Below the pieces are notes generated by a model. It was not told where the DNA came from. It searched no databases and saw nothing but the letters and a program-made list of their open reading frames with translations. From positions 28,848 to 92,847 of the IMG/VR virus record IMGVR_UViG_3300021962_000055: a DNA stretch of 64,000 nucleotides. One strand, written 5' to 3'. Below, piece after piece: positions 1-64,000 of this stretch (the first letter of the stretch is position 1; the number at the start of each line of letters is the position of its first letter). Position numbers and translations under genes: made by a program. This stretch comes from a virus.

Positions 1-794
1 TTTTCTTCGCGGGCCTCTCGTGCTTGCGGAGTAGATGTAATAGCCGAAACACCTAGGTCTTTACCGGAATCTTTAGTAGTTAGAGCTTGCGGCTGAACAA
101 ATGGGCGCTGGGGTTTTCCGGAGCGTGTTTCTCCAGACCAAAACCGCTGTTCTGCAACTAGTTCTCCCACGGTCTTTGCACGTGGAATGGCTGTACTCCT
201 ACGTGAAGATGTGGGGGCAGCAGGTTGTGCTGATCGTGCTGGACTTGGGGTCCTTGCAGCAGCACCACCCTCTTCTAGGCCTTTAGTGGTGGGGCCAAAA
301 GAGCGACGGGTTCCACGTGGTTGAGGTCCAAGCACATCAGAAACTGCTCTGCTTACTAACCCAGTACCAGCTAAATCTTGGTTCTCGATGTCTTCGTAGT
401 CTTCGATGTCACCGAGGTCTTCTGAGGTACCAGCAGCAATGTCCCTCTTAGCACCGGTAACATCAACCGGGGCTAATCCTACATCTTGTAGAAAAGCAGG
501 GTCGATTCCAGAACTAGCGAGGATCTCGTTGTAGGTATCGGGGTCATACTCGGGGTGGTCTGGGTTCCTGAGGTTTTCAAGTGATGAAAAGGAATCAGTA
601 GAAGGGTCGTAATAATCACTTTCAAAAGTGGCCATACGAGCAACCTGCTGTTGCCTAAAATTGCGAACTGCTTCGTCGGCAGCTTTCTGTGCTGCCTTAG
701 TTGGCTGACCTTTGGTCGTGTACCCCTTACTGCGTACAGTATCCTTTACTGCCTTAGCAAGCGGATCAACAGTCTTTCTTTTCCTTGCGGCCAT
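1..794 (-). CDS. hypothetical protein, truncated at window edge (MAARKRKTVDPLAKAVKDTVRSKG...)
   Basis: ATG at 794 preceded by GAGGTG; N-terminus translated by hand; absent from ORF track, consistent with running off the left edge. Confidence 0.65.
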   Translation of the reverse strand, partial: MAARKRKTVDPLAKAVKDTVRSKGYTTKGQPTKAAQKAADEAVRNFRQQQVARMATFESDYYDPSTDSFSSLENLRNPDHPEYDPDTYNEILASSGIDPAFLQDVGLAPVDVTGAKRDIAAGTSEDLGDIEDYEDIENQDLAGTGLVSRAVSDVLGPQPRGTRRSFGPTTKGLEEGGAAARTPSPARSAQPAAPTSSRRSTAIPRAKTVGELVAEQRFWSGETRSGKPQRPFVQPQALTTKDSGKDLGVSAITSTPQAREAREE

Positions 795-862
795 TCATAC
801 ACCTCGCAAAACGGGAATCGCTAACTAAGATATTACCACTTATTGGTGAGCCCTAATGAGGG

Positions 863-1147
863 TCAGCGCACCACGGGCTTGAATGTAATAGCCGATATGA
901 CTTCGCCGTTTTCGCCCTTGATATCATCAAATCCGATTACAAACGACAGGTCGATACCTCGTGGGGCAACAAATCCTCGGGCAATGGCGCAAGCCTTTGC
1001 TGCCTGGTTGACAGCGCTTGCTCCGATGGCCCTCATCCTTGGTGCTTGCCCAGCAACAACAGCTCGGGCAACGATAGAGGCGACACTCTGTGGGTTACTG
1101 GTTCCTGAAACCTTTACGACTTCATCAACCTGTTGATCTTGTGACAT
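863..1147 (-). CDS. spoVS: SpoVS-family (Alba-like fold) nucleic-acid-binding protein
   Basis: KVSGTSNPQSVA...RAIGASAVNQAAKACAIARGFVAPRGIDL closely matches the SpoVS signature; GGAG RBS. Confidence 0.92.
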   Translation of the reverse strand: MSQDQQVDEVVKVSGTSNPQSVASIVARAVVAGQAPRMRAIGASAVNQAAKACAIARGFVAPRGIDLSFVIGFDDIKGENGEVISAITFKPVVR

Positions 1148-1188
1148 AATGTACTCCGTATAAAACAGTCGGTAATGACTGCTCTATA

Positions 1189-1551
1189 CTATGAGTACCC
1201 AGCTTCCTTCAATAGTTCAACCAAGTCACTCAAGCGCATCACAGCGTATGAATCACCCAGGGCTTTTTCGCCTTTACCAGGGCGTTTAACAACGAGTGCA
1301 GGTACTGCCCCACCTAGGTTCTCGGCCTGCTCGACGGTGTCGTTCAACCACTGGCTAAGTGAGAATGACTTCTGATTCTTACATTGTACAGTTACCTGTC
1401 GGTTAACCTGGTTACGGATACCGTTGATATCTCCTGTGTCTCCCCCGCCCTTTAGCACAGTACGGTGGGCAACTGGAAATCCGTTATCGTTCAAATACTG
1501 CCTTACCAGGGTTTCAAACGAGGTTCCTTTTTGCTTAGCCCTATTCGCCAT
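1189..1551 (-). CDS. Holliday-junction resolvase-like PD-(D/E)xK nuclease
   Basis: K-KGTSFE...GD...VQCKN pattern typical of phage Hjc-like resolvases. Confidence 0.75.
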   Translation of the reverse strand: MANRAKQKGTSFETLVRQYLNDNGFPVAHRTVLKGGGDTGDINGIRNQVNRQVTVQCKNQKSFSLSQWLNDTVEQAENLGGAVPALVVKRPGKGEKALGDSYAVMRLSDLVELLKEAGYS

Positions 1552-1816
1552 GGTACGGCCCTATGTACTCTTCCCAGATTATCTGGGGCTTTTCACCACA
1601 CTGTTTACAACTTCCACCTTGCCCGGGTGGTACAGCTGGCCAATCCCTACAGCATCTGGCGATAATAAGACCCTCAAAAGCAAAGTAGCTGTCGACAACA
1701 TTGCGCCAGTGGTCACGGTCGGCTCGCATTTTGTCAAACATCTCCTTTAGGGCGTGGAAATCATCTTCGCATTCTTGAAGTTCGGCTCGTAGACGGGCAA
1801 CTAGATCGTCAGTCAC
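1541..1816 (-). CDS. hypothetical protein (coiled coil plus Cys motif)
   Basis: ORF track 1541..1849; GTG at 1816 preferred because it abuts the upstream gene. Confidence 0.5.
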   Translation of the reverse strand: MTDDLVARLRAELQECEDDFHALKEMFDKMRADRDHWRNVVDSYFAFEGLIIARCCRDWPAVPPGQGGSCKQCGEKPQIIWEEYIGPYHGE

Positions 1817-1976
1817 GATTAAGTTTCTCGGTGATCTTGCGGAGCTCACTCAAGATGTCCTGTAAGGTGTGGTTGATCTTATTGAGTGGTTCAGTGGTAT
1901 ACCGATAGGTATCTTGTTGTCGGCGGTACCGTTCGTTGGCTTCACGTGCTGCTTGGTGTCCATAGGGGTCTGACAT
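1809..1976 (-). CDS. small hypothetical protein (MSDPYGHQ...)
   Basis: ATG directly after the stop of the upstream gene, GGAG upstream; fills the operon gap. Confidence 0.5.
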   Translation of the reverse strand: MSDPYGHQAAREANERYRRQQDTYRYTTEPLNKINHTLQDILSELRKITEKLNRD

Positions 1977-1977
1977 G

Positions 1978-2478
1978 TCATGCTCCAAATCTAGATGTAC
2001 GTTGGTCTTTCCCATGCAAGCCGATCCTGCGGCTTAGCTCTCGTGAGAGTAGTTGGGCTCCTCGTTCGCAACCTTCGAACATGGCTTCCATCAACTTTCG
2101 GTACGCCCTGGCTACTTGGTACTTTTCTTGCTGGGCTACAACGTTAATATCTACGTCGCGTCTGGCTTTGGCGATGGTTACTCGGTCACCCTTGGCGTCT
2201 GCACCCCACTGAGATATGAGTACTCGAGCCTCGACAACCCTACAGTTGTTTGCCTCTTTGTCTTCGTCAATCTCAGCCTTCACAAGCTGGCCTTTAAGAT
2301 ATGACACCCAAGACATGAACTGTGTATACAAATCCATGAGGTCACTGTCGTCCATATCGTCAAGGTGTACTGGCAGCGACGGTGGTTCATCACCTGGTCG
2401 CTGTGGAAGTGAAAACTTTGAGTTAAAACGTTCCATGGCCGGGTGCTCCGGCGGTTCTTGAGAAAGCACTCTCACCAT
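1978..2478 (-). CDS. hypothetical protein, possible UvsY-like recombination mediator
   Basis: All-helical, about 166 aa, in RecA/Cas4 cluster; start coupled to upstream stop. Confidence 0.4.
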   Translation of the reverse strand: MVRVLSQEPPEHPAMERFNSKFSLPQRPGDEPPSLPVHLDDMDDSDLMDLYTQFMSWVSYLKGQLVKAEIDEDKEANNCRVVEARVLISQWGADAKGDRVTIAKARRDVDINVVAQQEKYQVARAYRKLMEAMFEGCERGAQLLSRELSRRIGLHGKDQRTSRFGA

Positions 2479-3344
2479 CACCAACACACCTTTTTGTAGG
2501 GGCAGTACGTGCAGCCTTTGCATTTTGAGTCTGTAGCCCACGACGGACGTTCTGGAGTTGTCCCCTCGTCTAGGTGGGCAATAACAGTCTTGCAGTTTTC
2601 CAACAATGGGGCAACTATCTCTTCGTTGTACTTTACAGAAAACTCTTTAATTTCTTGCGTCGGTTTCCACTCATAGATGAACACCATCTCATGCACCCCA
2701 GTGCAGTACATATACAAGTTACCTTGTCGAAGATGTGAGGCAAATGGTGTCTTAATGTTTTTCCATACCTCGTCAATGGTGATTTGACCCTTTTGGTAAT
2801 CGGCGTGCAGTGAGGGCTTCTCAAAACGAACAGTGCCGATACCAACACTCTTAATTTCGATTAACGCTTGCCCCTGGGAGTCTTTAATTTCCCCATCAGC
2901 ATGCCCGAGGATCCTGTGGTCATCATCTTGAATAGGTACCTCGTTATACCTAATGCTAGTAGAACCGCAGCTGACACAGGAATTAGGAGAAGTTGCAACC
3001 CATACCACAGAGCACCTTTTACAGGACCACGCACCATGTAACACCCCAGCTTTCCAAAGCCATGTTTGCCATTTTTCGTGAATGGCATGGCCTTCCTCAA
3101 ATACATTTAACCTACTAAATGACATGGAGTCCGGGGCAGCGGAGACACCAGTAATCTTGTACACCGCCGCACGTGCACACCAATCCTTTTTAGACAGCTC
3201 ACTGGGGTGCAGGTGGTCTGTATCCCTGTGCATGTTGCGCTCTTTTTGCATACGCATAATCTGCGCTTCAGCCAATGGGATAACCCGCCCCTTGGACTTC
3301 ATTGCCTTTTTGTAATCCTTGAGATACCAAGGTTGTTCAGTCAT
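2478..3344 (-). CDS. Cas4-like PD-(D/E)xK exonuclease
   Basis: PSEL..WC, GHADG, EIKS, QxxxY and C-terminal CxxCPYxxxC Fe-S motif. Confidence 0.85.
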   Translation of the reverse strand: MTEQPWYLKDYKKAMKSKGRVIPLAEAQIMRMQKERNMHRDTDHLHPSELSKKDWCARAAVYKITGVSAAPDSMSFSRLNVFEEGHAIHEKWQTWLWKAGVLHGAWSCKRCSVVWVATSPNSCVSCGSTSIRYNEVPIQDDDHRILGHADGEIKDSQGQALIEIKSVGIGTVRFEKPSLHADYQKGQITIDEVWKNIKTPFASHLRQGNLYMYCTGVHEMVFIYEWKPTQEIKEFSVKYNEEIVAPLLENCKTVIAHLDEGTTPERPSWATDSKCKGCTYCPYKKVCW

Positions 3345-3682
3345 TGCGCACCGATGATTTCTTGAAAGTCATCTTCATTAAGGATTACGTAATGCCTACC
3401 ACCAAGGTCAAACTGTAGTACCGCCAATCGATCCTCCAAGATCGCCCTTTGAGTCAGCTCTTGCAGTTCCTTAGCCTTGATTGAATAAGACTTTTCATTA
3501 TTCGTTAGTTTGTTTTCGATTAGTAGTTCATGGGTACGCACATCGTTTTTACGCAACCACCCTGATCCAGAACCAGCATTTCTGCTTCCCCTGTAGATCT
3601 TTGCAGATCTGTTCTCTTGCCTCTTTGAGGCTTTCATTATTTCTCGTTGCTGGTCTGCCCGGTCTTCGCGCCCAAAAATCAC
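3341..3682 (-). CDS. small PD-(D/E)xK endonuclease (resolvase-like)
   Basis: E...GSG...DV...IENK motif. Confidence 0.6.
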   Translation of the reverse strand: MIFGREDRADQQREIMKASKRQENRSAKIYRGSRNAGSGSGWLRKNDVRTHELLIENKLTNNEKSYSIKAKELQELTQRAILEDRLAVLQFDLGGRHYVILNEDDFQEIIGAQ

Positions 3683-4695
3683 AGGAACTTCTCCAGTGCC
3701 TTTTGCTTTAGGTCTGCTTGAAGGTCGAGGTCTTCACGAACACCGGTAAGTAATGCATCTTTACCTTGCCACTTTTGACCACCGTAGTTGTAGTACGCAC
3801 CAGTACGAGTAATGATCTCCGTAGCGATACAGATATTTACAACGTCTTTGATAACGTCAAACTCACCTAAACCAAACCCGTGGGAAGCGGCAAAGTAGAA
3901 ATCTACTTGCGCTACCTGTTGTGGACGGTATGTCTTGTTCTTCATGGTGCGGCCACGGATCGTCTGACCTACAGGCTCGTCCTTATCCTTGATCCACTCA
4001 TCACGCTTAACTTCGACGCGGACAAAGTAATGAAAGTTCTTTGCCTTACCACCTGGTGTGGTGCGGGGGTCACCATACATAACACCAATCTTTTCCCGCC
4101 ACTGGTTGATGATCAAGCCAGTGCACCCACGGTCTTCATTGATGAGTGAACGTTTTTGTGCTTTGCTGCTCTTGCGAAAGAACTTGCCGGTAAGACGGGC
4201 ACCGAGTCCTACGGAGAACTCTTCCATCATCTTTTCTGCCTCGTCACCTGGGACAAGGGCAGGAAGGGAATCGAGGACAATGCAGTCAACGGCGCGGTTT
4301 TCCATAGCCCTGATGATCAGGTCGTAGGCATGCTCCATGACGTTGGTCTCTACCACCCAAAGACGTTCAAGGTCAACACCAATAGCCTTGGCGTAGTCAG
4401 GAACAAATTCTTCAGCAGCTACCCACATGGCAATCCAATCTGGGTCTGCGGCCTGGTTGGCAGCGATGGTCTTGTAGGCCAGGGCTGTCTTGCCGGATGA
4501 TTCGTCACCAATGATCTCTGACCACTGGTTCATTGGCCAGCCGCCTCCGAGCATCAAGTCAAAGGCAAGAATACCCGTGGTAATCCTAGGAACTTCTTCC
4601 TTTACTCGGTTACCTTGTACGATGATGTCCTCACCGTACTTCTTGTTGATGGACGCAACAATGGACTCAAGAGTCTCACGCTGTTCGCTTTTCAA
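3679..4695 (-). CDS. recA: RecA-family recombinase
   Basis: Walker A GDESSGKT, IVLDS, INQWREKIGVMYGDPRTTPGGKA; TTG start with AGGAG RBS. Confidence 0.96.
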   Translation of the reverse strand: MKSEQRETLESIVASINKKYGEDIIVQGNRVKEEVPRITTGILAFDLMLGGGWPMNQWSEIIGDESSGKTALAYKTIAANQAADPDWIAMWVAAEEFVPDYAKAIGVDLERLWVVETNVMEHAYDLIIRAMENRAVDCIVLDSLPALVPGDEAEKMMEEFSVGLGARLTGKFFRKSSKAQKRSLINEDRGCTGLIINQWREKIGVMYGDPRTTPGGKAKNFHYFVRVEVKRDEWIKDKDEPVGQTIRGRTMKNKTYRPQQVAQVDFYFAASHGFGLGEFDVIKDVVNICIATEIITRTGAYYNYGGQKWQGKDALLTGVREDLDLQADLKQKALEKFL

Positions 4696-4708
4696 ATTGT
4701 GCTCCTAG

Positions 4709-5116
4709 TTAGACAGCCCAAGAGGACTGTGACCCTTGATCATACAGGCCATTCCACCCACATTCAAAGCATCGTGGGGCTGGTGAGTTTCCACCCACCA
4801 TGGTGTTTCCACCTTTTGCAGTTCGCACGAATACATGTTGACTACCGCATTCCGGGCAGGTCATGTCGCCCTGTTTACGTGCAGCCTCTCCACCCTTCCA
4901 TAGTCGAATTGCTTCTCCCATGGTTACGTTTTCTGTGGGAGCCCTTGACTCATCAAGAACTCGTTGGTTACCAGCATTAGGTTGATGTTGAACCGGAGCC
5001 ATGGGAACCTGGATACCAACCCTCATTGGAGGGCTAGTCGGAGGAACTGACGTTTCAGTTCTAGGTAGCTGGCGTGGTGTGGAACCGGAAAGTCGCTGGG
5101 ACCACCAATCACTCAT
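4709..5116 (-). CDS. hypothetical zinc-ribbon protein
   Basis: CPECGS...CFECG; start taken at MSDWW. Confidence 0.6.
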   Translation of the reverse strand: MSDWWSQRLSGSTPRQLPRTETSVPPTSPPMRVGIQVPMAPVQHQPNAGNQRVLDESRAPTENVTMGEAIRLWKGGEAARKQGDMTCPECGSQHVFVRTAKGGNTMVGGNSPAPRCFECGWNGLYDQGSQSSWAV

Positions 5117-5555
5117 CCTCTTCATCCTCTTCGTCGTCGTACTCTTCGTCTTCGTCTATGATAAACGTAAACAAATTAAATATTGCCGAGGCATTTACAC
5201 TACCAACCCTATCGGCAACAGGGATGTCAGGCAATATCAATTGCTCGTTATCTACTAGATGAGAAACTAGGGCCATGCCAAAAGACTGGATAACGTTCTT
5301 TGTGTTCTCTAGATCCTCTTCATCAAGGTCATTATGTACCTTGACAACTTCCATCATCCATTCGGTGCAGTTTTGTACGGTCTCAAAAATGCCTAGGCCT
5401 GTAAGAACAACCCACTTGCTGATGATGTCCATGATCTCGCTCTCCTGTACTTCAGGAGAAGGTACGGAGAACCCAGCCGAAGACGCAATCTTCTGCCCTT
5501 CCATTATGGACAGGGACAGATAAAAGTTTCTTTTATCGACTGGTGTTGTAGACAT
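5109..5555 (-). CDS. hypothetical protein with acidic tail
   Basis: Translationally coupled to polA stop. Confidence 0.65.
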   Translation of the reverse strand: MSTTPVDKRNFYLSLSIMEGQKIASSAGFSVPSPEVQESEIMDIISKWVVLTGLGIFETVQNCTEWMMEVVKVHNDLDEEDLENTKNVIQSFGMALVSHLVDNEQLILPDIPVADRVGSVNASAIFNLFTFIIDEDEEYDDEEDEEDE

Positions 5556-7645
5556 TACTTACCTTTGGCCTCTGCCCAGCTAATAGCGGAATGGCAGGAA
5601 ACCTTTAACGGAATCCCGTTGTATGTTACACCATCTCCCATGGAGGACACCAGCTTGTCAAGTAACCTGTCTACCTGGTCTTTTTCTACCAGTACAACTA
5701 GTTCGTCGTGTACCTGTACCAGGATGTTGGCACCCAGTGGGGTTAGGTCGTTATACACATCGACCATGGCTTTCTTACAAATGTCGGCAGCTGACCCCTG
5801 TACAACTGCGTTAACTGCCTGACGCTCTGCCCTAGACCTTAAGGCGGGGTCAGTGGAAACTAGATCGGATAAATGCCTGCGGCGACCAGACAGGGTCTGC
5901 ACATAACCTTTGGCTCTTCCCTCTGCGATCACAGACTGCTTCCACTTGGTGATCCCAGAAAACTGCTTGTAGTACTGGTCGATGACATGGCGGGCATGCT
6001 CTTCATCGATACCCGTGGTGCGAGCAAGTTTCTGCGGGCCACCGCCATAGGCCGTCAAGAAGTTGACGCCCTTACCAAGCTGTCGCTCTTCTGAGGTTAC
6101 TTCGGTAACCGGCTTACCAAGCACCAAGGCGGCAGCACCAGAGTGAATGTCGGCCCCGGTCAGGAAGAACTCACTCATCTTCTTGTCTCCGGAGAACATG
6201 CACATTACACGGAGCTCGATCTGGTCATAGTCGGCAACCAGCAGCTCATACCCCTCAGGGGCAACGAATAGTCCTCTAACGCTACTGTCACGTGGGATGT
6301 TCTGCAGGTTGGGGTTGCTGGACGACAGGCGTCCAGTGGCGGTCCTGTGCAGGTGAAACGACGGGTGCAGTCGGCTCTTGTTTAGCTTCGGGAGCAACCC
6401 ATCAACGTAAGTTGATACCAGCTTTTTGGTTTCAGCCCACTCCAAAAGCATCGGGACAACTGGGTGCTTAGTCTCTAACTTACGAAGTGACTCTTCGTCA
6501 ACTGATGCGCTTCCACCAGGGGTGGTCTTTACTGGCTTAAGCCCTAGCCCACCCTCTCGCTTTTTGTTGAACAGCAGCTGTTGTTTATGCTTTGAACTGT
6601 CAGGGTTAAACCCCGGTGGGGCGTAATCCATCATTGAAACCAGAAGGTCGTTCAGGCGGTTCTCCAACTGTTTGCCAAGCACAGTCATAGACCTCTGGTT
6701 GACTGGAATACCGTTGTCCTCCATCTCCATGAGGACGCGAAGAACTTCCATGTCTTGACGAAGGGAATTGAGAAGTTCTGGTACAGCTACAACCTTGCGG
6801 TACAGCGACTTGTACAAATTCCACGTCCAGCGAACATCTAGGTGTACGTACCGTAGAGCCTGTGTAAATGACGTCTCACTAATGATCGCTCCAAGCTTTC
6901 CATCTTTGTGGTACGCCTTAAACGATTCAAAGTTGTGGGAGATCAGGTGATCCAAACTGTACTCAGACAGGTTCTCATTAAGCACATGCTGTAGGAGCAT
7001 GGTATCCAAGTAGGGGCCCGGGGGAAGGCTTCCACCAAAGTATTTACGTATGGACCTGGCATCAAACTTTACGTTGTGCCCAATCTTAACAATGTCGCTA
7101 AAGAAGATTGGGCGTAGGGCCTCAAATACTTGTGATGGTGAGAGCTGTGGGGGAGGGGGGCTGTATACGGCTGGTTTGTAATACTTGGCTTTGGCCATGG
7201 ACTCTTTACCACTCTTCAAAAGAGCTCGGTATCCAGGTGGTGGAACAGTTGACCCATCACCACGTTCGGCAGGTTCAATGATGCTTCCATTGGGGTGACC
7301 CATTGGAATAGCCCACGAATGTCCCTGGGTAGCAATCCCAATCCAAAATACGTTGTTACGGATTGGGTCTAGCGCCAGGGTGTTGCGCCACCTGTTGGTA
7401 ATGATGTCTTTGGCGCGATTGACAATATCAACATTTGTGGTCTTAAGAGTGGCGACGTGGTCTTTCCACTCCTTTTCAATCCACTGCTGTACATCTGGGT
7501 GCCGCTCTACAGCACCCATCGTCTCAACGTCGAAAGCGAATGCTCCGACGTTTTTTACAACCTCAACGATCTCGTTAAGTTGCTCCACTGTAGTAACGAA
7601 GTGGGGGGCATTGCTGCCCCCCACTCGTGCCGTGATATTGCTCAC
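5555..7645 (-). CDS. polA: family A DNA polymerase with 3'-5' exonuclease domain, no 5'-3' exonuclease
   Basis: DVET, GHNVKFD, TGRLSSSNPNLQNIP, DYDQIELR, KGVNFLTAYG, VHDE. Confidence 0.97.
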   Translation of the reverse strand: MSNITARVGGSNAPHFVTTVEQLNEIVEVVKNVGAFAFDVETMGAVERHPDVQQWIEKEWKDHVATLKTTNVDIVNRAKDIITNRWRNTLALDPIRNNVFWIGIATQGHSWAIPMGHPNGSIIEPAERGDGSTVPPPGYRALLKSGKESMAKAKYYKPAVYSPPPPQLSPSQVFEALRPIFFSDIVKIGHNVKFDARSIRKYFGGSLPPGPYLDTMLLQHVLNENLSEYSLDHLISHNFESFKAYHKDGKLGAIISETSFTQALRYVHLDVRWTWNLYKSLYRKVVAVPELLNSLRQDMEVLRVLMEMEDNGIPVNQRSMTVLGKQLENRLNDLLVSMMDYAPPGFNPDSSKHKQQLLFNKKREGGLGLKPVKTTPGGSASVDEESLRKLETKHPVVPMLLEWAETKKLVSTYVDGLLPKLNKSRLHPSFHLHRTATGRLSSSNPNLQNIPRDSSVRGLFVAPEGYELLVADYDQIELRVMCMFSGDKKMSEFFLTGADIHSGAAALVLGKPVTEVTSEERQLGKGVNFLTAYGGGPQKLARTTGIDEEHARHVIDQYYKQFSGITKWKQSVIAEGRAKGYVQTLSGRRRHLSDLVSTDPALRSRAERQAVNAVVQGSAADICKKAMVDVYNDLTPLGANILVQVHDELVVLVEKDQVDRLLDKLVSSMGDGVTYNGIPLKVSCHSAISWAEAKGK

Positions 7646-7650
7646 GGATA

Positions 7651-8364
7651 TCAGTCGTCCAGATCTTCAAGAGCAATCTGCTGGAGATCCTTACGTGCAG
7701 GGATCTGAATGATATCCGGAGTGTAAGCCTTGCCCTTGAAAGAGCGGATGTCTTCCGGGGTAAGCGGCTCAATGTTCCACTCTTCCAGGTCCCGCTCCTT
7801 GACCAACTGATGGTTGGTGGCAGAAGTGGCACCCTTGCCGGAACGGCTTACCGCCCAGAAGTGCTTGGAGAGAGGTCCCTGACGGGGGTCATTGTGGAAG
7901 TTCTTGAGCTGGTCGATGACCCGAGGTCCCACTTCGTAGGACTTGATGGACGGCTCGCTGTCGGAACTCAGAAGCACCACATTGAATGCAAACCGAGTTG
8001 ACGGACGGCTACCGGCATCACAAAGCGGACAACCCTTTGGGTCGATGTCCGCAATGCAGGTAAACGACTTCTGACCCGAACGCTCAACCCAGTGTTGGCG
8101 GTATGAAGCGTAGGGCTCATCCTCCAAGAACTTGATGATGATGGGGTCTTCCATCACGCGAAGACGCTGAGCGTACGGTGAGTCGGCATTCTTGACCGAG
8201 TCCGCTGCACCCCAACCACGACGGATTACCCGTGATGCGGCAGCGGGGCGCTCTTCAGCTTCTTCCTTTTCTTCGTCTTCCACGACGAGCTTCAATCCCT
8301 TGGTTGAACGCACCGGGGCGTCTTCCATGATTTCCTGCTCGTCATCATCTTCATATCTGCTCAT
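7651..8364 (-). CDS. single-stranded DNA-binding protein, gp32-like
   Basis: IKFL...HW...C...CPLC Zn motif, OB-fold pattern, adjacent to polA. Confidence 0.7.
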   Translation of the reverse strand: MSRYEDDDEQEIMEDAPVRSTKGLKLVVEDEEKEEAEERPAAASRVIRRGWGAADSVKNADSPYAQRLRVMEDPIIIKFLEDEPYASYRQHWVERSGQKSFTCIADIDPKGCPLCDAGSRPSTRFAFNVVLLSSDSEPSIKSYEVGPRVIDQLKNFHNDPRQGPLSKHFWAVSRSGKGATSATNHQLVKERDLEEWNIEPLTPEDIRSFKGKAYTPDIIQIPARKDLQQIALEDLDD

Positions 8365-8374
8365 TGTTTGTTCC

Positions 8375-8809
8375 TTAATCGTTGGGCCATTGGTTTTTGA
8401 TGTGCTGTCTGAATCCGTCCCAGTTGGCCTTGGCTGGGTCGTCTATCTCAAACCGCGACAGCGCGGTAAGTAGGAACTCTACTTGCTCTAGCGAGTAAAG
8501 CCTACGTCCTTTCAAAGCTTTTCCAGGAATTTGTTCCGCCTTGGGGGCAGGTGTCCTGTACTTTGCCTTGGGGAGCCACCCTTTGGACTCCCACATCCTG
8601 ATTGTAACCGGTTTTCTATTGAGGGCTTTGGCTAACTCGCCTACGGTAAAGAACTGCCGTTCAACCCCGTTGACCCTCATTATTTTGGACTTAGCTCCGT
8701 TCAGCCGGTCCTCGGCTAGTGGATCCTTGGTTGTCACCTTCCTGTTTTTGGGAGGCGTCCTTCCCGGAAAATCAGGAAGGCTGTTGAACATGTCCAGCGG
8801 ATCTCGCAT
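8375..8809 (-). CDS. MerR-type HTH DNA-binding protein
   Basis: FTVGELAKALNRKPVTIRMWESKGWLP...RRLYS. Confidence 0.8.
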   Translation of the reverse strand: MRDPLDMFNSLPDFPGRTPPKNRKVTTKDPLAEDRLNGAKSKIMRVNGVERQFFTVGELAKALNRKPVTIRMWESKGWLPKAKYRTPAPKAEQIPGKALKGRRLYSLEQVEFLLTALSRFEIDDPAKANWDGFRQHIKNQWPND

Positions 8810-8821
8810 CGGTGCTCCTGA

Positions 8822-9241
8822 TCACTCGTCGTCGTAGCTTTTTTGGTCTACTACTTTGAAAGCCCACGATTCCTTTTCGACGTAAAAACTGGCCAGAGTG
8901 TCTTGGTGCTCTTGATGGTCCCAGCAGTACGTCAATACGGCGTTCTCGGTGATGGTCACGATGGTCTCTTGAACTTCTTCAAGGATACCCAGTTGCTCGG
9001 CCCACTCCTCTGCCGCACCCAAGTCAAATGACCTGCTGACCCTACGTTCATGTTTGACCTGGGTGTTGACCCCAGGTAGCCACTTATGCCCACGGTCGTC
9101 TGGAACACCATGCTCAGAGACCATGGCGAGCAGTTCTTTTTTGAGGCTGTCGGTGCGGGCCGTGGCCTTATCCGAGAACTCCTTGGCTGCTCGGTACTCC
9201 TGAACGAGGCGCTCAACCATACCCTTTTCAATCTTTGACAT
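8822..9241 (-). CDS. hypothetical protein (Gam/Gp157-like coiled coil possible)
   Basis: N-terminal coiled coil followed by small alpha/beta region; in replication operon. Confidence 0.5.
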   Translation of the reverse strand: MSKIEKGMVERLVQEYRAAKEFSDKATARTDSLKKELLAMVSEHGVPDDRGHKWLPGVNTQVKHERRVSRSFDLGAAEEWAEQLGILEEVQETIVTITENAVLTYCWDHQEHQDTLASFYVEKESWAFKVVDQKSYDDE

Positions 9242-9242
9242 C

Positions 9243-10793
9243 TTACACCTGTGATTCTCTTAGGAAGGACGACAGACTACTCAACGAAATATCAAACCCG
9301 CCACGATGGTCGTGGTGCTTTCCGTCGATGAAGGCTTCGTTGATGGAACGTTTTTGCTGGAGCATCTCGTACTGACGCTCTTCGATAGACCCCTGCATTA
9401 CGAATGTCGCAATCGTAACGTGAGCAAACTGCGAAGACAACCTGATGATTCTTGCTTCTCGTTGTTCTAGTTTCCCACTGCTCCATGGGAGGTCGTAAGA
9501 GATCAGATAGTTGGCCATAGGTAGGTCGACACCGTACCCTCCGGCATCAGAAGACAAGAACAACCTGACGTCCTGATCATTGGAGAACGCCTGCTTTGCT
9601 TCGTCTTTTTCCTCAGCGTTCATGTCTCCTGTAAATAACACACTTCGTGTCATGGATCTTGAGGCGGCTTGTATCAACTTTAAGTTGTCTTTGAAAAACG
9701 AAAACAAAACTACCTTGTTCTTGGGGTCTTCGTTTAACACCTGTTGGATGTACTCAAGCACTGCGTCCAGCTTGGGGGTGCCTATATTTGCAGGCACTAG
9801 GCCAAGCTTGTACACCTCATCAGCGTATGCGCTTCCCTCTTTGGGGTAGTTAGGGTCGCTGTATTTACGGGCTGAGTTAACTACCAGTTGCGGGTTATCG
9901 CAGAGCATCCGCAACACGGTAAGACGGGACATGATTTGCCCCTGGGCCTCATTAGATTCTGGGTCGTTGTAATGCTTCCAGATGTTGAAAGCCCCACCAT
10001 GGCTACCTATTACCTGCTGTAACTGGTGTAGCAGGTCAGTTGAAATGGTTCGATATAGCCTGGCACCTACGTCGTCAAAAGCCACCGGGATGGTTTGGTG
10101 AATGATGTCTGGTAGCTGATCGGCAATATCTTCCCTGGTCTTACGCACCATGCAGTCAGCCATAGAGGCATGAAGGTTCTTTAGGTTTCGATACCTAGTT
10201 GGCTTGCCAAAGTGATCTCGGACAATAAAGGTCCTGTCAAACTGATCAAACTTGCCTAGGACGTCCGGGTCAACAAATTCCATGATGGAGAACAGTTCCT
10301 CGGGGCGGTTCTCGATTGGCTGTCCGGTAAGGGCAAATCGATAAGGCACTCGCTTACCAATCTTCTTTATCATCTTAGACCGCTTACTTACCCTGGATTT
10401 GATGATGGTGGCCTCGTCTACGACGACAGCTTGGATACCAACTTTGAGACACTGAGCCATATCCCGTATCAATGTCTCTGGGTTTACGATGATATAGTCA
10501 GCTGACAGTGTGGCGCGCCAGCACTTCTCACGAGCTTTTGGTGAGCCATCGATTACAAGAACTCTAGAATTAGTAAATCGTTTAATCTCACGCATCCACT
10601 GGTACTTGAGGGATGCAGGAACAATGACAAGGCATTTATCGATGTCGTTGGATTCCATCAACCTCTCGATGGCTGCAATGGTGGTGACGGTCTTACCTGC
10701 ACCCATAACCAGGCCGAGGAGCATCTGCCCGCGATCAACCATACGGTCGACAGACTCTTCTTGGTACGGGTACAAAGTTCCTTTAAACATCAC
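9243..10793 (-). CDS. SNF2-family helicase
   Basis: MGAGKT, DEAT, LTGQPIEN, GYGVDL, QREARIIR. Confidence 0.92.
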   Translation of the reverse strand: MMFKGTLYPYQEESVDRMVDRGQMLLGLVMGAGKTVTTIAAIERLMESNDIDKCLVIVPASLKYQWMREIKRFTNSRVLVIDGSPKAREKCWRATLSADYIIVNPETLIRDMAQCLKVGIQAVVVDEATIIKSRVSKRSKMIKKIGKRVPYRFALTGQPIENRPEELFSIMEFVDPDVLGKFDQFDRTFIVRDHFGKPTRYRNLKNLHASMADCMVRKTREDIADQLPDIIHQTIPVAFDDVGARLYRTISTDLLHQLQQVIGSHGGAFNIWKHYNDPESNEAQGQIMSRLTVLRMLCDNPQLVVNSARKYSDPNYPKEGSAYADEVYKLGLVPANIGTPKLDAVLEYIQQVLNEDPKNKVVLFSFFKDNLKLIQAASRSMTRSVLFTGDMNAEEKDEAKQAFSNDQDVRLFLSSDAGGYGVDLPMANYLISYDLPWSSGKLEQREARIIRLSSQFAHVTIATFVMQGSIEERQYEMLQQKRSINEAFIDGKHHDHRGGFDISLSSLSSFLRESQV

Positions 10794-11707
10794 GCAATCC
10801 AGGGGGGAACAACAGTGGCGTTTAGCAGACCGTATTCAATCTGCTCATCCGTCATGTCTCCGATGTCCTTTACATCTACTCCCTTGTAGTTCCACCACTT
10901 TATACCACGTCGAGGTGTACCAAGGAACTTGTAAAGTTTCTTGCTGGACTCCAGACCAGCAGCATCGTTGTCCATGGCTACGACTACCTGGTCAGCCACG
11001 TGAAGTAGCAAGTTCATCTGGTCTCTAGTCATGTGGGCGCCAAACGAAGCTAGAGCCCTGGGCTTTTCAAAGACCGCTGCAAACCGAACAATGTCAAGAG
11101 GGGACTCCACGATCACGGCGGTGCGTCCTCGAAACCTTTCGATGCCAAACAAGGTGCTTCCTTTGGAGACCCCAACTGGGTAGTTGCGCACCCAGTCTCG
11201 TTTCTTCTCCTGCCACCCTATGAGTTGCCCAATTGAAGACACCACGGGCAAAGCCCATGATTTGTTCTCTGGGTTCCAACGAACACCGAACTGGTACACA
11301 AGGTCTGGGTCAAGGTTGCGGAATGCGCAATGCTTGTCAGGAACTCGGGTGAACTTTGAGAAAGCCGAAACGTTTAGAACTGGGTCTACGGTGTCTTTGG
11401 TTTTGGTGGCTAGTAGCCGATCCATCCCAGCGTTGATCAAGAACTGCTGGGCTGACATGGCGTCGTTGCCAACCAGCTCGTACAGGAGGGAAGACAGAGA
11501 ACCACGGGCACCGCATGAGAAACAGATCCACAAACCGGTAGTTGCGTTAATGCTCCATGAGGGAGAGTTGTCCTCACGGCCTACGGTACGGATGTGCACG
11601 GGGCACTTGCCAGTAATCTCTCGATCACCGATCTTAGATATTTCAACACCGGCAGTCTCAAGGATTAGAGCTATGTCAGTCGAAGGACGGGTCGATGTCT
11701 CCGCCAT
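10790..11707 (-). CDS. DnaG-type primase (CHC2 zinc finger plus TOPRIM)
   Basis: CPVH...CFSC; VESPLD; DNDAAG. Confidence 0.9.
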   Translation of the reverse strand: MAETSTRPSTDIALILETAGVEISKIGDREITGKCPVHIRTVGREDNSPSWSINATTGLWICFSCGARGSLSSLLYELVGNDAMSAQQFLINAGMDRLLATKTKDTVDPVLNVSAFSKFTRVPDKHCAFRNLDPDLVYQFGVRWNPENKSWALPVVSSIGQLIGWQEKKRDWVRNYPVGVSKGSTLFGIERFRGRTAVIVESPLDIVRFAAVFEKPRALASFGAHMTRDQMNLLLHVADQVVVAMDNDAAGLESSKKLYKFLGTPRRGIKWWNYKGVDVKDIGDMTDEQIEYGLLNATVVPPWIA

Positions 11708-12929
11708 CCATCATCACCTCTTCAAACTCCATTGTGGTCCAGTCCCATTTGATGTGTACTTCCCCTGTAGGAGAAGACCTAGCCAGTACGACTCGGATAA
11801 TTGCTTGATCGTCTATGTCCGGGTTGCGTTCTACGCCAAGAATCAAGTCGGCGTCTTGTGCAAACGATGATGTGTACCCGATGGCGTCAGCGGTAACTGC
11901 ACGTGTCTTCTTGTTGCCAAGTTTCCATGAAAGGACCTGAGTGGTGGCTACTACGGGAATGTCAAACCTTTGAGCAAGCCTTTTGAGCGATCTGGTGATG
12001 TTGGTCAAAGCTTGTGGGGAACCTTTGGGCTCTCCCTCTTCGTCATCCATCAGGTATACGCCGTCTACCACCAACAAGTCTGGTTGATACTCCTGTACTT
12101 TTCCAGCCAACGCACTCACCGTGGTGAGCGATGAGGAATCTTCACTGAACACAAACGGTTGCATGTTCTTGCGCAGAGCCAAAGCACTTTTGATCTTGGC
12201 CATGTCCTGCTTGTTCAAGTCACCAGACAGAATGCGCCCATACGGGACACGAGAGATCAAGGCGTCATAACGTGCTTCTTGCTCTTCAATGCTCATCTCA
12301 AAGGAAATGAAGAGGGGCCGTTTCCCGTGGATGTGTGCAGCGTTACCAATAATGAGGGCGAAGAGAGACTTACCTCGTTTGGGTTCACCTGCGAAGACGA
12401 TGAACTGCTGAGGACGTAGTCCGTGGGTAATTCGGTCAAGCCCGTGGAATCCGGTAGGAATGCCACGAAGAGCATTGGGTTGTTGGCGCATCTCTTCGTA
12501 ACGAGCAAGACGGTTCTCCCAGTTCTGAATAATGTCTACGTCGCGTAGACGAGCGGACTCTACTGAAGCTTTTTGTAGGCCGGAGCTAAGCACCTCCATG
12601 GCCTTGGCGATGTTGTCGTCGTTGAGCTCATTGATGGCGGGTTGCAGCGCATCAAGCATGCACCGCTTCCTGTAGGCGTTGAAGACCTCATCGAGAAGAC
12701 GAGAGAACGGTTCATCATCTGCGTCGTACAGGGTGATGCCGCCAAACTCCTGCATGAACACTCGCTCACTGGGAACAGTGCCATGGGCGCGGTAGAACTC
12801 CAGGATCCACTGCCAGATTGCAGGCCACTCACCAGTCAGGTGGTCGGGCTTCAATCCAGCACGTACTACTGGTTGTAGATCCTTGCTGTGGATGACTTTA
12901 GAGATTAAGTACAATTCACTAGACGACAT
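11676..12929 (-). CDS. dnaB: DnaB-like replicative helicase
   Basis: GIPTGF, GEPKRGKS, SFEM, VVDGVYLM, QDAD. Confidence 0.92.
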   Translation of the reverse strand: MSSSELYLISKVIHSKDLQPVVRAGLKPDHLTGEWPAIWQWILEFYRAHGTVPSERVFMQEFGGITLYDADDEPFSRLLDEVFNAYRKRCMLDALQPAINELNDDNIAKAMEVLSSGLQKASVESARLRDVDIIQNWENRLARYEEMRQQPNALRGIPTGFHGLDRITHGLRPQQFIVFAGEPKRGKSLFALIIGNAAHIHGKRPLFISFEMSIEEQEARYDALISRVPYGRILSGDLNKQDMAKIKSALALRKNMQPFVFSEDSSSLTTVSALAGKVQEYQPDLLVVDGVYLMDDEEGEPKGSPQALTNITRSLKRLAQRFDIPVVATTQVLSWKLGNKKTRAVTADAIGYTSSFAQDADLILGVERNPDIDDQAIIRVVLARSSPTGEVHIKWDWTTMEFEEVMMDGGDIDPSFD

Positions 12930-13369
12930 CACAGCCTCCACGCAGACTCAGGGCTGACCACTGTAGCGCGCATGCCTAGCGAATACGCAACATCTTTGTT
13001 CGGCGCGTAAACAACTTTGATTGCTCTGTTGTACTTCAGATCATCTGCATAAGCGGCAACGTCTTCGTAGAAGTACACCGGTGTAGTTACGCCTTTGCGA
13101 AGAAGCCAACGGTAGATGGGCTCTACGGCATCAACCGATAGAAACGTTATCACCTCGGTTGAAATACCAAGGCGCTCAACAGAGTCAATCAATGATTTCA
13201 GAGGTAGCTCGTTGGGCGACCACAGCGCGAGCGCAGCGTCCCAGTCATTGCGGCGAATATAAAACTTCTCTTTGACCGCAGAAACCCCAGAAGGTGGGGA
13301 GGCCAGGACGCCCTCAAAGATAGAGGCTTGTCCCACTCCGCTAGAGATGGCGATGTCTCCTCGTTCCAT
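12929..13369 (-). CDS. hypothetical protein (possible degenerate HAD-like fold)
   Basis: Coupled between loader and helicase genes. Confidence 0.55.
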   Translation of the reverse strand: MERGDIAISSGVGQASIFEGVLASPPSGVSAVKEKFYIRRNDWDAALALWSPNELPLKSLIDSVERLGISTEVITFLSVDAVEPIYRWLLRKGVTTPVYFYEDVAAYADDLKYNRAIKVVYAPNKDVAYSLGMRATVVSPESAWRL

Positions 13370-13959
13370 CAGGCCACCTTTACTTTTTCCATCTCAACTA
13401 CCGCACTTGTTACCCGCTCTCCATAACGGCGAGTAAAGTCGGTGACACCAAGCGTGGTGGTCACGATGGTGGTGCGCATGTCTTCATGCCTGCGGCGGAT
13501 GAGACTTCCAATCTCGTGGGTTGCAAACTCCGTTTCTCGTTCTTGCCCCACACCGTCTAGAAGCACCACGTCAAATGTTCCCTGGATGTACTTGATCAAG
13601 TACGGACTGGAATACATCTCCGGCAAAAGGTTGTCGTTGTCAAACTGGTCTTTGAGCATCTCGATGTACCGATCAGCCGTAACAAACCGGCCAGACGCTG
13701 TGTCTGCAATCAGTTCTTGAAGCACCAGTTGTGCTAGTACGGTTTTTCCAACTCCGGATTTTCCGTGGATAAAGATGCTGCTTCCGGGCTCAAACGTTTG
13801 TAGCCACTTGACGACCTGCGCCGGTACCTGAACAGATTCTGTTGGGATTTGGGAGAACCTTTTTGGAATCTTTGCATGGAACAACCGCTCTTCAACAGGA
13901 CGGTTTCTCCACCACGCGGCTGACTTCCAATCAGTCGGGGTCTGAAATTGCTGTGTCAT
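13369..13959 (-). CDS. DnaC/IstB-like AAA+ helicase loader
   Basis: IPKRF, GKSGVGKT, LLDGVG, TIVTT...YGERV. Confidence 0.85.
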   Translation of the reverse strand: MTQQFQTPTDWKSAAWWRNRPVEERLFHAKIPKRFSQIPTESVQVPAQVVKWLQTFEPGSSIFIHGKSGVGKTVLAQLVLQELIADTASGRFVTADRYIEMLKDQFDNDNLLPEMYSSPYLIKYIQGTFDVVLLDGVGQERETEFATHEIGSLIRRRHEDMRTTIVTTTLGVTDFTRRYGERVTSAVVEMEKVKVA

Positions 13960-14293
13960 TTTTGTGGTCCTCATTGTTTTCCGTGTAGGCGTTGTTTACG
14001 ATTTCCCAAAACTCATCGTTGTCCTGTTTACGCTTGTGCAGGACCTTGTTGTGGACCTCAAGCCCCGATTTTGTCGAGAACTGCGCTCCACAATCCGAGC
14101 ACCGGAGCATAGTCTGCCGAGAGCGTAGCGGACGGGCACAGAAGGCATCGGGTGGGATCACTGACTCTAGCGAGTGGTCAAACCAAAGTTCATACTCGTC
14201 AGTGGACTTGAAGTTGTCATGCAACCATTGTACGAACACCAAGATGTCCTCTAGGTTATTAAATACATATCTGTTGCGGTCATCTCTTCCCAT
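13931..14293 (-). CDS. protein with classical C2H2 zinc finger
   Basis: CSDCGAQFSTKSGLEVHNKVLH = C-x2-C-x3-F-x5-L-x2-H-x4-H. Confidence 0.7.
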   Translation of the reverse strand: MGRDDRNRYVFNNLEDILVFVQWLHDNFKSTDEYELWFDHSLESVIPPDAFCARPLRSRQTMLRCSDCGAQFSTKSGLEVHNKVLHKRKQDNDEFWEIVNNAYTENNEDHKNDTAISDPD

Positions 14294-15509
14294 GACTAGC
14301 CCTTCGGTAGTTGTACACCGCTTCCAGGATTGACCCGGCCGCAGGGCGTAGGTTTGTCTTGGAAGGTTTATGTAGTTCTGGTGGAAGTTGAACTGACCCT
14401 ACAGCTGCCTGTAGCTCCAGCAAGTCCCCATCTTCTTCCCCGGCTAGTACCCGTATAAACGAGTTTAGCGCAGACAAAGTACTCCTGAACTCGGGGCTGA
14501 CCACACCTTTGTGAGATGTAATCAAGTCCGCCACAACTTCAGGGTACCGGAAGCAAATGTCCATGCCGTGCATAATCACCGCATGTCGGATTGTGGAGTC
14601 GTTCAGCTCTGGCCAGGGCATGTCAATTCCGTTGCGCTCAAAATCCCCCATGATGAACATCAACGCAGGGTCTTCGACAGATACTTCGGTGTCAACCTGC
14701 TCCATCAACTTTTGCTGAACGCCCTTGTTGGTAAACACCATGATCGGGTTCTCTGCTGTGCGCCAGTGCTCTACGTCCATGAAACGTTTAATCATCTGCG
14801 AAACTGTGAACTCTGTTAACCCAGAATCCCGCAAGGTGTTCAAAGTCTTACGAAGAATGATGATGTCTCGATAGGCGTAGGTGGTCCCCATGATCGACCT
14901 TGGGTCGCTTAAAAACTGGCTGACCAAGTTGGTTACATCCCGTCGGGTTTTCTTTTCTGGGGGCTTGGGGTCAAACGACTTTTCAGGCTTGTCTGGGTCT
15001 GCTCCAAGAATCATAAAATCCTCCAGACCGCTCGCGGTCCTCTTTATGTTTTCAGTATCTATATCTAATATCTCTATTAAAGGGTCCGAGATTTGTGCTG
15101 TTAGCAGGGGTGACTCAGTTTTAGATGGGGTCAGCCGTGACCCATTGATAGGGTCAGCCGTGACCCTATCTACACCCCTGTTTGGGGAGTCAATAGGGTC
15201 AGCAGTGACCCCATCTGGAGCGTTGTAGTTGATCCGGTAAGAGTTGGTGAGGGGCTTGCGATAACGTACAACGGTAACGATTCCCTGCTCCGCCAACCAC
15301 TTAAGAGACCGTTTTACGGTCTCCTTGGAGAGCTCCGAATACTCAGAAATTTGGGCGACGGAGGCGCGCACTTCTTTGGTACGTCGCTCCATGAGCGCAA
15401 CAAGTGAAACCAACAATTGTAAATCTCTGGCGTGCCCAGACTGGCGTATGCGCTCAGTCGCCCATAGGGGGATGGCCAAGAACGGCCCCTGGAACAAGTT
15501 GGTGGTCAT
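14280..15509 (-). CDS. replication initiator-like protein (N-terminal winged HTH)
   Basis: SVAQISEYSELSKETVKRSLKWLAEQGIV wHTH; first gene of loader-helicase-primase operon; internal iterons; start could be up to 15548. Confidence 0.7.
   Translation of the reverse strand: MTTNLFQGPFLAIPLWATERIRQSGHARDLQLLVSLVALMERRTKEVRASVAQISEYSELSKETVKRSLKWLAEQGIVTVVRYRKPLTNSYRINYNAPDGVTADPIDSPNRGVDRVTADPINGSRLTPSKTESPLLTAQISDPLIEILDIDTENIKRTASGLEDFMILGADPDKPEKSFDPKPPEKKTRRDVTNLVSQFLSDPRSIMGTTYAYRDIIILRKTLNTLRDSGLTEFTVSQMIKRFMDVEHWRTAENPIMVFTNKGVQQKLMEQVDTEVSVEDPALMFIMGDFERNGIDMPWPELNDSTIRHAVIMHGMDICFRYPEVVADLITSHKGVVSPEFRSTLSALNSFIRVLAGEEDGDLLELQAAVGSVQLPPELHKPSKTNLRPAAGSILEAVYNYRRASHGKR
15128..15211. repeat. 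three palindromic iterons GGGTCAGC(C/A)GTGACCC, putative phage origin
   Basis: Copies at 15128-15143, 15151-15166 and 15196-15211, next to AT-rich tract at about 15042-15080. Confidence 0.75.
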
Positions 15510-15554
15510 GGGTCGGTGACTGTACAGTATGGAGGGCACCGGATGCAACCATGC

Positions 15555-15584
15555 TTGACATGGTTACGATCCGGTTGTTAGTAT
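15555..15584 (+). promoter_or_regulatory. sigma70/sigmaA-type promoter for dps operon
   Basis: TTGACA-18 bp-TAGTAT with extended -10 TG. Confidence 0.65.
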
Positions 15585-15694
15585 CCCATTAACCAGTAAG
15601 TTGGTGGTTCTCCTGACTGGTTGTAGGTTCAGCGAGCGCCGGGTGTGTGCGGTAAAATGCTCATACCCGGCGTTAGCTTTACCCTAGGAGCACA

Positions 15695-16129
15695 ATGGAC
15701 GATCTAATCAAATCACTAAAGGTCCTGGTAGCGGACGTGGTGACTTTTTACTTTATGGCGCATGGGTACCATTGGAACGTTGAAGGGGAAGACTTCAGCC
15801 AGTACCACGGCCTCTTTTCTGACATCTATGAAGATGCCTACGGTTCTATTGACGCCATCGCTGAAAACATTCGAAAGCTCGATGACTACGCCCCGTTCAG
15901 TCTAAAAAAATTCAACGAGCTGACCACAGTTACTTTTAAAGATGTAGAGCCCACACCAAAGGCAATGGCTAAGGCTCTTCTAACGGCCAACGAATCCGTC
16001 ATTAAAACCCTGAATGATTCTTTTAAGAAAGCCACAAAGGCGGACGAGCAGGGTATTGCCGACTTCCTCGCTGGGCGTATTGACATGCATAAAAAATGGG
16101 CGTGGCAACTCCGCGCTTCAACCAAGTGA
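15695..16129 (+). CDS. dps: Dps ferritin-like DNA protection protein
   Basis: HWNVEG..F...H..F...Y......DAIAENIR ferroxidase motif; AGGAG RBS. Confidence 0.95.
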   Translation: MDDLIKSLKVLVADVVTFYFMAHGYHWNVEGEDFSQYHGLFSDIYEDAYGSIDAIAENIRKLDDYAPFSLKKFNELTTVTFKDVEPTPKAMAKALLTANESVIKTLNDSFKKATKADEQGIADFLAGRIDMHKKWAWQLRASTK

Positions 16130-16136
16130 GGTAATT

Positions 16137-16430
16137 ATGGCAGAGAAGAAAAAGGATCCCCGCCTTGAGCGCGCTGGTGTATCTGGCTACAACAAGCCCA
16201 AGCGTACCCCCGACCACCCTACCAAGTCACACATCGTTGTAGCCAAAGAGGGAGACAAGGTTAAGACGATCCGCTTTGGTGAGCAGGGGGCAGAGACCGC
16301 TGGCAAACCTAAGGCTGGGGAGTCGGAGCGCATGAAGGAAAAGCGTGCTTCCTTTAAGGCTCGCCATCGTGCCAATATCGCCAAGGGAAAGATGTCAGCA
16401 GCGTATTGGGCAGACAAGGTCAAGTGGTGA
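16137..16430 (+). CDS. small highly basic viral protein (KTIRFG...FKARH...SAAYW family)
   Basis: ATG at 16137 after GAGGT; Lys/Arg-rich. Confidence 0.8.
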   Translation: MAEKKKDPRLERAGVSGYNKPKRTPDHPTKSHIVVAKEGDKVKTIRFGEQGAETAGKPKAGESERMKEKRASFKARHRANIAKGKMSAAYWADKVKW

Positions 16431-16621
16431 TGGCTGCCAAGAAGAAGGCCGAGTCAAAGGTAAACGAGGCTGGCAACTACACCAAGCCCGCACTCCGCAA
16501 GCGTCTGTTCAATGAGATCAAGGCTGGCACCAAGGGCGGCGACCCAGGTGAGTGGTCTGCCCGTAAAGCACAGCTTCTGGCCAAGCGCTACAAGGAAGCT
16601 GGCGGCGGTTACAAGGACTGA
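16430..16621 (+). CDS. small basic protein, N-terminal half of DUF5872-like family
   Basis: NYTKP.LR...GG.PGEWSARKAQLLA..Y...GGGY; TGATG coupling. Confidence 0.75.
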   Translation: MAAKKKAESKVNEAGNYTKPALRKRLFNEIKAGTKGGDPGEWSARKAQLLAKRYKEAGGGYKD

Positions 16622-16623
16622 CC

Positions 16624-16872
16624 ATGGCCAAGAAAGAGCCCCAGAAGGATCTCGACAAGTGGACCAAGGAAAAGTGGCGCACATCCGACGGCTCGGAATC
16701 CAAGGGCAAAAAGCGCTACTTACCAGACAAGGCTTGGAATGCCCTTTCTCCAGAAGAGAAGGCGGCCACCAACAAGGCCAAAGCTGAAGGAAACAGTAAG
16801 GGCAAGCAGTTTGTTCCTCAGCCAAAAAGCATCGCAAAGAAGACTGCGAAGCATAGGAAAGGAGGTAAGTAG
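16624..16872 (+). CDS. small basic protein, C-terminal half of DUF5872-like family
   Basis: KWTKEKWRT...RYLP.KAW..LS..E...TN..K....GKQFV. Confidence 0.75.
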   Translation: MAKKEPQKDLDKWTKEKWRTSDGSESKGKKRYLPDKAWNALSPEEKAATNKAKAEGNSKGKQFVPQPKSIAKKTAKHRKGGK

Positions 16873-16873
16873 T

Positions 16874-16990
16874 ATGTGTACATCGTGTGGATGTGGGCTC
16901 AAGGACAAGAAAGACCCCGGCTACGGCAAGGGTCCCAAGAAGGGCGGCAAGAAAGCCGCTCCGAAGAAGGCAGCGGCCAAGAAGAAGTGA
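16874..16990 (+). CDS. 38-aa microprotein MCTSCGCG plus Lys/Ala tail
   Basis: Strong AAGGAGGT RBS; last gene before terminator. Confidence 0.7.
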   Translation: MCTSCGCGLKDKKDPGYGKGPKKGGKKAAPKKAAAKKK

Positions 16991-17017
16991 CCTTGTAACG
17001 GAGGTGACCGTATCTAG

Positions 17018-17051
17018 CAAAAAGCCCCTGGTTTGCACCGGGGGCTTTTTG
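17018..17051. terminator. bidirectional intrinsic terminator
   Basis: CAAAAAGCCCCTGGT-ttgc-ACCGGGGGCTTTTTG between convergent genes. Confidence 0.9.
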
Positions 17052-17118
17052 TTGGGGTGGGGGAACCCCTAGGGCCCTAGCTCGCGTGGTAGCAGCTAGG
17101 TATGTAATGGTGAGAGTA

Positions 17119-17856
17119 TCAGGTGTGCTGTGACCTGACAACCAAATCCATGATGTTTTTTAGAAGTTCTTCTGTACCGGTAAAGCCAAGTTCAGATCCG
17201 TCTTTCATCATGATTATGATGGTAGCCACCTCGGTGGATTCTTTGCTCGGCTCATTGGAAAGCATGGTTACCGCTTCCTGCTTTGACTTGGGATCAAAAC
17301 CCTTGTCCTTGGCCATGCGCTTTACCAGAGCCGTTGGCATCATTTCCAAGGTCTCTCGGTCATAGGCGGTGTCCCCAAGATCTGGAAGCTGGTCGTCAGT
17401 GACTTCATCGTCTTTGGGCATCTGCTCATCCTCATCAAAAATGATTGGTACCAATCCATTGGTCAATTCCAACGTCGGCAACTTTAGGTTGATTGCTAGT
17501 TCTGCAAGTTTCATGGATTGAGCAACACGGTCCTCGTCCCAGAGCAAGAGGGCAAGCCCACGAACTTCACGAGAGTCGAGATCCTTAACAACAGATTCGT
17601 CTACGTCATCAACTACAACCACGTTGGTGGCTTTGGTGGCCAGCGCCTTTGGCACCGACTTAACACCTTCCTTGGCGACGACACTAAACTCTGCCTCGTT
17701 GTCCAGAACCCAGTCATAGACAACCTCAAGACCCTGAGTTACTTTTCCGTACCAGGGGATGATGAACTGGCAAGACGCACCAATGTCGTTTAGACCCGCC
17801 TCGATTACTTTCTTTGGCGCAGACCCGGAGCCGATTACCCCGTATGTTTCTTTCAT
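17119..17856 (-). CDS. hypothetical protein (Rossmann-like N-terminus, possible HeH/Rho-N-like motif near C-terminus)
   Basis: YGVIGSG; LEMM....VKRMAKDKG......K.E.V..L; AGGAG RBS. Confidence 0.6.
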   Translation of the reverse strand: MKETYGVIGSGSAPKKVIEAGLNDIGASCQFIIPWYGKVTQGLEVVYDWVLDNEAEFSVVAKEGVKSVPKALATKATNVVVVDDVDESVVKDLDSREVRGLALLLWDEDRVAQSMKLAELAINLKLPTLELTNGLVPIIFDEDEQMPKDDEVTDDQLPDLGDTAYDRETLEMMPTALVKRMAKDKGFDPKSKQEAVTMLSNEPSKESTEVATIIIMMKDGSELGFTGTEELLKNIMDLVVRSQHT

Positions 17857-17865
17857 GGTTTCTCC

Positions 17866-18120
17866 TTAGCGTAGGCTTTTGCGTTGGAAGGAATCACCAG
17901 CCAACGTCATGCATCGTAACGCTGAGTGTACAGCTCCTGCAAGTGAGGCAACCGCCAAACCTGAAAGTTTTAAGTCGCCCACTCCACCAACCCACGCACC
18001 AAGGTATCCAAACAAAACACCGGCCAAGATTTTTACCCACGGCATTGGTTCTTTGGGTAGGAGGGCGTCAATAGTTTGCATGGTTTTGTATACCGCTAGT
18101 GAGACTACTAGTAGTTCCAT
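17866..18120 (-). CDS. small multi-pass membrane protein
   Basis: 2-3 hydrophobic segments. Confidence 0.65.
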   Translation of the reverse strand: MELLVVSLAVYKTMQTIDALLPKEPMPWVKILAGVLFGYLGAWVGGVGDLKLSGLAVASLAGAVHSALRCMTLAGDSFQRKSLR

Positions 18121-19881
18121 TTATACTCCTGGTATGTGGTTATAGGTGACAGACCATCTAGGACTTGGCACTGCACCATTACTGTACACCGGAGACGTTC
18201 CAGTTGTTAGCTCGGTTACAGGCAATAGTTGGGGAATAAGCCTGGTTACAACGGCTCGAGTTTTTTGGTAGTTCGAGTTGTATACAGAAAAGTTTTCGAT
18301 AGGTAGTCCTGGTGATGCGCCATTTGGAGCAGCAGGGTTGTACCAGCGATAATCAGAAATGGTGTTGCCATCGACTAACCATCCGCCAAAAGTGGTGTCC
18401 CCATCAAAGAACAACCCACCAACCTGACGCTCCAAAAGCATCCTGCTAAAGTGCTGTGGTGCGTCAACTGTTGACAGTTGAAAAATTGATAGATACATAT
18501 TGGTGTAGGCAGTAACACTGTCTGGTACGGTAAGCCCCCAGTATTTGATACCACCCAATGTTGTTGATGTTGCTTGGCTGGCAACTAGCGTTGCAGATGC
18601 ACCGCCATATGGGGCCCCGCTGTACAACTCCACTTTAGTTACACTCTCTTGAGCCAGAGATCCCAATCCTGATTGAACTGAGAAATATAGGGTATCCCCA
18701 CCCTTGGCTCTGATATACCCTGAGGTTGTTTGTAAAACATTTACAGAACCACCAGAAGAAAGATCGGGGTCGTAAGACCATAGTTCATTGCCGATGACCG
18801 TTCCACCTGTTGCAGATGGGGTACCGCCACTGTAGGTGGTAGTGAACGACGCGGTGCCGGGCACGCCAGAATCAATCTGCAAAGAAAACACTGTCGAGCT
18901 TGGGGACCCTGCATCAAACAAACTGGAGAGAACTCTTGTAAGGTTCGGATCTTTTAGAAGGTTTACCCTTTGAGCATAGACCTTAATAGTGTTTGTAGCG
19001 TAATCAAACTCAATGTCAGAGCCGGTGATGGCTTGTAGGGCCAGCTCAATAGAGGTAGCCGTACCCTCACTCCTGCGTAGATACCCAATTATATCCAGCA
19101 GAGATCGAAGACGTGATGCACCCAGTTCCCTCGATTGCAGATCAACACCAAGATCCTGAGCAAGATAATCCAGTACTTCGCTATCTGCTACTTGTGGGTC
19201 TTTGCACGAGATAACGTAATCAATGGTCGTACGCACTCGATCAATTTCAAATCCAAAGATACTAAGGTATCTTTCTAGAGGACCACCAGAACCTTCATCT
19301 AAATCGGAGTCCAACAGTCTGTAGTGCTCTGGTATTTTTTTAAACAGATCTTTGGCTGACCCATAGTTTTTGGGGGAAAGAACTGAAATGGTGGCTGCCG
19401 GTTCATAGTAAAGATCGCCATCGCGTGATTCAAACTTTACAAATAAAGTGTAGTAAGCCCACTTACCAGGGGTTACATAGTGTGTGTATTCGCGTGTTCG
19501 GTTATCAAACATTAGTGTTTGCCCGTCACTGATTGTTTCAGGTTCTCCTGACTCGGAATACACAAGTACCAAGACAGTTGGTACAACCGTGTAAGGAGAA
19601 ACAACCGTTGTTAGATCAACCAGGGGCGCATCCCAGGAAAGGTGGTTTTCTCCATAGTCAACAACAGATACATCAAAAAAAGAAACAAACGAAAGAAGAC
19701 CGCCAGAAGAAACAGGGGTGTCCAAGATCGGCGCTACTAGAATGCCGTCTGCTTTTAATTTGGTGTCATCGTCTGCACGTACTGCCAAACCAACCGATGC
19801 TGCCGCTGACCCAGATGGATACTGGGTGTAAGAGCCATAGTTTGGCGTTATTTTTTGTAGCGTAAATGATTTACGTGCCAT
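18121..19881 (-). CDS. baseplate wedge/tail protein (P2 gpI-like)
   Basis: IPEHYR..D, LDYLAQDLG, EGT...IE; follows baseplate J. Confidence 0.75.
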   Translation of the reverse strand: MARKSFTLQKITPNYGSYTQYPSGSAAASVGLAVRADDDTKLKADGILVAPILDTPVSSGGLLSFVSFFDVSVVDYGENHLSWDAPLVDLTTVVSPYTVVPTVLVLVYSESGEPETISDGQTLMFDNRTREYTHYVTPGKWAYYTLFVKFESRDGDLYYEPAATISVLSPKNYGSAKDLFKKIPEHYRLLDSDLDEGSGGPLERYLSIFGFEIDRVRTTIDYVISCKDPQVADSEVLDYLAQDLGVDLQSRELGASRLRSLLDIIGYLRRSEGTATSIELALQAITGSDIEFDYATNTIKVYAQRVNLLKDPNLTRVLSSLFDAGSPSSTVFSLQIDSGVPGTASFTTTYSGGTPSATGGTVIGNELWSYDPDLSSGGSVNVLQTTSGYIRAKGGDTLYFSVQSGLGSLAQESVTKVELYSGAPYGGASATLVASQATSTTLGGIKYWGLTVPDSVTAYTNMYLSIFQLSTVDAPQHFSRMLLERQVGGLFFDGDTTFGGWLVDGNTISDYRWYNPAAPNGASPGLPIENFSVYNSNYQKTRAVVTRLIPQLLPVTELTTGTSPVYSNGAVPSPRWSVTYNHIPGV

Positions 19882-19882
19882 A

Positions 19883-21334
19883 TCACACCGATGTGGTTAT
19901 ACCACCAGAGGTGGTGATTGTGTAAGAGCCCTTACGGATCAGTTGAACGTTTGTTGGTGAACTTCCACCTAATGTTACGGTCGCGTATTCAACACCCTCT
20001 ACATTGTGTATTGCCCTATAGATATCACCAATTTTAATGTCTACACCAAACTGAATCCTCGGCAATTCAAACAGGGCATCTAACGCCCTTTCAACGGCTC
20101 TTTGTACAGATACTGCTACGTAGCTTTCTTGTACGTAAACAGTTGCGGTAATTGTTTTTGGAACTAAAGTTATTGAACTCTCAGCAACAACTGTTACCCC
20201 AAGAGTAGATAGTGGTTGAATCAATGCCTCAATCTCATCTTGGACAGTACTAGTTACTGCTACTGAGTTTGATGTGTAACTTGTGTATTCAGAAATATAA
20301 GGCATTCCATACACAGATACGCTTCCCCCACCACCGCCTGAAGCGTTTGGCGTATAGGCCACTACAGCTTTGTATACACTAGGTACCCGAAGAGCCAGGT
20401 CAACATAATCTTGAAGTGTTACCGCTCGGTCTTGTGACCTAATCATTGCTTTTAATGAGCTCTTAATTGAGTCGACAGTTTCACCATTACTGCCACCAGT
20501 AGCAGTTGTTGACGAAACAACTGCTAGTCCTACTGGCTGAGTAGTTTTAAACGCTGATATTTTGTTTTGTCCAACGTTCCCACTACCACCAGAGGTGGTG
20601 TTGTAGGTTGCAGTTATTTTGGTGTTTGTTGCTGGGATGCGTCCGCTTAAGCGGTTACCAAACAAAACTTGTGTTTCATTGTCAGCATTTACGATTACTG
20701 AATAAACACTGTTACCTGAATTACTAAGGGATATATTTGGTACTGGGTTCCACGCGGTTGGGTCTATACCGTTTTCATACACATAAACCTGCACGGATGA
20801 CGGAACGGCATTTGTTTTTGATAGCGAGTATTTTTGGTTTACTTGCCCATTTGCCGAAGTAGTCAATACTTCTTCTATAACTTTTTTACCTTCTGTAACT
20901 AAAACTCCTACAGTTTGACCAGCCAACACCGTTGTCTCTTGGTTTGAAAAGAACTCGTACTGAGATCCATCGCTAATTGCAACAAACACCGTTCCGGCGG
21001 CTAGTGAAACGGATGCCGACGATGAGTTGGAAACATACACAGTAGCGGTAGCAGATGAACGATTAAACGGGGTGTAGTCAAATAGGTTGGCCAATGCCAA
21101 CACGCTTTCACGTTGAGTGGCAGTTGTAATAAAAGCCTCGCCAGCAGCACGGTCAACGTAATAATGTAGGACGTCACCCATGTAAGCCCATAGGTCAACA
21201 AAAAGCATTCCAAAATCAGACGGGTCCCTATCGGTCCAGTCTGGAACAACACGTGATGCACGGGCCAACAAATCACGACGAATGTTTTCGTAATCGCGGC
21301 TAGCAAAGTCAAAACCTGGGGTTCCTAAAGGCAT
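19883..21334 (-). CDS. baseplate J / T4 gp6-like wedge protein
   Basis: DFASRDY...PDWTD...SDFG, FGN...G.IP, QDRAVTLQDY. Confidence 0.9.
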   Translation of the reverse strand: MPLGTPGFDFASRDYENIRRDLLARASRVVPDWTDRDPSDFGMLFVDLWAYMGDVLHYYVDRAAGEAFITTATQRESVLALANLFDYTPFNRSSATATVYVSNSSSASVSLAAGTVFVAISDGSQYEFFSNQETTVLAGQTVGVLVTEGKKVIEEVLTTSANGQVNQKYSLSKTNAVPSSVQVYVYENGIDPTAWNPVPNISLSNSGNSVYSVIVNADNETQVLFGNRLSGRIPATNTKITATYNTTSGGSGNVGQNKISAFKTTQPVGLAVVSSTTATGGSNGETVDSIKSSLKAMIRSQDRAVTLQDYVDLALRVPSVYKAVVAYTPNASGGGGGSVSVYGMPYISEYTSYTSNSVAVTSTVQDEIEALIQPLSTLGVTVVAESSITLVPKTITATVYVQESYVAVSVQRAVERALDALFELPRIQFGVDIKIGDIYRAIHNVEGVEYATVTLGGSSPTNVQLIRKGSYTITTSGGITTSV

Positions 21335-21342
21335 TGTTACTC

Positions 21343-21753
21343 CTAGATCGGGCTGTCTTCGGCAGTTACACCGGGTACGGCTACGTTAAATGCTACAACC
21401 TGGGGAGCCCCAAGTGGTAGACGATAAACAATTGTGATGGCCAGTGTCGTGTCTTGGTTCCCAAATGCAGCGACACTGTAGGATGGGGCTAGTCGAATAT
21501 CGAGAATAGAAACTCGGCTTATACTGTTTGACATTTCCTGCTTAGCGTCGATTACAAAGTCAGCAATAGACAATTCGTCAATCGGTTCAAATAGCAGTTG
21601 TCTGACACCAGCGCCATACCGATGGTTCATAACACGTTCGTACTTGCTGGTTGTAGCAACATTTATGATTTTTTGCTCAGCCACAACTGTTGGGGATGAG
21701 GTTGTTACAACCCGTCCTCCCGAAAATGAAAAAGGAACTTTTATTGACTTCAC
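21343..21753 (-). CDS. gp25-like baseplate wedge / sheath initiator
   Basis: PF.F...ERVM..RYG....LLFEP. Confidence 0.85.
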   Translation of the reverse strand: MKSIKVPFSFSGGRVVTTSSPTVVAEQKIINVATTSKYERVMNHRYGAGVRQLLFEPIDELSIADFVIDAKQEMSNSISRVSILDIRLAPSYSVAAFGNQDTTLAITIVYRLPLGAPQVVAFNVAVPGVTAEDSPI

Positions 21754-21995
21754 GCCGACCCTCCGTCAAGACCTGCGGTTGCAGAATACCCAGAGTTTAC
21801 TATATGTATGTTTGACACTTTTTCATCTTCAACAGCAACTAACACTTGGTCTCCTGTGGTTAAAGGCCCGTAAGAAATGTTACGTGATAGTTGTACTGAC
21901 ACGGCGTTACCTAGTAACGAAGGGATCTTTACGTACACCGCATCATTTGATGAATACGCAACGACAGCACGATAGACGCACATTCCGTCATACAT
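21750..21995 (-). CDS. short baseplate spike-like protein (gp5/VgrG OB-fold only)
   Basis: YRAVV...VKIP.L...GDQVLVA.E; position after hub gene. Confidence 0.6.
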   Translation of the reverse strand: MYDGMCVYRAVVAYSSNDAVYVKIPSLLGNAVSVQLSRNISYGPLTTGDQVLVAVEDEKVSNIHIVNSGYSATAGLDGGSA

Positions 21996-23154
21996 ATTCA
22001 ACCACCCTTTCTACTGATGTTTTCCACTCTCCATTTACGTATTTTGCAGGTGGTGGCGAATCAAACAATTCAGTGGGAGGGATTATGTATTCACTAGTTA
22101 AGTTAAAGTCCCTTGATATATCAAGGGTTGAAATACAACTAGATCCACCAATGGTGTGTTTAACAGAGTTAACATACCATAATCCTTCAAACTTTGCTCC
22201 GTAACCCGTGACCTCAACAACCCCACCAGGAACGGTGCCAATTGCTGCGTGTACATCAAGGATTGCATTAAACGGTAAGTTTTTACGTATCTTTGCCCCG
22301 ATTATCTTTTCAGACTCTATAACAGAGTTGGAGGATGTAGAGAGAGCAGATGTGTATTTTGATCGGTGCCCAACACCAGACCACGACATTTCAGACGATA
22401 GGTGGTCTCCTGTAGAGGTTACGGATACACCAGCGTTATCTAGAGAATCAACTTGGTAATTCCAAGAAACTCCATCCGGTGTTAAATACCCAAAGCTTCC
22501 GTGAAATTTTAAGATACCCCCAGGTTGCGGTGATGTTACCGTGTTGGGACTGACCAAGGTTTCGAATGAGGGTCGTCTACCAATTGCCTTAAACGGGTCC
22601 CATATATGCATGTGGGTTCCATGAACAGTAAACGAGTACCCGTAGGTGTCACAGAACCACGACAGGAACTCCCAATCTGATTTTTTTGCTTGAGCAATCT
22701 GGGGAATTGAAAACCCGTCGTTGACTACGTCGACACTAAATCCGTATTTGTCAGACATCTCTTTGGCGATAGACACCACTGAGCAGTTTTCCCATATCCT
22801 AGAGTTGGTGCTTTTCATGTTAATTGAAGCACCAAAACAAACAATGTTCGCCATTTGAAACTGGCTTCCATTTACAACTTGCCCACCGGCTGAATATTCG
22901 GGCTCAATGTATAAAACGTAACCATAAAACTCAAACTTGCGTCCTGTACCCAAAACAGCTGTGACTCTTACGGGTGCATCAATATAGTCCGTAATAGCTT
23001 TAGCTGGTATACCAGCCATTTGTAATGACAACATGTCATGCTTGTTGGCTGATAGGCTTAACGTAAGCTTGCTAATTGACAGGTAATTGACTTCAGATTC
23101 ACCAATGTCAATAGACACTTTGGGAGATAGCGGACTTCCGCTATTGATAATCAT
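21988..23154 (-). CDS. baseplate hub (gp27/gpD-like)
   Basis: Q...SDWEFL......GY; G.WYVNSVKH. Confidence 0.8.
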   Translation of the reverse strand: MIINSGSPLSPKVSIDIGESEVNYLSISKLTLSLSANKHDMLSLQMAGIPAKAITDYIDAPVRVTAVLGTGRKFEFYGYVLYIEPEYSAGGQVVNGSQFQMANIVCFGASINMKSTNSRIWENCSVVSIAKEMSDKYGFSVDVVNDGFSIPQIAQAKKSDWEFLSWFCDTYGYSFTVHGTHMHIWDPFKAIGRRPSFETLVSPNTVTSPQPGGILKFHGSFGYLTPDGVSWNYQVDSLDNAGVSVTSTGDHLSSEMSWSGVGHRSKYTSALSTSSNSVIESEKIIGAKIRKNLPFNAILDVHAAIGTVPGGVVEVTGYGAKFEGLWYVNSVKHTIGGSSCISTLDISRDFNLTSEYIIPPTELFDSPPPAKYVNGEWKTSVERVVEYV

Positions 23155-23393
23155 CGAGGAATCCTCAACAGCGTCCCTGTTGGTATGGTGTCAGGCCATT
23201 GCACTTGCGGGTTGATGTCAGCTATTTCCCAATACCTAGAACCGTCATTTAAAACCCTTGCAGCAATGTTTGCAAAGGTTTCACCATCTTTTGTTATGTA
23301 CTGGTAATACGAAGTAGCTTCTCCAGCTACACGGGAAGCAATAATCCCACCATGATAACTACGGTATCTGCTTGAAGTTCTGTAAACGGCCAT
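23151..23393 (-). CDS. LysM / tail-X-like baseplate protein
   Basis: GETFANIA....D...YWEIADINP...P..I..G..LRIP. Confidence 0.85.
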   Translation of the reverse strand: MAVYRTSSRYRSYHGGIIASRVAGEATSYYQYITKDGETFANIAARVLNDGSRYWEIADINPQVQWPDTIPTGTLLRIPR

Positions 23394-25180
23394 CACGCAC
23401 CTGACCATGTGAGCGCAAGCCTCTGCGCCCCTATTGACTGGTTCCCTTGAACAACACCCTTATTAGTCGCACTGGCGGTCAAATTAACCCCAGATGTCGT
23501 AGTGGCCGTAAGGTCTACAGTCACTTCAAAAATGTAATAAGAGTTTTTAATAGAGGACGGCACATCATTTCTTGTGCTAGCGTTAAACCGGCTAGATGAT
23601 TCATTTGGGATGTCTTTGTTATCGGTGCTCGTGTGTATGGATCTACGTCTTATACGTGCTCCACTGGCTCCAGATCCAGATGTACCGGCACCCCACTCAG
23701 ACTTACTTGCAGCTGTTTCACTTTTAGTAAACGACCCCATCTGTACAACACCTGAAGAGCTTTCTTTGTAAGTGTTGTTGTTTAACAAAGAAGTTGCCTC
23801 TGATTGGGTTAACCCTACTGACCCTGATCGTTTCCCGTACATAGAAAGTTTTGTTGTGTAACTAATCGTTATACCTGCATCTGCCTCAAACAATTTAAGA
23901 ATGTCGTCGTCATCAGCACCGGTTCTGGTGCGTTCACCAGTTTCTGCGTCGTCGACGTCTTCTCCACCTCTAATTGCCCGTACTTTATCGAACCCCATGA
24001 AAAGGGCTCTACCAGTAGAATCGTTTGTAAAGCCAGCCGAGTCATTAACAACATAGACCCAAGCCCCGTTATCGTCTATCTTGTTGTTGAATGCATCGTC
24101 GATATCTTTTTCGCTGTCTTCATATTCAACAGTAAACACTGCCGTAAAGCTGCTACCGGTAGTTGACAAAGCCTTCAATAGTTCTTTCTTTTCCCCTTCT
24201 TTGGCAGCGTCTTCTTGTTGCTTAGCCACCGCAGCACTTTTAAATTGCTTGGTAAGGAAAGTGTCTTGTTGAGCAAATCCAATGTACATGGCGCTCATAG
24301 ACAAGTACACCTTGCACTGCAGGGGTACCATGTTCGTGTTGAACTTGAGAAACTCAACTTTAGACGCGGTAATAAACCCATCTAACATGAACAAGCTTGA
24401 AAACATAACACGTACTGGGTTTGGCATCAAGAAAGCTGAGTTGCCAAAGTTTGCTTTCATAATCTCAGTTGCGGCAACGTCGTCAACTACCAGACCAGCG
24501 TCATCTGTTGTTGTAGAATCTTCTCCGTCGTCCTCCCCATCATCCTCTCCGTCAGTAGAGGGTTCTGGTTGTTGATTGTTATATACGCTACTGGCATTTG
24601 TTTTCAACGACGCCAACTGCCAGTTAAGCATCTCAGCTGAGAAACCTTGCCCAATAACAGAATACAAGACCCGCAGGTCTGACATTACGCCAATGTCATA
24701 CACATCCTTTGAGTCGTAATCACCCTTAACGTCGGCAGCGGGGTTGCTATTGGGGTCAGAAAATCGGCTATTACCAGCCGCAACTTCAGCAGACCTATCA
24801 AACAATAAGTCAAACTGAAAGTTCATAACAGCCCCCACTGGTTGGGCCAACTGCTCCGGAGTTTGCAAGATTGACAAATACATGTCTTCTCGCATTGCAA
24901 CGTTTTGTTGAATATCTTGTGGGTTAAATTGAAAGTTGCACCGACTAATTGGAACACCTTCTCCTAAAGCTGGTTGTTCTAAGTTGCGTATGTACCCTCT
25001 ATGCAACCTGTAATTGCCCCCAGCTACAGCCTGCTCATGCCCCCGAGCCGCTAGGGCGTGTTCAGCTTCAAGAAATCTAATACTACGGCTGGGGTATATA
25101 AAGGGTGGGTTTGTTATTCCCGTAGCTGATTTTTGCTCGTTCCAGTTAACACCAAAATCTCCGTCCTCACGGTAACCCAT
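23393..25180 (-). CDS. tail tube initiator-like protein
   Basis: FQFNP..I, F.LLFDR, VP..C.V motifs; between tape measure and LysM genes. Confidence 0.6.
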   Translation of the reverse strand: MGYREDGDFGVNWNEQKSATGITNPPFIYPSRSIRFLEAEHALAARGHEQAVAGGNYRLHRGYIRNLEQPALGEGVPISRCNFQFNPQDIQQNVAMREDMYLSILQTPEQLAQPVGAVMNFQFDLLFDRSAEVAAGNSRFSDPNSNPAADVKGDYDSKDVYDIGVMSDLRVLYSVIGQGFSAEMLNWQLASLKTNASSVYNNQQPEPSTDGEDDGEDDGEDSTTTDDAGLVVDDVAATEIMKANFGNSAFLMPNPVRVMFSSLFMLDGFITASKVEFLKFNTNMVPLQCKVYLSMSAMYIGFAQQDTFLTKQFKSAAVAKQQEDAAKEGEKKELLKALSTTGSSFTAVFTVEYEDSEKDIDDAFNNKIDDNGAWVYVVNDSAGFTNDSTGRALFMGFDKVRAIRGGEDVDDAETGERTRTGADDDDILKLFEADAGITISYTTKLSMYGKRSGSVGLTQSEATSLLNNNTYKESSSGVVQMGSFTKSETAASKSEWGAGTSGSGASGARIRRRSIHTSTDNKDIPNESSSRFNASTRNDVPSSIKNSYYIFEVTVDLTATTTSGVNLTASATNKGVVQGNQSIGAQRLALTWSGA

Positions 25181-27843
25181 TAGCTGCTCCTCAACGATTC
25201 GATTTCAAGTTCACGCCTAATCATTGCTACTAACTCCGAAGCAATCTTTTTAAGATCTTGAGAGTTTCCACTACCCATCAAGTTGATCGTTGGGCTCATA
25301 TTGATAGTGGTGCCTCCGGTTACCGATACAGCACCGCCAACAGACTGAGACACACGGCTAGCAACCGGTGTTGGGTCTCCAGACGGGTTAGGTACGCCTC
25401 GACTTTGGAGCACCTCGGTGGTCTGGTAGTCCGGGGCCCAAGACGAGTGGGCTTTCTCGATGGCTGCTGCTACCGCGTAGGGGTCATTACTCTTGTTCTT
25501 TAGAGCGTTGATAACACCCTTTTGGTAATTGGTCATATGGTAAACGCTGGCCAACATACCCTGTTCGTAGTTGGCAAAGTTCCATACGTGCCTTTTACCC
25601 CCCTCCCCAAAGGAGTTAAATGGTGTTGCTTCGCCCAGGTGAGCGCCCCCAGAACTTTGGGGAGAAGAGATGGTAGCGAGTGGGTTGAACTTAGCTCGAG
25701 TTCCTTCCGAGGCAATCCATGCAGACATCACCTGAAGGTTTGCTTCGGTTACAGGTGCCCCAATCCTTCTAAGGAAATCGCTACTCCACTGAGCAATGTC
25801 TACGCCAGATTTAGCGGTGCCCCCACTTGGGCCAAGGTCAATAGACATTGACGTTCCGCTGGCTCCTACGATGCGACCTGGCCTACGCCTTCTCTGCGTA
25901 GTCGACCCATCGGTTTGAACTGCCGTTCCACCAATACTACGTGCTACCCGCTCAGAAATAGAGGCGTAGCCAGAGGTGCCACCCTCCGAAAGGGCCGGAG
26001 AAGCTAGGCCAGTACGCGGACTGTCTCCCATCATTTCGCCAAAGTTACTGTTGGGGTCAAACGGAGCTGCACTTGTCGGCCCATGTCCCCAAGGTGCTCC
26101 CATTCGTTCGTATTCACCACGACCACCCGGAAGGTCTGCTGGCTGCACGTGCCACGGTTCGTTGTTAACGTCTTTGAAGTGGCGTAGGCCGTATTTGTGA
26201 GCGTTGGCTACCACCCAATCAAGATCTCCAGTAAGGTCGGCAGCAAGACCGATCTCATGCATCGATCGTCCCGGAGGGGCTGCTGCTGCCCCGCTGGTGT
26301 GCTCCCAGTATGAACCGTCCCACTGAATGTTCTTCTCACCACGGGAGTTAGTAGGACTGGTTGTCTTCGTGTATCGAGACAGGAACATACGACGTTGCTC
26401 GTCAGAACTACGTACACCTGTACCAATCTTTACGTTGGGGTTATCCGCCATCATCTTTGATAGGCGTTGTTGGAATGTTGGGTGTAACCCAGACATCCTT
26501 CCGCCAGACGACGGAGCTGTTGGGGTATTTGGATCCCCACCAAAGTTCAGGCCACTTGGGTCAGACCCAAACCCCAGCCCATTAGTAACATTTTGGAAAA
26601 CACTTGTGGCAATTCGGTTACTGCCGACCAATCCAAGAATCCCAGACAGACTGTCTTCTAGGGCTCCAAATGCCCTGGTAAGTGACTGTGTCTGACGCTC
26701 TAGGTATGCGTAGTTGTCTACCTGGCGTCTATAAAAGTTTTCATCGCGCCTTGTCTCTAGACGTTGGGTTTCTTCGACCTGAGTAGCAAAGTTCTCCTCA
26801 ATACCCATACGACGGCGGTCGGCTTCTTTACTGGGGTCATACATACCCCGCCCACCCTTACCCTGGAACGTAAGGTTTTGCTGGGCGTATTGAATAAGCT
26901 GGGTCTGCATCTCTTGCGGCACACCCATCATTGTCAACTTGGATCGTGTCACCGATCCTGGGAGTAGGGCTGATTTGACAGTCTTCTCGTCGGTCAACCC
27001 AGCAGCCCGTACGAGGCCTTGCATAACACTCATACCAGAGTTCTGTGTACCACCAGGTCCAATGATGGAGGTACCAGTCATCATGAACATTCGGTTGGCC
27101 ACAGGAGCACTGGCCAAGGTGCCCAGCATCCCGGTTACATCACTGGCCGACATGGAGTAACCGCTCATAGTGCGGAATGCCTCAACAGAGGCGGCCTGCT
27201 GGCGACCACTAAGTCCGATGGATGCTTCCATGGACATCAAGTCATTTATGCCTCCAGCACCAAGACGGTAGTTGGTCAAGGGCATACGATAGGTAGAACT
27301 AACCCCAAGCTGGCTTTGCCCTGTCAACTGCTGGTACAGCACCGACATCCGGTCAGCTGCCAAAACCCCTTCACGCCCCCTGTCAAACCGGGAGTTAGCA
27401 GCGTTAATGCCCATGTTAGCCATGGACAAACCAACGGCGGCTGCGCCAAACATACGCCCACCGCCAGCCATCTTGGTTTTTCCGATGGCGCCCATAACGC
27501 CACCCTCATTGAAGGTTCCTGCAATATCGGCTCGGCGTTCAAACAGCCTCTTTGCAGCGCTTAAGTTGGTACCAGCCATCTTGGTGCCCGCTGCACCACG
27601 AGCGTCCCCACCCCCGTCACCTCCGCCTGCTGCACCCTCGGCACGGTCTTCAAGGTCCCCCATGGCCTCAGAGACGGCCTTCTTAAGACCCTTCTCAAAC
27701 CGTGTGATTACACGATCAACAAAAGCGTTTACAGATTTTTCAATGGCCTGGACATCCTGGTTCACAGAACTTGAAACAGGGCGTGCGTCTCCACCAAGGG
27801 TGGATTCTTCTGCCCCTGACTGTGATAGTGGATCTATTGCCAT
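25180..27843 (-). CDS. tape measure protein with M15 peptidase and lysozyme-like domains
   Basis: Position after chaperones; RS..EQ...APPGRSMHEIGLAAD...EPWH; W..SEG....NPL. Confidence 0.85.
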   Translation of the reverse strand: MAIDPLSQSGAEESTLGGDARPVSSSVNQDVQAIEKSVNAFVDRVITRFEKGLKKAVSEAMGDLEDRAEGAAGGGDGGGDARGAAGTKMAGTNLSAAKRLFERRADIAGTFNEGGVMGAIGKTKMAGGGRMFGAAAVGLSMANMGINAANSRFDRGREGVLAADRMSVLYQQLTGQSQLGVSSTYRMPLTNYRLGAGGINDLMSMEASIGLSGRQQAASVEAFRTMSGYSMSASDVTGMLGTLASAPVANRMFMMTGTSIIGPGGTQNSGMSVMQGLVRAAGLTDEKTVKSALLPGSVTRSKLTMMGVPQEMQTQLIQYAQQNLTFQGKGGRGMYDPSKEADRRRMGIEENFATQVEETQRLETRRDENFYRRQVDNYAYLERQTQSLTRAFGALEDSLSGILGLVGSNRIATSVFQNVTNGLGFGSDPSGLNFGGDPNTPTAPSSGGRMSGLHPTFQQRLSKMMADNPNVKIGTGVRSSDEQRRMFLSRYTKTTSPTNSRGEKNIQWDGSYWEHTSGAAAAPPGRSMHEIGLAADLTGDLDWVVANAHKYGLRHFKDVNNEPWHVQPADLPGGRGEYERMGAPWGHGPTSAAPFDPNSNFGEMMGDSPRTGLASPALSEGGTSGYASISERVARSIGGTAVQTDGSTTQRRRRPGRIVGASGTSMSIDLGPSGGTAKSGVDIAQWSSDFLRRIGAPVTEANLQVMSAWIASEGTRAKFNPLATISSPQSSGGAHLGEATPFNSFGEGGKRHVWNFANYEQGMLASVYHMTNYQKGVINALKNKSNDPYAVAAAIEKAHSSWAPDYQTTEVLQSRGVPNPSGDPTPVASRVSQSVGGAVSVTGGTTINMSPTINLMGSGNSQDLKKIASELVAMIRRELEIESLRSS

Positions 27844-27855
27844 TGGTTCCTCGCT

Positions 27856-27996
27856 TTAGGTACTACGCCATTTTGCCATACGGAACCAGAAGTCACGTTG
27901 GCGAACGGTCATGGACCGTAAATCCGAGAGATTGAACCCTTTGTAAACAGAGGCGATTAATTCGTATTCCCAATAAGTATATTTCAGATTAGCTAA
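27856..27996 (-). CDS. tail assembly chaperone extension (gpT-like), probably by frameshift
   Basis: Start-less frame LANLKYTYWEYELIASVYKGFNLSDLRSMTVRQRDFWFRMAKWRST overlapping the chaperone stop. Confidence 0.65.
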   Translation of the reverse strand, partial: LANLKYTYWEYELIASVYKGFNLSDLRSMTVRQRDFWFRMAKWRST

Positions 27997-28786
27997 GTAG
28001 AAGGGAGATCCAGTCGATCCTGATGGTCATATCATGACCGCAGTGAGCGCACGGGACATCCACCTCCCCGAGCTTCGGGCCTGCCGAGATGGAGGTCAGG
28101 GACTTGATAAGTGTATTACGATCACCGAGGTTAAGGCCCTTGGCCCAAGATTCAGCCTGAGCCTGCGTTTCCCCGTTCTCCCACACACGGCACTTTGCCA
28201 GCATGGCGGAGTTCTGTTCTGCTACAGACTTGGACACCTTGGCAGCAAAAGAGTTATCTGCTGCTGTAGGGATCCTCAGCTTGATAATCTCACCATTACG
28301 GATCTTGACATCGATTGTTGATCGCAGGTCTACGTTTGGTTCTAGCAGAGGAAAGTCTTCCTCAAGATCTACTGTCACATCATTGAGTTTCTCACAGTTA
28401 CCGCACTGGGCCTGAAACGACTTGGTGCGTCCGTACGTGGCCCGGATTACCCCAAGGAACAGGATATCCCTGTCACCGATTGTAAGGGCGTCAAGTACAG
28501 ACGGGTTGTCACTAGTTGACATCTGGCCAACCCTAACCACAGTTCTCTTAATAAGAGAAGACATGTATTCGGCGTAGGTCAAAGTACTCTTTGACTCGAG
28601 CCCTGCCATGTACTCCTCATCAGCGCCTGTCATCTCCCGTACCTCGGCATCCGTGTACCAGATGCCCGTGTTTGGGTCCACCAATCCACGTTGAAGCTCG
28701 ACGATCACCCGCTCGGGTGAGTTAAGTTCTGGGGCTGGTTCTTTGATGGCGTTGTTTACTGCGTCCGCGTCGTTTGCGATTCCCAC
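27989..28786 (-). CDS. tail assembly chaperone (T4 gp26-like with CxxC pairs)
   Basis: REMTGADEE, LTIGDRD, CGNC, CAHC; between tube and tape measure. Confidence 0.75.
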   Translation of the reverse strand: MGIANDADAVNNAIKEPAPELNSPERVIVELQRGLVDPNTGIWYTDAEVREMTGADEEYMAGLESKSTLTYAEYMSSLIKRTVVRVGQMSTSDNPSVLDALTIGDRDILFLGVIRATYGRTKSFQAQCGNCEKLNDVTVDLEEDFPLLEPNVDLRSTIDVKIRNGEIIKLRIPTAADNSFAAKVSKSVAEQNSAMLAKCRVWENGETQAQAESWAKGLNLGDRNTLIKSLTSISAGPKLGEVDVPCAHCGHDMTIRIDWISLLLS

Positions 28787-28806
28787 TTATGCTCCTATTG
28801 TTATGG

Positions 28807-29403
28807 TCAGATAGATGCGAGGGCTTCTACCTCTGCCTTGGTCCAAGCTACCACAAAACCTTCGTGATGCACTGTTAGCTGCTGAACCATGATGCCGCTG
28901 TCGCCAGCATTAAGGTCGCTCAACGAGTAGGCGCCTGGCCAGCAGTTAAACACCTTGAAACCAAAGCGAGCATCGCCGGGGGATGGGGCCTGACCGTCTA
29001 CGTCACCAGGGCTGGAATATGAACCGCTGGATACTGGGTGGTCAAATACCTTTACCAGGATGTCGCAGCGGTAGTTGTTGTCAGCACTGGTGGAGTTACC
29101 AGATGCCTGGTTCCATGAGTGCAAGAACTGCTGCCACTTGTACATCTGAGACTGATCAGAGAACACACCACGGCTAAAGGTGATTGGTGCAAAGTCTGAC
29201 TGGCCAATGAACTTGTGTGGGTGGGTGTTCATTCCACCCTCGCGGTAACCGACCATCTCGTTCTGTACCGACAGACCAGACATGGCGGCAAACCCCAACT
29301 TGTCGAGCCCCCTGGCAGCGTTGCCAAGAACCCCGGGGCCAGGGTTGATCGTAACTTGGAATTTAAAGTTACGGATTGGATCGCTAATTGCTGAACGTGC
29401 CAT
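28807..29403 (-). CDS. tail tube protein (T4 gp19-like)
   Basis: DPIRNFKF, SGL...YREGG, ITFSRGV, FNCWP...SDLNA. Confidence 0.92.
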   Translation of the reverse strand: MARSAISDPIRNFKFQVTINPGPGVLGNAARGLDKLGFAAMSGLSVQNEMVGYREGGMNTHPHKFIGQSDFAPITFSRGVFSDQSQMYKWQQFLHSWNQASGNSTSADNNYRCDILVKVFDHPVSSGSYSSPGDVDGQAPSPGDARFGFKVFNCWPGAYSLSDLNAGDSGIMVQQLTVHHEGFVVAWTKAEVEALASI

Positions 29404-29413
29404 CTATGACTCC

Positions 29414-30946
29414 TCAGATGTTTGAAATGGTATTGGATCCGCCAGTCCACTGGCTAAGATTGATTACAATGAACTCTGCGGGGTACTGCAGGGCGACACC
29501 GACCTCTACACGAACTTCACCGTTATTGATGGTGGTTGAGGTGTTGTTGGTCTCATTGCAGATTACATAGAAAGCCTGGGTCGAGTTGGCACCCTTAAGG
29601 CCACCCGAACGCCAGAAATCACCGAGCAGTGAAGAGGCGGTCATGGTGATGCGATCCCACAGACGCTGGTCGTTGGGCTCAAACACAGCAAATGCGGTAG
29701 CGTCCTGTAGTGCCTGCTTCAAGTAGTTGAGTGACCGGCGGATTGGGATGTACTTGCCAGGGGTCTGTTTGTCTAGGGTGCGGGTACCGTTGATTACGAT
29801 ACCGGCTCCTGGAATTGCTTTGAACAGGTTTACACCATAGGTGTCGTAAAGTGATGCCGACTCAGCGCTAGTGAATGAAGCGGTAAGGCCGATGGCGTTA
29901 CGGATGTCAGTGCCATAACCAGCAGGGGCCTTAGCTACCGTACGAGCAACTTCCGAACGGACGTACGCACCAGCAACAGCTCCACCAGGGTAGGTGTCAC
30001 GGATAGCGGCTGGGCCGGTCTTGGTTGGGTCAGCCATCTTCAACATTGGGTAGTAAACAGCAGCGTATGAAGAGGTTGTGTAGGAGTTCACAGTGCCTGC
30101 GCCGATGGTCGATGCGTCAGTAGCAGACGAGGGGTCGATGATTACAAACGAGTTTCCACGAGCCTCGGCCTTTGCAATAAGGGCGTTTACAACGGTGCTA
30201 GAAGTGCGACCCACTGCGTTAAGCAATAGGACTCCCTCGACGGTCTCTAGTTTAGTGGAAATTGATGCCGTGTAGTCAGCGTCAACTACCGATGCTCCAT
30301 CAACTGCCGCCGAAAAAGCTACCGGGCTGGTGAACCATGACCAGTTGTTGTTGGCGGTTGGGGTGGGGCAGGAAGTTACCTTGATGTATTTTGAGTAGGT
30401 ATTAACAACGGTGGTTACATACCGGTTGTTGGAGGCGCTGTTGGAAACCTCGTTCCAACGTTCAACTTCAACTCCACCCAAGTGCACAGTAAGGTTGAAT
30501 GTGGGGATAACTGAAGCGGTTGGGGATACGGTTCCGCCGCTTACAGTTACAGTGAGGTCACTGCCCCAAGCACCAGGGCTAGATGCCTCTACGGCAATCA
30601 ACGTTGCCGATGCTCCGGAAAGACCACTTGGGTAATAAGGAACAGTAGTGGAGGCGGTAGAAGCAAGTGTTCCGGCTCCTGACGTGTGGAGTACGCGAAC
30701 TACATATGCGTCACGACCACCGTTTGCAAAGTAGTGGTAGACGGCATACCCAAGATCGTGGTTAGCATCGATATCCCCATAGAAGGACTTGAAAGCACTC
30801 CAAGAGTTAATCAACGTAGCAGTCAAAGGACCACGTGGGGCGGTGCCAAAGAACACCGCAGTTGACTGAGCGGAGTTGGAACGTTGGGCGTTATTGGTAA
30901 GAGTTGACTCTGTTACGTATACGCCTGGATTTGAATATGTGGGCAT
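29414..30946 (-). CDS. contractile tail sheath protein
   Basis: PGVYVTE, YFANGG..AYVVRV, AVFEPND..LW, PAEFIVI. Confidence 0.95.
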   Translation of the reverse strand: MPTYSNPGVYVTESTLTNNAQRSNSAQSTAVFFGTAPRGPLTATLINSWSAFKSFYGDIDANHDLGYAVYHYFANGGRDAYVVRVLHTSGAGTLASTASTTVPYYPSGLSGASATLIAVEASSPGAWGSDLTVTVSGGTVSPTASVIPTFNLTVHLGGVEVERWNEVSNSASNNRYVTTVVNTYSKYIKVTSCPTPTANNNWSWFTSPVAFSAAVDGASVVDADYTASISTKLETVEGVLLLNAVGRTSSTVVNALIAKAEARGNSFVIIDPSSATDASTIGAGTVNSYTTSSYAAVYYPMLKMADPTKTGPAAIRDTYPGGAVAGAYVRSEVARTVAKAPAGYGTDIRNAIGLTASFTSAESASLYDTYGVNLFKAIPGAGIVINGTRTLDKQTPGKYIPIRRSLNYLKQALQDATAFAVFEPNDQRLWDRITMTASSLLGDFWRSGGLKGANSTQAFYVICNETNNTSTTINNGEVRVEVGVALQYPAEFIVINLSQWTGGSNTISNI

Positions 30947-31651
30947 TTAAAAGACCTCCGAGAACGGGGTGGTGAATACAGAAGGTGACTGATTGTCTGC
31001 GTTTGTAATAGTACCAACTACAGAGGTTACCTGCTTGACCTGTTCGAGGTCGGAGGCTGGCAGCTCTGCTGACATATTAATAGTATACACTTTTCTAAAT
31101 ACTCTCTTGCGGTACCCAGCTTCCCCATCAAGTAGGTCACTGTTACCCCATGAGACCAGGTCAAATCTCCTGATAGTCCCATCTTCCGGGACATCTATAA
31201 AACCTCTACGAAAAGGCACTACCCTACGTAGGATCTTGGCCGTTAGCTGCCTGTCGTGAAGGGCGCTTCGTGCATAGGTGGTGATTTGATAAATAAGTGT
31301 TACCGGTACAAATGAGTCGGTACGCAGGTACGCGGCCCCATTCATCTCTGCGTCTAGATCCGCAGCGGTCATTTCAGAAGGGTAGTAATTAATAAAGTTT
31401 GGACTCAGGGAAGCCCCGGCGACACTGTTGCTGTAGTAATACTCGGTCTCAGAATGCTGTAGAGAACGGTTGTGTGTTATGCCGACGTTCTCGATTGTTA
31501 TGAAAGGGTATTCTTTTTCGGTCTCCCCTTCTGGGTACCTAAAGAAAACCTTGGCCACACGCTGGGCAGACCGATCGTCTGACACCGCGATGTTAGCAAA
31601 CCTTGCCTTTACGGCAGCGTCTTCAGCTAATAGGAACCCGGGGTTAGGCAT
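30947..31651 (-). CDS. tail terminator / completion protein
   Basis: YP.IT...PV.L.YQIT...R; directly upstream of sheath. Confidence 0.65.
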   Translation of the reverse strand: MPNPGFLLAEDAAVKARFANIAVSDDRSAQRVAKVFFRYPEGETEKEYPFITIENVGITHNRSLQHSETEYYYSNSVAGASLSPNFINYYPSEMTAADLDAEMNGAAYLRTDSFVPVTLIYQITTYARSALHDRQLTAKILRRVVPFRRGFIDVPEDGTIRRFDLVSWGNSDLLDGEAGYRKRVFRKVYTINMSAELPASDLEQVKQVTSVVGTITNADNQSPSVFTTPFSEVF

Positions 31652-32027
31652 TGAACCCCCTCATGGACAAAGCGACATCATCAGAAAACTCAGTTTCAAA
31701 TACTCGCAATAGGGATTGAGGGGCAGCTGTTGATGAGCCGTATTCAAGAAGCTCCGCCTGCTTCTGTACTTCTGCGGATCCCTTTACGGAAATCTTTACA
31801 AAGTTACTTTCAGTAATCTCAACATCAAGGAGATCAGCAAACTCTTTCCAACGTGGGTGCTGTTTTGCCCTATCACGAGCCTGCTTACGGTATTTATCAG
31901 CAAGAATCTTATTGCGCGTATTTTTGTTTACGGCATCCTTTACAACCTTTTCAGCACCAATGGCTTTGGTCATCATGGACGCAAACGCAGAACTAGGGGA
32001 TGTGTTATTTGAATAAGCCCTGATCAC
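31644..32027 (-). CDS. neck protein (HK97 gp10-like)
   Basis: A..LEYG.....P...LR. Confidence 0.55.
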   Translation of the reverse strand: MIRAYSNNTSPSSAFASMMTKAIGAEKVVKDAVNKNTRNKILADKYRKQARDRAKQHPRWKEFADLLDVEITESNFVKISVKGSAEVQKQAELLEYGSSTAAPQSLLRVFETEFSDDVALSMRGFNA

Positions 32028-32088
32028 GGCATACTCTCCCAGTTCTAAGCAGTTGTGATGTCAAGACGCGCATCTTGACACCAATATT

Positions 32089-32625
32089 CTACCCTACTGA
32101 GGGCAACTGCGCAGGCCAGGGGAATGTGTCAACTCTGGCTGGCTCTGGGCCTGGGTCGTTCAAAAACTCCTGGTTGACGTATATTTCTTGTCCAGCTACC
32201 AGGATTGAAACGTCGTCTTTCAAACGCCCTCGAACTCGGTAGTCGTAGACTCCGTAGTACCTACCATCGTAGTAGAACACGTCATTGAGGTGGTTACGGT
32301 ACTCCCATGGGAAAGACACTCCAGCTGACCGCATGTCTGCCATGGCGATAAAGATGTCCATGGTTTGTACCGGCTGGCGGCCCTCTGGTATTGACCGCCT
32401 CTGGTCTTCGTTCTCCGCACCAAGAAGGATAGGGATTACAACACCAGTTTTGTAGCTTTTCCCGCCAGTACCACGAACTCCCTCGTCGTATACATCGTCG
32501 TATATACTATTTACACTAGCTGACCCAAGTAAATTAAACTCATACCAAATAACACTTTCGTTAGCCACTTTGTGGTGGCGTCGAAAGTGCCTGTTGATTA
32601 GGTCTAGCTCCCTGCGTACGTCCAT
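32089..32625 (-). CDS. head closure / neck protein
   Basis: Synteny; DDVYDE; D.FYYDGR.Y.V. Confidence 0.55.
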   Translation of the reverse strand: MDVRRELDLINRHFRRHHKVANESVIWYEFNLLGSASVNSIYDDVYDEGVRGTGGKSYKTGVVIPILLGAENEDQRRSIPEGRQPVQTMDIFIAMADMRSAGVSFPWEYRNHLNDVFYYDGRYYGVYDYRVRGRLKDDVSILVAGQEIYVNQEFLNDPGPEPARVDTFPWPAQLPSVG

Positions 32626-33422
32626 CAGTAGTATGCGTTAGTTGTTTGACCTGACCTTGGGGAAGTATCCACGAACACATCCTCTCGCAGGTTGTCTTCC
32701 TGTACCTCGTGGTCGATAACACCAGTATCGACTGGTGGCCACAGGCGCTCCATTGGCGAGTAGTCGCCAAACTCCTTTGGCTTGTACAGTGGCACAAGAC
32801 GGTTTGTACCACGGGAGATACGGCGCAAGGTAAAGACCTCAATACGGTCAATGCCAATGTTAAGAGCGGTGGCGTGACGCTGGTACTCGGACTCCCACTG
32901 CATTAGAAGACTCTGGGCCATCCTAAACCGCTGGCTGGCAGGGATGTGCACTGACTCTGAGGTGATGACGTCAATGTCTCGGCTGTACTCGGTCATTAAG
33001 GCCCATAAGCATTCACAAATGGTTGCAATGCCAATGGCGTTGATTAGTACATCTGACATCTCGGAGATTCCAACACCAATTCCTCTAACGTGTTTTTCTA
33101 CAGCCCTCTGTGTGTAGAAGGTCAGATCATCAGGGGTAACCCATTCATAGTAGTAACCCTCAATAAGGATCTTTGATCCAGAGGCAGGCAGTGACGCTAG
33201 TCGAAGGATGCCGTTACGCTCATCAAGCGAATAAGCAGACGGAGCTAGTTCGGTTGTTGACCCACCAACTGTGTACACCGCAATCCACAAGCTTGTGGAA
33301 TCGATGTTGGTATGGCCCAACTCATAGGTCCTCCCAGCTACATCGAAGGTAACCTGAAAGAACCTAGGGAAGTCACGAAGATAGGTTCGTGCTATGTTGC
33401 TGATGTCGGAAAGGGTAGCCAC
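32625..33422 (-). CDS. head-tail adaptor / neck protein
   Basis: Synteny downstream of capsid genes. Confidence 0.55.
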   Translation of the reverse strand: MATLSDISNIARTYLRDFPRFFQVTFDVAGRTYELGHTNIDSTSLWIAVYTVGGSTTELAPSAYSLDERNGILRLASLPASGSKILIEGYYYEWVTPDDLTFYTQRAVEKHVRGIGVGISEMSDVLINAIGIATICECLWALMTEYSRDIDVITSESVHIPASQRFRMAQSLLMQWESEYQRHATALNIGIDRIEVFTLRRISRGTNRLVPLYKPKEFGDYSPMERLWPPVDTGVIDHEVQEDNLREDVFVDTSPRSGQTTNAYY

Positions 33423-33434
33423 ACCTACAGTTTA

Positions 33435-33584
33435 CTACGAGTTCGTTTGGTTTGCCCCGGCCAGGGTGTCCTGCCTGGGCTGCTCGTAAGCAGGTTGGTT
33501 TTCCCGGTGGCGGCTGCTCGACACAGTGCGTTTTGTGATTACTTGTTGAGCGGGCAAGTTTGTGGGCTTGGGCAACTGTGTCAT
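33435..33584 (-). CDS. 49-aa hypothetical protein (MTQLPKPTNL...)
   Basis: ATGA overlap with upstream stop; not in ORF track. Confidence 0.45.
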   Translation of the reverse strand: MTQLPKPTNLPAQQVITKRTVSSSRHRENQPAYEQPRQDTLAGANQTNS

Positions 33585-34921
33585 GCGCATCGAATGTAGT
33601 ACTTAACGTACATTGTACGTGGCTGCACCGAGACCGAGGATGGGGCGGCCTGACCGGCTGGCCCAGAGGTCAATCCTGAAGTTAGGTTGATGGTTACGTT
33701 ATGAGTGTGCGCAACTGAAGGGGCAGTCTCTTCTACATAGTTGATGGCCATACCGCCCTGAGGAGTTGAGAAATATAGGTAATCATCTGCAAGGCCACCG
33801 CTTGGGTCGACGAAGTTACGCGGGGCAATATATGACTCACTGGCGTAAGTGCGCAGTCGAGTTGCAAAGTCAACACTAGTAACACTAGGTGTGTGAGTGT
33901 GCACGCCACCATCTAGGGCTACCCCGCTTGAGTGGGAGTGATCAATTGTGTGGGTGTGTTCCGGTACCTGAGCAATGGTCAATGTGGTTTGGTGGTTGAC
34001 ATTGCCTGTGGGCGTTGCAAGAGAGCCACCAGATACGGGCAACCCTCCGAGATACATTCCTCGGAAGTCGGGAAGATTGAATGTTGTTGAGCCGTCTCCC
34101 CCGCCGTACTCGGTGCCCAACACCTGAAACAGGGGCTGGTATATCGACCTGCTGATCGGTGCCCCATTACACTCCAGCCACACAGCTCCGTTTGGAGGGG
34201 TGCTAGACACCCAAGTAATTACCGTACCAACAGGTACGCCCGGATCTACGGGAACCCCTGCCAGTTGTTGCCAAGTGGTTGAGTCCCGCTTTACATATAC
34301 TCCAGACTCACCGTTTGACAGTGCTGAAGTTCGGAGATACAAGTCTCCTGTTGATCCCTGGGATGCTGACGGTACAGATGTACCACGGTACGCAATTGGG
34401 GTTTGGATGTTACGGCGTTTGTCCACAATGTGGCTAGACAGGATTGTGGGGATCCCTTCACCACGGTAAACCGCCGCTATAGCCACATCTGTAGCCGGAT
34501 TAAAGTAGCTAAGTACGGGCAGTCCCGCCGTAGATACAAGCCTGGTTGAGCTACGGGGCAGCGTTGGATTTTGTACTGACTCGGTACCATACAGACCAAC
34601 AAAAGTCATTGTTGACCCACTTAACCGTGCCACAATCAAGTCAAATCGACCAGCTGTTGGCGTGGTCGGTGTGGCTGGAATTGTTAGGTATGAGTTTTCT
34701 TCAACTGCGTAAACAACACCATTGAGTACTACAACACCCCCGGCAACCGACACGGCGGTATTACCACCAGAAGATGGTGGTGTTACGACGCAACCGGAAA
34801 TTACGCCAGTTGTGTCATTACCTAAAATTTCGAAGTCAAGTGAGTCCGGTTCGGATTGATCAAGAACCGCATACTTGTTCCCCGACGTCGTGTCGGTTGC
34901 ATTGGGGATGATGAAGGGCAT
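33581..34921 (-). CDS. virion fibre protein with tail-collar domain
   Basis: PVGTVI.W...WLECNG..ISR..Y..LF..LG..YG.GDGSTTFNLPDFRG; HTH repeats. Confidence 0.8.
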   Translation of the reverse strand: MPFIIPNATDTTSGNKYAVLDQSEPDSLDFEILGNDTTGVISGCVVTPPSSGGNTAVSVAGGVVVLNGVVYAVEENSYLTIPATPTTPTAGRFDLIVARLSGSTMTFVGLYGTESVQNPTLPRSSTRLVSTAGLPVLSYFNPATDVAIAAVYRGEGIPTILSSHIVDKRRNIQTPIAYRGTSVPSASQGSTGDLYLRTSALSNGESGVYVKRDSTTWQQLAGVPVDPGVPVGTVITWVSSTPPNGAVWLECNGAPISRSIYQPLFQVLGTEYGGGDGSTTFNLPDFRGMYLGGLPVSGGSLATPTGNVNHQTTLTIAQVPEHTHTIDHSHSSGVALDGGVHTHTPSVTSVDFATRLRTYASESYIAPRNFVDPSGGLADDYLYFSTPQGGMAINYVEETAPSVAHTHNVTINLTSGLTSGPAGQAAPSSVSVQPRTMYVKYYIRCA

Positions 34922-34929
34922 CAGTTACC

Positions 34930-35184
34930 TCAGAGGGTGTCGTAGATGTTGCCGCTCTTGCGAAGATAGGTGTACAGGTCCTTGGGGATCTTGTACCGGG
35001 AGCCATCCTTAAAATCGTATGATTCCTGACCCCAGAACATTTTCCAGGTGCCCTTGACACGGGCGTTTACGTAATCGCTATCGGTTGACGTAACGGTTAC
35101 TGGCTCGTCTACTACAACATTGTCGTATTCTTCAACATCCTCGATTGGCTCAACGAATACGTCTGGCTTCTTACGGGGTGGCAT
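34930..35184 (-). CDS. small head-associated hypothetical protein
   Basis: AGGAG RBS; follows major capsid gene. Confidence 0.6.
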   Translation of the reverse strand: MPPRKKPDVFVEPIEDVEEYDNVVVDEPVTVTSTDSDYVNARVKGTWKMFWGQESYDFKDGSRYKIPKDLYTYLRKSGNIYDTL

Positions 35185-35205
35185 ATTGGCTCCTTATTGA
35201 GTACA

Positions 35206-35240
35206 TAAAAGCAAGGTGGGGGCGGTTGCCCACCCCCACC
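35206..35240 (-). terminator. intrinsic terminator after major capsid gene
   Basis: GGTGGGGGTGG-GCAA-CCGCCCCCACC then TTGCTTTT. Confidence 0.75.
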
Positions 35241-35266
35241 ATACTACATCATTGAACTGGTTAGGT

Positions 35267-36346
35267 TCAGGAGATTGCGCCGCCCAAAGTGTTGAGGATG
35301 ACGCGGCTCTCGTGGGTGATTACCCCGAAGCCCCAGATGGCGTACCATGCGAGACCGTGCTCACGACCGAAGTCGATGACACCACCGTCACGGAGTTCAA
35401 CCGGGAGGGCGATGGCATGACCGAAGGCGTTGTCACCGATCATGATGGCGCTGTAGGACTCGGCACCAGGGGCCTGAGCGCCACCGGTGTTGGGATCGAG
35501 GTCGGCTGGGATGCTGAGACCCTTCTTGACCTGAGTGGTCTCGATGAAGACTACGTCGTACAGGCGACCGATTTCACCGAGCATGAAGTTGCCGGGAGCG
35601 GCGTACTTGGTGACTTCGATGAACTCGGGCCAGTCGCGGAGCGAACGAGCCTGCGAGGGGTGTACGAAGCAGACGTAGGTGTCACCCAGACGGGGGATGT
35701 TCTGACCGGCGAGAATCTCAACGGCGTCCTTGATGGAAGCTGGGCTGAGGTAACCGGGAGCAGAAGCTGAGCCGACAGTACCGGCGTCGTAGGGGCTGAT
35801 CGAGCCACGGGTAGCGGCTGCGGTCCGTCCGAATACAACGCTGGGGGCTACGGCCGAGCCACCACCGAATGGAACGCCGTTGGCGTACAGGGTGTTACGG
35901 GCCTGGATGTCCATGCTCTGGGCCATGTGACGGCCGAGAAGACGGCTGGCGGAAGCCATGACGTCGTCGAAAGCTGCGTTGAGAAGCAGTTCGGTGACGG
36001 CAACAGCCTTACCATGCTCGGTAACGGTGATCTGGATCTGGCTAGCCGAGAGGGCTACAGGATCCATACGTACACCCTCGGTGAGGGTTGCGCCAGCGGC
36101 CTCGTCTACTGAGAGGTTGTTGTAGCGCATGAAGTTGATGGTCAAACCGGGCATGACACCGAGTTCGGTCTTCTTCACAGCGAACTGCTCAAAGCGAAGC
36201 ACGGGCATGGCCTGGAAAAGAATTTCCTTTGACCAAATTTGCTGGATTGCTGGTGAGAGGGTGGTGTCACTGGTGTAACCTGTGGTCGAAATTGACGCGA
36301 GGTTAGCTCCGGTGATTGCACCACCTACGGGGCCTGGAAATGCCAT
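35267..36346 (-). CDS. major capsid protein (N4 gp56-like HK97 fold)
   Basis: LTEGV...EHG, YVCFVHP.Q...L, GEIG....V.FIET; strong codon bias; follows scaffold. Confidence 0.9.
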   Translation of the reverse strand: MAFPGPVGGAITGANLASISTTGYTSDTTLSPAIQQIWSKEILFQAMPVLRFEQFAVKKTELGVMPGLTINFMRYNNLSVDEAAGATLTEGVRMDPVALSASQIQITVTEHGKAVAVTELLLNAAFDDVMASASRLLGRHMAQSMDIQARNTLYANGVPFGGGSAVAPSVVFGRTAAATRGSISPYDAGTVGSASAPGYLSPASIKDAVEILAGQNIPRLGDTYVCFVHPSQARSLRDWPEFIEVTKYAAPGNFMLGEIGRLYDVVFIETTQVKKGLSIPADLDPNTGGAQAPGAESYSAIMIGDNAFGHAIALPVELRDGGVIDFGREHGLAWYAIWGFGVITHESRVILNTLGGAIS

Positions 36347-36380
36347 TGTTTATCCTCCGATGGATAGGGTTGATTGGGTT

Positions 36381-37157
36381 TTAAAACCGGCCTTTTGTAG
36401 ACCGGGCACTTAGTAGCCTGTCACGCATCTTCACGTATTGATCCATCGGCATGTTGCGAATGTCATCCGCAGTCAACGTTTGGTATTCCTGTTGGTTTTC
36501 CAGTGGTCCAGTTGGGGGAGCCGTTACCGGAGCCCCCTTAGGGCGAGGCGGCTGACTCGCCCTCTGGATTGATTCGATTATAGCATTACTTCGTTCCTTA
36601 AGTACGGAGATGCTATTTTCGATTTCTTCTTCGGTGTTTCCAGTGACTAAGTCACGGAGTTCAGGAATGATTGTTTCCTGTTCAACTTGGAGACGGCGCT
36701 GGCGGTAGGTGTCTAGCTGCTGTAGGTACCGCTCCTTTTCCAGGAGGGCATCCTGAGCCTGACGCTGCTGCTCTAGCTCGCTGAACTTCTGGCCCCACTC
36801 ATGCTCAACCTGGTTAATACGCTGGTTGAACTCATCTTCGCGCTTGGCCAGAAGCTCTTTGGCACTTAGTTCCTCGATTTCACGCTGGCGAAGGATCTCT
36901 GCTTCCTTCTTGGCGCGCTCCTCAGCTTCCTTGATTGCCTTCTCACGCTCTGAGCTAAGGAGGCTCAACTGCTCCTCCATAGCCTTCACACGTCCGTCAG
37001 CATCCTCAAGACGCTTATACATCTTGTCTTTTTCCTGCTGACGGATCTTGTGTACTTCCTCTTCTGAAAAGAGACGCTGATCCTTTGGCATATCCTGGCT
37101 CGGCTCGGGGGTATCGATGGGTACCTGAATACCGTCTTCTCTTGACTGAACTGACAT
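36381..37157 (-). CDS. capsid scaffolding protein
   Basis: Long coiled coil, C-terminal DIRNMPMDQY..MR; between portal and capsid genes. Confidence 0.8.
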   Translation of the reverse strand: MSVQSREDGIQVPIDTPEPSQDMPKDQRLFSEEEVHKIRQQEKDKMYKRLEDADGRVKAMEEQLSLLSSEREKAIKEAEERAKKEAEILRQREIEELSAKELLAKREDEFNQRINQVEHEWGQKFSELEQQRQAQDALLEKERYLQQLDTYRQRRLQVEQETIIPELRDLVTGNTEEEIENSISVLKERSNAIIESIQRASQPPRPKGAPVTAPPTGPLENQQEYQTLTADDIRNMPMDQYVKMRDRLLSARSTKGRF

Positions 37158-37207
37158 AAATTCACCTCTGTTGGTTTGGCTTTTAATGGCTTAGGTAATG
37201 TTAGGAA

Positions 37208-38905
37208 TTATTCTTCGTCCGGTACACGGCGCTGGGCGAACCTAGCTCCGTATGCCTTTGCAACTATGTTGTTAATCATTCCCGCATCTGGAGCAACGGC
37301 GGTGGCCGTTACGCCAGGCAGGGGCCCCTGTTCGGGGCTTGGGCTCCCTGCACTTGTTACATTAGCACCTCCGGCGGGTACCGTGCTGGTACCGTCGGGT
37401 CCTGGTAACAAACCTGTAAACATCATTACAGCTTGATTGATTTGGGCTGTAAGCATATCTAGCGCACCTTGGTCAATGGCGTCATCACGAAGTTCTTCAA
37501 AGATCTCGGCAAGCTTCTCACGGGGGAACTCTTCACCAAGAGCGCGTAGGGCGCCTTCTTTGGATTCCAACCCAAGGGCCATCTTGGCCTGCACTTCATT
37601 TAGTTTAATGAGTACATCAACAGGCAACGGCTCTGGCCAGTGGATTTGTGTTTTGTATGTCAGCGGGTCGGATGGGTCTAGCTGTGGAAGCTGATCCATT
37701 TCAGGTGGTTCGCCCAATGCAGGGTTATACATTAAGGATTCGGGGCTGAACACAGCTGCGGTACGTATGATCAGCTCGTTTACTTTTTCCAAACCTTTAG
37801 TAAAGTGGATACGCTTCATGTGGAAGCGGTTCATCATTGGCTGGTATTGGATGGCTAGAGCCACACCTGAGGTGTTGGATACGGGCTGGAATTGACCTAG
37901 AGCGGTCTCAGGCACACCTGTAATTTCATGCATTGTGCGCTTTAAAAATTCAATGTACTGAAGTGCCCCAGCCATCTCACCCCGTGATTCAAGGTTGAAC
38001 ACTGAAGCGTCTTTAGGTAGACCTGCCCATACCTTCTTTGGCCCTCGCTCCAGTTGGCTGGCCTTGGCTCCAGTAATAATGGTTACTGGAGCAGCGTGGT
38101 AGTTGATGATGTCCGAAACCTCGGTCATCTTTTCGTTTAGCTCCCTGTTTAAGGGAATTACGTCCCAGATATCCGACTGTCCCCATGGGGATGAAGAGAT
38201 CGTCATGTTAGGGATGTGGACAATGGGGATCTGACCTAGAGGGTTTTCATATTGATCAATGAGCTCATCGTTGATGTATTGCTCGATAACTTCGTCTGTA
38301 GAAATCTCCGTAAAGGTATAAACCTGTCGGGTGCCCTCGGGGCTGGTGCCCCAGAATCGGTACTTAAGCTTGAACCGCATGATGCGGTCGCGGTCGTGGG
38401 GGTGGTATTCGGGGAAGCAGTGAGAAGGGTTCAGGGGAATAACCCGGATCCGTCCCTCGTGGGTAATACCAAGCGGGTCGACATAGGGCTCTTCGTACGC
38501 TACCTTGACAAAGCAGTCACCAGTAACACTGGCCAGCTGGCCCATTTCCCAAAGAACATAATGCTTTGAGTTATCTACTTCCCAAACTTTATGTAAAAGG
38601 TGGGGGATAACAGCACCGTTCTGGTTTGGTACTTTCCACTGAACACCCTTGCCAAAACAAAAGTTTGTAATGTAATCCGACATGGTTCGGATATAGTTCA
38701 TCGTGATGTTCTGCTCGCCCATCTCACGGCGATATGACCAGTGGTGCCCTAGGTACCAAGCCCAGCAGGTGGAGTACCTGTTCAATCGGGGTCCGTGTAC
38801 TTCGAACTCTTCGTCTGCAAGTTCGACCAACCCCAATGGGGATATGGCAACCGTGAGGTCACTCGACGAAGCCCTGTAGCTTGGTGACCAAAAATCAATC
38901 GGCAT
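37208..38905 (-). CDS. portal protein (SPP1 gp6-like)
   Basis: ENPLG.IP.VHIPN...WG.SD, SGVAL. Confidence 0.9.
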   Translation of the reverse strand: MPIDFWSPSYRASSSDLTVAISPLGLVELADEEFEVHGPRLNRYSTCWAWYLGHHWSYRREMGEQNITMNYIRTMSDYITNFCFGKGVQWKVPNQNGAVIPHLLHKVWEVDNSKHYVLWEMGQLASVTGDCFVKVAYEEPYVDPLGITHEGRIRVIPLNPSHCFPEYHPHDRDRIMRFKLKYRFWGTSPEGTRQVYTFTEISTDEVIEQYINDELIDQYENPLGQIPIVHIPNMTISSSPWGQSDIWDVIPLNRELNEKMTEVSDIINYHAAPVTIITGAKASQLERGPKKVWAGLPKDASVFNLESRGEMAGALQYIEFLKRTMHEITGVPETALGQFQPVSNTSGVALAIQYQPMMNRFHMKRIHFTKGLEKVNELIIRTAAVFSPESLMYNPALGEPPEMDQLPQLDPSDPLTYKTQIHWPEPLPVDVLIKLNEVQAKMALGLESKEGALRALGEEFPREKLAEIFEELRDDAIDQGALDMLTAQINQAVMMFTGLLPGPDGTSTVPAGGANVTSAGSPSPEQGPLPGVTATAVAPDAGMINNIVAKAYGARFAQRRVPDEE

Positions 38906-39239
38906 TCAAACCCCTGGTGTTTGTTTCTTTTACGATGAGTGGAAGGATATCACTCGGCACATCGATGTACGTTACAGATTGTATCATCCCACTTGGGATA
39001 TGGGCCGGATTGCTGTAGTAAACCTGGTTGTCTTCGTTCTTGTCAAGAAGTATGGTGCCAGCCAGGGTTATATGTTTATCCAGCATGCCAGGGACTACCC
39101 AACCAATGCTAATTGGTCTTACAAACTGGGGCTTATAGTCTCTGGGGTCAACCCATCCAGTGGGACCGTCAAAGGCGTCTAACCATTCAATAATGGCTAG
39201 CCGTGGTTGTTCTTCAGATTTCCGTTTCTTTTTGGGCAT
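38895..39239 (-). CDS. hypothetical phage protein (WxDA...GW...IP.GMI family)
   Basis: Start taken at MPKKK. Confidence 0.6.
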   Translation of the reverse strand: MPKKKRKSEEQPRLAIIEWLDAFDGPTGWVDPRDYKPQFVRPISIGWVVPGMLDKHITLAGTILLDKNEDNQVYYSNPAHIPSGMIQSVTYIDVPSDILPLIVKETNTRGLNAD

Positions 39240-40371
39240 AGTAAAACTTCCCTCTGAAGAACGCCGTCCCGTTATGGAACGGTACTTGCTCGTAGAAAAA
39301 ACTGCCATCTCCAGGTTCATATGTTACTACGCCTACGCCCTGCTGCCAGTCCTCAACAATGGTCATTGGGCGCCCATCCAGATCGATTGATCCTTTTGTA
39401 CTTGGTACAGTACCGTCACACCTAGCTAGCGTTCCGGGTGACGCGGCCATGATGGTCTTTGGTCCATCGTAATCTTCACGAGACCGTTCAGCCCACTCAC
39501 GTCGGTGAATGTGGCCGTAGATGACGGATGTCTTTTCCGTGCCGAGGTATGCGTGAGCCGTGGAACCGTTCGATCGTACCTTGGTGCCGTGGATGATGCG
39601 AAGTCGTTGGTTGACCCAAAACTGACCGGCTGGGTATCCCGGTATGTACTCCACATTGAAATCATCAAACTTACAAAGGTAAGGAACGCTAAGAACAGGC
39701 CAGCTGTCAGGAGTGTTGCCACGACGTAGAGAAAACGCTGCTTTTGCATTATCGATAACATAGTTAACCAACCTTTCCTCGTGGTTTCCGGCAAGCCACA
39801 CAATCCTGGCTCGTGGTGCCGCCATCCGAAGTTGCGCGCAGAGTGTGGTAGCCCTGTCAATTGACGCTTGTGTGGTTAGGGCGTACGCGCTACTCAGCCT
39901 GTACTTACCAAACTCTGGTAGGTCTAGGTTGTCCCCTACCAACACCACCAAATCGGGGTTTGTCGACTGGATGATGGACAGAGCCATTTCGATAGCCGCT
40001 TCATCTTGGGTTGGTTCCAGATCGCCATTTGCATTTCTGAAATACCCAATCTGCATGTCTGGTAAGACGACGCAGGTCTCGTAGCCATTTGTGTTTGTAC
40101 TTGGTTTGGGGGCTTTCAAGGACATCTTGACTGCAGGCCCAGGCTGTACTACTGGCCATTGTGGTCCAGCCTCAAACGCTGGGCTGAACTGGATGCCCAT
40201 GAGGTCATGTACCTCAGCCTCACCTTCGTCGTTCTTTGTGAGAGACTGGTATAGGGAGACACGCTTAACGGCACCGATCTCATCTACATCGATGTCGTTG
40301 CGCTTGAGTAGTTCTGCGATTTTACCTAGAGCGTATTTAGAGTTGCCCAAATCCTTTGACAGGTCAGTCAC
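39214..40371 (-). CDS. calcineurin-like metallophosphoesterase
   Basis: PDMQ, GDNLD, GNHE, HG, GHIH. Confidence 0.9.
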   Translation of the reverse strand: MTDLSKDLGNSKYALGKIAELLKRNDIDVDEIGAVKRVSLYQSLTKNDEGEAEVHDLMGIQFSPAFEAGPQWPVVQPGPAVKMSLKAPKPSTNTNGYETCVVLPDMQIGYFRNANGDLEPTQDEAAIEMALSIIQSTNPDLVVLVGDNLDLPEFGKYRLSSAYALTTQASIDRATTLCAQLRMAAPRARIVWLAGNHEERLVNYVIDNAKAAFSLRRGNTPDSWPVLSVPYLCKFDDFNVEYIPGYPAGQFWVNQRLRIIHGTKVRSNGSTAHAYLGTEKTSVIYGHIHRREWAERSREDYDGPKTIMAASPGTLARCDGTVPSTKGSIDLDGRPMTIVEDWQQGVGVVTYEPGDGSFFYEQVPFHNGTAFFRGKFYYAQKETEI

Positions 40372-40639
40372 AACGGCACCTCTTTGCTACGTGTCGAGAA
40401 ACGGTACTTTCACTGATGTCGTATTTGTGTTTACGCAAAACGCCAGTTAACCAACGAGCAGAGTAAACCTTGGATCGACCAGACCCTTCGTCTTCTCTAA
40501 TCATGTCAATTGCCCGATCCAAAGCCATTGCTTCGTCTTCGGTCATTTGGTTTCTGACTTTTGTTAAACCGCACACCGTCTTAGAGTCTTGCTCTTTTGG
40601 TGAAGCAAGATCCTCTGATAGTGAGGATTCTTGAACCAT
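40364..40639 (-). CDS. small HTH-like protein
   Basis: SARWL...L....YDISESTVSRH...C.C; AGGAG RBS. Confidence 0.6.
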   Translation of the reverse strand: MVQESSLSEDLASPKEQDSKTVCGLTKVRNQMTEDEAMALDRAIDMIREDEGSGRSKVYSARWLTGVLRKHKYDISESTVSRHVAKRCRCD

Positions 40640-40663
40640 GTTGTGCTCCTATTGTGCTTCAGG

Positions 40664-40834
40664 TCATGCGACCTTTGTGCTTGATTCAGTATACACATTC
40701 TTGACTTTGGTGCTGCGCTTAATCTGCGCGTTTATTTTCCCCATCAACTTAACAAGCTCGTCTTCATCCTCAAACCCACGTACGGGCACGCGCGACAAGT
40801 AATGGAGAATTGTTTGTAGGTCATTGACAGTCAT
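40664..40834 (-). CDS. 56-aa hypothetical protein (MTVNDLQTILHYLSRV...)
   Basis: AGGAG RBS; not in ORF track. Confidence 0.55.
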   Translation of the reverse strand: MTVNDLQTILHYLSRVPVRGFEDEDELVKLMGKINAQIKRSTKVKNVYTESSTKVA

Positions 40835-40902
40835 GGTAACTCCTGGAGTGCTCTGGGTGAGTCACTGTACCAGACCTTGTCAAGTACGCGGTTCAGGAAA
40901 GC

Positions 40903-40933
40903 AAAAAGGGGCGGGGGATTAACCCCGCCCCTT
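40903..40933 (-). terminator. intrinsic terminator
   Basis: AAGGGGCGGGG-loop-CCCCGCCCCTTTTT. Confidence 0.85.
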
Positions 40934-40954
40934 CTCTCCTTGTCGGTGGATCTA

Positions 40955-41356
40955 TCAGTCGTAGACGACTGTGGGGTTCGGCCTGTTCATGTGCCCACCC
41001 GTTCCAAAGGCATACTCAAACTGGGGCATGCTTTCACCTGACATGGTACCTTGCAAGAAATCTCCAAGCATCTCTGGGGCTTCAATCCATGAAGCGGAAC
41101 CAACGTGAGCACGCTCGCGCATGGTCTCCTCAGCGTACTTGTAGAACATCTCAGGGTTGTTGTGGTTCATGCGCATGCGAGAGGGAGCGGTGTCCTCATA
41201 TGCACCAACACCGAAATCCATGGGGACGTCGGTATCACTTTCGATACCCTCCTGGAAACGCTGAGGGCCCCTGTTGCCGGGGATGCTTGGAGCGAGGGTA
41301 CGCTCGAACATGGGCGTTCCCTTTTCTGGGAACATGGGGTTGGGAGCTACGGCCAT
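40955..41356 (-). CDS. hypothetical protein, probably highly expressed
   Basis: AGGAGG RBS, own terminator. Confidence 0.7.
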   Translation of the reverse strand: MAVAPNPMFPEKGTPMFERTLAPSIPGNRGPQRFQEGIESDTDVPMDFGVGAYEDTAPSRMRMNHNNPEMFYKYAEETMRERAHVGSASWIEAPEMLGDFLQGTMSGESMPQFEYAFGTGGHMNRPNPTVVYD

Positions 41357-41405
41357 ATGTATCCTCCTACGAATACGATGTCTGATTAAATATTAGCACC
41401 TTTTG

Positions 41406-42983
41406 TCACCTTCCGAAGAAGGGCGACTCGCTGACAGTTATTGAAGGCATTGTATCTTGTACAGATAGTGAACAGGCGATTGCTAGGGAATCTGGGAAGT
41501 CGTCGAAAGCCCCCTTTTCGTCCGGGGCTGCCGCCAGCAAATACGGGCCTCGATAAACTTTTTCAAGATCCAGCATTTGTTGGTTGAACTTCTTCCATAT
41601 CTTAGTACGTCTGGCTTTAGAGTGCCCAGGAACGATCAATTGATTACGTTGTATAAGTTCTGTTAGGTGTACCCAACGTTCGTTCTGTGCTTTGGAATCT
41701 GAAGATACGGCAGATACCTCAATGTGGGGCATCAAGATCTGCAGACGTTCTGCTACGGCTCCACCAACACCTTGGGCATCGACTCCAATTCGATATACGT
41801 CGTAGTTACGCACAAAGTCAACTATCTCAAAGTACTGCTGTTCCCATTCGGTGTTGTTTATCTCCAACCAGTTGAGAACACGGTGTTCGTAGAAACCAAA
41901 TCCGTCTGGGTGATCCCAGTCAACCCACACCGCCGTGACAACGGTTGAGTCGTTTGTTCTGGCTACGTCGATGCCAACAACAATAGGTGTGCGCCACCAT
42001 TGTTTTACCAGGGGCATTGATGGGTCATACAGCTGGGTAAGACGCTCGTCTGTTACAAACATTCCCTTTTCGAGAATCCATTTGTTGCAGTAGGACATTT
42101 GGAATTCGTCTGAATCCTCGCCAATACGCACCTTTTCTTTGGCAATGAACTTGGCGTAGTTTGGGTTGTACTTAGAAGCTGTACGCCAGTCATACTCGAA
42201 GTGGGCCTGACGGTGGTTTCGCTTACCGTTGATATCGCGCCGTTTGTTATATTGGATCATCTTGTAAAAGTACGACTTGTTACGAGTAGCCGTGCCAGTC
42301 AAGACAATCGATCCGTTGTTGAACGCCAACATGGGCTTGATTGACTTGGTGATCATGAATTCGTCGGCTTCCTGGGCCTCGTCAATGAGCACGAAATGGT
42401 AGGTCTTTGATTCGATCTTGGCCTTTGGGTTACAGGTTTGCATACGGCAAAGTGACCCCGAATGCTTGAGGCTTATTATGCGCCCCTTACCTCGCGAACC
42501 ACCTGAAGTAGCTTTGTCATCGATCTCCGGATCGAGAAGAAAGTCCAATGCATGATCGCTAGTAAGCTTGCTAACGATACGGCTAAAAACCGTATCAGCT
42601 TGGTCTTCAACGGGCGCGAATACACCACACCAAAACCCCTTTTCAAACTTACCCAACCAAGTTGGGTACACCTTAGATAGCTTGGGAAGGATGACCATCA
42701 TTGCGGCCATCACATTAGAAAGTACTTCGGATTTACCTGACTGGCGGGTTGCCACCAGGGTTACCTCTTCACCGTCACCGAGAACTATTGATTCGATAAT
42801 GCGGTAAGCAATAGGTATTTGGTAAGGAAACAGTTTTACGTTACAGAATTCTTCTGTAAACAGAATTAATTTGTAAATTAATTGATCTACAAATTCTGCT
42901 GACGTCTCATCAAGTTCTTCAGAGTCGTCAGCAAATTGATCTTGCTCCTCGTCAAGGAGACCCTCAGCCGTTAGGTTGTCCAT
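41406..42983 (-). CDS. terL: terminase large subunit
   Basis: RQSGKS, LIDEAQ, LTGT, GIDVA, DDFPDSLA. Confidence 0.95.
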   Translation of the reverse strand: MDNLTAEGLLDEEQDQFADDSEELDETSAEFVDQLIYKLILFTEEFCNVKLFPYQIPIAYRIIESIVLGDGEEVTLVATRQSGKSEVLSNVMAAMMVILPKLSKVYPTWLGKFEKGFWCGVFAPVEDQADTVFSRIVSKLTSDHALDFLLDPEIDDKATSGGSRGKGRIISLKHSGSLCRMQTCNPKAKIESKTYHFVLIDEAQEADEFMITKSIKPMLAFNNGSIVLTGTATRNKSYFYKMIQYNKRRDINGKRNHRQAHFEYDWRTASKYNPNYAKFIAKEKVRIGEDSDEFQMSYCNKWILEKGMFVTDERLTQLYDPSMPLVKQWWRTPIVVGIDVARTNDSTVVTAVWVDWDHPDGFGFYEHRVLNWLEINNTEWEQQYFEIVDFVRNYDVYRIGVDAQGVGGAVAERLQILMPHIEVSAVSSDSKAQNERWVHLTELIQRNQLIVPGHSKARRTKIWKKFNQQMLDLEKVYRGPYLLAAAPDEKGAFDDFPDSLAIACSLSVQDTMPSITVSESPFFGR

Positions 42984-43212
42984 GTTCCCTGGAAATCAAT
43001 TCTCTCCACATTTCGTTAGCAGCCTCAAGCTGCTTTGAAAACTCGGAGGCTGGCTCTCCTCGGTACCTCCAACCGTCATAGGTTGAACCGAGCGCCATAA
43101 GGGTGCTATTGAGCCACTGGTGAAGTTCGGGAGTACTCATTTTATTGATACGTGAAATGGAAGACCCAGGGTTTTTTGACCCCTCATCTCGTGGCCGCAT
43201 AAACAGCTTCAT
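42964..43212 (-). CDS. hypothetical protein
   Basis: ATGA-coupled; overlaps terL start. Confidence 0.55.
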   Translation of the reverse strand: MKLFMRPRDEGSKNPGSSISRINKMSTPELHQWLNSTLMALGSTYDGWRYRGEPASEFSKQLEAANEMWRELISREHGQPNG

Positions 43213-43478
43213 TTCCAACCTCTGATATCCCGTAAAGGCGCTTCCATTTCCCTAGCTTGCATAGCATACAACAGACCGTTGGTGTCATCAAGTTCTTTTG
43301 GTTTCCCACATAGCCCAATCTGGAATACATACTTACCAAAGCGCATTTGAATACCAGTTCCGGTCAACCATGGTGCTGATGTTTGGCGCATAAATCCACG
43401 GGATACAACTTTTGTTTTCTTTTTTCCCGTGTTTTTTAGAATCCAATAGACATTTTTTACGACGTATAAGTTGTTCAT
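43209..43478 (-). CDS. hypothetical protein
   Basis: ORF track; fills operon. Confidence 0.55.
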   Translation of the reverse strand: MNNLYVVKNVYWILKNTGKKKTKVVSRGFMRQTSAPWLTGTGIQMRFGKYVFQIGLCGKPKELDDTNGLLYAMQAREMEAPLRDIRGWK

Positions 43479-43489
43479 ATTTTTTTTTA

Positions 43490-44305
43490 TTACCCTTGGT
43501 CACCAAACAGCTTACGCTTGAGATCTTCCAATATGTCTTCTCCACCAGAGATTACACGATCTTTAGCAGCACGTTCTGCTTTTTTCTGAGCTCGAGTAGC
43601 CCTGCTAAGACGTCTAGCTTCTTTTGTGCTCTTGCGGCCAGACTCCGTAATGTCTGCGCGAGCAAGAACTTCCGCGTAGGTTTTACTTTCATTTCCTGGA
43701 CGACCACTATTAAGTTCTCCAAGCATGTTTGCGAACAACCCTGACTCAGAGGGGTGTAGCCCAGAATGCTTACTACCATCAGCTTTGGTGTAAGGGCGCC
43801 CACCGTTTAGGGCATTGATACCTTTTCCAAATGATGACCCGTACTTTAACGTCTCCCATGTCTTTTGTTCTTGGTCTGGGTAAATGTACACCGAAGTTGG
43901 TTGCGTATTAGAGGGTCTGGCAAAAGCTGCCACGATGTCACCAAAGATATTACCCGTGTCAGTTTCTGCGTCTGATAGGTAAGTAGGAATCCACTGTAGT
44001 CCCCAGACTCTTGTTGATTGTTTAACTACAGCCCTGCTATAAAACTCTCGGTTTTTATCGGGCCTTTTTACACCACGCTTACTTCCAGTGGACTGCTTAA
44101 TTGGGTAGATGGTTTCCACTGGTGGTAGTGAAGGTCCAGCTGTTACGTAAGTTAACGATTCTTTGACTTGCTCAGGAGTAGCTGTTACTTCTCCACCGTA
44201 AAGTACTGACTCAGTGCGCTCCCCTATCTCTGGGGTGCTTTCTAGTATTTCTCCAAGGCTCTTACCAAGAGCTTTGCCACCGGAGCGGCTATCACCAATG
44301 GCCAT
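43490..44305 (-). CDS. hypothetical protein with KTSC-like domain
   Basis: STRV....W...DIV..F...VYIYP.....W..L....SFGK.IN. Confidence 0.5.
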   Translation of the reverse strand: MAIGDSRSGGKALGKSLGEILESTPEIGERTESVLYGGEVTATPEQVKESLTYVTAGPSLPPVETIYPIKQSTGSKRGVKRPDKNREFYSRAVVKQSTRVWGLQWIPTYLSDAETDTGNIFGDIVAAFARPSNTQPTSVYIYPDQEQKTWETLKYGSSFGKGINALNGGRPYTKADGSKHSGLHPSESGLFANMLGELNSGRPGNESKTYAEVLARADITESGRKSTKEARRLSRATRAQKKAERAAKDRVISGGEDILEDLKRKLFGDQG

Positions 44306-44307
44306 GA

Positions 44308-45462
44308 TCAGGTCTTAATGATGTAGTTGAGGATGATCGTTGGCTGGACGTTGTTGTGGAAACTGTTGTCGTTAACTCCGTTACCACCAATAATTGTGGT
44401 GTTAGCGGTTGATGGTCCCTCGGTAGCCGTGATGGCAGTGCCACTAGCGTCAACAGGAGTACCAGACCGTTGCTGATCGGTGATGCTGGTTACGCCGCCA
44501 GACTTACCAATCACGGCGTAACCAGTAGCAGTAGCTGGGTACTGAATGCTGTCGATCTGGACTAACGAACCAGAATAAAAATCCCAGTTAGGAGTCGACC
44601 CGCCCTGCCTTTGTAGGTAGCGGTTGGCAAGCACCTGTCCCGTGGTGCGCCCCTGCTCTGGGTGAGAGTGACCGCTATCAGAAAACGAGATGTTGTCGCC
44701 GTGACCGTGTGCAATACCATGTCGGTGTGAGCTAAGGCCGTGAGTGTGGCTGCTCAACCCGTGCTGGTGGGCAGGCATTTCAGCAGTAGACAACTTGTGG
44801 CTTTGGGCCCCTGTAGCGGTTCCAAGCGTCGTTGATGCCACGTTATTGAGGCGTGCTGCGCTAGTGCCCCCCATGTCGTCTTTGCCAGCTACTACTCGAC
44901 CACGAAGATCGGGTACTACCGCAGTATTGATGCCATCACCGCCATAAGTGCTGCCCAAGGCAGAAACAAGGTTAGGATACGTCGCAACATCGATAGATTG
45001 TCCATAGCAAAGTAGCCATCCTGAAGGGGCAGTAGTGCCAGCGTAAGGCATGATTGCGCCAGCCGGGATTACCTGTACCCAGGACACGCCGGTTGATTGA
45101 GTTGAGTCAGCCGTCAGTGAGGTTCCATTGGCACCCACCGACCGTTTGGCATAGGCGTTGTCGGCAGTACCAACAAGTAAGTCGCCCTTAGCGTCAATAG
45201 ACGCAGCAGTAAGAACTACACTAGTGTCTAAACCTAGTGTGACTGCGCCAGTCGTACCTCCACCAGTAAGCCCTGTTCCCGCGTTTACTTCGGTGATGTC
45301 TCCTGCAGCGGCAACTCCAAGGGAGTTCCACGCCGTTACACCGTCGCCAAACTTAATGGCTTTAGAGGTGCTTTCATACCCAAGTTCGCCCTCTGCCAAT
45401 ATTGGGTTAGCAGTTGACCACTCGGTGGCGGTACCCCGCCTAAACTGAATTCTTACTGCCAT
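44308..45462 (-). CDS. fibre protein, Mtd_N plus tail-collar domain
   Basis: IQFRRGTA.EW...NP.LA.GE.GYE; PAGAIMPYAG..AP.GWLLC.G. Confidence 0.85.
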   Translation of the reverse strand: MAVRIQFRRGTATEWSTANPILAEGELGYESTSKAIKFGDGVTAWNSLGVAAAGDITEVNAGTGLTGGGTTGAVTLGLDTSVVLTAASIDAKGDLLVGTADNAYAKRSVGANGTSLTADSTQSTGVSWVQVIPAGAIMPYAGTTAPSGWLLCYGQSIDVATYPNLVSALGSTYGGDGINTAVVPDLRGRVVAGKDDMGGTSAARLNNVASTTLGTATGAQSHKLSTAEMPAHQHGLSSHTHGLSSHRHGIAHGHGDNISFSDSGHSHPEQGRTTGQVLANRYLQRQGGSTPNWDFYSGSLVQIDSIQYPATATGYAVIGKSGGVTSITDQQRSGTPVDASGTAITATEGPSTANTTIIGGNGVNDNSFHNNVQPTIILNYIIKT

Positions 45463-45475
45463 TTAAGGCTCCTTG

Positions 45476-46291
45476 TCAGCCGAACATCTTCTTCCATGTT
45501 ACAGGACCGACAATGCCGTCTGCTTTTAGCCCGTTGGCGGTTTGCCAGGCCTTTAGGGCCTGCTCCGAACGGGGACCAAAATCTCCGTCAGCAGTAGCAC
45601 CAATGATGGCTTGTACCAAGGCAGCGGCTGGGCCTTTCGATCCACGCTGCACCGGAGTGCCGGGGTAATCGAACTTCATCGGGCCAGCCTCAGGAGAACC
45701 GCCGGAAGGGACAATAGCCTCCACAGGGGCTGCTACAGAACCGTCCGGGGTGTTGTCTCCAAGGCAGTACTGCCAGTGCCATGACTCGAATTCCTTGGAG
45801 TTCTTGTCGCCAGTCTGGAGGTAGAACCCCCACTTAGGGGCATTGGCGCACATCCATTCAAAGCATGCACCGCCCATCGACTGGAGCTTGCCGCCAGCCT
45901 CGTAACCCAGGTCAATGGCAAGTCCCCAACCGTGGTTGGAGCCCTTCTTGCCGGTTGGGTCTGGGGCTGCCGAAGGGGCCTTTCCTGGCTTTAGGTACCA
46001 AGTCTTACCCTCATATTGACGGGTAACCTGTGGACTCCTACCCCGGTCAACTGTCTCATATCGATCCATGAACATGTTTAGCTGCCCCTGGAATGACCGG
46101 TAGTCACCTACGTTCTTAAGCTTGTGACCAGCAGCTAGAGCGGCGTCGTACATCTTGTTAAACTGCTCAGCTACGGGCTTGTACATCAAGCCGCCTGTGT
46201 TTACCTTAGCAAGCAACTCCTGTGGCAGTTGGCCGTTCTTGTGCGCGGCAAGAGCTGAAGGAAGTACAAGCTTAATGTAGGGGTAGTTCAC
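45476..46291 (-). CDS. endolysin (M15 peptidase plus peptidoglycan-binding domain)
   Basis: YRS...Q, SNHGWGLAID, ESWHW; DG.FGP.....L..WQ...GL..DG.VGP.TW. Confidence 0.92.
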   Translation of the reverse strand: MNYPYIKLVLPSALAAHKNGQLPQELLAKVNTGGLMYKPVAEQFNKMYDAALAAGHKLKNVGDYRSFQGQLNMFMDRYETVDRGRSPQVTRQYEGKTWYLKPGKAPSAAPDPTGKKGSNHGWGLAIDLGYEAGGKLQSMGGACFEWMCANAPKWGFYLQTGDKNSKEFESWHWQYCLGDNTPDGSVAAPVEAIVPSGGSPEAGPMKFDYPGTPVQRGSKGPAAALVQAIIGATADGDFGPRSEQALKAWQTANGLKADGIVGPVTWKKMFG

Positions 46292-46476
46292 TTGGACCCC
46301 TTACCAAAGGCGCTATCGTTGGGGTTGAGGAACCGAAGAGCTACTGGAAGTGCGGCGGCCCAAAGAGCGTTTAGGGTTACCTTCCAGTCCTGAGTAGCGG
46401 CGTACGTCGAAACTGCAGCACCTAGAACGCTGCGGGCATACGACGCAATGAGGGCTTTATTTTCCTTTGTCAACAT
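46288..46476 (-). CDS. holin
   Basis: SYARS...2 TM...LR.LNP.D.AFG; coupled to endolysin. Confidence 0.8.
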   Translation of the reverse strand: MLTKENKALIASYARSVLGAAVSTYAATQDWKVTLNALWAAALPVALRFLNPNDSAFGKGSK

Positions 46477-46609
46477 TTGTGGCCTCCTTAGGGGCAGTCT
46501 TCATCGCATCAATTGTAGCCTCCAGCATGGCAATACGCTGGGCCTGAATGGCGATCTGTGTCGTCAGGGATTCTATTATCTTGTTAATATCTATCTGTAC
46601 GTCTGACAT
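46457..46609 (-). CDS. 50-aa coiled-coil protein (MSDVQIDINKIIESL...)
   Basis: AGGAG RBS; not in ORF track. Confidence 0.6.
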   Translation of the reverse strand: MSDVQIDINKIIESLTTQIAIQAQRIAMLEATIDAMKTAPKEATNVDKGK

Positions 46610-46651
46610 TTTCTTCTCCTATAATTCTCGTACTTTAATACTTGGGTCATT

Positions 46652-46879
46652 CTAGGGGCTATCCGGAAATTGCACTATTTCAGATGGAATCCAAGTTGCA
46701 GGAAAGTCTCGTAGTTGTTGGCGGTAGGTTGCCCAAGCCTGCTTATCTACGGGAACATCAGCAAGTTGCGTCCAGTCAGACGCAGTAAGGAGCGCATCAC
46801 GTTGAATACGCAAACGCTCAAATAGCCATTCATCGGGAATAATTTCAGAGTCGAATGGTCCTCGTAAATTAGTAAACAT
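46652..46879 (-). CDS. tail fibre assembly chaperone
   Basis: LR..RD.LL..SDWTQL.D.P....W..YRQ.LRD.P. Confidence 0.85.
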   Translation of the reverse strand: MFTNLRGPFDSEIIPDEWLFERLRIQRDALLTASDWTQLADVPVDKQAWATYRQQLRDFPATWIPSEIVQFPDSP

Positions 46880-47793
46880 TATGCCGCCTCGTAAATAATG
46901 TGACCGCTAATAACATCTCCTGTGGTAATAGCGATTGCACCACTGCCAAAATAGTTGCTATTAGCGTGTGGAATCAATCCTACTTCCGTAGAACTATAAG
47001 CAAACGCTATGCCCGAATAGTGGACATTGGCACTCTGATCATAGATATGCATATTTCCCGCAATAGCATAGGTTGCATTCGCCTGAAATGTTTGAGGCAA
47101 ACTAACCCGCACGGCATTTCCCGCTGTGCCAGTTCCTGAAATCAACAACGCAAACTGCCAGTTGATCATTTTGCCTATTTGGGCATAACGGCTAACATAC
47201 GTTCCGAAAGTAACGTTTACACCTTGGTTGATTGTGGTAGTAAAAGAAGTCCATCCAGTATTGGATCCTCGGGCACTGGTAAATGCCGCAAGGTCACCCG
47301 TAGTGTCAGGTAAGGTTATTGTGCGGTCAGCCGTCAAAGTAGTCGGTTGCAAAGTCACCTCATACGACGACGTGCCACCAGCACGACCAGCGAGAGCAAC
47401 ACCATCCTGAGTAGCACCAGAGCGAGCAGTAATTGTACCAATAACATCTAACGCCGTACCGGGAGATGTTGTATTTACACCAACACGGTTGTTGGTTGAA
47501 TCAACTTTTAGCGTGTTGGTGTCAACTGTTAGATCACCAGAGACTGCCAAAGACCCCAGCGTGCCAACGCTCGTGAGAGATGATGCAGTTACATTTGAGG
47601 CCAAGGTTGCGCCAGTGATGTCGGATGCGTCTGTTGCATAAAGAAGCGATGTCCATGCGGTGGAACCTGTGCCAACCTTCAATTTTCCGGTATCGGTTTC
47701 GAATCCGATCTCACCAGCGGCAAGGGTAGGGTTCACTGAAGTCCAGTTGGCGGCGGTGTCCCGCCGTACTTGAATTAATGCATTACGAGCCAT
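46879..47793 (-). CDS. fibre protein with Mtd_N domain
   Basis: IQVRRDTAANW...NP.LA.GE.GFETDTGKLKVG. Confidence 0.85.
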   Translation of the reverse strand: MARNALIQVRRDTAANWTSVNPTLAAGEIGFETDTGKLKVGTGSTAWTSLLYATDASDITGATLASNVTASSLTSVGTLGSLAVSGDLTVDTNTLKVDSTNNRVGVNTTSPGTALDVIGTITARSGATQDGVALAGRAGGTSSYEVTLQPTTLTADRTITLPDTTGDLAAFTSARGSNTGWTSFTTTINQGVNVTFGTYVSRYAQIGKMINWQFALLISGTGTAGNAVRVSLPQTFQANATYAIAGNMHIYDQSANVHYSGIAFAYSSTEVGLIPHANSNYFGSGAIAITTGDVISGHIIYEAA

Positions 47794-47965
47794 CTGTTAT
47801 CTCCGGGTTCCAAGGTTCGGGGGTGTTGCCTTCTTCTAGCCATTCTAGGTAACGCTGATAGTCGGGGTTGCCTTCATCCATCGGGATTTGCGCTCCGTCC
47901 TCACGACGCAACACGGTGATCTCTATGCCTTCAGGGTTTGCAAGTGCATGTAAATAATGTTTCAT
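47783..47965 (-). CDS. fibre assembly chaperone-like small protein
   Basis: IP.D..N.DYQ.YL.W...GNTP. Confidence 0.7.
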   Translation of the reverse strand: MKHYLHALANPEGIEITVLRREDGAQIPMDEGNPDYQRYLEWLEEGNTPEPWNPEITDGS

Positions 47966-49158
47966 TACAACTCCGAATCACAAGTCCAATGACCACCTGT
48001 ATTGCAAGCAACAAAATTACCTCCACCAATAGCAACGTATCCGCGACAACCAGCCTCAGAAAAATTGTCAGATGTTACTACTGGTGTTGTTGTTCCACCA
48101 TTATATGCAACATCCCACGACCCACTTGTTCCATTTGTTCTATAAAACGTCATCGTGTATGAACTATATCGTTTTTGTACAGCAAATTGAACTCTGAACA
48201 CCATACTGCTTGCGCCGTTTGATGTCCCAGCGTACTGCGCAAAACCGTTGGTTGTGTTTGACCCTGGTGCATCGGATTGTCTATATGTTTTTTCAAAGTA
48301 TCGCTGGCACAACGCCAACTCCACCCCAGGTGAACGACGCTCAAACGGGGTTGCAACGGAGCCTAATTCAAGTTGGACACCAGTAATACCAACATAGTAA
48401 TGACCGTTAGTGTTGAGCGTAAGTTGCAAATAACTGTTTGCACCCACGGTTTTTCCACTAATTGACGGCAACGTGAGCGTTTGAGACACCCGCACCCAAC
48501 TACTAGTGGTAGCCACATTGGAAAAGTTTGTTGTTACTGCCGTAGAACCACCAGAACCAAAGTTCTGTGTGAGGGAAGAAACGATAACGTTGTTGCCATA
48601 ACCAAAGTTGTTTACCCAATAAGAAAGTGTAACTGTTTGTCCAGCAAATGTGCGAACATCTTCAATACGCTGACTGAAAATATTTGGGTAATTTATATTA
48701 CTGAAACTTCCCATAAAATACTGTCCGTCGTATCCACTAATTCCGCCAATCGCCAAGTTCTGTCGCTCCATAATGTTGGTGCCGCCAGCCGAGACGGTAC
48801 TCCCAATCCACCTATCTGCGGCTGGGTAATAAGCAAACGTATATAAATAGTTGAAAGTTGATCTCTGCCATACGTCGAAACCACCGTTGATTATCGCATT
48901 ACGATAGCCGTGAAAAGGAGACAGGTAGTTTGTTCCCTGAAGAAACTGTGTGGACTGAGTGGTGCCTGTTACATCAAGCGTGTACGCAGGGGACTGGTTG
49001 TTGATACCAACCCGCGTGTTGGTGGAGTCTACCTTCAGTACGGTCGGGGACAGTGACGCACCGTAAGCTTTCCAGACGGTTCCGTCCCAAATCCAGGATT
49101 TGCCACCCTCGGTGTATATCATTCCGTTAAACGGTGAGTTAGGGAAGTCAATCGCCAC
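47965..49158 (-). CDS. fibre / receptor-binding protein with carbohydrate-binding-like domain
   Basis: GTG start giving MAIDFPNSP; N.IINGGFDVWQR...GVQLE.G..ATPFE.R....EL..CQRY. Confidence 0.8.
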   Translation of the reverse strand: MAIDFPNSPFNGMIYTEGGKSWIWDGTVWKAYGASLSPTVLKVDSTNTRVGINNQSPAYTLDVTGTTQSTQFLQGTNYLSPFHGYRNAIINGGFDVWQRSTFNYLYTFAYYPAADRWIGSTVSAGGTNIMERQNLAIGGISGYDGQYFMGSFSNINYPNIFSQRIEDVRTFAGQTVTLSYWVNNFGYGNNVIVSSLTQNFGSGGSTAVTTNFSNVATTSSWVRVSQTLTLPSISGKTVGANSYLQLTLNTNGHYYVGITGVQLELGSVATPFERRSPGVELALCQRYFEKTYRQSDAPGSNTTNGFAQYAGTSNGASSMVFRVQFAVQKRYSSYTMTFYRTNGTSGSWDVAYNGGTTTPVVTSDNFSEAGCRGYVAIGGGNFVACNTGGHWTCDSEL

Positions 49159-49300
49159 TTGGCACCCCCGGCAACATGAAACCGCCCTCACTTATGGGTG
49201 TTTGAGCCAATTCGCGTACCCTTAAAAGATTGGCGTACTCTTCATCGTTCATGGGGCGAACTAGGTCGCCAATTTGAATAAGAGGGCGTTCTGGTTCCAT
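49148..49300 (-). CDS. 50-aa fibre chaperone-like protein (MEPERPLIQIGDLVRPMNDEEYA...)
   Basis: TAATG coupling; not in ORF track. Confidence 0.55.
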   Translation of the reverse strand: MEPERPLIQIGDLVRPMNDEEYANLLRVRELAQTPISEGGFMLPGVPSGD

Positions 49301-50181
49301 TACGAGTTCCTATATCCGTAGACGCGAATAGTACCGCCAGTAAACGTACCTGCGGTAGCACTTAGCGTAAAATCGGTAAACGAAGTAAATGCCGCATGAA
49401 CTCCTGATGCATGACCAAACCCGGCGTCGGGCCACGCAATATAAGCACTTGTTTCCATACGGGTATGTCTGGTCAAAAACGGAGTAAATAATTTAAAATG
49501 AGCGTATGCGTCGTTCCCAGACCCACCACCAATCCACGGAAAACCCGCTTGTGTTGACGTAGTCGCCGCCAATGGCGTTGTGCTATTGACATTATATAAA
49601 AGCGTTGTTCTATAGTTTGTTGTTGCTGAACCAAGTTGACAAAAGAATTGAGCGTCCGTACCAGCCAGTGCAGTTCCAGTATAAATAATTTCATAATTAT
49701 CGTATGTAGACGAAAATGCGTTAGTAACAACAACGCTAGATGCGTTGCTGGTAACTGCTTGTGCTTTAACCAAAACCAAACCTGGCGCAAGACTGGCCGA
49801 CATCGCCGTCACCAAATTGCCGTAAGTGATCTTGTTCGCCGCCGTCGCACTCGACGGATTATCAACCACTGGAAACACGTCGTCGCTCGTCAAGCTCGTC
49901 ACCGCCGACAACGCGGTCACCTGCCCCGGTTGTAACGCCCCAGCAATATCAGTCGCGTTACCAATCTCCACCCACGTTGAGTCGTACCGTAAAAACCAAC
50001 GCCCCGTATCAGATTCATACCATTGGTCGCCGGTTTGTGGTGAAGATGGTTGGGAGTCTTGAACATAAATGTTTGGACTAGGAAATCTAACTGACCATGT
50101 AGAGCCGTCCCATACCCATGAACGAGACCCAACAGTAAAAACTTGATTAAGGGTAGGGCTATTCGGGAAGTCAATTGCCAT
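49300..50181 (-). CDS. fibre / receptor-binding protein
   Basis: MAIDFPNSP N-terminus; C-terminal GTIRVYGY domain. Confidence 0.75.
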   Translation of the reverse strand: MAIDFPNSPTLNQVFTVGSRSWVWDGSTWSVRFPSPNIYVQDSQPSSPQTGDQWYESDTGRWFLRYDSTWVEIGNATDIAGALQPGQVTALSAVTSLTSDDVFPVVDNPSSATAANKITYGNLVTAMSASLAPGLVLVKAQAVTSNASSVVVTNAFSSTYDNYEIIYTGTALAGTDAQFFCQLGSATTNYRTTLLYNVNSTTPLAATTSTQAGFPWIGGGSGNDAYAHFKLFTPFLTRHTRMETSAYIAWPDAGFGHASGVHAAFTSFTDFTLSATAGTFTGGTIRVYGYRNS

Positions 50182-50960
50182 TACACGCCCCCAATATCTT
50201 CAATCAACAAAAAATGTTTATTAGTAGTATCATCGGATGCAAGATTTATAGTTCCAGAAACAGTACCTATTGTCACAGTTACAGTTTGTGATGTTCCATT
50301 TCCGGTGACGACATATGACCCTTCGGCATGCGGGTAACCAATCTCGCTTAAGTCTTGTGTTCTGTGGTTGCCTAAACTTGTTGTGTTTGTTGTAATGATA
50401 TGCCGACCACTCGCTACTGATGTAGTCAAATGTGTGGTTATTTTATATCTTCGATTAGAAGTTGCCGTAAAAGTTGTAGTGAGCCCAGAAACTACATTAC
50501 TTGTAATAGTATTACTTGTAGAAGTTGTGTAAGTTACTAGGCCCCAGGCAGTGTTCCATGGCCTAGATGCCATTGTTGCAATCTGTGTCGTGTTAGTGCC
50601 AGCAGAAGCGGTTGGGGCAGTAGGGGTACCAGTAAAAGCAGGGCTAGTACCAAAACTGGTTAACGACGACGACACCACGTTGCTGGCGAGTGTTGTACCA
50701 GTCAAATCATTAGCATTTGTAATAACGGTTCCAGCGGTAGTAATTTCTACCCAAGCATTATCGTAGTAAACCAGCCACCTACCAGTGTCGGATTCAAACC
50801 ATTGGTCACCAATGTTTGGTGACGCCGGTGGTGTATCAGAGATGGTCAGGTCTGGGGAAGTGCCATAACCGGCCCAGAAAGTGCCGTTCCACTGCCAAGT
50901 TTTGCCGCCAACAGTGTACAAATCACCATTTGTGGGGCTATTCGGGAAGTCAATCGCCAT
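50181..50960 (-). CDS. fibre / receptor-binding protein
   Basis: MAIDFPNSP N-terminus; FTGTPTAPTA..GTNTTQIAT repeat. Confidence 0.75.
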   Translation of the reverse strand: MAIDFPNSPTNGDLYTVGGKTWQWNGTFWAGYGTSPDLTISDTPPASPNIGDQWFESDTGRWLVYYDNAWVEITTAGTVITNANDLTGTTLASNVVSSSLTSFGTSPAFTGTPTAPTASAGTNTTQIATMASRPWNTAWGLVTYTTSTSNTITSNVVSGLTTTFTATSNRRYKITTHLTTSVASGRHIITTNTTSLGNHRTQDLSEIGYPHAEGSYVVTGNGTSQTVTVTIGTVSGTINLASDDTTNKHFLLIEDIGGV

Positions 50961-51805
50961 TACGCACTACCTCCGTCTAATCCTCCGTACGATGGTGTCA
51001 TCGTGTCAATCCAGTAAGAATCATAGTATACAAGGAGGTTTCCTGTGTCTGATTTAAACCATAGTTGTCCGACATACGGAGATGCTGGCGCGGTATCGGA
51101 TGTGGTAACAACTTTACGAGATACCCACAACGACCCGTTGTACCCGAGAAACTCACCAGAGTTGGGAGACGGCAAACTGACGTTGTGCAACTCATCCAAT
51201 TCGTAACCGTTTTGAGTAGCAACGTAGATAATTCCGTTGTTGGTGGCTCGGACAACGACACCGATAAAAACAAGGTGGTCGGGGGCTGTGGGCTTGGTTT
51301 TAGTAAACGCACCGTTGGTCCCCAACCACAAGATGTCTCCAGCGGTGTACCCCGTCGAAAGGTCGATACCATCGACATACCCACGAGTAATAATTGGACC
51401 ATTGTTACTGGCAGTAATGTCAGCACCAGCGACACCAATGGTCTTAGATGAAGTGGTGTCACTAGTGTTATCGGCCCTCTTAACAGTAGCGTGGTCACCA
51501 GTAGCACCGTACAGGTACACGCAGGTACCAGTTGTAATCGTGGTCGATTCAGCATTACGCACATAAGACACCAGCGGGATGTGGCTGTTTACCCACGACG
51601 TACCGTTATACGAAAGTCCTTGAAACTCCTCGGGAGCCGTAACTACAACATCGGAAAGATCATCCAGTGCACCAACACTGGACCCACCGCCAGCGGAGGC
51701 TGCACCGAACTTCGTCCCGTTGTACTTAAGAACATCACCGGTTACTGCCCCAGCCGTATCAATTTCTATGCCCTTTACAAAAAGGGACTTTAGAAAGTTA
51801 GCCAT
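50960..51805 (-). CDS. virion structural protein (capsid-cement-like domain plus fibre motifs)
   Basis: I..G..VY..GA...IGV....I.....G.....G; LDDLSDV/LDELHNV repeats. Confidence 0.6.
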   Translation of the reverse strand: MANFLKSLFVKGIEIDTAGAVTGDVLKYNGTKFGAASAGGGSSVGALDDLSDVVVTAPEEFQGLSYNGTSWVNSHIPLVSYVRNAESTTITTGTCVYLYGATGDHATVKRADNTSDTTSSKTIGVAGADITASNNGPIITRGYVDGIDLSTGYTAGDILWLGTNGAFTKTKPTAPDHLVFIGVVVRATNNGIIYVATQNGYELDELHNVSLPSPNSGEFLGYNGSLWVSRKVVTTSDTAPASPYVGQLWFKSDTGNLLVYYDSYWIDTMTPSYGGLDGGSA

Positions 51806-51824
51806 ACGGCTCCTTTAAGTTTTA

Positions 51825-53048
51825 TCAGCCTACGACAACTACACGATACTGGTTGGAAGTTGGGGCTGTCGAGAACTCCAAGGTTACAGTTGAAGTAGTA
51901 GCATTCTTGACATCAGGGAAAACTTGTTGGTAGGGGCTTCCAGCTTCGTACACATACACCTGCACGTCCCGAGTTGAAAGGCTGTGGGTTACAGTGTAAG
52001 TGGTATTAGAACCATCGCCTACGTTAGTGGAGTACTTGGTGGTGGCCCCAAGGTTTGCACGAGCAGTAGCGGCATCGGTTGCGCCAGTACCACCGTAGGA
52101 CACTCCGACGGCGGTGCCTTGCCAGACGCCCGTTCCAATGGTTCCGACGCTGGTCAGGCTAGAGGAGGTTACCCCAGAACCAAGGGCGCTACCACTTAGA
52201 ACTTGGGTCCCGTTGATATAGTAAGCCTTGCCGGTGAGCAAGTTCATGTGCTCCGACGAGGTCCATGCGTCAGTGGAGTCAACCCAGTTAAAGGTCTTAT
52301 CGGTTGCGCCGTTTAGGGTGATACCACCACCATCTGCGGCGGCATCTGAGTTGTTACCGTCAGCAAGAATGATGTTCTTGTCGTTGACTGTCAGGGTCGT
52401 TGAGTCAATCGTGGTCGTGGTTCCCTCAACAGTCAGGTTACCCTTTACAACGACTGTACCAGCGGCGTTACCTACGTTAACTGTAGTAGCTGCACCGGCA
52501 AAGTTAACGGTGGTTGCGGTGGTGTTTACCAGGTCAAACGTGGTACTCGACGTAGTTATTGACGTTACAAATGAAGGACTGGTGTTGAACACCAAATACC
52601 CAGAACCGGTCTCATCGGAGATTACTCCTGCCAGAGATGAAGACGTGGTCGACGCAAACTGACCAAGGCCAGAGGTAGTTACGGCTACGTTAGTGATGGC
52701 CCCGGTTGCACCGTTAACACTGGTAACACCGGTGCTAGAAGTCAAGTACGTGCTGGTGTCGACAGACCATGTACCAGATCCGTTTGTCTTTAGAAAACCA
52801 GAGGTTCCGGTAAGAGCGGCAATTGAGGCGAGATCGGCGTCGTATGGTTGCCAAGTACCAGATCCACCGGCGGAGACGGTAACCCAGTTAGTACCATCGT
52901 GGTATTTGAGGACATTGGCCCCACCGCTGGTATCGAAATAAATACCACCGGCCTTGGCGTTGGTCGAGGGGGCGGTACCTGCGTTATGTACAACGGCATT
53001 GAGTAATTCGTTACCGGACAGGTTTACGTTATTTAAAAACTTAGCCAT
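51825..53048 (-). CDS. fibre-like structural protein
   Basis: GNLTVEGTTTT, GGTGA.....AR.NLG; Ser/Thr/Gly-rich. Confidence 0.7.
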   Translation of the reverse strand: MAKFLNNVNLSGNELLNAVVHNAGTAPSTNAKAGGIYFDTSGGANVLKYHDGTNWVTVSAGGSGTWQPYDADLASIAALTGTSGFLKTNGSGTWSVDTSTYLTSSTGVTSVNGATGAITNVAVTTSGLGQFASTTSSSLAGVISDETGSGYLVFNTSPSFVTSITTSSTTFDLVNTTATTVNFAGAATTVNVGNAAGTVVVKGNLTVEGTTTTIDSTTLTVNDKNIILADGNNSDAAADGGGITLNGATDKTFNWVDSTDAWTSSEHMNLLTGKAYYINGTQVLSGSALGSGVTSSSLTSVGTIGTGVWQGTAVGVSYGGTGATDAATARANLGATTKYSTNVGDGSNTTYTVTHSLSTRDVQVYVYEAGSPYQQVFPDVKNATTSTVTLEFSTAPTSNQYRVVVVG

Positions 53049-53054
53049 GGTGCC

Positions 53055-53477
53055 TCACGATAGGTAGGCCTTGCCGCCAAAGGTGGCGGAAAAGGAAATT
53101 GTTAGAGAGTTTAACGACACATATGTTACATCACCTATTACTACGTTTTCCCCGTTATCTACGACGTTAACGGAAGGGTAATAACCCAAGTTGTGATTAA
53201 TTGTCCACGTAGAAGCGGACACACTTTGTGTGTGGGTATAGAACCCACCCGAATCCCCCTGTAGACCCTGGGGACCTTGTGGGCCTTGTGGGCCCTGCGC
53301 GCCTTGTGGGCCCTGAACGCCAGTAGGTCCTTGGGCAATCTTTTCAACAATTGAAGTCTTGGTATCAGAGACCGTTACTGATGACCTGGGCTTTTGTGAA
53401 ACTACCTCAACAGTATTTGGGCCGTTCTTGACTACCTCGATAGAACCCTTATTGTTATCAACGTATACCGTTCCCAT
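53055..53477 (-). CDS. collagen-repeat structural protein
   Basis: About 9 Gly-X-Y triplets then WTINHNLG..P.V.V.D domain. Confidence 0.8.
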   Translation of the reverse strand: MGTVYVDNNKGSIEVVKNGPNTVEVVSQKPRSSVTVSDTKTSIVEKIAQGPTGVQGPQGAQGPQGPQGPQGLQGDSGGFYTHTQSVSASTWTINHNLGYYPSVNVVDNGENVVIGDVTYVSLNSLTISFSATFGGKAYLS

Positions 53478-54211
53478 TATGGCTTCACCGACACCGAAGG
53501 TTCAACTACGAGGGCACCCCTAGTCAACCTACTCCAGTCTCCACCAGAGTCCTGTACAAAGATGTCAAAGTCATACGATCCGGCTGCAATTGTGTTTGTG
53601 TTTGACACATGGACAATCAAACTTGCCCCTGTAGCTGGGGAAATGTAACCTCGACGGTTAGCGGTCAAACCTTCGATGGTTGCTTCATTGGGGGGTGTGG
53701 AATACCAACGAAGATCAAGAACAACGGTTCCCGATGAGTTGGCAGCCTGCATGTAAGCGTTCTGTACCGTGACAATGTCACCATCAGTGTCTCGCCATGT
53801 GAATGTACGATAGAAGTCTTCGCCCTCACTAAACCTGAGTTCCATGTAATCAATCTCCTCCAACGGCGTAATTGTCCCGACATCGGTAACAACAATTGTA
53901 CCTTTAGCCACTGGGGTGGTCACGTTTGATATGACCCCATTGGCGATAGACCTAATCGGAAGAATAGCCATGACGTCAAATTCCAAAGTACCTACTGGTA
54001 GGTCTTTAGTTTCTTCTTCCGAGAGAGATATGACAATACCACCCTCGGTTGTAATGGTGGTTGTTAACTCCGCCCTGGTGACGTCCCCAGTTTTGATTAG
54101 CCCCCAGGAGTCGGAGGGCTTAACAATGCGATGGCTATCCTTATCTTTAACCATGATAAGGCGCTCCCAAGGCAATCCCTTGGTAATTCGGTACTTGAGC
54201 TCGTTGGGCAT
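53477..54211 (-). CDS. structural adaptor protein with two tandem Ig-like repeats
   Basis: T..L..G..DFD......GxxxV pattern occurs twice. Confidence 0.55.
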   Translation of the reverse strand: MPNELKYRITKGLPWERLIMVKDKDSHRIVKPSDSWGLIKTGDVTRAELTTTITTEGGIVISLSEEETKDLPVGTLEFDVMAILPIRSIANGVISNVTTPVAKGTIVVTDVGTITPLEEIDYMELRFSEGEDFYRTFTWRDTDGDIVTVQNAYMQAANSSGTVVLDLRWYSTPPNEATIEGLTANRRGYISPATGASLIVHVSNTNTIAAGSYDFDIFVQDSGGDWSRLTRGALVVEPSVSVKP

Positions 54212-54230
54212 ACCACCATTCTAACGCATA

Positions 54231-54267
54231 AATAAAGTGGGTGGACCGCCCGCAGACGGCCCACCCA
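54231..54267 (-). terminator. intrinsic terminator closing the membrane-protein operon
   Basis: TGGGTGGGCCGTC-tgcg-GGCGGTCCACCCA then CTTTATTT. Confidence 0.65.
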
Positions 54268-54286
54268 GTAGAGCACTCAGTGTTTA

Positions 54287-54547
54287 TTATACAGCTTTTG
54301 ATTTACGCTGTGTGGGCTTCGTGGGGCGAGAGGCCTCCAAAAATGTCACCCGTGTGTCGAGACGGTCCACTTTACCATCAAGTCTGTCTACTTTTCCGTC
54401 AACCCGATCCACCTTGGTTTCGACCCTTTCTAGGATCTCCATGGACCGCCCGTGCTGTTCGGTGTTTCTTTTGTCGAGCCGGTTAAGGAACCACATTACC
54501 GGACCACCAATCAGCGCTACCACAATCGGGATGTAGACAGGTTCCAT
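54287..54547 (-). CDS. single-pass membrane protein with heptad coiled coil
   Basis: N-terminal TM; KVDRVDG/KVDRLDG repeats. Confidence 0.75.
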   Translation of the reverse strand: MEPVYIPIVVALIGGPVMWFLNRLDKRNTEQHGRSMEILERVETKVDRVDGKVDRLDGKVDRLDTRVTFLEASRPTKPTQRKSKAV

Positions 54548-54846
54548 CAGTCTTTGTCCTCCTGCTTGCTAGCGGACATGGCTCGTCCAGCGGCCAGGCC
54601 GGTTAGGGCGCCACCGATGCTGAACATCAGGGGCTCAAGGATCTTTAGAAACGCAGCATCATTCGGGGATTGCTCTGAAGGTTGGTACACAAAAATCAAC
54701 GAGTACAACAACGCGCAAACGCTGAACATCAATACACCGGCCAGGGTTAGGATTACTACCGCCCGTGTACGGGCCTCCAGTTCCTCAGGGGAGAGGCGCT
54801 TCCTGCGTTGGATAACTGGTCGTTGGGGTCTGGTTTCTTGGGTCAT
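54547..54846 (-). CDS. two-TM membrane protein
   Basis: Two hydrophobic helices; TGATG coupling. Confidence 0.75.
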   Translation of the reverse strand: MTQETRPQRPVIQRRKRLSPEELEARTRAVVILTLAGVLMFSVCALLYSLIFVYQPSEQSPNDAAFLKILEPLMFSIGGALTGLAAGRAMSASKQEDKD

Positions 54847-54919
54847 CTGCGGGGTTCCTATATCTATCCGAACATGAAGTAACTGCCAGTAAGGTAAATA
54901 TTAGTACATATTTTCTCAC
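54785..54919 (-). CDS. 44-aa putative lipoprotein
   Basis: GTG start after GGAGG; MRKYVLIFTLLAVTS-C lipobox. Confidence 0.6.
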   Translation of the reverse strand: MRKYVLIFTLLAVTSCSDRYRNPADDPRNQTPTTSYPTQEAPLP

Positions 54920-55095
54920 TTGGCCTCCCCATCGTCTTTTGTAAAAAGAACACCCAAAAAATGGGCAATTAGACACACACCAGATATCCACAAACCAATC
55001 GCCTTGGTTGCGCCAGAAAGTGTAATTAGGACTAAGGCGGTGCCGCCCAGGGTCCACGAAAGTGAAGAGGTTTCTTTGAAAAGCTTCTTAATCAT
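54916..55095 (-). CDS. 59-aa two-TM membrane protein (MIKKLFKETSSLSWTLGGT...)
   Basis: ATGA/GTGA overlaps on both sides; not in ORF track. Confidence 0.65.
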   Translation of the reverse strand: MIKKLFKETSSLSWTLGGTALVLITLSGATKAIGLWISGVCLIAHFLGVLFTKDDGEAK

Positions 55096-56303
55096 TTGAT
55101 CTTCCTTGAGCTTGTCGGTACAGGGGCTGCAAAACTAGCTATTGCGGCAGCAACTACTACTCGTCGTGTACCAACTGGGACGGCCGACCCGGTCGGAACA
55201 TACGAGTCGAACTGGCCTCCGAATACGTTGATCTGGGTTTCGAACTCTTCTTTGACGTCCTCGGGGGCGTTGGTTAGAGCCTCTGATAGGGCCTCAGCCT
55301 GGTCGTCGGAAAGCTCCTCGGGAACAATCGCGTCAATAAGTTCTGCTACCTGATCATCAGATAGTTCATCTAGTACATCTTCGCTAAAGACAGCGGTGAT
55401 GGATTCCTCGGTTAGTGAACTTACTTCTATAGATTCTACTAGGTCGTTAAGCTCTTCGCTAGATAGGTCAGCCAGTTCTTCTTCAGAAATCTGTGGGCCA
55501 TTCTCCACAGGCACAGTCGTCGTTGTGGTCGTGCTGGTAGACGAACTGGTTGACTCCGGTATGGAGGTGCTCGTAGACGTTGAGACGACCGTTGTTGTAG
55601 TGGAGGTAGAAGGGGGGAGCGTTGGGGGGGTTGCAGGTGGGGCAATCGGCAACGAGGGAGTCGTCGTAGTAGGTACCACAGGGGCAGTGGGTTCGACCGG
55701 GGTAACAGATGTAACAGTCGTTTCCACAACAGTCGTCGTCGTCTCTGGAGCTAAAGAGCTCGTAGTAGTCGTCGTGGAGGGGGGTTCTGTTGTCGTTGTC
55801 GTGGTAGTTGGTGGTTCGGTGACAGGTACAGTCGTTGTTGGGGCAGTGGTAGTACTGGTCGTCGTCGTAGTTGTGGATGTTGTAGTTTCCGGCCATGTCG
55901 TTGTTGTCTCTGGGGCGTTAGTGGGGGTGGTGTTTAGTTCAACTCGGTATGACGTACCATACCATGCGTCGGGATTTCCACAACACACACCTGTGCGAAG
56001 CCTATACGAGCCCGGTTGGACGGGTATTTCAATCCAAGAGTCCAGCCCGAAGTAATCATCATTTTGGGCAAGTAAGACACCGTTTGCGTCGTACAACCAG
56101 AGCATGGAGTCAATGCTGTATTCCCATGCGTAAGTGCGAACCTTGAAGTCTGAAGGTTCCGTGTAGGTAAACCAGAGGTCATTTGCTCCGGTAACCGTAT
56201 AAGTTGTAGGCTCGGCTCTCGCTGTGTTTACTGGAAAGATTGCTAAAACAAATAATGACCACTTTGAAATACCCATGATACTTCGAAGTACGTTTTTAAT
56301 CAA
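55092..56303 (-). CDS. exported surface protein: signal peptide, PPC-like beta domain, Thr/Pro mucin-like stalk, acidic repeats, C-terminal hydrophobic segment
   Basis: ARA-E cleavage site; DSMLWLYD..G..LAQNDD; about 135-aa Thr-rich tract. Confidence 0.8.
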   Translation of the reverse strand: MIKNVLRSIMGISKWSLFVLAIFPVNTARAEPTTYTVTGANDLWFTYTEPSDFKVRTYAWEYSIDSMLWLYDANGVLLAQNDDYFGLDSWIEIPVQPGSYRLRTGVCCGNPDAWYGTSYRVELNTTPTNAPETTTTWPETTTSTTTTTTSTTTAPTTTVPVTEPPTTTTTTTEPPSTTTTTSSLAPETTTTVVETTVTSVTPVEPTAPVVPTTTTPSLPIAPPATPPTLPPSTSTTTTVVSTSTSTSIPESTSSSTSTTTTTTVPVENGPQISEEELADLSSEELNDLVESIEVSSLTEESITAVFSEDVLDELSDDQVAELIDAIVPEELSDDQAEALSEALTNAPEDVKEEFETQINVFGGQFDSYVPTGSAVPVGTRRVVVAAAIASFAAPVPTSSRKIK

Positions 56304-56437
56304 TATACTCCCTCACAGCAAGCGTCTCGGCGTCCACAATCCCTACACTTATAGTGTGCGTGTTCTGGTACAAGCTGGCCGCCACAGTAAACGCACTGCG
56401 TGGAGGTATCACATTGTTGAGCTGGTGGTTCGTTCAC
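56300..56437 (-). CDS. 45-aa Cys-rich zinc-ribbon peptide (CVYCGG.L.PEHAHYKCRDCG..D.CCEG)
   Basis: Stop overlaps TTG start of next gene; two CxxCG motifs; not in ORF track. Confidence 0.6.
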   Translation of the reverse strand: MNEPPAQQCDTSTQCVYCGGQLVPEHAHYKCRDCGRRDACCEGVY

Positions 56438-56453
56438 TTATCAATTGTATCAG

Positions 56454-56527
56454 TACCGGGTGTGGGAGTTGAACCCACCTACGAGTGTGTATAAGACACC
56501 TTGCGTCAACCGGACGCATCACCCGGT
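56454..56527 (-). tRNA. tRNA-Ile(UAU)
   Basis: Cloverleaf ACCGGGT/ACCCGGT, TGCG/CGCA, GGTGT-CT TAT AC-ACACT, GTGGG-TTCAACT-CCCAC; no encoded CCA; G at position 8. Confidence 0.85.
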
Positions 56528-56564
56528 GTATTGGATGGTATCTTAAAGTGTTTAAGGAGTGTGC

Positions 56565-57659
56565 ATGAACGGTGTAGATGTTGTTGGATTCTTTACTGGA
56601 GAATTTGGTCTTGGTGAGGCGGGGCGGCTTCTTACTGAGACTCTTAAAAAGAGTAATGTCCCAGTGTCAACTATCAACATAGAAGTTCCAAACCACCGTA
56701 ACAGGCATCCCTTTGTACCAGATAACGCCTGGCATCACAAAATTATGATTGCTAGTGTCAACTCTACTGAGATGCCTTTGATCTTGCAACAACATGGTGC
56801 AGAAGTGTTTCGTGAACGACATGTCATCGGACAATGGTTCTGGGAATTAGAAGATGTACCAAAGCAGTACCGTGTTGGTTACCAATTTGTTGACGAGCTT
56901 TGGGCCCCAACAAAGTTTATCCAAGAGGCTGTAGGGAAGTACGCTCCAGCCGACATGGAAGTACACCATATGCCGTTGCCGTTGATAACTCCAGCAATAA
57001 AAAAAGATGTTACTAAAGAAAACTTTGCGCTTGATCCAGACAGGTTTACATTTTTATTTACTTTTGATTTTTGTAGTATCGAAGCCAGAAAAAACCCGGC
57101 TGCGGTTATAGAAGCTTTTAAAATTGCGTTTCATGAAAACGAGGGACCGGTACTGGTCATCAAATCCCTCAATGACCATGTGTTTCCACACTCCCTTAAG
57201 AACTTGATGGTTAAGGCTGATGGTCGGAGCGATATTAAATTCTTCAATCAGCATCTTGACCATGACTTGGTGTCTGCGTTAAGAAACGTGTGCGACTGTT
57301 ATGTCTCCTTACACCGATCAGAGGGTCTTGGCCTAACGATATCGGAAGCAATGTGCCTGGGTAAGCCCGTTATTGCAACTGCCTATTCAGGAAACATGGA
57401 CTTCATGACTGAGGACAACTCGATCCCAGTTCCGTGGGAATACACGTACATCAACACAAACCAGGGTCCATACGAAGCCGGTATGCGGTGGGCGGAACCC
57501 AACACCTCCTTTGCCGCCAACGCCATGCGCAAGGTTTATCAAGATCCTGTGTGGGCAGCCAACCTAGGCAAAAAAGCACAGAGGGATATCGCTAACAGGT
57601 TCTCGTTTGAGGCTACTGGGGCCAATATGGTGGAGCGACTCAGTAAGGTTCAGGTGTAG
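56565..57659 (+). CDS. GT4-family glycosyltransferase
   Basis: RKNP..V..AF, CDCYVSLHRSEGLGL..SEAM..GKPVIAT.YSGN.DF. Confidence 0.92.
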   Translation: MNGVDVVGFFTGEFGLGEAGRLLTETLKKSNVPVSTINIEVPNHRNRHPFVPDNAWHHKIMIASVNSTEMPLILQQHGAEVFRERHVIGQWFWELEDVPKQYRVGYQFVDELWAPTKFIQEAVGKYAPADMEVHHMPLPLITPAIKKDVTKENFALDPDRFTFLFTFDFCSIEARKNPAAVIEAFKIAFHENEGPVLVIKSLNDHVFPHSLKNLMVKADGRSDIKFFNQHLDHDLVSALRNVCDCYVSLHRSEGLGLTISEAMCLGKPVIATAYSGNMDFMTEDNSIPVPWEYTYINTNQGPYEAGMRWAEPNTSFAANAMRKVYQDPVWAANLGKKAQRDIANRFSFEATGANMVERLSKVQV

Positions 57660-58284
57660 TACCTATAGGTACGGGCCATACATCGTATGGTTTGTAAAGC
57701 GGGTGGTCTCGGACAGTGCCAATCCACGCTTCAGCGCAGTGCCGGTGCTCCCGAGAGCACTTTTCTAACAGATTTATGTGCTGACCGGACGCCCACCAGA
57801 AGTTTCCGCCCCAAAATGGGTTCGGATTGTCCGGATTTATGCGGTAATAGTGGCATCCGACCGTGGATGCGCAGTCTTCGAGGGCTTGGACACACTTTTC
57901 CCACTCAACAACAAGCTTTTTGGTCATTCCACGACGCCAATTCTCGTTTACAGGGGCATAATTGGCTGCTCCCTTGGTGTGGCAGTACAAAAAGTGGGCT
58001 TCAGGGTCGGTTTTAGCGAGTTCCCACAGCGGATCGAGCGTAATTTGCTCCCATCCGGTCGGTCCACTGGCTATAAGGTTGCAATTTAAGCCTTGTATGT
58101 CAAAAAAATCGAGTACTTCGGTGATATTTCGGTTCGATCCAACGCAACCTACGTTAAATGAGGTCAAATTGTCGTACAAACCGTACTGCCGTAGGGCTCG
58201 TACGTGGTCTGACACCTTGTCTTTCCACGCCCCATCAGCGTAAACGTGGTAAAAGTGGTGAATTGGTCGCGTTACTTGCGCCAT
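57640..58284 (-). CDS. putative glycosyltransferase-like viral protein
   Basis: LY.HTKG...WR..M...GNFWW...E.WIG motif. Confidence 0.5.
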   Translation of the reverse strand: MAQVTRPIHHFYHVYADGAWKDKVSDHVRALRQYGLYDNLTSFNVGCVGSNRNITEVLDFFDIQGLNCNLIASGPTGWEQITLDPLWELAKTDPEAHFLYCHTKGAANYAPVNENWRRGMTKKLVVEWEKCVQALEDCASTVGCHYYRINPDNPNPFWGGNFWWASGQHINLLEKCSREHRHCAEAWIGTVRDHPLYKPYDVWPVPIGTTPEPY

Positions 58285-58484
58285 ACAGACGGCGAGTGGG
58301 CCTCTTCAACCGCCCGAGCGTGATCTTCGTCGGTGTACAACCGAACAATGTGGATACAAGGATCGTTTTCGTAGAAATCCTCGTACTCAGCCTCGCTCAT
58401 TGGAAGGCCATCATGGGTCTCACACACTGCTGGACCGCACCAATTGTTGTCCATTCCGTATTTAAGCCACTCATTGAAGTCCAT
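58272..58484 (-). CDS. hypothetical protein (MDFNEWLKYG...C.THDG.P...DPC)
   Basis: ATG after AGGA; coupled downstream. Confidence 0.65.
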   Translation of the reverse strand: MDFNEWLKYGMDNNWCGPAVCETHDGLPMSEAEYEDFYENDPCIHIVRLYTDEDHARAVEEAHSPSVWRK

Positions 58485-58491
58485 TTTGTTC

Positions 58492-58803
58492 CTATTCGTC
58501 AAATAGTGATGGTTGGTAAAAGGTTTCCCCGGGCTCATTCTTTCCGTGCCCAGCCGCGAAGTTAGCACTACGAGGGGTAGTTGTCACCTGTTCTCTTTGT
58601 TGAGGGTTGGCCTTAGCGGCCTCTCGATCAAATTCACGACCTTTACCCAACCTGTAGGCAGCGCATCGAGAGCAGAACAGACCAAGAACACGGTCACCCT
58701 TGGCGTTACGTGCCCGCATACCAAGGTTTTCGGTAGCTGGGACGCTCTGCCCTGATTCAGCGCAGTCATGGCAGGGCCGGGAGGGGCCCATGTATTTGGC
58801 CAC
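58492..58803 (-). CDS. hypothetical protein with two CxxC motifs
   Basis: CHDC...CSRC. Confidence 0.55.
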   Translation of the reverse strand: MAKYMGPSRPCHDCAESGQSVPATENLGMRARNAKGDRVLGLFCSRCAAYRLGKGREFDREAAKANPQQREQVTTTPRSANFAAGHGKNEPGETFYQPSLFDE

Positions 58804-58805
58804 TG

Positions 58806-59180
58806 TCAGTCACCAAGCTTCTTGCGAAGCCCGTAGGCAGAGGCAGCACCGATAGCTGCACCGGCAACTGCACCTGGGACGCCTGAAGCGATACGTGATG
58901 GGTCGAGGAACTCACCTACGGTTCCGTGCATCATGGGGTTAATGGTGACCATGCCACCTAGTGCCCCACCAATTGCCGCTCCGGTGGCCATACCACGAGC
59001 CATACTGTCGGTGCTCATGGCCCGACGCATACTCTCAACGGTCCTACGACCGGCGTGGATCTTGCGACCACGATGATCAGTTGCGTGGTGCGCGGTGGTG
59101 TAAGGAGCATCGAGTACTTCGTCGTGGTAGTCGCCGTACCGCTGGCCACCTGGAAACAATACGTCGTCTGGTTTGAACAT
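58806..59180 (-). CDS. hypothetical glycine-zipper membrane protein
   Basis: GAAIGGALGG and GAVAGAAIGA. Confidence 0.6.
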   Translation of the reverse strand: MFKPDDVLFPGGQRYGDYHDEVLDAPYTTAHHATDHRGRKIHAGRRTVESMRRAMSTDSMARGMATGAAIGGALGGMVTINPMMHGTVGEFLDPSRIASGVPGAVAGAAIGAASAYGLRKKLGD

Positions 59181-59342
59181 GGCTGCCCCTAAGTCTCTAG
59201 TAGCTCTTACGCTGTATAAGCATATTATAGATCATCGCGTAACCGCCCAGGTAACCCGGAAAATTTCCAATTTCACGGCTACCAAGGCCGCGCAACCGGC
59301 CAGATAGCAATAAATACTGAAAAGCGTATTACGCCGGTACCA

Positions 59343-60014
59343 TTACACGGTACCGGTGAACACCCACCTAGTACCGGTACGTAATCCCTTAGAAGTGATG
59401 TTCTTGAACCCAATATCCTGCATCATGCCCTGAACAGCTGCCGGGTTGAATCCCCAGAAGTTTGTATCGTCACTGTTCAACTCATCCTTAATATAGTACC
59501 GAGCTGCTGGGTATGGTATGTCTAACATGTCCACATGGGTCTCGATGACTACTAAACCGTTGGACATGGCCTTGGCCTTCTCTAGGTACCCAATCGGATC
59601 TTTAGCGTGGTAGATAACCCCAAGCATGAGTACGATGTCAAACTTCCCATGCTTCTTAGGACTCAACTCCTCAACAGACGCTACTAACTTCTCTACGTTG
59701 GAGTTCCTGTGCTTCTTGGCAAAGTCGAATCCAGAGTCACCGACTTGAGACCCGTTGTGGATAACTCTTCCCTTCCATACGAACTTGTCGGAAGCGACCA
59801 CTCGGGCCGCATTACGTTGTTCACAAGCAAATGAGTAATACCCATCCCAGGCCCCAATGTCCAGTACAGACAGTCCAGATAGATCTTCAGGTAGTCCTAG
59901 GTTCTCAAAGGTGTTAGGGGCCTCTACGCTCAGCCCATTGGTGGTGTGCTCCCCAATCTGAATGGGGTGCCACCATACGATGGAGTTCATCTCGTCTAGT
60001 GTACTTTGATCCAT
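59343..60014 (-). CDS. class I SAM-dependent methyltransferase (CmoB/DUF1698-like)
   Basis: VLDIGAWDGYYSF, FDIVLMLGVIYH..DP; AGGAGG RBS. Confidence 0.85.
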   Translation of the reverse strand: MDQSTLDEMNSIVWWHPIQIGEHTTNGLSVEAPNTFENLGLPEDLSGLSVLDIGAWDGYYSFACEQRNAARVVASDKFVWKGRVIHNGSQVGDSGFDFAKKHRNSNVEKLVASVEELSPKKHGKFDIVLMLGVIYHAKDPIGYLEKAKAMSNGLVVIETHVDMLDIPYPAARYYIKDELNSDDTNFWGFNPAAVQGMMQDIGFKNITSKGLRTGTRWVFTGTV

Positions 60015-60045
60015 AGATCCTCCTTGTGAATAGGTCTACATTACC

Positions 60046-60399
60046 TTATCCACAGGTGCCCAGTTATCCACAGGTAACCCCCCCCATTTCGAATAGGGCT
60101 ATTACGCAGTGGTGTGTTTATCGGCGGGTGGGTACTGCCCCCGCTCCGGCGACCTGCTAGCGACTAGTGATGGGGGTCACCCCCCACCCCCCACTTAGTT
60201 GTGGGGTGGTGGCATCGGGGTGCGCTAGTCACTAGCGTACCTGATCCTCCCCTGCTAGGCAAGGCGCCTACCGGCCTGGCAGAAGCATCATGGGGACATC
60301 TGTGGTTATCCACAGGGTCAGCCCCCTACCAGTGGTTATCCACAGGGTTATCCACAGGCCTAGCAATGGGTCTATGAGTTATCCACAGGTTTATCCACA
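60046..60399 (+). promoter_or_regulatory. cluster of seven perfect DnaA boxes (TTATCCACA)
   Basis: At 60046, 60064, 60306, 60336, 60348, 60379 and 60391; an inverted copy lies at 61185-61193. Confidence 0.85.
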
Positions 60400-60490
60400 G
60401 AGGTGGGGGCTGGCTAGTCACTAGCATTACGGTGCGCGGAGTTGCTATCTCTCTGTCCAGTGTCCATTCACTACCAGAGAGGGGAACATC

Positions 60491-61132
60491 ATGGCTACCA
60501 TGACCCGCAGCAACATCCAACCGATGACCGACATCGTCGAGGCCTTCAAGGCTGACTACGACAAGGTCGTCGCTGACAACGGCAACGGTGCCGTCGAACT
60601 GTACGCCCGAGGCGTGCTGATTGGCGATGCCGGTGACCTGGTGCGCGACCTCGCGTTCGACCTGGCGAAGCGCTTCGGCGCCACCTGGGGCGAGAGCGAC
60701 GTCGCTCGTGCGTTCGGTCTCAAGACCGCCGCAGCCAAGGTCATGACCGAGACCGTGCGCTACCTGGCCACGCTCACCGATGACGGCACTCCGGCCGTCG
60801 ACGTGCGCAAGGCCGTGTACGCGGTCCACAACCAGACCGGTACCGGTGTGGTCGCGCTGTCCAACTTCCTCAAGGTCAAGGCCTCGAAGTTGAAGGACGG
60901 CAAGACCCTCCCGTACAAGGCGGTGGTCAGCGCATCGGACCACCTCGTCAAGGAGGCCAAGAAGGCGGGCGAAGAGCCCAAGCCCGAGGCCACCCCTGCC
61001 GAGCAGGTCGATGCCATCATCAAGCGCATCGAGCGCGCTCTCAACGACCTCGCCCCCTTCACGGAGGCCGGTTACGAGTTCGCACTCGAGCAGTCGGTCA
61101 AGCTCGCCGCCATCAAGGCGCGCTTGGCCTGA
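60491..61132 (+). CDS. hypothetical early protein
   Basis: GAGGGG RBS; very strong G/C third-position bias; possible HTH (ESDVARAFGL). Confidence 0.85.
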   Translation: MATMTRSNIQPMTDIVEAFKADYDKVVADNGNGAVELYARGVLIGDAGDLVRDLAFDLAKRFGATWGESDVARAFGLKTAAAKVMTETVRYLATLTDDGTPAVDVRKAVYAVHNQTGTGVVALSNFLKVKASKLKDGKTLPYKAVVSASDHLVKEAKKAGEEPKPEATPAEQVDAIIKRIERALNDLAPFTEAGYEFALEQSVKLAAIKARLA

Positions 61133-62038
61133 GAGATGGTGACTCCGCGCATCTAGTGTGACGTGACCGGCCAGCCTCCTCCCCTGTGGATAAGCCGCGC
61201 TAGTGGCTAGCGAGTAGGCCTGATAAGGGCCTGTTTGTAATCCATGGGAATCACATGGGAGGGGTGCTGACCTCTGTGTAACAACGCGCGAACCCCCCAT
61301 CCTGCCAGGCAATACGTAAGCCGAACGGCCCAACCGCAATGTACTCCGGTACGTTGGTCAAGGAGGTATGGCCAAACCAACTTATGTTGGGGGCGCAGGA
61401 TGTGGACGGCCTTCAAGCCTGGGTTGTAAGCCGCGCCCTGTAACCGCAGAGCAAGGGAGTTGGCCTCAGTGCCGGGATATCCCTGTCCCCTACATCAACG
61501 TGTAAGAGTTAGGCCCGCCCAAGTGGTGGGGCGACCACCCCTAAGCAAGGTGGATACTACATCGCCCCCATGAGAGCCACGGGCAGAAGCGACCCCCACA
61601 AGGGGCGCGCGCACGACCCAGCGAGTACACCATACTCGCATGCCGTCCGGTTGTATCCGGGTAAGTCTGGTACCAGGCGGGAGACACTCTGACCACGTTC
61701 ATAAGGGGCCGAGGATGCCGAGGGATTACCCCTCGGTGTCCTCTGCCCCTTCCGACCATTGGGAGCAAGGCCGGTGGGTTGGTGCTAGTCACTAGCCCAC
61801 CGGCCAAGATCTTAGTCAATATTGTAATTGACTAGGACAAGCGGCCATCGCCACACCGGGCAGGCCGCTTGTTTAACCGGGGGCGAGGGTACGCTACTAC
61901 TAGCAACCCTTGCCCCCACCTCTTGGGGAGTCGACCGACCCCCATAAGGCAGCAGGCATACCCCCTATCATGCCAGCGCCATCGGTCCCCTTCTCCCCGA
62001 TGGTTGGAGTGGCTCATGAACCCTTGAAAGGGGAACCC
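61133..62038 (+). ncRNA. candidate large structured non-coding RNA
   Basis: No credible ORF; many hairpins with G-U pairs on the + strand; boundaries uncertain. Confidence 0.5.
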
Positions 62039-62293
62039 ATGAGCAAGTTCCACGTGGAGCACTACGATGTCCTCGGTCTGTTGGGCATCGACCACCTCAT
62101 CTTGAGGTGGGAGTACACAAAGGAAAGGGTCTGCCCGGTCACCGGTGCGCCGGTGGCGTTCGAGCAGGTCCTCGCGGGGCAGTACCACCTGCCCCGCATC
62201 GGTGGCGACTCGGCCAACGGGTACGAAGTGTACCCGACCGAGTCGTACCTCCGCCACCTGGCCGACAAGGTGTCGGCCTTCCTCGCTGACTGA
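62039..62293 (+). CDS. hypothetical early protein (MSKFHVEHY...)
   Basis: AAAGGGG RBS; GC3-rich codons begin at this ATG. Confidence 0.8.
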   Translation: MSKFHVEHYDVLGLLGIDHLILRWEYTKERVCPVTGAPVAFEQVLAGQYHLPRIGGDSANGYEVYPTESYLRHLADKVSAFLAD

Positions 62294-62439
62294 GTCAGCA
62301 CGGTTAGGAGAACCAACCGAGCCACTCCAACCATCAACCGTTCTCGGACAGGCGCGCGTCGCGACTGTGCTGCCGTCCAAACCAATCTGCTCCTAGTGGC
62401 TAGCGGGCCCGTCTTCCTACGACCCTTGAAAGGGGAAAT

Positions 62440-62883
62440 ATGAAGACACACAAGAAGAAGCCCAAGACAGACAACACCATCCGCCGTGAGGCGGAGGTCG
62501 CCCTCTCCAAGTTGGATGGGGCAACCCGCGAGCTGACGGGATCCTCCCAGGAGGAAGCCGACGAGCTGATGGCTCTCCTGCGGGAGTGCCAGAAGCACAT
62601 CAGCGAGATGGAGTTCGTGGCCCGTAAGGGCTACGCCATCATGAAGCGGGCAGAGAAGGCGCTCAAGTTGCCGTCTCTGGAGTTGCCCAGCAAGGCAATG
62701 CCCTTGGCCGACTTCCAGAAGGAAGTCAAGCGCCAGGAGAAGGCATTCAAGCAGAAGGCCACGGAGTCGATGAAGAAGATCGTCGACGCCGACTACGCCC
62801 TTCTCAAGGGCCTCGATGCCGTGGCGGACGCCATCAGCAGCCGTATCACCGAGGCCGCATACCGAGGGTTCGCCCTCAACTGA
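62440..62883 (+). CDS. hypothetical coiled-coil early protein
   Basis: AAAGGGG RBS; GC3-rich. Confidence 0.8.
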   Translation: MKTHKKKPKTDNTIRREAEVALSKLDGATRELTGSSQEEADELMALLRECQKHISEMEFVARKGYAIMKRAEKALKLPSLELPSKAMPLADFQKEVKRQEKAFKQKATESMKKIVDADYALLKGLDAVADAISSRITEAAYRGFALN

Positions 62884-62920
62884 CCCAGACGGGTCCGCTA
62901 GTCACTAGTAGCACACTCCT

Positions 62921-63023
62921 GGTGGGAGCCCTCTTATCCCCCATAAGAGGAGAAGGCGCGGCGCTTACAACCCCCATAAGAGGGGAGGGTGCCGGTGTGG
63001 TTCGACTCCACCTCCCACCACCA
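62921..63023 (+). ncRNA. tRNA-like RNA with non-canonical D and anticodon arms
   Basis: GGTGGGA/TCCCACC acceptor stem plus A-CCA; GTGG-TTCGACT-CCAC T arm. Confidence 0.7.
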
Positions 63024-63035
63024 TGCTAGCCACTA

Positions 63036-63108
63036 GCCCACGTAGCTCAGGGGATAGAGCAACGGTTTCCTAAACCGTGTGTCGCAGGTTCGAATCCTGC
63101 CGTGGGCA
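63036..63108 (+). tRNA. tRNA-Arg(CCU)
   Basis: GCCCACG/CGTGGGC, GCTC/GAGC, ACGGT-TT CCT AA-ACCGT, GCAGG-TTCGAAT-CCTGC; no encoded CCA. Confidence 0.95.
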
Positions 63109-63254
63109 CTCTGGTCAAAAGGCACGAGATGGGGCATCACTCCCCATCGGGACTAACGGGGGCTTGCCACCCGTGAACCAGACGAGTTTATCCGTTCTCG
63201 ACAAAAACGGACAATTCTCCCAGTCCCAGCTAGTCACTAGAGGAGGTGACAACA

Positions 63255-63488
63255 ATGGCAAAAATTACCATCACAACGTCCACCGAGACGCTTCAGTTGC
63301 TGGAGGACATCCTCCAGTCATACGAAAATGCGTTGGACGACCACCTGTACCGCATCTTTCCCGAGTCTTCTACTCGGCAGGCTCAGGGCGACATCGCCAC
63401 CATGCGTGCCGAGATGAACCGAATGATCGGTCAGGCGGAACGCCAGATCGAGAAGACCCGCCCCGACTTGTCGGGAGTCCACGACTAG
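63255..63488 (+). CDS. small hypothetical early protein (MAKITITTS...)
   Basis: AGGAGGTGA RBS fused to CTAG motif. Confidence 0.75.
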   Translation: MAKITITTSTETLQLLEDILQSYENALDDHLYRIFPESSTRQAQGDIATMRAEMNRMIGQAERQIEKTRPDLSGVHD

Positions 63489-63503
63489 TCACTAGGAGGT
63501 GAC

Positions 63504-63743
63504 ATGAACAGCATCCAATTCTCTCTCCCCAATGGGTTCACATTCTCTGTGGCCCAGTGGGGAAAGGTTAAGGAATGCGCCGTTCTCCGGAGCGATGATT
63601 TCGTTCCTCTGGGCGTGTGGTACGCACCAAGCCTTGAAGACGACAGCGTTCTCATTCTCAGTGGGAGCGCAGAAAGCTTGGCAGCGGCCATGGAAAGAGC
63701 AATCGATTGGGCGAAAGACAACGCGCCCAACGCTAGTCACTAG
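63504..63743 (+). CDS. small hypothetical early protein
   Basis: AGGAGGTGAC-ATG. Confidence 0.75.
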   Translation: MNSIQFSLPNGFTFSVAQWGKVKECAVLRSDDFVPLGVWYAPSLEDDSVLILSGSAESLAAAMERAIDWAKDNAPNASH

Positions 63744-63751
63744 GAGGTGAC

Positions 63752-63907
63752 ATGGCGCACATGATGGGCGACAAGCGCGCCCGCAACGAGTGTCCCTGGG
63801 GTTGCTGTTCCGACAGCAAGGCTCAGGGGAAAAGAGGTGCCTACAGGTGGCACCGCATGTTCCGCTCCCGTGAAAAGCGGGAGTGGAGGAAGGAGCAATG
63901 GTCATGA
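63752..63907 (+). CDS. 51-aa basic Cys-containing protein (MAHMMGDKRARNECPWGCC...)
   Basis: AGGAGGTGAC-ATG; not in ORF track. Confidence 0.7.
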   Translation: MAHMMGDKRARNECPWGCCSDSKAQGKRGAYRWHRMFRSREKREWRKEQWS

Positions 63908-64000
63908 GAACCAAGCGCAAGGCCCGAGCCATCGGGTCGGATCGGTGGGGCACCATCTACCGATACGGCCTTTACGAGGACATGGACATCCTCCAGCAGG
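63904..64000 (+). CDS. hypothetical protein, truncated at window edge (MRTKRKARAIG...)
   Basis: AAGGAG RBS, ATGA overlap, open to the edge. Confidence 0.6.
   Translation, partial: MRTKRKARAIGSDRWGTIYRYGLYEDMDILQQ

Follow-up and report, generated by a model that had tools for sequence, protein, structure and literature searches.

A conserved array of perfect DnaA boxes at the early strand switch of an uncultured phage, a possible docking site for host DnaA

Introduction

Arrays of DnaA boxes in the early DNA of phages have been known in T5 since 1987, and their function is still not agreed upon. T5-like phages have about eight consensus or near-consensus boxes, arranged in pairs with a 3-bp gap and located in the first-step-transfer DNA (Heusterspreute 1987, as cited in Davison 2020, bioRxiv 10.1101/866236). 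Membrane-associated DnaA has been proposed at the T5 injection stop signal (bioRxiv 10.1101/866236). The T5 record shows two box pairs spaced 12 bp start to start (9437/9449 and 9498/9510) and, in the divergent pre-early promoter gap, perfect boxes at positions 6121 and 6194.

DnaA is also a transcription factor, which autoregulates dnaA and stimulates the lambda promoter pR. The datA and DARS elements, which are specific to E. coli, combine a box cluster with a site for IHF or Fis, and the orientation of the boxes drives ATP hydrolysis or nucleotide exchange; we know of no comparable element in actinobacteria. Stable binding of E. coli DnaA in vivo prefers, or needs, co-oriented boxes with a gap of 2-3 bp (PMC11317965). 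Here, a DnaA-box array in the early DNA of an uncultured phage is described and compared with these systems. The window referred to throughout is the whole stretch of DNA that was analysed, 64,000 nucleotides in length.

Results and Discussion

The phage and its putative host

The window comprises the last 64 kb of an IMG/VR record of 92,847 bases. The first and last 197 bases of this record repeat each other, which gives a genome of about 92.65 kb that is either circular or terminally redundant. The gene set is that of a myovirus (tail sheath, baseplate, portal, large terminase, family A DNA polymerase and helicase). A megablast search for a cultured close relative returned zero matches, and no deposited phage has a polymerase more than 36% identical to the one encoded here. 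Two WhiB genes, both scoring above the Pfam cut-off, point to actinobacteria as the probable hosts of this uncultured phage. Dps, followed in a protein atlas as a further host lead, matched viral clusters only.

From position 60014 of the window down to position 1 nearly all genes are on the minus strand, the first of them being a SAM-dependent methyltransferase gene (59343-60014). The plus-strand early arm begins at 60491 and continues across the contig ends. G+C content is about 61% at the start of this arm (window 60000-64000, genome 1-4000), compared to about 50% elsewhere in the genome and 43-48% in the related phages; the arm probably came from, or became adapted to, another background. 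The first early gene (60491-61132, plus strand) encodes a protein of 213 aa without a family assignment. Neither Pfam nor PHROG searches gave a match to this product and there were no homologues among viral contigs; four homologues were found, all on short metagenomic contigs. The methyltransferase gene and the first early gene are separated by DNA without a convincing gene, and this non-coding gap at the strand switch is referred to below as the hub.

Perfect DnaA boxes at the strand switch

The sequence-only reading of the window had reported seven perfect, co-oriented copies of TTATCCACA in 354 non-coding bases, and these are all present, on the plus strand at 60046, 60064, 60306, 60336, 60348, 60379 and 60391. 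The successive start-to-start spacings are 18, 242, 30, 12, 31 and 12 bp, which include the pairs at 12, 12 and 18 bp described earlier. Nine copies of TTATCCACA occur in the 64-kb window against an expectation of 0.57, a number that none of 100 shuffles reached, and a genome-wide count, suggested with the original observation as a check, gives eleven in the whole 92.8-kb record. The minus strand of the window carries copies at 61185 and 59756. The latter falls within the methyltransferase ORF and has no counterpart in the relatives, and so may be a chance occurrence. The former (box 8, 61185-61193) is the eighth, inverted box that had been said to bracket the first early gene; it does so, and it belongs to a 72-bp inverted repeat that is treated further below.

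All eight hub copies are perfect and fit the 9-mer consensus TTATNCACA, the best form of which is TTATCCACA; copies with one mismatch are absent from positions 59900-61400. The box is extended to TTATCCACAGG in seven of the eight. Box identity was judged against the universal consensus, from which the preference of the host lineage itself may differ. High-GC actinobacteria favour the box TTGTCCACA, a variant that shows no enrichment in the window phage.

The boxes fall into a left-hand pair and a right-hand cluster. Boxes 1 and 2 (60046-60054 and 60064-60072, plus strand) consist of TTATCCACAGG twice, 18 bp start to start, and are the pair conserved in the phage family. Box 3 (60306-60314, plus strand) stands singly, 30 bp before box 4, and has a helical phase of 0.0 relative to the right-hand cluster. 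Boxes 4 and 5 (60336-60356, plus strand) form a double box, TTATCCACA GGG TTATCCACA, with a gap of 3 bp, and boxes 6 and 7 (60379-60399, plus strand) form another with the same gap. The pairs 60336/60348 and 60379/60391 are double boxes as defined by Stringer, Fitzgerald and Wade in 2024 (co-oriented, with a gap of 2 or 3 bp), a definition that leaves out the conserved pair 60046/60064 with its gap of 9 bp. The five boxes of the right-hand cluster have phases of 0.00, 0.86, 0.00, 0.95 and 0.10 turn, all within 0.14 helical turn, and share one face of the helix.

The window array is real and conserved, and it is of a kind already known from T5 and many other phages. With T5 the window phage shares a lytic lifestyle, replication genes of its own, about eight boxes in non-coding early DNA, co-oriented pairs with a 3-bp gap and inverted repeats. 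The T5 boxes are placed in a terminal repeat of 10 kb, with one mismatch in half of the boxes, whereas those of the window are all perfect; the window phage moreover differs in having no visible long terminal repeat and, most probably, an actinobacterial host. Like E. coli datA and the DnaA-box clusters of B. subtilis (PMC2533591), the hub has dense, strong boxes in intergenic DNA outside the origin, but the array is phage-borne, with boxes at set distances from a second motif. In a scan of viral contigs, the perfect double box with a 3-bp gap was found in at least 119, and the densest clusters held 23 boxes in 500 bp. An unrelated viral contig of 35% G+C (L060, 12862-13362) has 23 perfect copies of TTATCCACA within 500 bp.

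A conserved module of boxes and a second motif

Relatives were sought with the methyltransferase as an anchor and then with a box-free piece of the hub, and a metagenome scan for the conserved block described below gave one more. With near-identical contigs counted as one (L187 with L186, L184 with L188), six related contigs were obtained: L184, L185 (the same as L130), L187, L189 (the same as L129), L202 and L210. Among these, L184 (G001) is a complete genome of 92.5 kb, L185 (G002) is 81% complete, and L202 is a contig from Lake Mendota that was binned with a Novosphingobium MAG. Three other relatives of the methyltransferase (L131-L133, 66-68% identity) are non-syntenic and were set aside as uninformative on the boxes.

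It had been pointed out that an absence of the boxes from relatives would speak against a function, and the opposite is seen: all six related contigs have three to five perfect boxes in the same module, which holds four of the five boxes of G001 and five of the six of G002. Conserved block 1 (60026-60140, plus strand), as delimited by alignment with the six contigs, reads AATAGGKCTA, seven bases, box, seven bases, box, a C-tract, the motif again in the form AATAGGGCTATT, and a conserved tail. AATAGGKCTA occurs four times in the window against 0.40 expected, and three of the four copies are in the hub and co-oriented, on the plus strand. Copy 1 (AATAGGTCTA, 60029-60038) lies 7 nt before box 1, a position conserved in the relatives, and copy 2 (AATAGGGCTA, 60092-60101) is part of the best-conserved block of the hub. 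Copy 3 (AATGGGTCTA, 60365-60374) is located between the double boxes 4/5 and 6/7 and has CCTAG directly before it.

The spacing within this module is rigid. The three hub copies of the motif are also found at the same positions in L184, L185, L187, L189 and L202; relative to copy 2, the boxes of the relatives start at -45 and -27 and copy 1 at -62. The two-box pair keeps the same distances to the flanking motifs in L184, L187, L188, L189 and L210, while in L185 and L202 exactly one 18-bp unit is missing but both box-to-motif distances are retained. Copy 3 is found 273 nt downstream of copy 2 in the window and 280-307 nt downstream in the relatives, preceded by CTAG (mostly CCTAG) and about 100 nt before the first early gene. 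Around this copy the window phage has five boxes, compared to none to two in the relatives. The window phage is an expanded version, with five boxes added independently in a diverged, GC-rich arm. In the six phages, all 27 hub sites are the exact consensus 9-mer and the information content falls sharply at its borders, although the flanks show some preference, with G at +10 in 24 and at +11 in 21 of the 27.

The DNA between the conserved blocks is not alignable between relatives, and the genes on both sides of the hub differ from phage to phage. Since the module is conserved while flanking genes and spacer differ, selection acts on the sites and their spacing rather than on the neighbouring genes. 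In the window, the variable GC-rich spacer (60141-60300) contains hairpins and two CTAG-N3-CTAG palindromes (60157 and 60225). The contigs L186 and L210 both end inside this spacer, 60-115 nt past the conserved block; the spacer may be hypervariable in populations and break assemblies.

The first early mRNA and the promoter search

The 72-bp inverted repeat consists of a 5' arm (60388-60459, plus strand), identified by inverted-repeat search, and a 3' arm (61125-61196, plus strand) that overlaps the stop codon of the first early gene. The duplex of the two arms is predicted to be more stable on the sense strand (-110.9 kcal/mol) than on the antisense strand (-86.9 kcal/mol), with nine G-U pairs in the former versus two in the latter. 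When the whole 809-nt stretch is folded to minimum energy, 61 bases of the 5' arm are paired, 60 of them with the 3' end. The same feature is present in G002 (L185 49-239 and 917-1032), around a different first gene, with 97 pairs and eight G-U pairs in the sense versus two in the antisense strand. By these predictions, the 5' and 3' untranslated ends of the first early mRNA seem to be joined in a helix of 64-97 bp, perhaps a site for RNase III or a device that protects the ends. Box 7 is situated within the 5' arm and box 8 is its pairing partner at the RNA level. An Rfam search matched no family apart from a tRNA. In G002, two perfect boxes form a local palindrome (box, 15 nt, inverted box; L185 1065-1097) about 30 nt ahead of the mRNA helix.

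Since the sense-biased helix starts at 60388, the early transcript probably begins there or before, and thus at or before box 7, with a predicted start near 60385; boxes 3-6 would consequently surround the promoter, and box 7 would be part of the leader. This arrangement resembles that of DnaA-regulated promoters in E. coli (PMC11317965), where tandem co-oriented boxes with a 3-bp gap occur near transcription starts; those promoters typically have fewer boxes than the seven or eight of the hub, and the promoter position in the window is a prediction from the helix. A scan for sigma-70-type promoters and terminators found none in the hub. A sigma-28-type element, GCCGATAA at 60118, was dropped, as it showed no enrichment. 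AATAGGKCTA was likewise considered, and rejected, as a general promoter: copies outside the hubs sit in unrelated, coding-like contexts and look like chance occurrences. Within the hub, two copies are followed by a box within 4-7 nt; here the motif may mark promoters, the box spacing after these two copies being a typical occlusion position. The distance from copy 3 to the mRNA start is not constant, since in G002 this copy is part of the transcribed helix arm.

Origin hallmarks and the replication genes of the phage

The sequence-only reading had seen no clear AT-rich unwinding element in the region, and indeed no 20-mer of the hub exceeds 70% A+T, the 95th percentile of the window. Runs of at least three DnaA-trios ([T/A]A[G/A] triplets) are absent from both strands of 59950-60520. 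Cumulative GC skew has no turning point at the hub and is uninformative as an origin marker. The hub resembles oriC and its basal unwinding system in having tandem, co-oriented, perfect boxes followed by a GC-rich stretch (60400-60412), but differs from it in lacking DnaA-trios, an AT-rich element and a neighbouring dnaA or dnaN. Nor does it look like an iteron-type plasmid or P1-like origin, the motif copies being 63 and 273 bp apart rather than in tandem; the neighbouring genes have no match to a Rep family and differ between relatives, and there is no AT-rich region.

The phage had also been credited with an origin and a replisome of its own, which is borne out by its initiation genes and polymerase; the initiation set is located 45 kb from the hub. 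An O-like replication initiator gene (14280-15548, minus strand) contains three GGGTCA-N4-TGACCC palindromes (15128-15211) and is the likely origin of the phage itself, as in lambda, where the origin is placed within the initiator gene. Genes for a DnaC-like loader, a DnaB-like helicase, a primase, an SSB and a DNA polymerase complete this picture, and the hub is probably not the main origin of the phage. A DnaA encoded by the phage was considered and rejected: domain IV is absent, and the DnaC-like loader gives the sole Bac_DnaA match, a weak one of the AAA type. The possibility that the segment is a chimeric fragment of a host oriC, raised together with the original observation, was rejected as well, as the motif-plus-box pattern occurs in no bacterial chromosome among species-representative genomes, in which the only family-like match is a mis-binned phage contig.

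Possible functions of the array

The sequence-only reading had proposed that the boxes are bound by host DnaA, serving either as a sponge or as a switch, with DnaA-primed first-round replication as the alternative. It is partly supported: sites for host DnaA are favoured by the perfect consensus, the double boxes with a 3-bp gap, the conservation, and the lack of a DnaA DNA-binding domain in the phage. The choice between sponge, switch and replication is not one that sequence alone can settle, although replication is the least supported of the three. The best reading, which we hold tentatively and at somewhat less than an even chance, is that the array is a docking site for host DnaA that gates the early promoters. 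The repeats would then be high-affinity sites selectively kept in the hub, where the plus-strand arm and the minus-strand block diverge. When the phage DNA comes in, host proteins alone can act on it, and host DnaA would be the only possible reader at this stage. The two double boxes and the conserved 18-bp pair would be occupied by dimers or short oligomers of DnaA, which would most likely modulate the early promoters, so that early expression is tied to the DnaA state of the host. The binding of DnaA, the role of the hub motif as a promoter mark and the direction of any effect are all inferred in this proposal. A DnaA-dependent input into early transcription is favoured by the 3-bp-gap tandems, by the restriction to host proteins and by the locking of the boxes to the motif and the mRNA start. 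Less in keeping with the docking array are the promoter scan, which yields no sigma-70-type promoter in the hub, the failure of the hub motif as a general promoter, the inconstant distance of copy 3 from the mRNA start and the missing enrichment of TTGTCCACA.

The number and quality of the sites would suit titration. Phage genomes that multiply could soak up host DnaA and thereby stop new rounds of host replication or alter DnaA-controlled host genes; all sites match the consensus perfectly, double boxes are the strongest targets in vivo, and the boxes have expanded from three to five in the relatives to eight in the window phage. Eight sites on at least 100 genome copies would, by our estimate, rival the DnaA pool of the cell. 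Yet three to five boxes suffice in the relatives, the boxes are restricted to a single hub and not scattered over the genome, and a sponge has no need of positions fixed to another motif and to an mRNA start. It is this fixed geometry, together with the position around the first early mRNA start, that favours a switch over a pure sponge, which we regard as unlikely, even if the sequence gives no separation of regulation from titration. An auxiliary origin would account for co-oriented, helically phased boxes at the place where transcription diverges. DnaA and a reader of AATAGGKCTA would open the hub for one initial round of replication, ahead of the synthesis of the phage initiator. Plasmid origins with both iterons and DnaA boxes offer a model, and the hub-specific triple motif could act as iterons. 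At the left edge of the hub, the relatives, though not the window phage, also have a box, after which come a GC-rich spacer of 12 nt and a palindromic, AT-rich stretch of 18 nt. DnaA-primed replication is nevertheless the least supported of the earlier proposals because the window hub has neither an AT-rich unwinding element nor at least three DnaA-trios and a full phage initiation set (O-like initiator with palindromes, DnaC-like loader, DnaB-like helicase and primase) lies elsewhere, 45 kb away; with a GC skew that does not turn at the hub, such an origin seems quite unlikely.

An entry or anchoring role by analogy with T5, in which membrane-associated DnaA would hold the first-entering DNA at the box pairs, is suggested by an architecture that matches both the box pairs and the divergent-gap boxes of T5, and by the link of T5 boxes to inverted repeats, which boxes 7 and 8 in the inverted arms recall. 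The inverted arms are, on the other hand, better explained at the RNA level, the ends of the record overlap by only 197 bp with no evident long terminal repeat, and T5 A1 gave no match in the record at E <= 1, in a search run without a positive control. The T5 proposal is itself a hypothesis, and we judge this role improbable. Finally, a protein encoded by the phage might read the repeats and their likeness to DnaA boxes be a coincidence. The conserved word does run two bases further, to TTATCCACAGG; the R1 box of E. coli oriC has the same flanks. Against a phage reader stand the exact universal consensus at all 27 hub sites with the sharp loss of information at the 9-mer borders, the 3-bp-gap tandem, which is the geometry of a DnaA dimer, and the fact that no candidate phage binder was found, all of which make it highly improbable.

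A more elaborate form of the docking array is conceivable, albeit unlikely as it stands, in which DnaA on the boxes and another protein on the three AATAGGKCTA copies jointly choose between co-oriented early promoters, the expansion of the boxes adding a decoy effect. If so, the phage would read the replication state of its host before committing, and the DnaA-box arrays of unrelated phages, T5 included, would share one explanation. The family in any case adds a clean case to these arrays, with a small conserved module, a rigid geometry and a phage clearly able to do without DnaA as its initiator, which shifts the question away from replication and towards regulation or titration. It is less directly testable than T5, because the host is uncultured.

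CTAG palindromes in the early arm

The CTAG-N3-CTAG palindromes of the variable spacer belong to a larger set. Eleven occur in the window against 0.71 expected, all of them in the early arm (60157-63743), and they are entirely missing from the related phages with 43-48% G+C. The copy at 60414 is probably transcribed, as it lies inside the 5' arm of the mRNA helix.

Follow-up and report, generated by a model that had tools for sequence, protein, structure and literature searches.

Short palindromes of the form CTAG-N3-CTAG mark nearly every junction in the early region of G000, an uncultured tailed phage with a genome of 92.6 kb, and the question is what reads them. The window, i.e., the whole 64-kb stretch of DNA that was analysed, corresponds to positions 28848-92847 of the virus record and stops where the 92,847-bp record ends. 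The first-pass annotation had listed eleven copies (seven CTAGTCACTAG, three CTAGCCACTAG, of which two inverted, and one CTAGCGACTAG), all intergenic or at stop codons, and had noticed none in the first 60 kb. A motif scan of the window reproduced this description exactly. The 11 matches to CTAGNNNCTAG are all within 60157-63743 (Table 1), each is intergenic or overlaps a stop codon, the inverted copies at 61200 and 62393 appear as CTAGTGGCTAG on the plus strand, and the first 60 kb contain none. Two peculiar copies were also correctly described: one supplies the first base of a tRNA-Arg and another is at the apex of a 16-bp hairpin. When the window was shuffled 100 times, we obtained 0.71 matches on average and 3 at most, and none of the shuffles reached 11.

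An array of palindromes restricted to the early arm

The size of the array had nevertheless been understated. The first and last 197 bp of the record overlap with one mismatch, and the array runs on past the record end into positions 252-11663 of the record (locus L005), where we found 15 more copies. The genome has 27 copies in total, when 1.4 were expected and the reversed pattern, used as a control, occurs only twice. They are clearly not evenly spread: 26 are in the 20.4-kb plus-strand early arm, from record position 89004 through the junction to 11663, which makes up 22% of the genome (P = 1.8e-16 for at least 26 of the 27). The one outside, at record position 22798, matches the chance expectation. 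The array tiles the first ~16 kb of the arm, neighbouring copies are seldom more than ~1 kb apart, and all lie on a single transcription unit direction. Ten of the 26 arm copies supply or abut the upstream stop codon, eight are at most 36 nt from the next start, and three lie close together ahead of the first early gene, in the divergent control region. The DnaA-box k-mer of this control region is also enriched in the relatives G001-G003, as judged by k-mer counts.

Table 1. Palindrome copies and associated features (window coordinates, unless locus L005 is indicated).
Feature	Position	Strand	Form	Context
Array part inside the window	60157..64000	+		Motif scan
Divergent control region	60015..60490			Arm start; three sites interleaved with seven TTATCCACAG repeats (DnaA-box-like)
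Site 1	60157..60167		CTAGCGACTAG	Control region, between minus-strand gene 59343-60014 and plus-strand gene 60491-61132
Site 2	60225..60235		CTAGTCACTAG	Control region
Site 3	60414..60424		CTAGTCACTAG	66 nt upstream of first early gene
Site 4	61200..61210		CTAGTGGCTAG	Just 3' of first early gene
Site 5	61785..61795		CTAGTCACTAG	Apex of 16-bp hairpin, stem 61769-61805
Site 6	62393..62403		CTAGTGGCTAG	36 nt upstream of gene 62440-62883
Site 7	62898..62908		CTAGTCACTAG	Between gene 62440-62883 and tRNA-like element
tRNA-Sec-like element	62920-63020			Weak Rfam match (23.6 bits, E 0.2)
Site 8	63026..63036		CTAGCCACTAG	Last G is base 1 of tRNA-Arg(CCT) 63036-63109
Site 9	63230..63240		CTAGTCACTAG	Adjoins SD of gene 63255-63488
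Site 10	63485..63495		CTAGTCACTAG	First TAG (63486-63488) is stop of ORF 63255-63488; followed directly by GGAGGTGAC, then ATG at 63504
Site 11	63733..63743		CTAGTCACTAG	Second TAG (63741-63743) is stop of ORF 63504-63743; followed by SD, then ATG at 63752
First early gene	60491..61132	+		213 aa; regulator candidate of first-pass annotation
MerR-like HTH gene	8375..8809	-		144 aa; other candidate of first-pass annotation
277-aa ParB/Srx-fold gene	L005:6494-7327			In the arm
ParA/MinD-like gene	L005:5487-6002			Two genes upstream of the 277-aa gene

The element is a 13-bp palindrome, G-CTAG-Y-N-R-CTAG-C, with a single free base at its centre. All 27 sites have Y at position 5 (p = 1e-8) and 25 have R at position 7 (p = 2e-6); of the outer positions, position 0 is G in 14 sites and position 12 is C in 18. 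The dyad symmetry thus spans positions 0-5 and 7-12, i.e., 5-6 bp per half-site, and the strand bias of the central base is not significant (C 15, G 9, p = 0.31). The arm contains 26 exact and 6 one-mismatch copies; the latter are hardly enriched there and are not of the wobble type. The closely related L198 (83-88% identical) keeps the sites at orthologous junctions. Between the two phages, 6.7% of the positions changed in the arms of the palindrome (2% when one lost in-gene copy is left out), against 16.4% in the flanks and 23% in the centre, and this comparison shows the arms of the palindrome to be under purifying selection. Three copies lie deep in long genes, at 0.44-0.53 of the gene length and always in the only stop-free frame, and such copies are ~12-fold denser in the arm than elsewhere in the genome. 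This suggests that the sites are needed along the DNA, and not just at junctions.

Private palindromes in related phages

Relatives with capsid proteins 86-94% identical to that of G000 (G001-G004) have 0-2 copies of CTAG-N3-CTAG. Seven of the fully analysed relatives have their own palindrome in the same arm, in 5-16 copies each: GTCTCA-N3-TGAGAC in G001, CCTAA-YNR-TTAGG in G002, TGCGTTAC-S-GTAACGCA in G003, TGTCCCAC-S-GTGGGACA in G004, G021, and G022, and GACCT-GAGG-AGGTC in G005. The symmetry in G002 follows the same pattern as in G000, (G)C-CTAA-T-S-A-TTAG-G(C), and the two phages have different motifs at orthologous places, both at the AAA/vWA junction (G000 1487, G002 31979) and at the vWA end (G000 2841, G002 33384). 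No strong array was found in some complete or near-complete relatives (G006, G031). The motif is uniform within a genome and divergent between genomes, which is the signature of a co-evolving trans-acting reader. These lineage-private palindromes at the same places point to a fast-evolving recognition system for early genes.

The surroundings of the palindromes also vary. In G005, and in G023, which has just four copies of the same motif, the palindrome includes the SD and is found 1-9 nt before the ATG in a fixed orientation. In L115, all nine in-arm copies of GTTGA(G/C)TCAAC (a tenth is ~11 kb away) are 7-9 nt upstream of a TAnnnT box that is itself 6-7 nt before the ATG, a layout resembling a leaderless promoter with the palindrome centred near -26. 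Four copies in G004 are followed, 14-16 nt on, by a conserved GATAGTGA box, copies in G003 and G004 sit atop 13-16-bp hairpins, and L176 has a repeated 55-bp junction cassette made of hairpin, palindrome, and SD. The arm is hypervariable in gene content, when the rest of the genome is 50-90% conserved, and an indel of ~300 bp between G000 and L198 falls exactly at site 539.

Candidate readers and alternative explanations

The dyad symmetry, the free centre, the purifying selection, and the lineage-private motifs best support the idea, already put forward in the first-pass annotation, that the palindrome is a binding site for a dimeric regulator. We tentatively propose, with a probability of about 0.45, that a dyad-symmetric factor encoded by the phage recognises it on duplex DNA and co-ordinates the early arm. 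Such a sequence-specific factor would co-evolve with its cis sites and occupy the control region and nearly every arm junction, whereby the early arm would be switched as one unit. Its likeliest action would be to shut off or block early transcription in the lytic programme. We infer a protein reader, which recognises DNA and not RNA and has transcriptional silencing as its effect, in the manner of stoperators, phiC31 CIR operators, and KorB operators. The complementarity of Y5 and R7 favours a duplex reading, because in a triloop hairpin these positions would be unpaired loop bases. The half-site centres are ~6-7 bp apart, which is tight for classical HTH dimers and, like the lack of a strong array in G006 and G031, counts against the proposal. 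Many-site operators in non-structural regions have precedents in phages (PMC3203893, PMC10276819).

Neither of the two regulators named in the first-pass annotation gained support from the analysis, and no cognate binder was identified among the candidates examined. The 213-aa first early protein has no match in Pfam, PHROG, or NCBIfam, and its family has ~10 representatives among 1.8 billion proteins. Its AF2 model (pLDDT 84) is all helical, the fold search retrieved no DNA-binding fold (the best Z, 6.6, is at noise level), and its positional counterparts in relatives have no detectable homology, which leaves its role as regulator unsupported. The MerR-like protein is the only Pfam HTH in the genome, but its recognition-helix segment RKPVTIRMWES is identical in G000 and G005 although their arrays have different motifs. 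It does not co-vary with the motif and is equally unsupported. Six-frame searches gave zero matches for HTH_3 and RHH_1. Phage_integrase had no match, Resolvase had only a sub-threshold antisense match, and no repressor or integrase module was recognised, so that a lysogenic stoperator role seems unlikely. In the block next to the arm there are genes for a glycosyltransferase, a methyltransferase, and a Gly-zipper protein.

The arm also encodes a 277-aa protein whose N-terminal domain has a predicted ParB-N/Srx fold (AF2 pLDDT 92.5). Its best 30 fold matches all belong to ParB, KorB, Noc, PadC, sulfiredoxin, or further proteins of the ParB/Srx fold, and the comparison with Caulobacter ParB gave a VIA Z of 7.7 (rmsd 3.4 over 89 residues). 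Together with the ParA/MinD-like protein encoded nearby, it could use the palindromes as parS-like sites in phage DNA segregation or compaction, and the odd-palindrome format does recall the KorB operator. The protein is present only in G000, L198, and G002, phages with CTAG or CTAA motifs. However, L363 has a homolog with 46% identity and yet carries an array of GTCCCA-N3-TGGGAC. This motif is that of G004 and G022, where the protein is absent. L363 and G004 exclude this protein as the reader. Arrays are also found without it in G001, G003, and G005, a palindrome array of any kind accompanies the family in just 6 of 80 and 6 of 47 genomic contexts, and the ParA-like match covers just ~40 N-terminal residues, below the family cut-offs. 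The parS-like explanation is very unlikely and, given L363 and G004, already largely refuted.

The main rival to a duplex-DNA site is an element acting in RNA, which we regard as possible but doubtful. The palindrome would form or nucleate a small hairpin in polycistronic early transcripts, to be read by a phage RNA-binding protein or endoribonuclease, or its pairing with the SD would modulate translation, so that individual early genes and tRNAs would be separated or tuned. The common direction of the arm copies, their frequent contacts with stops and starts, the copy ending at base 1 of tRNA-Arg, and those flanking the tRNA-like element all fit this scenario, but copies in the middle of genes would lead to cleavage or folding of coding RNA. 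By itself, the G000 hairpin is weak (-3.5 kcal/mol), and most stems have only 4-5 bp. A terminator scan found no intrinsic terminators (GC-rich stem plus U tract) at the sites in the window. Some contexts are more favourable. The hairpin of site 5 has an RNA MFE of -38 kcal/mol (z -5.5), 11 kcal/mol better than the minus strand (-27 kcal/mol) because its G.U pairs are possible only in the plus-sense RNA, and with the flanks of site 2 the plus-sense stem reaches 11 pairs, but only 6 on the opposite strand. In the MFE fold of CTAGTCACTAGGAGGTGAC junctions, the SD lies enclosed (-7.4 kcal/mol; GUCACU/GGUGAC in the predicted fold at site 10), and four or five junction copies are able to pair with the downstream SD. 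The SD-containing palindromes of G005 and G023 and the hairpin-capping copies of G003 and G004 are also consistent with a role in RNA. Yet proteins usually read RNA hairpins the other way round, not by a sequence-conserved stem with a free loop, the symmetry of Y5 and R7 has no role in a triloop, and neither the one-mismatch copies nor the central base show the wobble changes or the significant strand bias that would speak for RNA.

The remaining explanations are less likely. If the palindrome were a linker at cassette boundaries, akin to T4 PeSL cassettes or to the homogeneous attC sites of chromosomal integrons, it would promote the shuffling of early genes among phages sharing a motif. The hypervariable arm, the indel at site 539, the L176 cassette, and the bracketing of every unit type, tRNAs included, agree with this. 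It is unlikely, since the different motifs at orthologous junctions of G000 and G002 imply that the motif changed in place and did not arrive with cassettes. Moreover, in-frame copies in the middle of genes are unfit for a boundary, 11-13 bp are too short for homologous recombination, and six-frame searches gave no tyrosine or serine recombinase and no Y1 transposase (Y1_Tnp). Quite unlikely is a promoter-associated element (an activator or appropriator site, or a -35 substitute) giving nearly every early gene its own phage-specific promoter. The spacings in L115 and G004 fit this, and sigma-70 consensus promoters are scarce in the G000 arm (3 for 9.5 expected), but G000-G004 lack TAnnnT at any preferred offset from the motif, several G000 copies are separated from the ATG by 8-14 nt that hold nothing but the SD, and others are mid-gene. 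No phage RNA polymerase or sigma factor was found among the proteins scanned with Pfam and PHROG, several large ORFs being unannotated. Finally, several restriction sites contain CTAG, a tetramer that is rare in some bacteria, and the first-pass annotation had invoked this under-representation and a decoy for a host CTAG-recognising protein. Such a decoy or target, or a by-product of CTAG or restriction-site biology, is ruled out by close relatives, whose own palindromes at the same and even at orthologous positions are not built on CTAG. Nor is plain CTAG depleted over the window (176 for 192 expected), and the flanking and inner positions of the element are constrained too.

Relation to known repeat systems

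The proposed DNA-site array resembles the stoperators of Cluster A mycobacteriophages (L5, Bxb1) and R4-like Streptomyces phages (PMC6550527, PMC9283540, PMC10276819). Stoperators, too, measure 13-14 bp, number in the tens, and occupy short intergenic gaps, where they often overlap stop or start codons; they differ between related phages and co-evolve with their reader. Unlike the G000 sites, they are asymmetric, follow the direction of transcription, bind a monomeric immunity repressor, and are present on both arms of temperate phages. The G000 element is a strict palindrome without significant strand bias and is limited to a single arm, and neither a repressor nor an integrase was recognised in the phage.

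The SAS and ESAS of Cluster K phages are, like the G000 array, short junction repeats restricted to the non-structural half of the genome and sometimes contain the upstream stop codon (PMC3203893, PMC12699233). The ESAS inverted repeats have a subcluster-specific consensus, and their authors suspected protein-binding DNA sites (PMC3203893, PMC12699233), but the function of both elements was still unknown in 2025 (PMC12699233). SAS are 13 bp long, asymmetric, contain the SD, and precede the ATG by 3-7 bp; ESAS are paired imperfect 17-bp repeats with a variable spacer of 4-13 bp. In contrast, the G000 element is an exact inverted repeat of 4-6 bp around a fixed 3-bp (effectively 1-bp) centre, lacks the SD, hardly has degenerate copies, and is also found mid-gene and beside tRNAs. 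G005 and G023 are closer to SAS in this respect, their SD being inside the palindrome.

Two well-known systems outside these clusters resemble the array in other ways. KorB and phiC31 are further precedents of many-site operators in plasmid or phage non-structural regions. The actinophage phiC31 reportedly has CIR operators for its c repressor, highly conserved inverted repeats with many intergenic copies in the early region; these are ~17 bp long, and phiC31 is temperate and its repressor is known, whereas in G000 neither a homolog nor a repressor gene was identified. KorB of plasmid RK2, a dimeric protein of the ParB family, silences distant genes from its O_B sites, which are 13-bp odd-length palindromes with a C/G centre in ~12 dispersed copies. 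The 26 arm copies of the G000 site have the same format and the arm encodes a ParB/Srx-fold protein, but this protein does not track the motif, and membership in the group of KorB, parS, and NBS sites thus fails.

T4-type phages are said to carry PeSL (promoter-early stem-loop) cassettes, repeated regulatory units that bound small early genes in hyperplastic regions, much as in the array. PeSL contain a host promoter and a terminator and no private short palindrome, whereas G000 copies lack promoter boxes; the units of hairpin, palindrome, and promoter-like box or SD in L115, L176, and G004 are more similar to them. REP/RAYT elements are imperfect palindromes of 20-40 bp, found genome-wide and associated with a Y1 (HUH) transposase, and differ from the exact, 11-13-bp, one-arm element of G000. 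The stem-loop format of the latter is similar to that of N4-type hairpin promoters, which have a 5-7-bp stem and a 3-nt loop and are used by a phage-encoded single-subunit RNA polymerase.

The palindrome array and the genome that carries it

The first-pass annotation had described eleven copies of a CTAG-N3-CTAG motif in the early region. A scan of the window with CTAGNNNCTAG returned 11 matches, all of them in this region, against a mean of 0.71 and a maximum of 3 in dinucleotide-preserving shuffles. The variants are the ones listed in that annotation, and its remarks on placement stood as well: each copy in the window is intergenic or overlaps a stop codon, base 1 of tRNA-Arg(CCT) is the last base of one site, and another site (61785) lies atop a 16-bp stem (RNA minimum free energy −38 kcal/mol, z −5.5). 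Plain CTAG occurs 176 times in the window, with 192 expected, and is hence not depleted. The genome-wide scan that the annotation had proposed showed that the motif is not evenly spread. The whole record (G000) holds 27 copies, compared with 2 for a reversed-pattern control, and 26 of them fall in the plus-strand early arm (P 1.8e-16). The remaining copy is close to the chance expectation of about one. The array exceeds what was first reported, and its 15 arm copies beyond the window were confirmed in the neighbouring part of the record.

Both ends of the record share a 197-bp sequence that differs in a single base (A/T at position 39). The molecule is hence circular or terminally redundant, and the record is effectively closed in spite of its classification as linear in IMG/VR. 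The genome has two divergent arms. The plus arm spans ~20.4 kb across the junction of the ends, and the rest, almost wholly on the minus strand, carries replication, structural, and lysis functions. PHROG matches to tail sheath, baseplate wedge, portal, large terminase, major head protein, family A DNA polymerase, and helicases indicate a contractile-tailed phage. Among annotated phages, it is closest to BRock, GiJojo, and pSt2308 of Streptomyces (~113 kb; capsid 59% identical), with Bacillus phage BCD7 also near (45%), and at least 597 IMG/VR contigs, several near-complete at 91–99 kb, encode related capsids. Among bacterial genomes, a MAG contig of Microbacteriaceae (Lysinibacter) encodes the closest capsid (82%), and capsids at 51–61% sit within large Streptomyces, Kitasatospora, and Terracoccus contigs, i.e., in prophages. 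These relatives on actinobacterial contigs suggest that the host is probably an actinobacterium. We found no tyrosine or serine recombinase in G000, and given also the glycosyltransferase, methyltransferase, and glycine-zipper content of the block at the arm start, we treated the phage as probably lytic. The block is specific to G000: its genes of 364, 214, 103, and 223 aa have no homolog in four complete relatives (G001–G004), where those of 70 and 124 aa have partial ones.

Coordinates of the array and of the features discussed in the text (positions in the window or in the whole record, as indicated)
Feature	Coordinates	Strand	Remarks
Overlap of record ends	window 63804-64000 = record 1-197		
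Plus arm	record 88,862 across junction to 16,646	+	starts at strand switch
Array in plus arm	record 89,004 across junction to 11,663		26 copies
Array within window	window 60157-63743		11 copies
Copy outside arm	record 22,798		
In-gene copy 1	record gene 1510-2844		at 0.48 of gene length
In-gene copy 2	record gene 6494-7327		at 0.44 of gene length
In-gene copy 3	record gene 11024-12229		at 0.53 of gene length
Site supplying base 1 of tRNA-Arg(CCT)	window 63026-63036		
tRNA-Ile	window 56453-56527		
G000-specific block	window 56565-60014		adjoins arm start
GT4 glycosyltransferase	within window 56565-60014	+	beside tRNA-Ile
Three ORFans, glycine-zipper protein, class I SAM methyltransferase	rest of window 56565-60014		
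TTATCCACAG repeats	window 60040-60400		seven, co-oriented
Inverted TTATCCACAG copy	window 61180-61195		after first early gene
First early gene	window 60491-61132		213 aa
Gap between early genes 1 and 2	window 61133-62038		~900 nt
16-bp hairpin	window 61769-61805		in gap
Near-palindrome CTTAGTCAAT...ATTGACTAGG	window ~61808-61835		in gap
tRNA-like element	window 62920-63020		just upstream of tRNA-Arg
ParA/MinD-like gene	L005:5487-6002		two genes upstream of ParB/Srx-fold gene
ParB/Srx-fold protein	record 6494-7327		277 aa, basic, in arm; LLDGQHRLHA signature
MerR-like protein	window 8375-8809		144 aa; replication module
SpoVS-family protein	window 863-1147	-	Alba-like fold; E 1e-21
Ferritin/Dps-like island	window 15695-16872	+	then three small basic proteins
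Mtd_N protein	window 46879-47793	-	304 aa; E 1.5e-17
CGCAA(T/C)CGTG hairpins, G000	L005:2858-2890, 549-582		intergenic
CGCAA(T/C)CGTG hairpins, G002	27779-27809, 33392-33427		intergenic

Judged from our own heuristic gene calls, 10 arm copies provide the preceding gene's stop codon or directly adjoin it, and 8 are no more than 36 nt away from the next start. Three exact copies are deep in long genes, all in the sole frame that avoids a stop (CTA GNN NCT AGN), and arm genes hold such copies at ~12 times the density seen elsewhere in the genome. With them, neighbouring copies are at most ~1.1 kb apart, one-mismatch copies counted.

The element itself is sharply defined, with 26 exact and 6 one-mismatch copies in the arm. 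The latter are scarcely enriched, since 12 more lie outside the arm, which makes up 22% of the genome. Position 5 is a pyrimidine in 27 of 27 copies and position 7 a purine in 25 (p 1e-8 and 2e-6), a G precedes the motif in 14 and a C follows it in 18, and the central base alone is free (C 14, G 10, A 3 on the plus strand). These counts define the element as G-CTAG-Y-N-R-CTAG-C. We compared it with that of L198, a 12.7-kb IMG/VR contig that is 83–88% identical to the G000 arm, has 13 copies in orthologous places, and shares its source metagenome with the contig L010, which encodes a capsid protein identical to that of G000. Where sites align, the rate of change is 6.7% for the eight arm positions of the palindrome (2% without one lost in-gene copy), 16.4% for the flanks, and 23% for the central triplet, with changes that preserve Y-N-R. 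The arms of the palindrome are thus under purifying selection and its centre is not.

Private palindromes in related phages

The CTAG-N3-CTAG array is absent from the BRock-like phages and BCD7, and from 16 IMG/VR relatives, some with a 90–94% identical capsid protein; all have 0–2 copies. An unbiased count of inverted repeats in G001–G004 revealed that each has its own, different, and strongly enriched palindrome: GTCTCA-N3-TGAGAC in G001 (16 copies), CCTAA-YNR-TTAGG in G002 (16 copies; G002 13-mer CCTAATSATTAGG), TGCGTTAC-S-GTAACGCA in G003 (5 copies), and TGTCCCAC-S-GTGGGACA in G004 (11 copies). In each genome, none of these copies falls outside the homologous plus-strand arm, and most are at junctions. 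The replacement can be followed between G000 and G002, whose core proteins are 80–90% identical and whose motifs differ: at the junction of the AAA and vWA genes, G000 carries CTAGTCACTAG where G002 carries CTAATCATTAG, and each phage again has its private motif where the vWA gene ends. The G002 arm also contains three mixed CTAA...CTAG copies, and one further copy overlaps a relic of the G000-type motif with its Shine-Dalgarno (SD) sequence; we found no G002-type or mixed copies in G000. L363 and G022 retain the G004-type motif even though their core proteins share just 60–80% identity with those of G004. A motif that changes at 80–90% core identity but is kept at 60–80% indicates that turnover is episodic. 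Between G000 and G002, the intergenic hairpins with a shared CGCAA(T/C)CGTG just 3′ of several copies are 83–97% identical, though the adjoining palindromes differ.

A survey of 80 arms anchored on their SNF2 helicase added further private arrays (GTTGA-S-TCAAC, 10 copies; GACCT-N4-AGGTC; GTGAC-N4-GTCAC; GAACA-N2-TGTTC) and none in its distant AT-rich phages. A clear array is missing from some relatives with complete or near-complete genomes (G006, G031). The exact 19-mer of motif plus SD had no match in IMG/VR, and a 15-mer search retrieved L198, which is closely related, together with a group of GC-63% loci, each with 1–3 copies. In this group (viral contigs L191, L194, L196, L197/L204/L212, L208, and L213), by composition unrelated to G000, the copies are perfect CTAGTCACTAG or CTAGTGACTAG, often ~2.5 kb apart and far above chance.

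The setting of the copies varies with the lineage. Stems are short (4–7 bp) in G000–G002. In G003 and G004, a conserved 17-mer caps hairpins of 13–16 bp with G-rich and C-rich lower stems, followed at times in G004 by a conserved GATAGTGA box. The GACCT-GAGG-AGGTC palindrome of G005 and G023 includes the SD and is placed, in fixed orientation, 1–9 nt before the ATG. In L115, an upstream hairpin precedes the palindrome and a TAnnnT box follows it, 6–7 nt before the ATG; from its sequence, this arrangement reads as a leaderless-promoter layout. Nine consecutive early genes of this locus (L115:3700-9900) share a very regular cassette of hairpin (GAGTC-GAAT-GACTC or GGGCC-GAAT-GGCCC), GTTGA(G/C)TCAAC, TAnnnT box, and leaderless ATG. 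Tandem clusters of copies 11–59 bp apart occur in L328, L143, and L146, those of L143 being iteron-like in appearance and adjoining DnaA boxes. In L328, an unrelated viral contig (GC 66%) that has a gene of the ParB-fold family as well, the cluster has 11 CGTGAG-C-CTCACG copies within 300 bp (5950-6260) at a spacing of ~20–22 bp and looks like an iteron or centromere cluster.

How the element may be read, and by what

As the leading reading of the element, we give a DNA-read operator-type site a probability of about 0.45. Recognition as duplex DNA is favoured by the Y5/R7 and outer G/C symmetry, which would be meaningless in a triloop hairpin, by the conserved arms and free centre, by the copies in mid-gene, and by the weakness of the bare hairpin (−3.5 kcal/mol). 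Action at the RNA level is possible, if doubtful: the hairpin at 61785 has two G.U pairs that make it 11 kcal/mol better in plus-sense RNA, the CTAGTCACTAGGAGGTGAC junctions have a predicted GUCACU/GGUGAC fold over the SD (−7.4 kcal/mol), copies flank the tRNA and the tRNA-like element, and relatives have hairpin-apex and SD-containing versions. A role in marking cassette boundaries is improbable. A promoter element is a shade more improbable still, as copies in G000–G002 have no −10 box at a fixed offset and those of G000 no sigma-70 consensus site, a consensus that may not suit the host. Less credible again are loading sites of the ParB type.

A broader interpretation, which we hold to be unlikely overall, is that of private addresses throughout the clade: each lineage would tile its early arm with its own palindrome, recognised by a fast-evolving reader, and episodic concerted switching would provide a barcode that insulates co-infecting relatives. 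Many phages of this actinophage clade would have one strict short palindrome per lineage, the reader would belong to a family that current domain libraries miss, and its specificity would switch in concert at dozens of orthologous sites, as from CTAGT to CTAAT between phages with 80–90% identical core proteins. If true, this barcode would keep the early programmes of co-infecting relatives apart.

The search for the reader covered the two candidates of the first-pass annotation and other proteins of the arm. The MerR-like protein, with the sole Pfam helix-turn-helix (MerR_1) among 92 small proteins, was not borne out: G000 and G005, with their unrelated motifs, share one recognition-helix segment, RKPVTIRMWES, so the protein does not set specificity. 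Six-frame searches found no HTH_3 or RHH_1 domain. The second candidate, the first early gene, is downstream of three copies, by analogy the classical place for an autoregulated early regulator. Its product has no family matches, ~10 representatives among 1.8 billion proteins, and an all-helical model (pLDDT 84) with fold matches at noise level (Z ≤6.6). The first genes of other arms also encode Ala-rich ORFans of 190–250 aa, with no detectable homology among the first-arm proteins of relatives (hhalign probability <3%). Sequence and model neither support nor exclude the first early protein as the reader.

KorB operators are 13-bp odd palindromes, which made the ParB/Srx-fold protein look promising. 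Folded with an alignment of 58 sequences, it gave a model of pLDDT 92.5; over residues 1–99, the matches are to structures of ParB, KorB, Noc, PadC, and sulfiredoxin (best Z 7.7 for ParB, rmsd 3.4 Å over 89 residues; the best 30 matches all have the ParB/Srx fold). It is present only in G000, L198, and G002, phages with CTAG or CTAA motifs, and the nearby ParA/MinD-like gene matches in the N-terminal P-loop region only, under family cut-offs. We rejected it as the reader because L363 has a 46%-identical homolog yet eight G004-type copies, because G004 lacks the protein though it shares the motif of L363, and because just 6 of 80 and 6 of 47 family contexts contain any array. Its family has at least 530 uncharacterised members; they contain no Pfam domain and occur widely on contigs of phage size, some of them from the human gut. 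Shared arm proteins were also discarded: the 143-aa one is a pyrimidine-dimer glycosylase, the 131-aa one an HNH endonuclease (73–92% conserved), and the 117-aa one acidic. So were the basic proteins of 106 aa (a DUF8033 protein) and 147 aa (unassigned and helical, best atlas score 0.75). Group-specific profiling retained a 54-aa and a 274-aa ORFan for G005/G023 and seven ORFans for G004/L363.

Known systems and neighbouring features

Many-site, lineage-specific motifs are known in the non-structural arms of phages as stoperators, SAS/ESAS, and CIRs; to our knowledge, their function is established solely for repressor-bound, temperate cases. The kinds closest to the array are the stoperators of Cluster A mycobacteriophages and R4-like Streptomyces phages, the SAS/ESAS of Cluster K, the CIR operators of phiC31, and the operators of KorB; comparisons also took in N4 and PeSL. 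The array has several features in common with these closest kinds: many copies, restriction to the non-structural arm, stop or start positions, and lineage-specific sequence. However, the array is palindromic, unlike the asymmetric stoperators and SAS, differs from ESAS in its exact short arms and fixed centre, and came with no repressor, integrase, or motif-tracking ParB protein that we could find. Since it shares features with the known kinds but fails the defining ones of each, we regard it as a variant form of a known kind. A literature search for an identical motif system returned precedents only (stoperators and SAS/ESAS), and SAS/ESAS were still without an assigned function in 2025 (PMC12699233).

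What is unusual, and makes the form so clean, is the strict and exact palindrome, the spacing constraint that forces in-frame copies within genes, and the abrupt concerted replacement of the motif at orthologous junctions between close relatives. This places stoperator-like logic in a myovirus-like clade that is uncultured, seems to be lytic, and has environmental relatives in the hundreds, and offers a natural experiment in which a regulator and dozens of sites change specificity together. Covariation of motifs and proteins over the IMG/VR capsid relatives could give access to a new family of sequence-specific nucleic-acid readers. In practice, the motif marks the early arm and the regulatory compatibility groups of these phages.

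Several features accompany the array. In the divergent control region, the TTATCCACAG repeats match the DnaA-box consensus perfectly and have three motif copies placed among them; the region is possibly a replication origin or a DnaA-dependent control region. This k-mer is also enriched in G001–G003 and adjoins the clustered palindromes of L143. The gap between early genes 1 and 2 has no convincing ORF and matched no Rfam family. The tRNA-like element, which lies between two copies, gave a weak Rfam tRNA-Sec match (23.6 bits, E 0.2) and no ARAGORN call; beyond it and the tRNA, searches for known RNA families returned nothing. Elsewhere in the window, the Mtd_N domain (major tropism determinant, N-terminal) hints at a receptor-binding protein of the diversity-generating-retroelement type. 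The ferritin/Dps-like island is an unusually conserved module, its three small basic proteins being at 82–100% identity across relatives whose other proteins are at 50–90%, and the SpoVS-family protein is 73–90% conserved in relatives.

Follow-up and report, generated by a model that had tools for sequence, protein, structure and literature searches.

A gap of 906 nt separates the stop codon of the first early gene, ORF1 (61130-61132), from the next start codon (ATG at 62039) in an otherwise gene-dense phage genome, and its length raises the question of what it contains. A preliminary description had proposed that the gap, 61133-62038, holds an uncharacterized structured RNA of ~900 nt. Coordinates refer to the window, i.e., the whole 64,000-nt stretch of DNA analyzed, which is the last 64 kb of a source record of 92,847 bp (100% complete by CheckV). 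Genes for terminase, portal, tail sheath, baseplate, DNA polymerase, and helicase lie on the minus strand of the record; hence, the source is a myovirus-type phage of ~93 kb, from freshwater. Its nearest cultured kin are Streptomyces phages (47% identity in a terminase comparison), and the terminase has 372 matches among uncultured relatives in IMG/VR. From ~60000 to the end of the contig, and also in the initial ~4 kb of the record, GC content rises from ~50% to ~61%, and the genes are small and on the plus strand. This GC-rich block is an early-type region. It begins at a strand switch carrying seven TTATCCACA boxes (DnaA boxes; 60046-60399). Clusters of four to eight perfect copies of this box are kept at the early-region strand switch of related phage records (L100, 2861-2947; L101, 8571-8699; L103, 6976-7130; L106, 5807-6052; L107, 1089-1424), even where the adjoining genes differ between relatives. 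Each end of the record (window 63837-64000; genome 1-160) has a copy of a small cassette, and the copies are nearly but not fully identical; the break in the contig probably falls at a tandem duplicate, with the GC-rich early block continuous across the record ends. The gap is on the same strand as the early genes, ~1 kb upstream of tRNA-Arg (63036-63109) and a tRNA-like element (62920-63020), with two ORFs between.

The gap has no credible ORF, in agreement with the preliminary description. The largest ORF within it has 92 aa, stop codons are present in all six frames, and the GC3 of its ORFs is 0.52 to 0.66, compared to 0.75 to 0.88 in the real neighboring genes. None of these ORFs matched Pfam or PHROG, and at an E value of ≤1 there was nothing beyond noise. 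Greedy ORF tiling, used for ranking gaps, was uninformative, with spurious antisense ORFs in the GC-rich block. Among the collections searched, the sole relative that covers the region is L002, a metagenome contig of 15.6 kb whose ORF1 is about 96 to 97% identical, and all structure comparisons were made on this one sequence pair, the window and L002. The two sequences differ by three 1-nt indels in the conserved block 61441-61815. Given the low GC3, the absence of family matches, and these indels, we conclude that the gap is noncoding.

The claim that the gap belongs to no known RNA family also stood: there was no match at the gathering score or at an E value of ≤10. A search of window positions 60900-63400 and of L002 with 4,227 Rfam models (E value, ≤10) returned only hairpin-shaped chance matches of ≤21 bits. 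In the same sequences, the GOLLD covariance model was unmatched at the gathering score or at an E value of ≤10, as was the ROOL model at an E value of ≤10. We conclude that the gap RNA belongs to neither GOLLD nor ROOL. When the region was compared with the 92.8-kb genome by self-BLAST, only junction motifs of 13 to 17 nt were recovered, and the hairpins are single copy. A multicopy palindromic mobile element (MITE or REP like) was rejected because the hairpin units are single copy in this genome. A retron, a diversity-generating retroelement (DGR) template, an omega or bridge RNA, and a CRISPR-like array were rejected since genes for a reverse transcriptase, TnpB/IscB, or a recombinase were not found nearby and the region is not repeated elsewhere in the genome. 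No intrinsic terminator (GC-rich stem plus T run) was found on the plus strand from 59800 to 64000, where the hairpin at 61837-61872 is followed by just TTTAA, and we found no sigma-70-like promoter or intrinsic terminator that would delimit a separate gene.

The region is predicted to fold far more stably than shuffled sequence. For the whole region, the plus strand has a folding energy of -442.9 kcal/mol, versus -357.7 ± 10.8 kcal/mol for shuffles (z score, -7.86); the z score of the minus strand is -4.46. Among 150-nt windows, folding is strongest at 61700-61900, with z scores of -14 to -6 (-14 at 61700, and -14, -6.2, -9.0, and -6.0 across 61700-61850). This is the location of the five near back-to-back stems noted earlier (61703-61751, 61769-61805, 61811-61836, 61837-61872, and 61879-61917), which are all in both the minimum free energy (MFE) and centroid folds. 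The preliminary description had also reported that stem mismatches are mostly G·U on the plus strand. This is true locally, in the 5′ block, the hairpin array, and the stem that brackets ORF1, but not for the whole-region MFE fold, in which the strands are alike (30 of 299 pairs on the plus strand are G·U, versus 31 of 308 on the minus strand). The stem bracketing ORF1 favors the plus strand best. It is followed by the 5′ block (-63.8 versus -40.2 kcal/mol, ~23 kcal/mol in favor of plus) and the hairpin array at 61700-61920 (-143.2 versus -126.9 kcal/mol, with six versus two G·U pairs). The core block fits the two strands equally (-174.9 kcal/mol for plus and -169.1 kcal/mol for minus, with six compensatory pairs each).

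Alignment with L002 divides the gap into conserved and variable modules. Conserved are 61133-61286, 61441-61810, and 61922-61996; missing from L002 are ~61279-61444 (A), 61811-61921 (B), and ~61997-62343 (C), and after 61996 L002 continues directly into its homologue of ORF3. The first conserved module is a long irregular hairpin on the plus strand at 61173-61268. It carries the motif CTAGTGGCTAGCG (61200-61212) and encloses a smaller hairpin (61210-61238); for the module, RNAalifold gave 52 pairs, 1 double compensatory change, 9 one-sided G·U-mediated changes, and 0 broken pairs. Next is variable expansion A (plus strand, 61272-61451), where a helix, CTCTGTG/CGCAGAG, closes a domain of ~160 nt. 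Within it, CATCCTGC (61298-61305) pairs with GCAGGATG (61395-61402) in the MFE fold, so that the long-range helix of the preliminary description is present here; the domain that contains it is missing from L002. In L002, ~61279-61444 is replaced by a 19-nt loop under the same closing helix; the expansion occupies exactly the terminal loop of a helix (CTCTGTG/CRCAGAG) that both genomes keep.

The conserved core is a predicted five-way junction of ~205 nt on the plus strand (61497-61699), identified by its fold plus compensatory changes. It is closed by helices 61497-61502/61694-61699 and 61506-61509/61686-61689 and contains one long hairpin (61517-61584) and four small ones (61593-61605, 61621-61639, 61647-61660, and 61665-61678). 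The stem at 61621-61639, noted previously, is kept in L002 with a GC-to-GU change. Two plus-strand hairpins that are identical in L002 follow. H1 (61703-61751; local z score, -14) has ~21 bp with one bulge, and H2 (61769-61805) has 16 bp with the palindromic motif GCTAGTCACTAGC at its apex (61784-61796). Variable module B (plus strand, 61811-61921) consists of hairpins H3 (61811-61836), H4 (61837-61872), and H5 (61879-61917), is flanked by the 4-nt repeat TCTT, and is absent from L002. The conserved 3′ block (plus strand, 61922-61996) contains a GGGG…CCCC hairpin, CATAAGG, and then a hairpin at 61948-61980; it is 91% identical to L002 and has helices in common with it. A single unit of ~900 nt did not survive this comparison, since L002 is without the domain of the long-range helix and without three of the five back-to-back hairpins. 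The gap is thus a patchwork of modules, not a single fixed large RNA; what stands of the original proposal is a noncoding region with no family match and with base pairing under selection.

Divergence between the window and L002 is 10.9% at the 4-fold sites of ORF1 and 7.9%, 16%, and 9% in the conserved noncoding blocks. This similarity suggests that the primary sequence of the blocks drifts at about the neutral rate and is not constrained beyond it. Pairing behaves differently. For 61441-61815 of the window and L002, RNAalifold gave 115 pairs with six double compensatory changes, one GC-to-GU change, and no broken pair. Two of the doubles are in the closing helices of the core (A-U to G-C at 61497/61699 and A-U to C-G at 61507/61688), two are in the long hairpin 61517-61584, and two are in the hairpin at 61593. 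In a permutation test, we used the MFE structure from the window alone, which avoids circularity, and placed the 30 substitutions again at random. Between the window and L002, four compensatory doubles were observed, versus 0.29 expected (P = 5e-5), and six pairs were broken, versus 11.6 expected (P = 0.007). Compensation relative to one relative therefore exceeds chance on a structure taken from the window only, as expected if base pairing is under selection, which the preliminary description had asserted. We conclude that pairing has been kept through compensation, including one compensating indel. Doubles in helices that join sites ~190 nt apart argue for a multibranch fold, beyond independent hairpins. 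The identity of blocks such as H1 and H2 could come from recent recombination, not constraint, because the neighboring gene also has 200-nt identical runs. Taken together, the sequences point to a gap RNA that is centered on the 205-nt five-way junction, lineage restricted, and structurally constrained.

To delimit the distribution of this element, we searched several collections. A BLASTN search of 50,697 phage records with the region gave nothing. No relative of the region was found in IMG/VR scans with ORF1, the ORF1 alignment, ORF3, or three RNA-derived patterns, or by comparing the ORF1 alignment with species-representative genomes, and a metagenome scan recovered L002 alone. The motif CTAGTCACTAGGAGG matched 23 viral stretches, of which only L115 overlaps the early region, ending short of the RNA. 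A covariance model of the core (model R1; 207 positions), run against 20 related virus records and all other loci examined, matched the window and L002 only. A 19-mer of the core that occurs in three Acidobacteriaceae metagenome-assembled genomes was rejected as a chance match; there, model R1 matches the 19-mer only, with 5 to 7 bits. The 20 related records (six complete; terminase, 85 to 96% identical) have in common with the source a methyltransferase gene, the DnaA-box region, and tRNA-Arg. By BLASTN and the core covariance model, ORF1 and the RNA are absent from all of them. Short-word BLAST of the region against the early regions of these relatives gave nothing, Rfam models found only tRNAs in their syntenic regions, and their early genes are tightly packed, with no such spacer. 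The absence of ORF1 and the RNA from 20 relatives suggests that the element is confined to a very narrow lineage. On this sequence evidence, the gap probably specifies a new, narrowly distributed structured RNA.

The ends of the gap belong to its neighbors. On the plus strand, a segment outside the gap (60388-60465), which includes the two final DnaA-box copies and one CTAGTCACTAG motif, forms the 5′ arm of a predicted stem around ORF1; the 3′ arm (61117-61196) consists of the end of ORF1 and the first ~65 nt of the gap, including an inverted DnaA-box copy at 61185-61194. RNAduplex gave -120.6 kcal/mol and 70 pairs (58 Watson-Crick and 12 G·U) for this duplex, compared to -92.2 kcal/mol and 3 G·U pairs on the minus strand. 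The bracket is kept in L002, where 2 nt are deleted from each arm (TC on the left and GA on the right) at positions that correspond. The “eighth DnaA box” at 61185 is accounted for as the complement of a left-arm box. Within the right arm, 61170-61196 has an alternative local partner at 61243-61270, with nine one-sided changes and no broken pair, and therefore alternative folds exist. Covariation of the bracket between the window and the related record G001 was not demonstrable, with the arms out of register. ORF1 itself (plus strand, 60491-61132; 213 aa; GC3, 0.88) has, besides its own cluster, four homologues (P0002 to P0005) at 47 to 79% identity. It has no Pfam or PHROG match, and a profile search of PDB sequences plus an ESM Atlas search gave no function, with only a weak DUF3102 lead.

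At the other end, the ORF2 cassette (plus strand, 61997-62343) contains an ORF of 84 aa (62039-62293; GC3, 0.80) and is delimited by a perfect 17-nt inverted repeat (61999-62015/62319-62335) with flanking TTCTC direct repeats. The whole cassette is cleanly absent from L002; hence, the last ~40 nt of the gap belong to it. With 61133-61196 assigned to the stem with 60388-60465 and ~61997-62038 to the neighboring ORF cassette, the interval originally proposed for the RNA needs new boundaries. The ORF2 cassette resembles a mobile or recombined unit of very small size, similar to that of the tiny mobile elements known from mycobacteriophages. ORF3 is also bracketed on the plus strand, by ~24 bp between 62390-62414 and 62887-62912 that include a pair of CTAG motifs. 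Compared to shuffles, complementarity of the flanks has z scores of -9.1 for ORF1, -4.8 for ORF2, and -5.0 for ORF3; no bracketing was found for the later early genes. Brackets also occur in relatives, around early genes unrelated to these: they enclose the initial early gene of G001 (59 pairs; z score, -4.3), a second G001 gene (z score, -5.9), and a gene of G002 (z score, -6.1). A stem of this kind pairs 2930-3003 with 3606-3676 in L100. Stem-bracketed early cassettes may be a family-wide organization.

Short motifs recur at these junctions. At junctions in genome positions 250-8061 and 89002-92590 (window 60155-63743), a 13-nt palindromic motif recurs about 28 times. Its plus-strand variants CTAGTCACTAG and CTAGTGGCTAG are complementary except for one G·U pair, so that upstream and downstream copies can pair across a cassette; in G001, this role falls to another palindrome, CTAACATTAG. 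A CTAG-N3-CTAG junction motif occurs twice inside the gap. CTAGTCACTAG adjoins GGAGGTGAC-ATG as one fused unit. A 16-nt module, ACCCTTGAAAGGGGAA, recurs unchanged at 62020-62035 and 62422-62437, 3 to 4 nt before the starts of ORF2 and ORF3; the first copy is the ribosome binding site (RBS) module of the ORF2 cassette.

We favor, with moderate confidence in what is a model, the reading that the gap is a structured noncoding segment of the plus-strand early transcript, with a conserved backbone and optional expansions, between duplex-closed ORFs. In this model, a composite structured RNA would be cotranscribed with the early genes on the plus strand. Its backbone would be the 5′ hairpin 61173-61268, the junction 61497-61699, hairpins 61703-61805, and the 3′ block 61922-61996, beside which this phage has the extra expansions 61279-61444 and 61811-61921. 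The flanking ORFs would be closed by inverted-repeat stems, 70 bp long for ORF1 and 17 bp long for ORF2. An RNase III-type enzyme, specific for double strands, would cut the long duplexes, separating the ORF mRNAs and releasing or insulating the structured spacer, which would persist as a stable RNA. Neither stability nor termination calls for a fold as elaborate as the five-way junction, suggesting that this domain may bind a specific partner, either a protein or another RNA. We infer the transcription, strand, processing, and trans function of the gap RNA. Counted against a structured RNA are the number of sequences (two, which is below R-scape-grade covariation), the equal fit of the core block to the two strands, the dispensability of large parts in L002, and the 20 related records without a counterpart.

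The same mosaic could have arisen in another way: independent hairpins, such as terminators, processing sites, or operator palindromes, may have remained where shuffled early-gene cassettes join, forming no higher-order RNA and lacking a function of their own. We consider this unlikely, if far from negligible. Two blocks and one ORF cassette differ between genomes that are ~96% identical in ORF1, the CTAG-N3-CTAG junction motif occurs twice within the gap, the primary sequence appears to change at a neutral rate, and the closest cultured kin are phages of Streptomyces; actinobacteria often use hairpin terminators without a U tract. However, independent hairpins have no need of compensation in helices ~190 nt apart that close a five-way junction. 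Nor do they account for a plus strand without a terminator-like site at 59800-64000, for hairpins that are single copy in the genome, or for relatives whose early genes are tight and have no such spacer. Selection could alternatively act on DNA: the gap may belong to a replication origin or to a regulatory region by the DnaA-box cluster, or may be a set of inverted repeats for recombination. The seven boxes and the inverted copy at 61185, the conservation of the cluster in relatives, and a core block that fits either strand equally are compatible with this reading, which we nonetheless judge improbable. As DNA, the two arms that bracket ORF1 show a complementarity of only ~82%, and their mismatches are nearly all G·T on the plus strand (12 versus 3), which suits RNA, not duplex DNA or a cruciform. 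Moreover, relatives retain the DnaA boxes yet do not have the gap region, and the inverted box is simply the complement of the left arm.

Two further explanations merit hardly any credence. One is a divergent member of GOLLD, ROOL, or another Rfam family, as a size of 640 to 900 nt, a phage origin, and tRNA-Arg plus a tRNA-like element ~1 kb downstream might suggest; the lack of any match to the Rfam models in the window or L002, and the two ORFs between the gap and the tRNA, make this very improbable. The other, equally implausible to us, is decayed protein-coding sequence, i.e., pseudogenes of early genes lost in a phage group with fast early-gene turnover. Against it are stops in six frames, a GC3 at the noncoding level, Pfam and PHROG similarity (E value, ≤1) that is noise only, and substitutions that follow base pairs rather than codon positions.

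The structured-segment model has partial precedents. RNase III hairpins process the early transcripts of T7, and long stems bracket 16S and 23S rRNA in rRNA operons. As in these systems, there are long imperfect double-stranded stems between or over polycistronic units. RNase III acts on stems of about two helical turns or more, a length reached by the ORF1 bracket (70 pairs) and H1 (~21 bp); also counted toward this length were H2 (16 bp) and the ORF3 bracket (~24 bp). T7 sites are local hairpins, whereas the stems predicted here enclose whole ORFs, and unlike in T7 or rRNA operons, a structured spacer of 600 to 800 nt lies between the units. On paper only, the flanking stems resemble T7 or rRNA-operon processing stems.

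GOLLD and ROOL RNAs are often found near tRNA islands (bioRxiv 10.1101/2024.12.08.627333), and GOLLD combines a conserved with a variable part (bioRxiv 10.1101/2024.12.08.627333; also PMC5737381). Like them, the gap RNA is phage encoded, hundreds of nucleotides long, and elaborate in its predicted fold; tRNA-Arg and the tRNA-like element are ~1 kb downstream of it, beyond two ORFs. Unlike them, it is known from two genomes only, is without a match to their models, and lies between early ORFs rather than clearly within a tRNA island, with no evidence of a pseudoknot or of self-assembly. In Cluster K mycobacteriophages, short phage-specific repeats (SAS/ESAS) are fused to the RBS of some genes, and some of them have 17-bp inverted repeats (PMC3203893). 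Here, similarly, CTAGTCACTAG is joined to GGAGGTGAC-ATG and ACCCTTGAAAGGGGAA precedes two ATGs. In contrast to SAS/ESAS, the motif is palindromic, has two near-complementary variants able to pair across a whole cassette, and has two copies within a noncoding stretch. The hairpin (“I-shaped”) terminators of actinobacteria lack a U tract. Similarly, no T run follows the GC-rich perfect hairpins of the gap, and this phage has Streptomyces-phage kin. However, five hairpins in a row plus a predicted multibranch domain with long-range covariation exceed what termination needs.

A bolder form of the structured-segment model, which we put forward tentatively and consider doubtful, is that the gap specifies a new class of large phage RNA of ~640 to 870 nt, excised at gene-bracketing duplexes, with a junction core that tolerates domain expansions, and acting in trans at host takeover. 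Such an RNA might be a decoy or scaffold, or might self-assemble as GOLLD and ROOL do, and would be the noncoding member of an array of stem-closed early cassettes. Large structured phage RNAs are few, and to our knowledge none has a known function. Within an abundant group of freshwater phages, a further, unrelated large RNA in the host-takeover region would broaden the class. Long G·U-rich stems over adjoining early ORFs, recurring around unrelated early genes of relatives, would offer a possible route of biogenesis. If the stems are processing sites, early operons would be organized as stem-closed cassettes that hold either a protein gene or an RNA. For now, on two sequences, we regard the gap RNA as a well-founded candidate, not a discovery.

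The tRNA-like element at 62920-63020, just upstream of tRNA-Arg, is a weak match to tRNA-Sec (23.6 bits; E value, 0.067; gathering score, 47) and was not called by ARAGORN. A 16-nt segment of expansion A (61421-61436) is 88% complementary to positions 62958-62973 of this element, 1.5 kb downstream.
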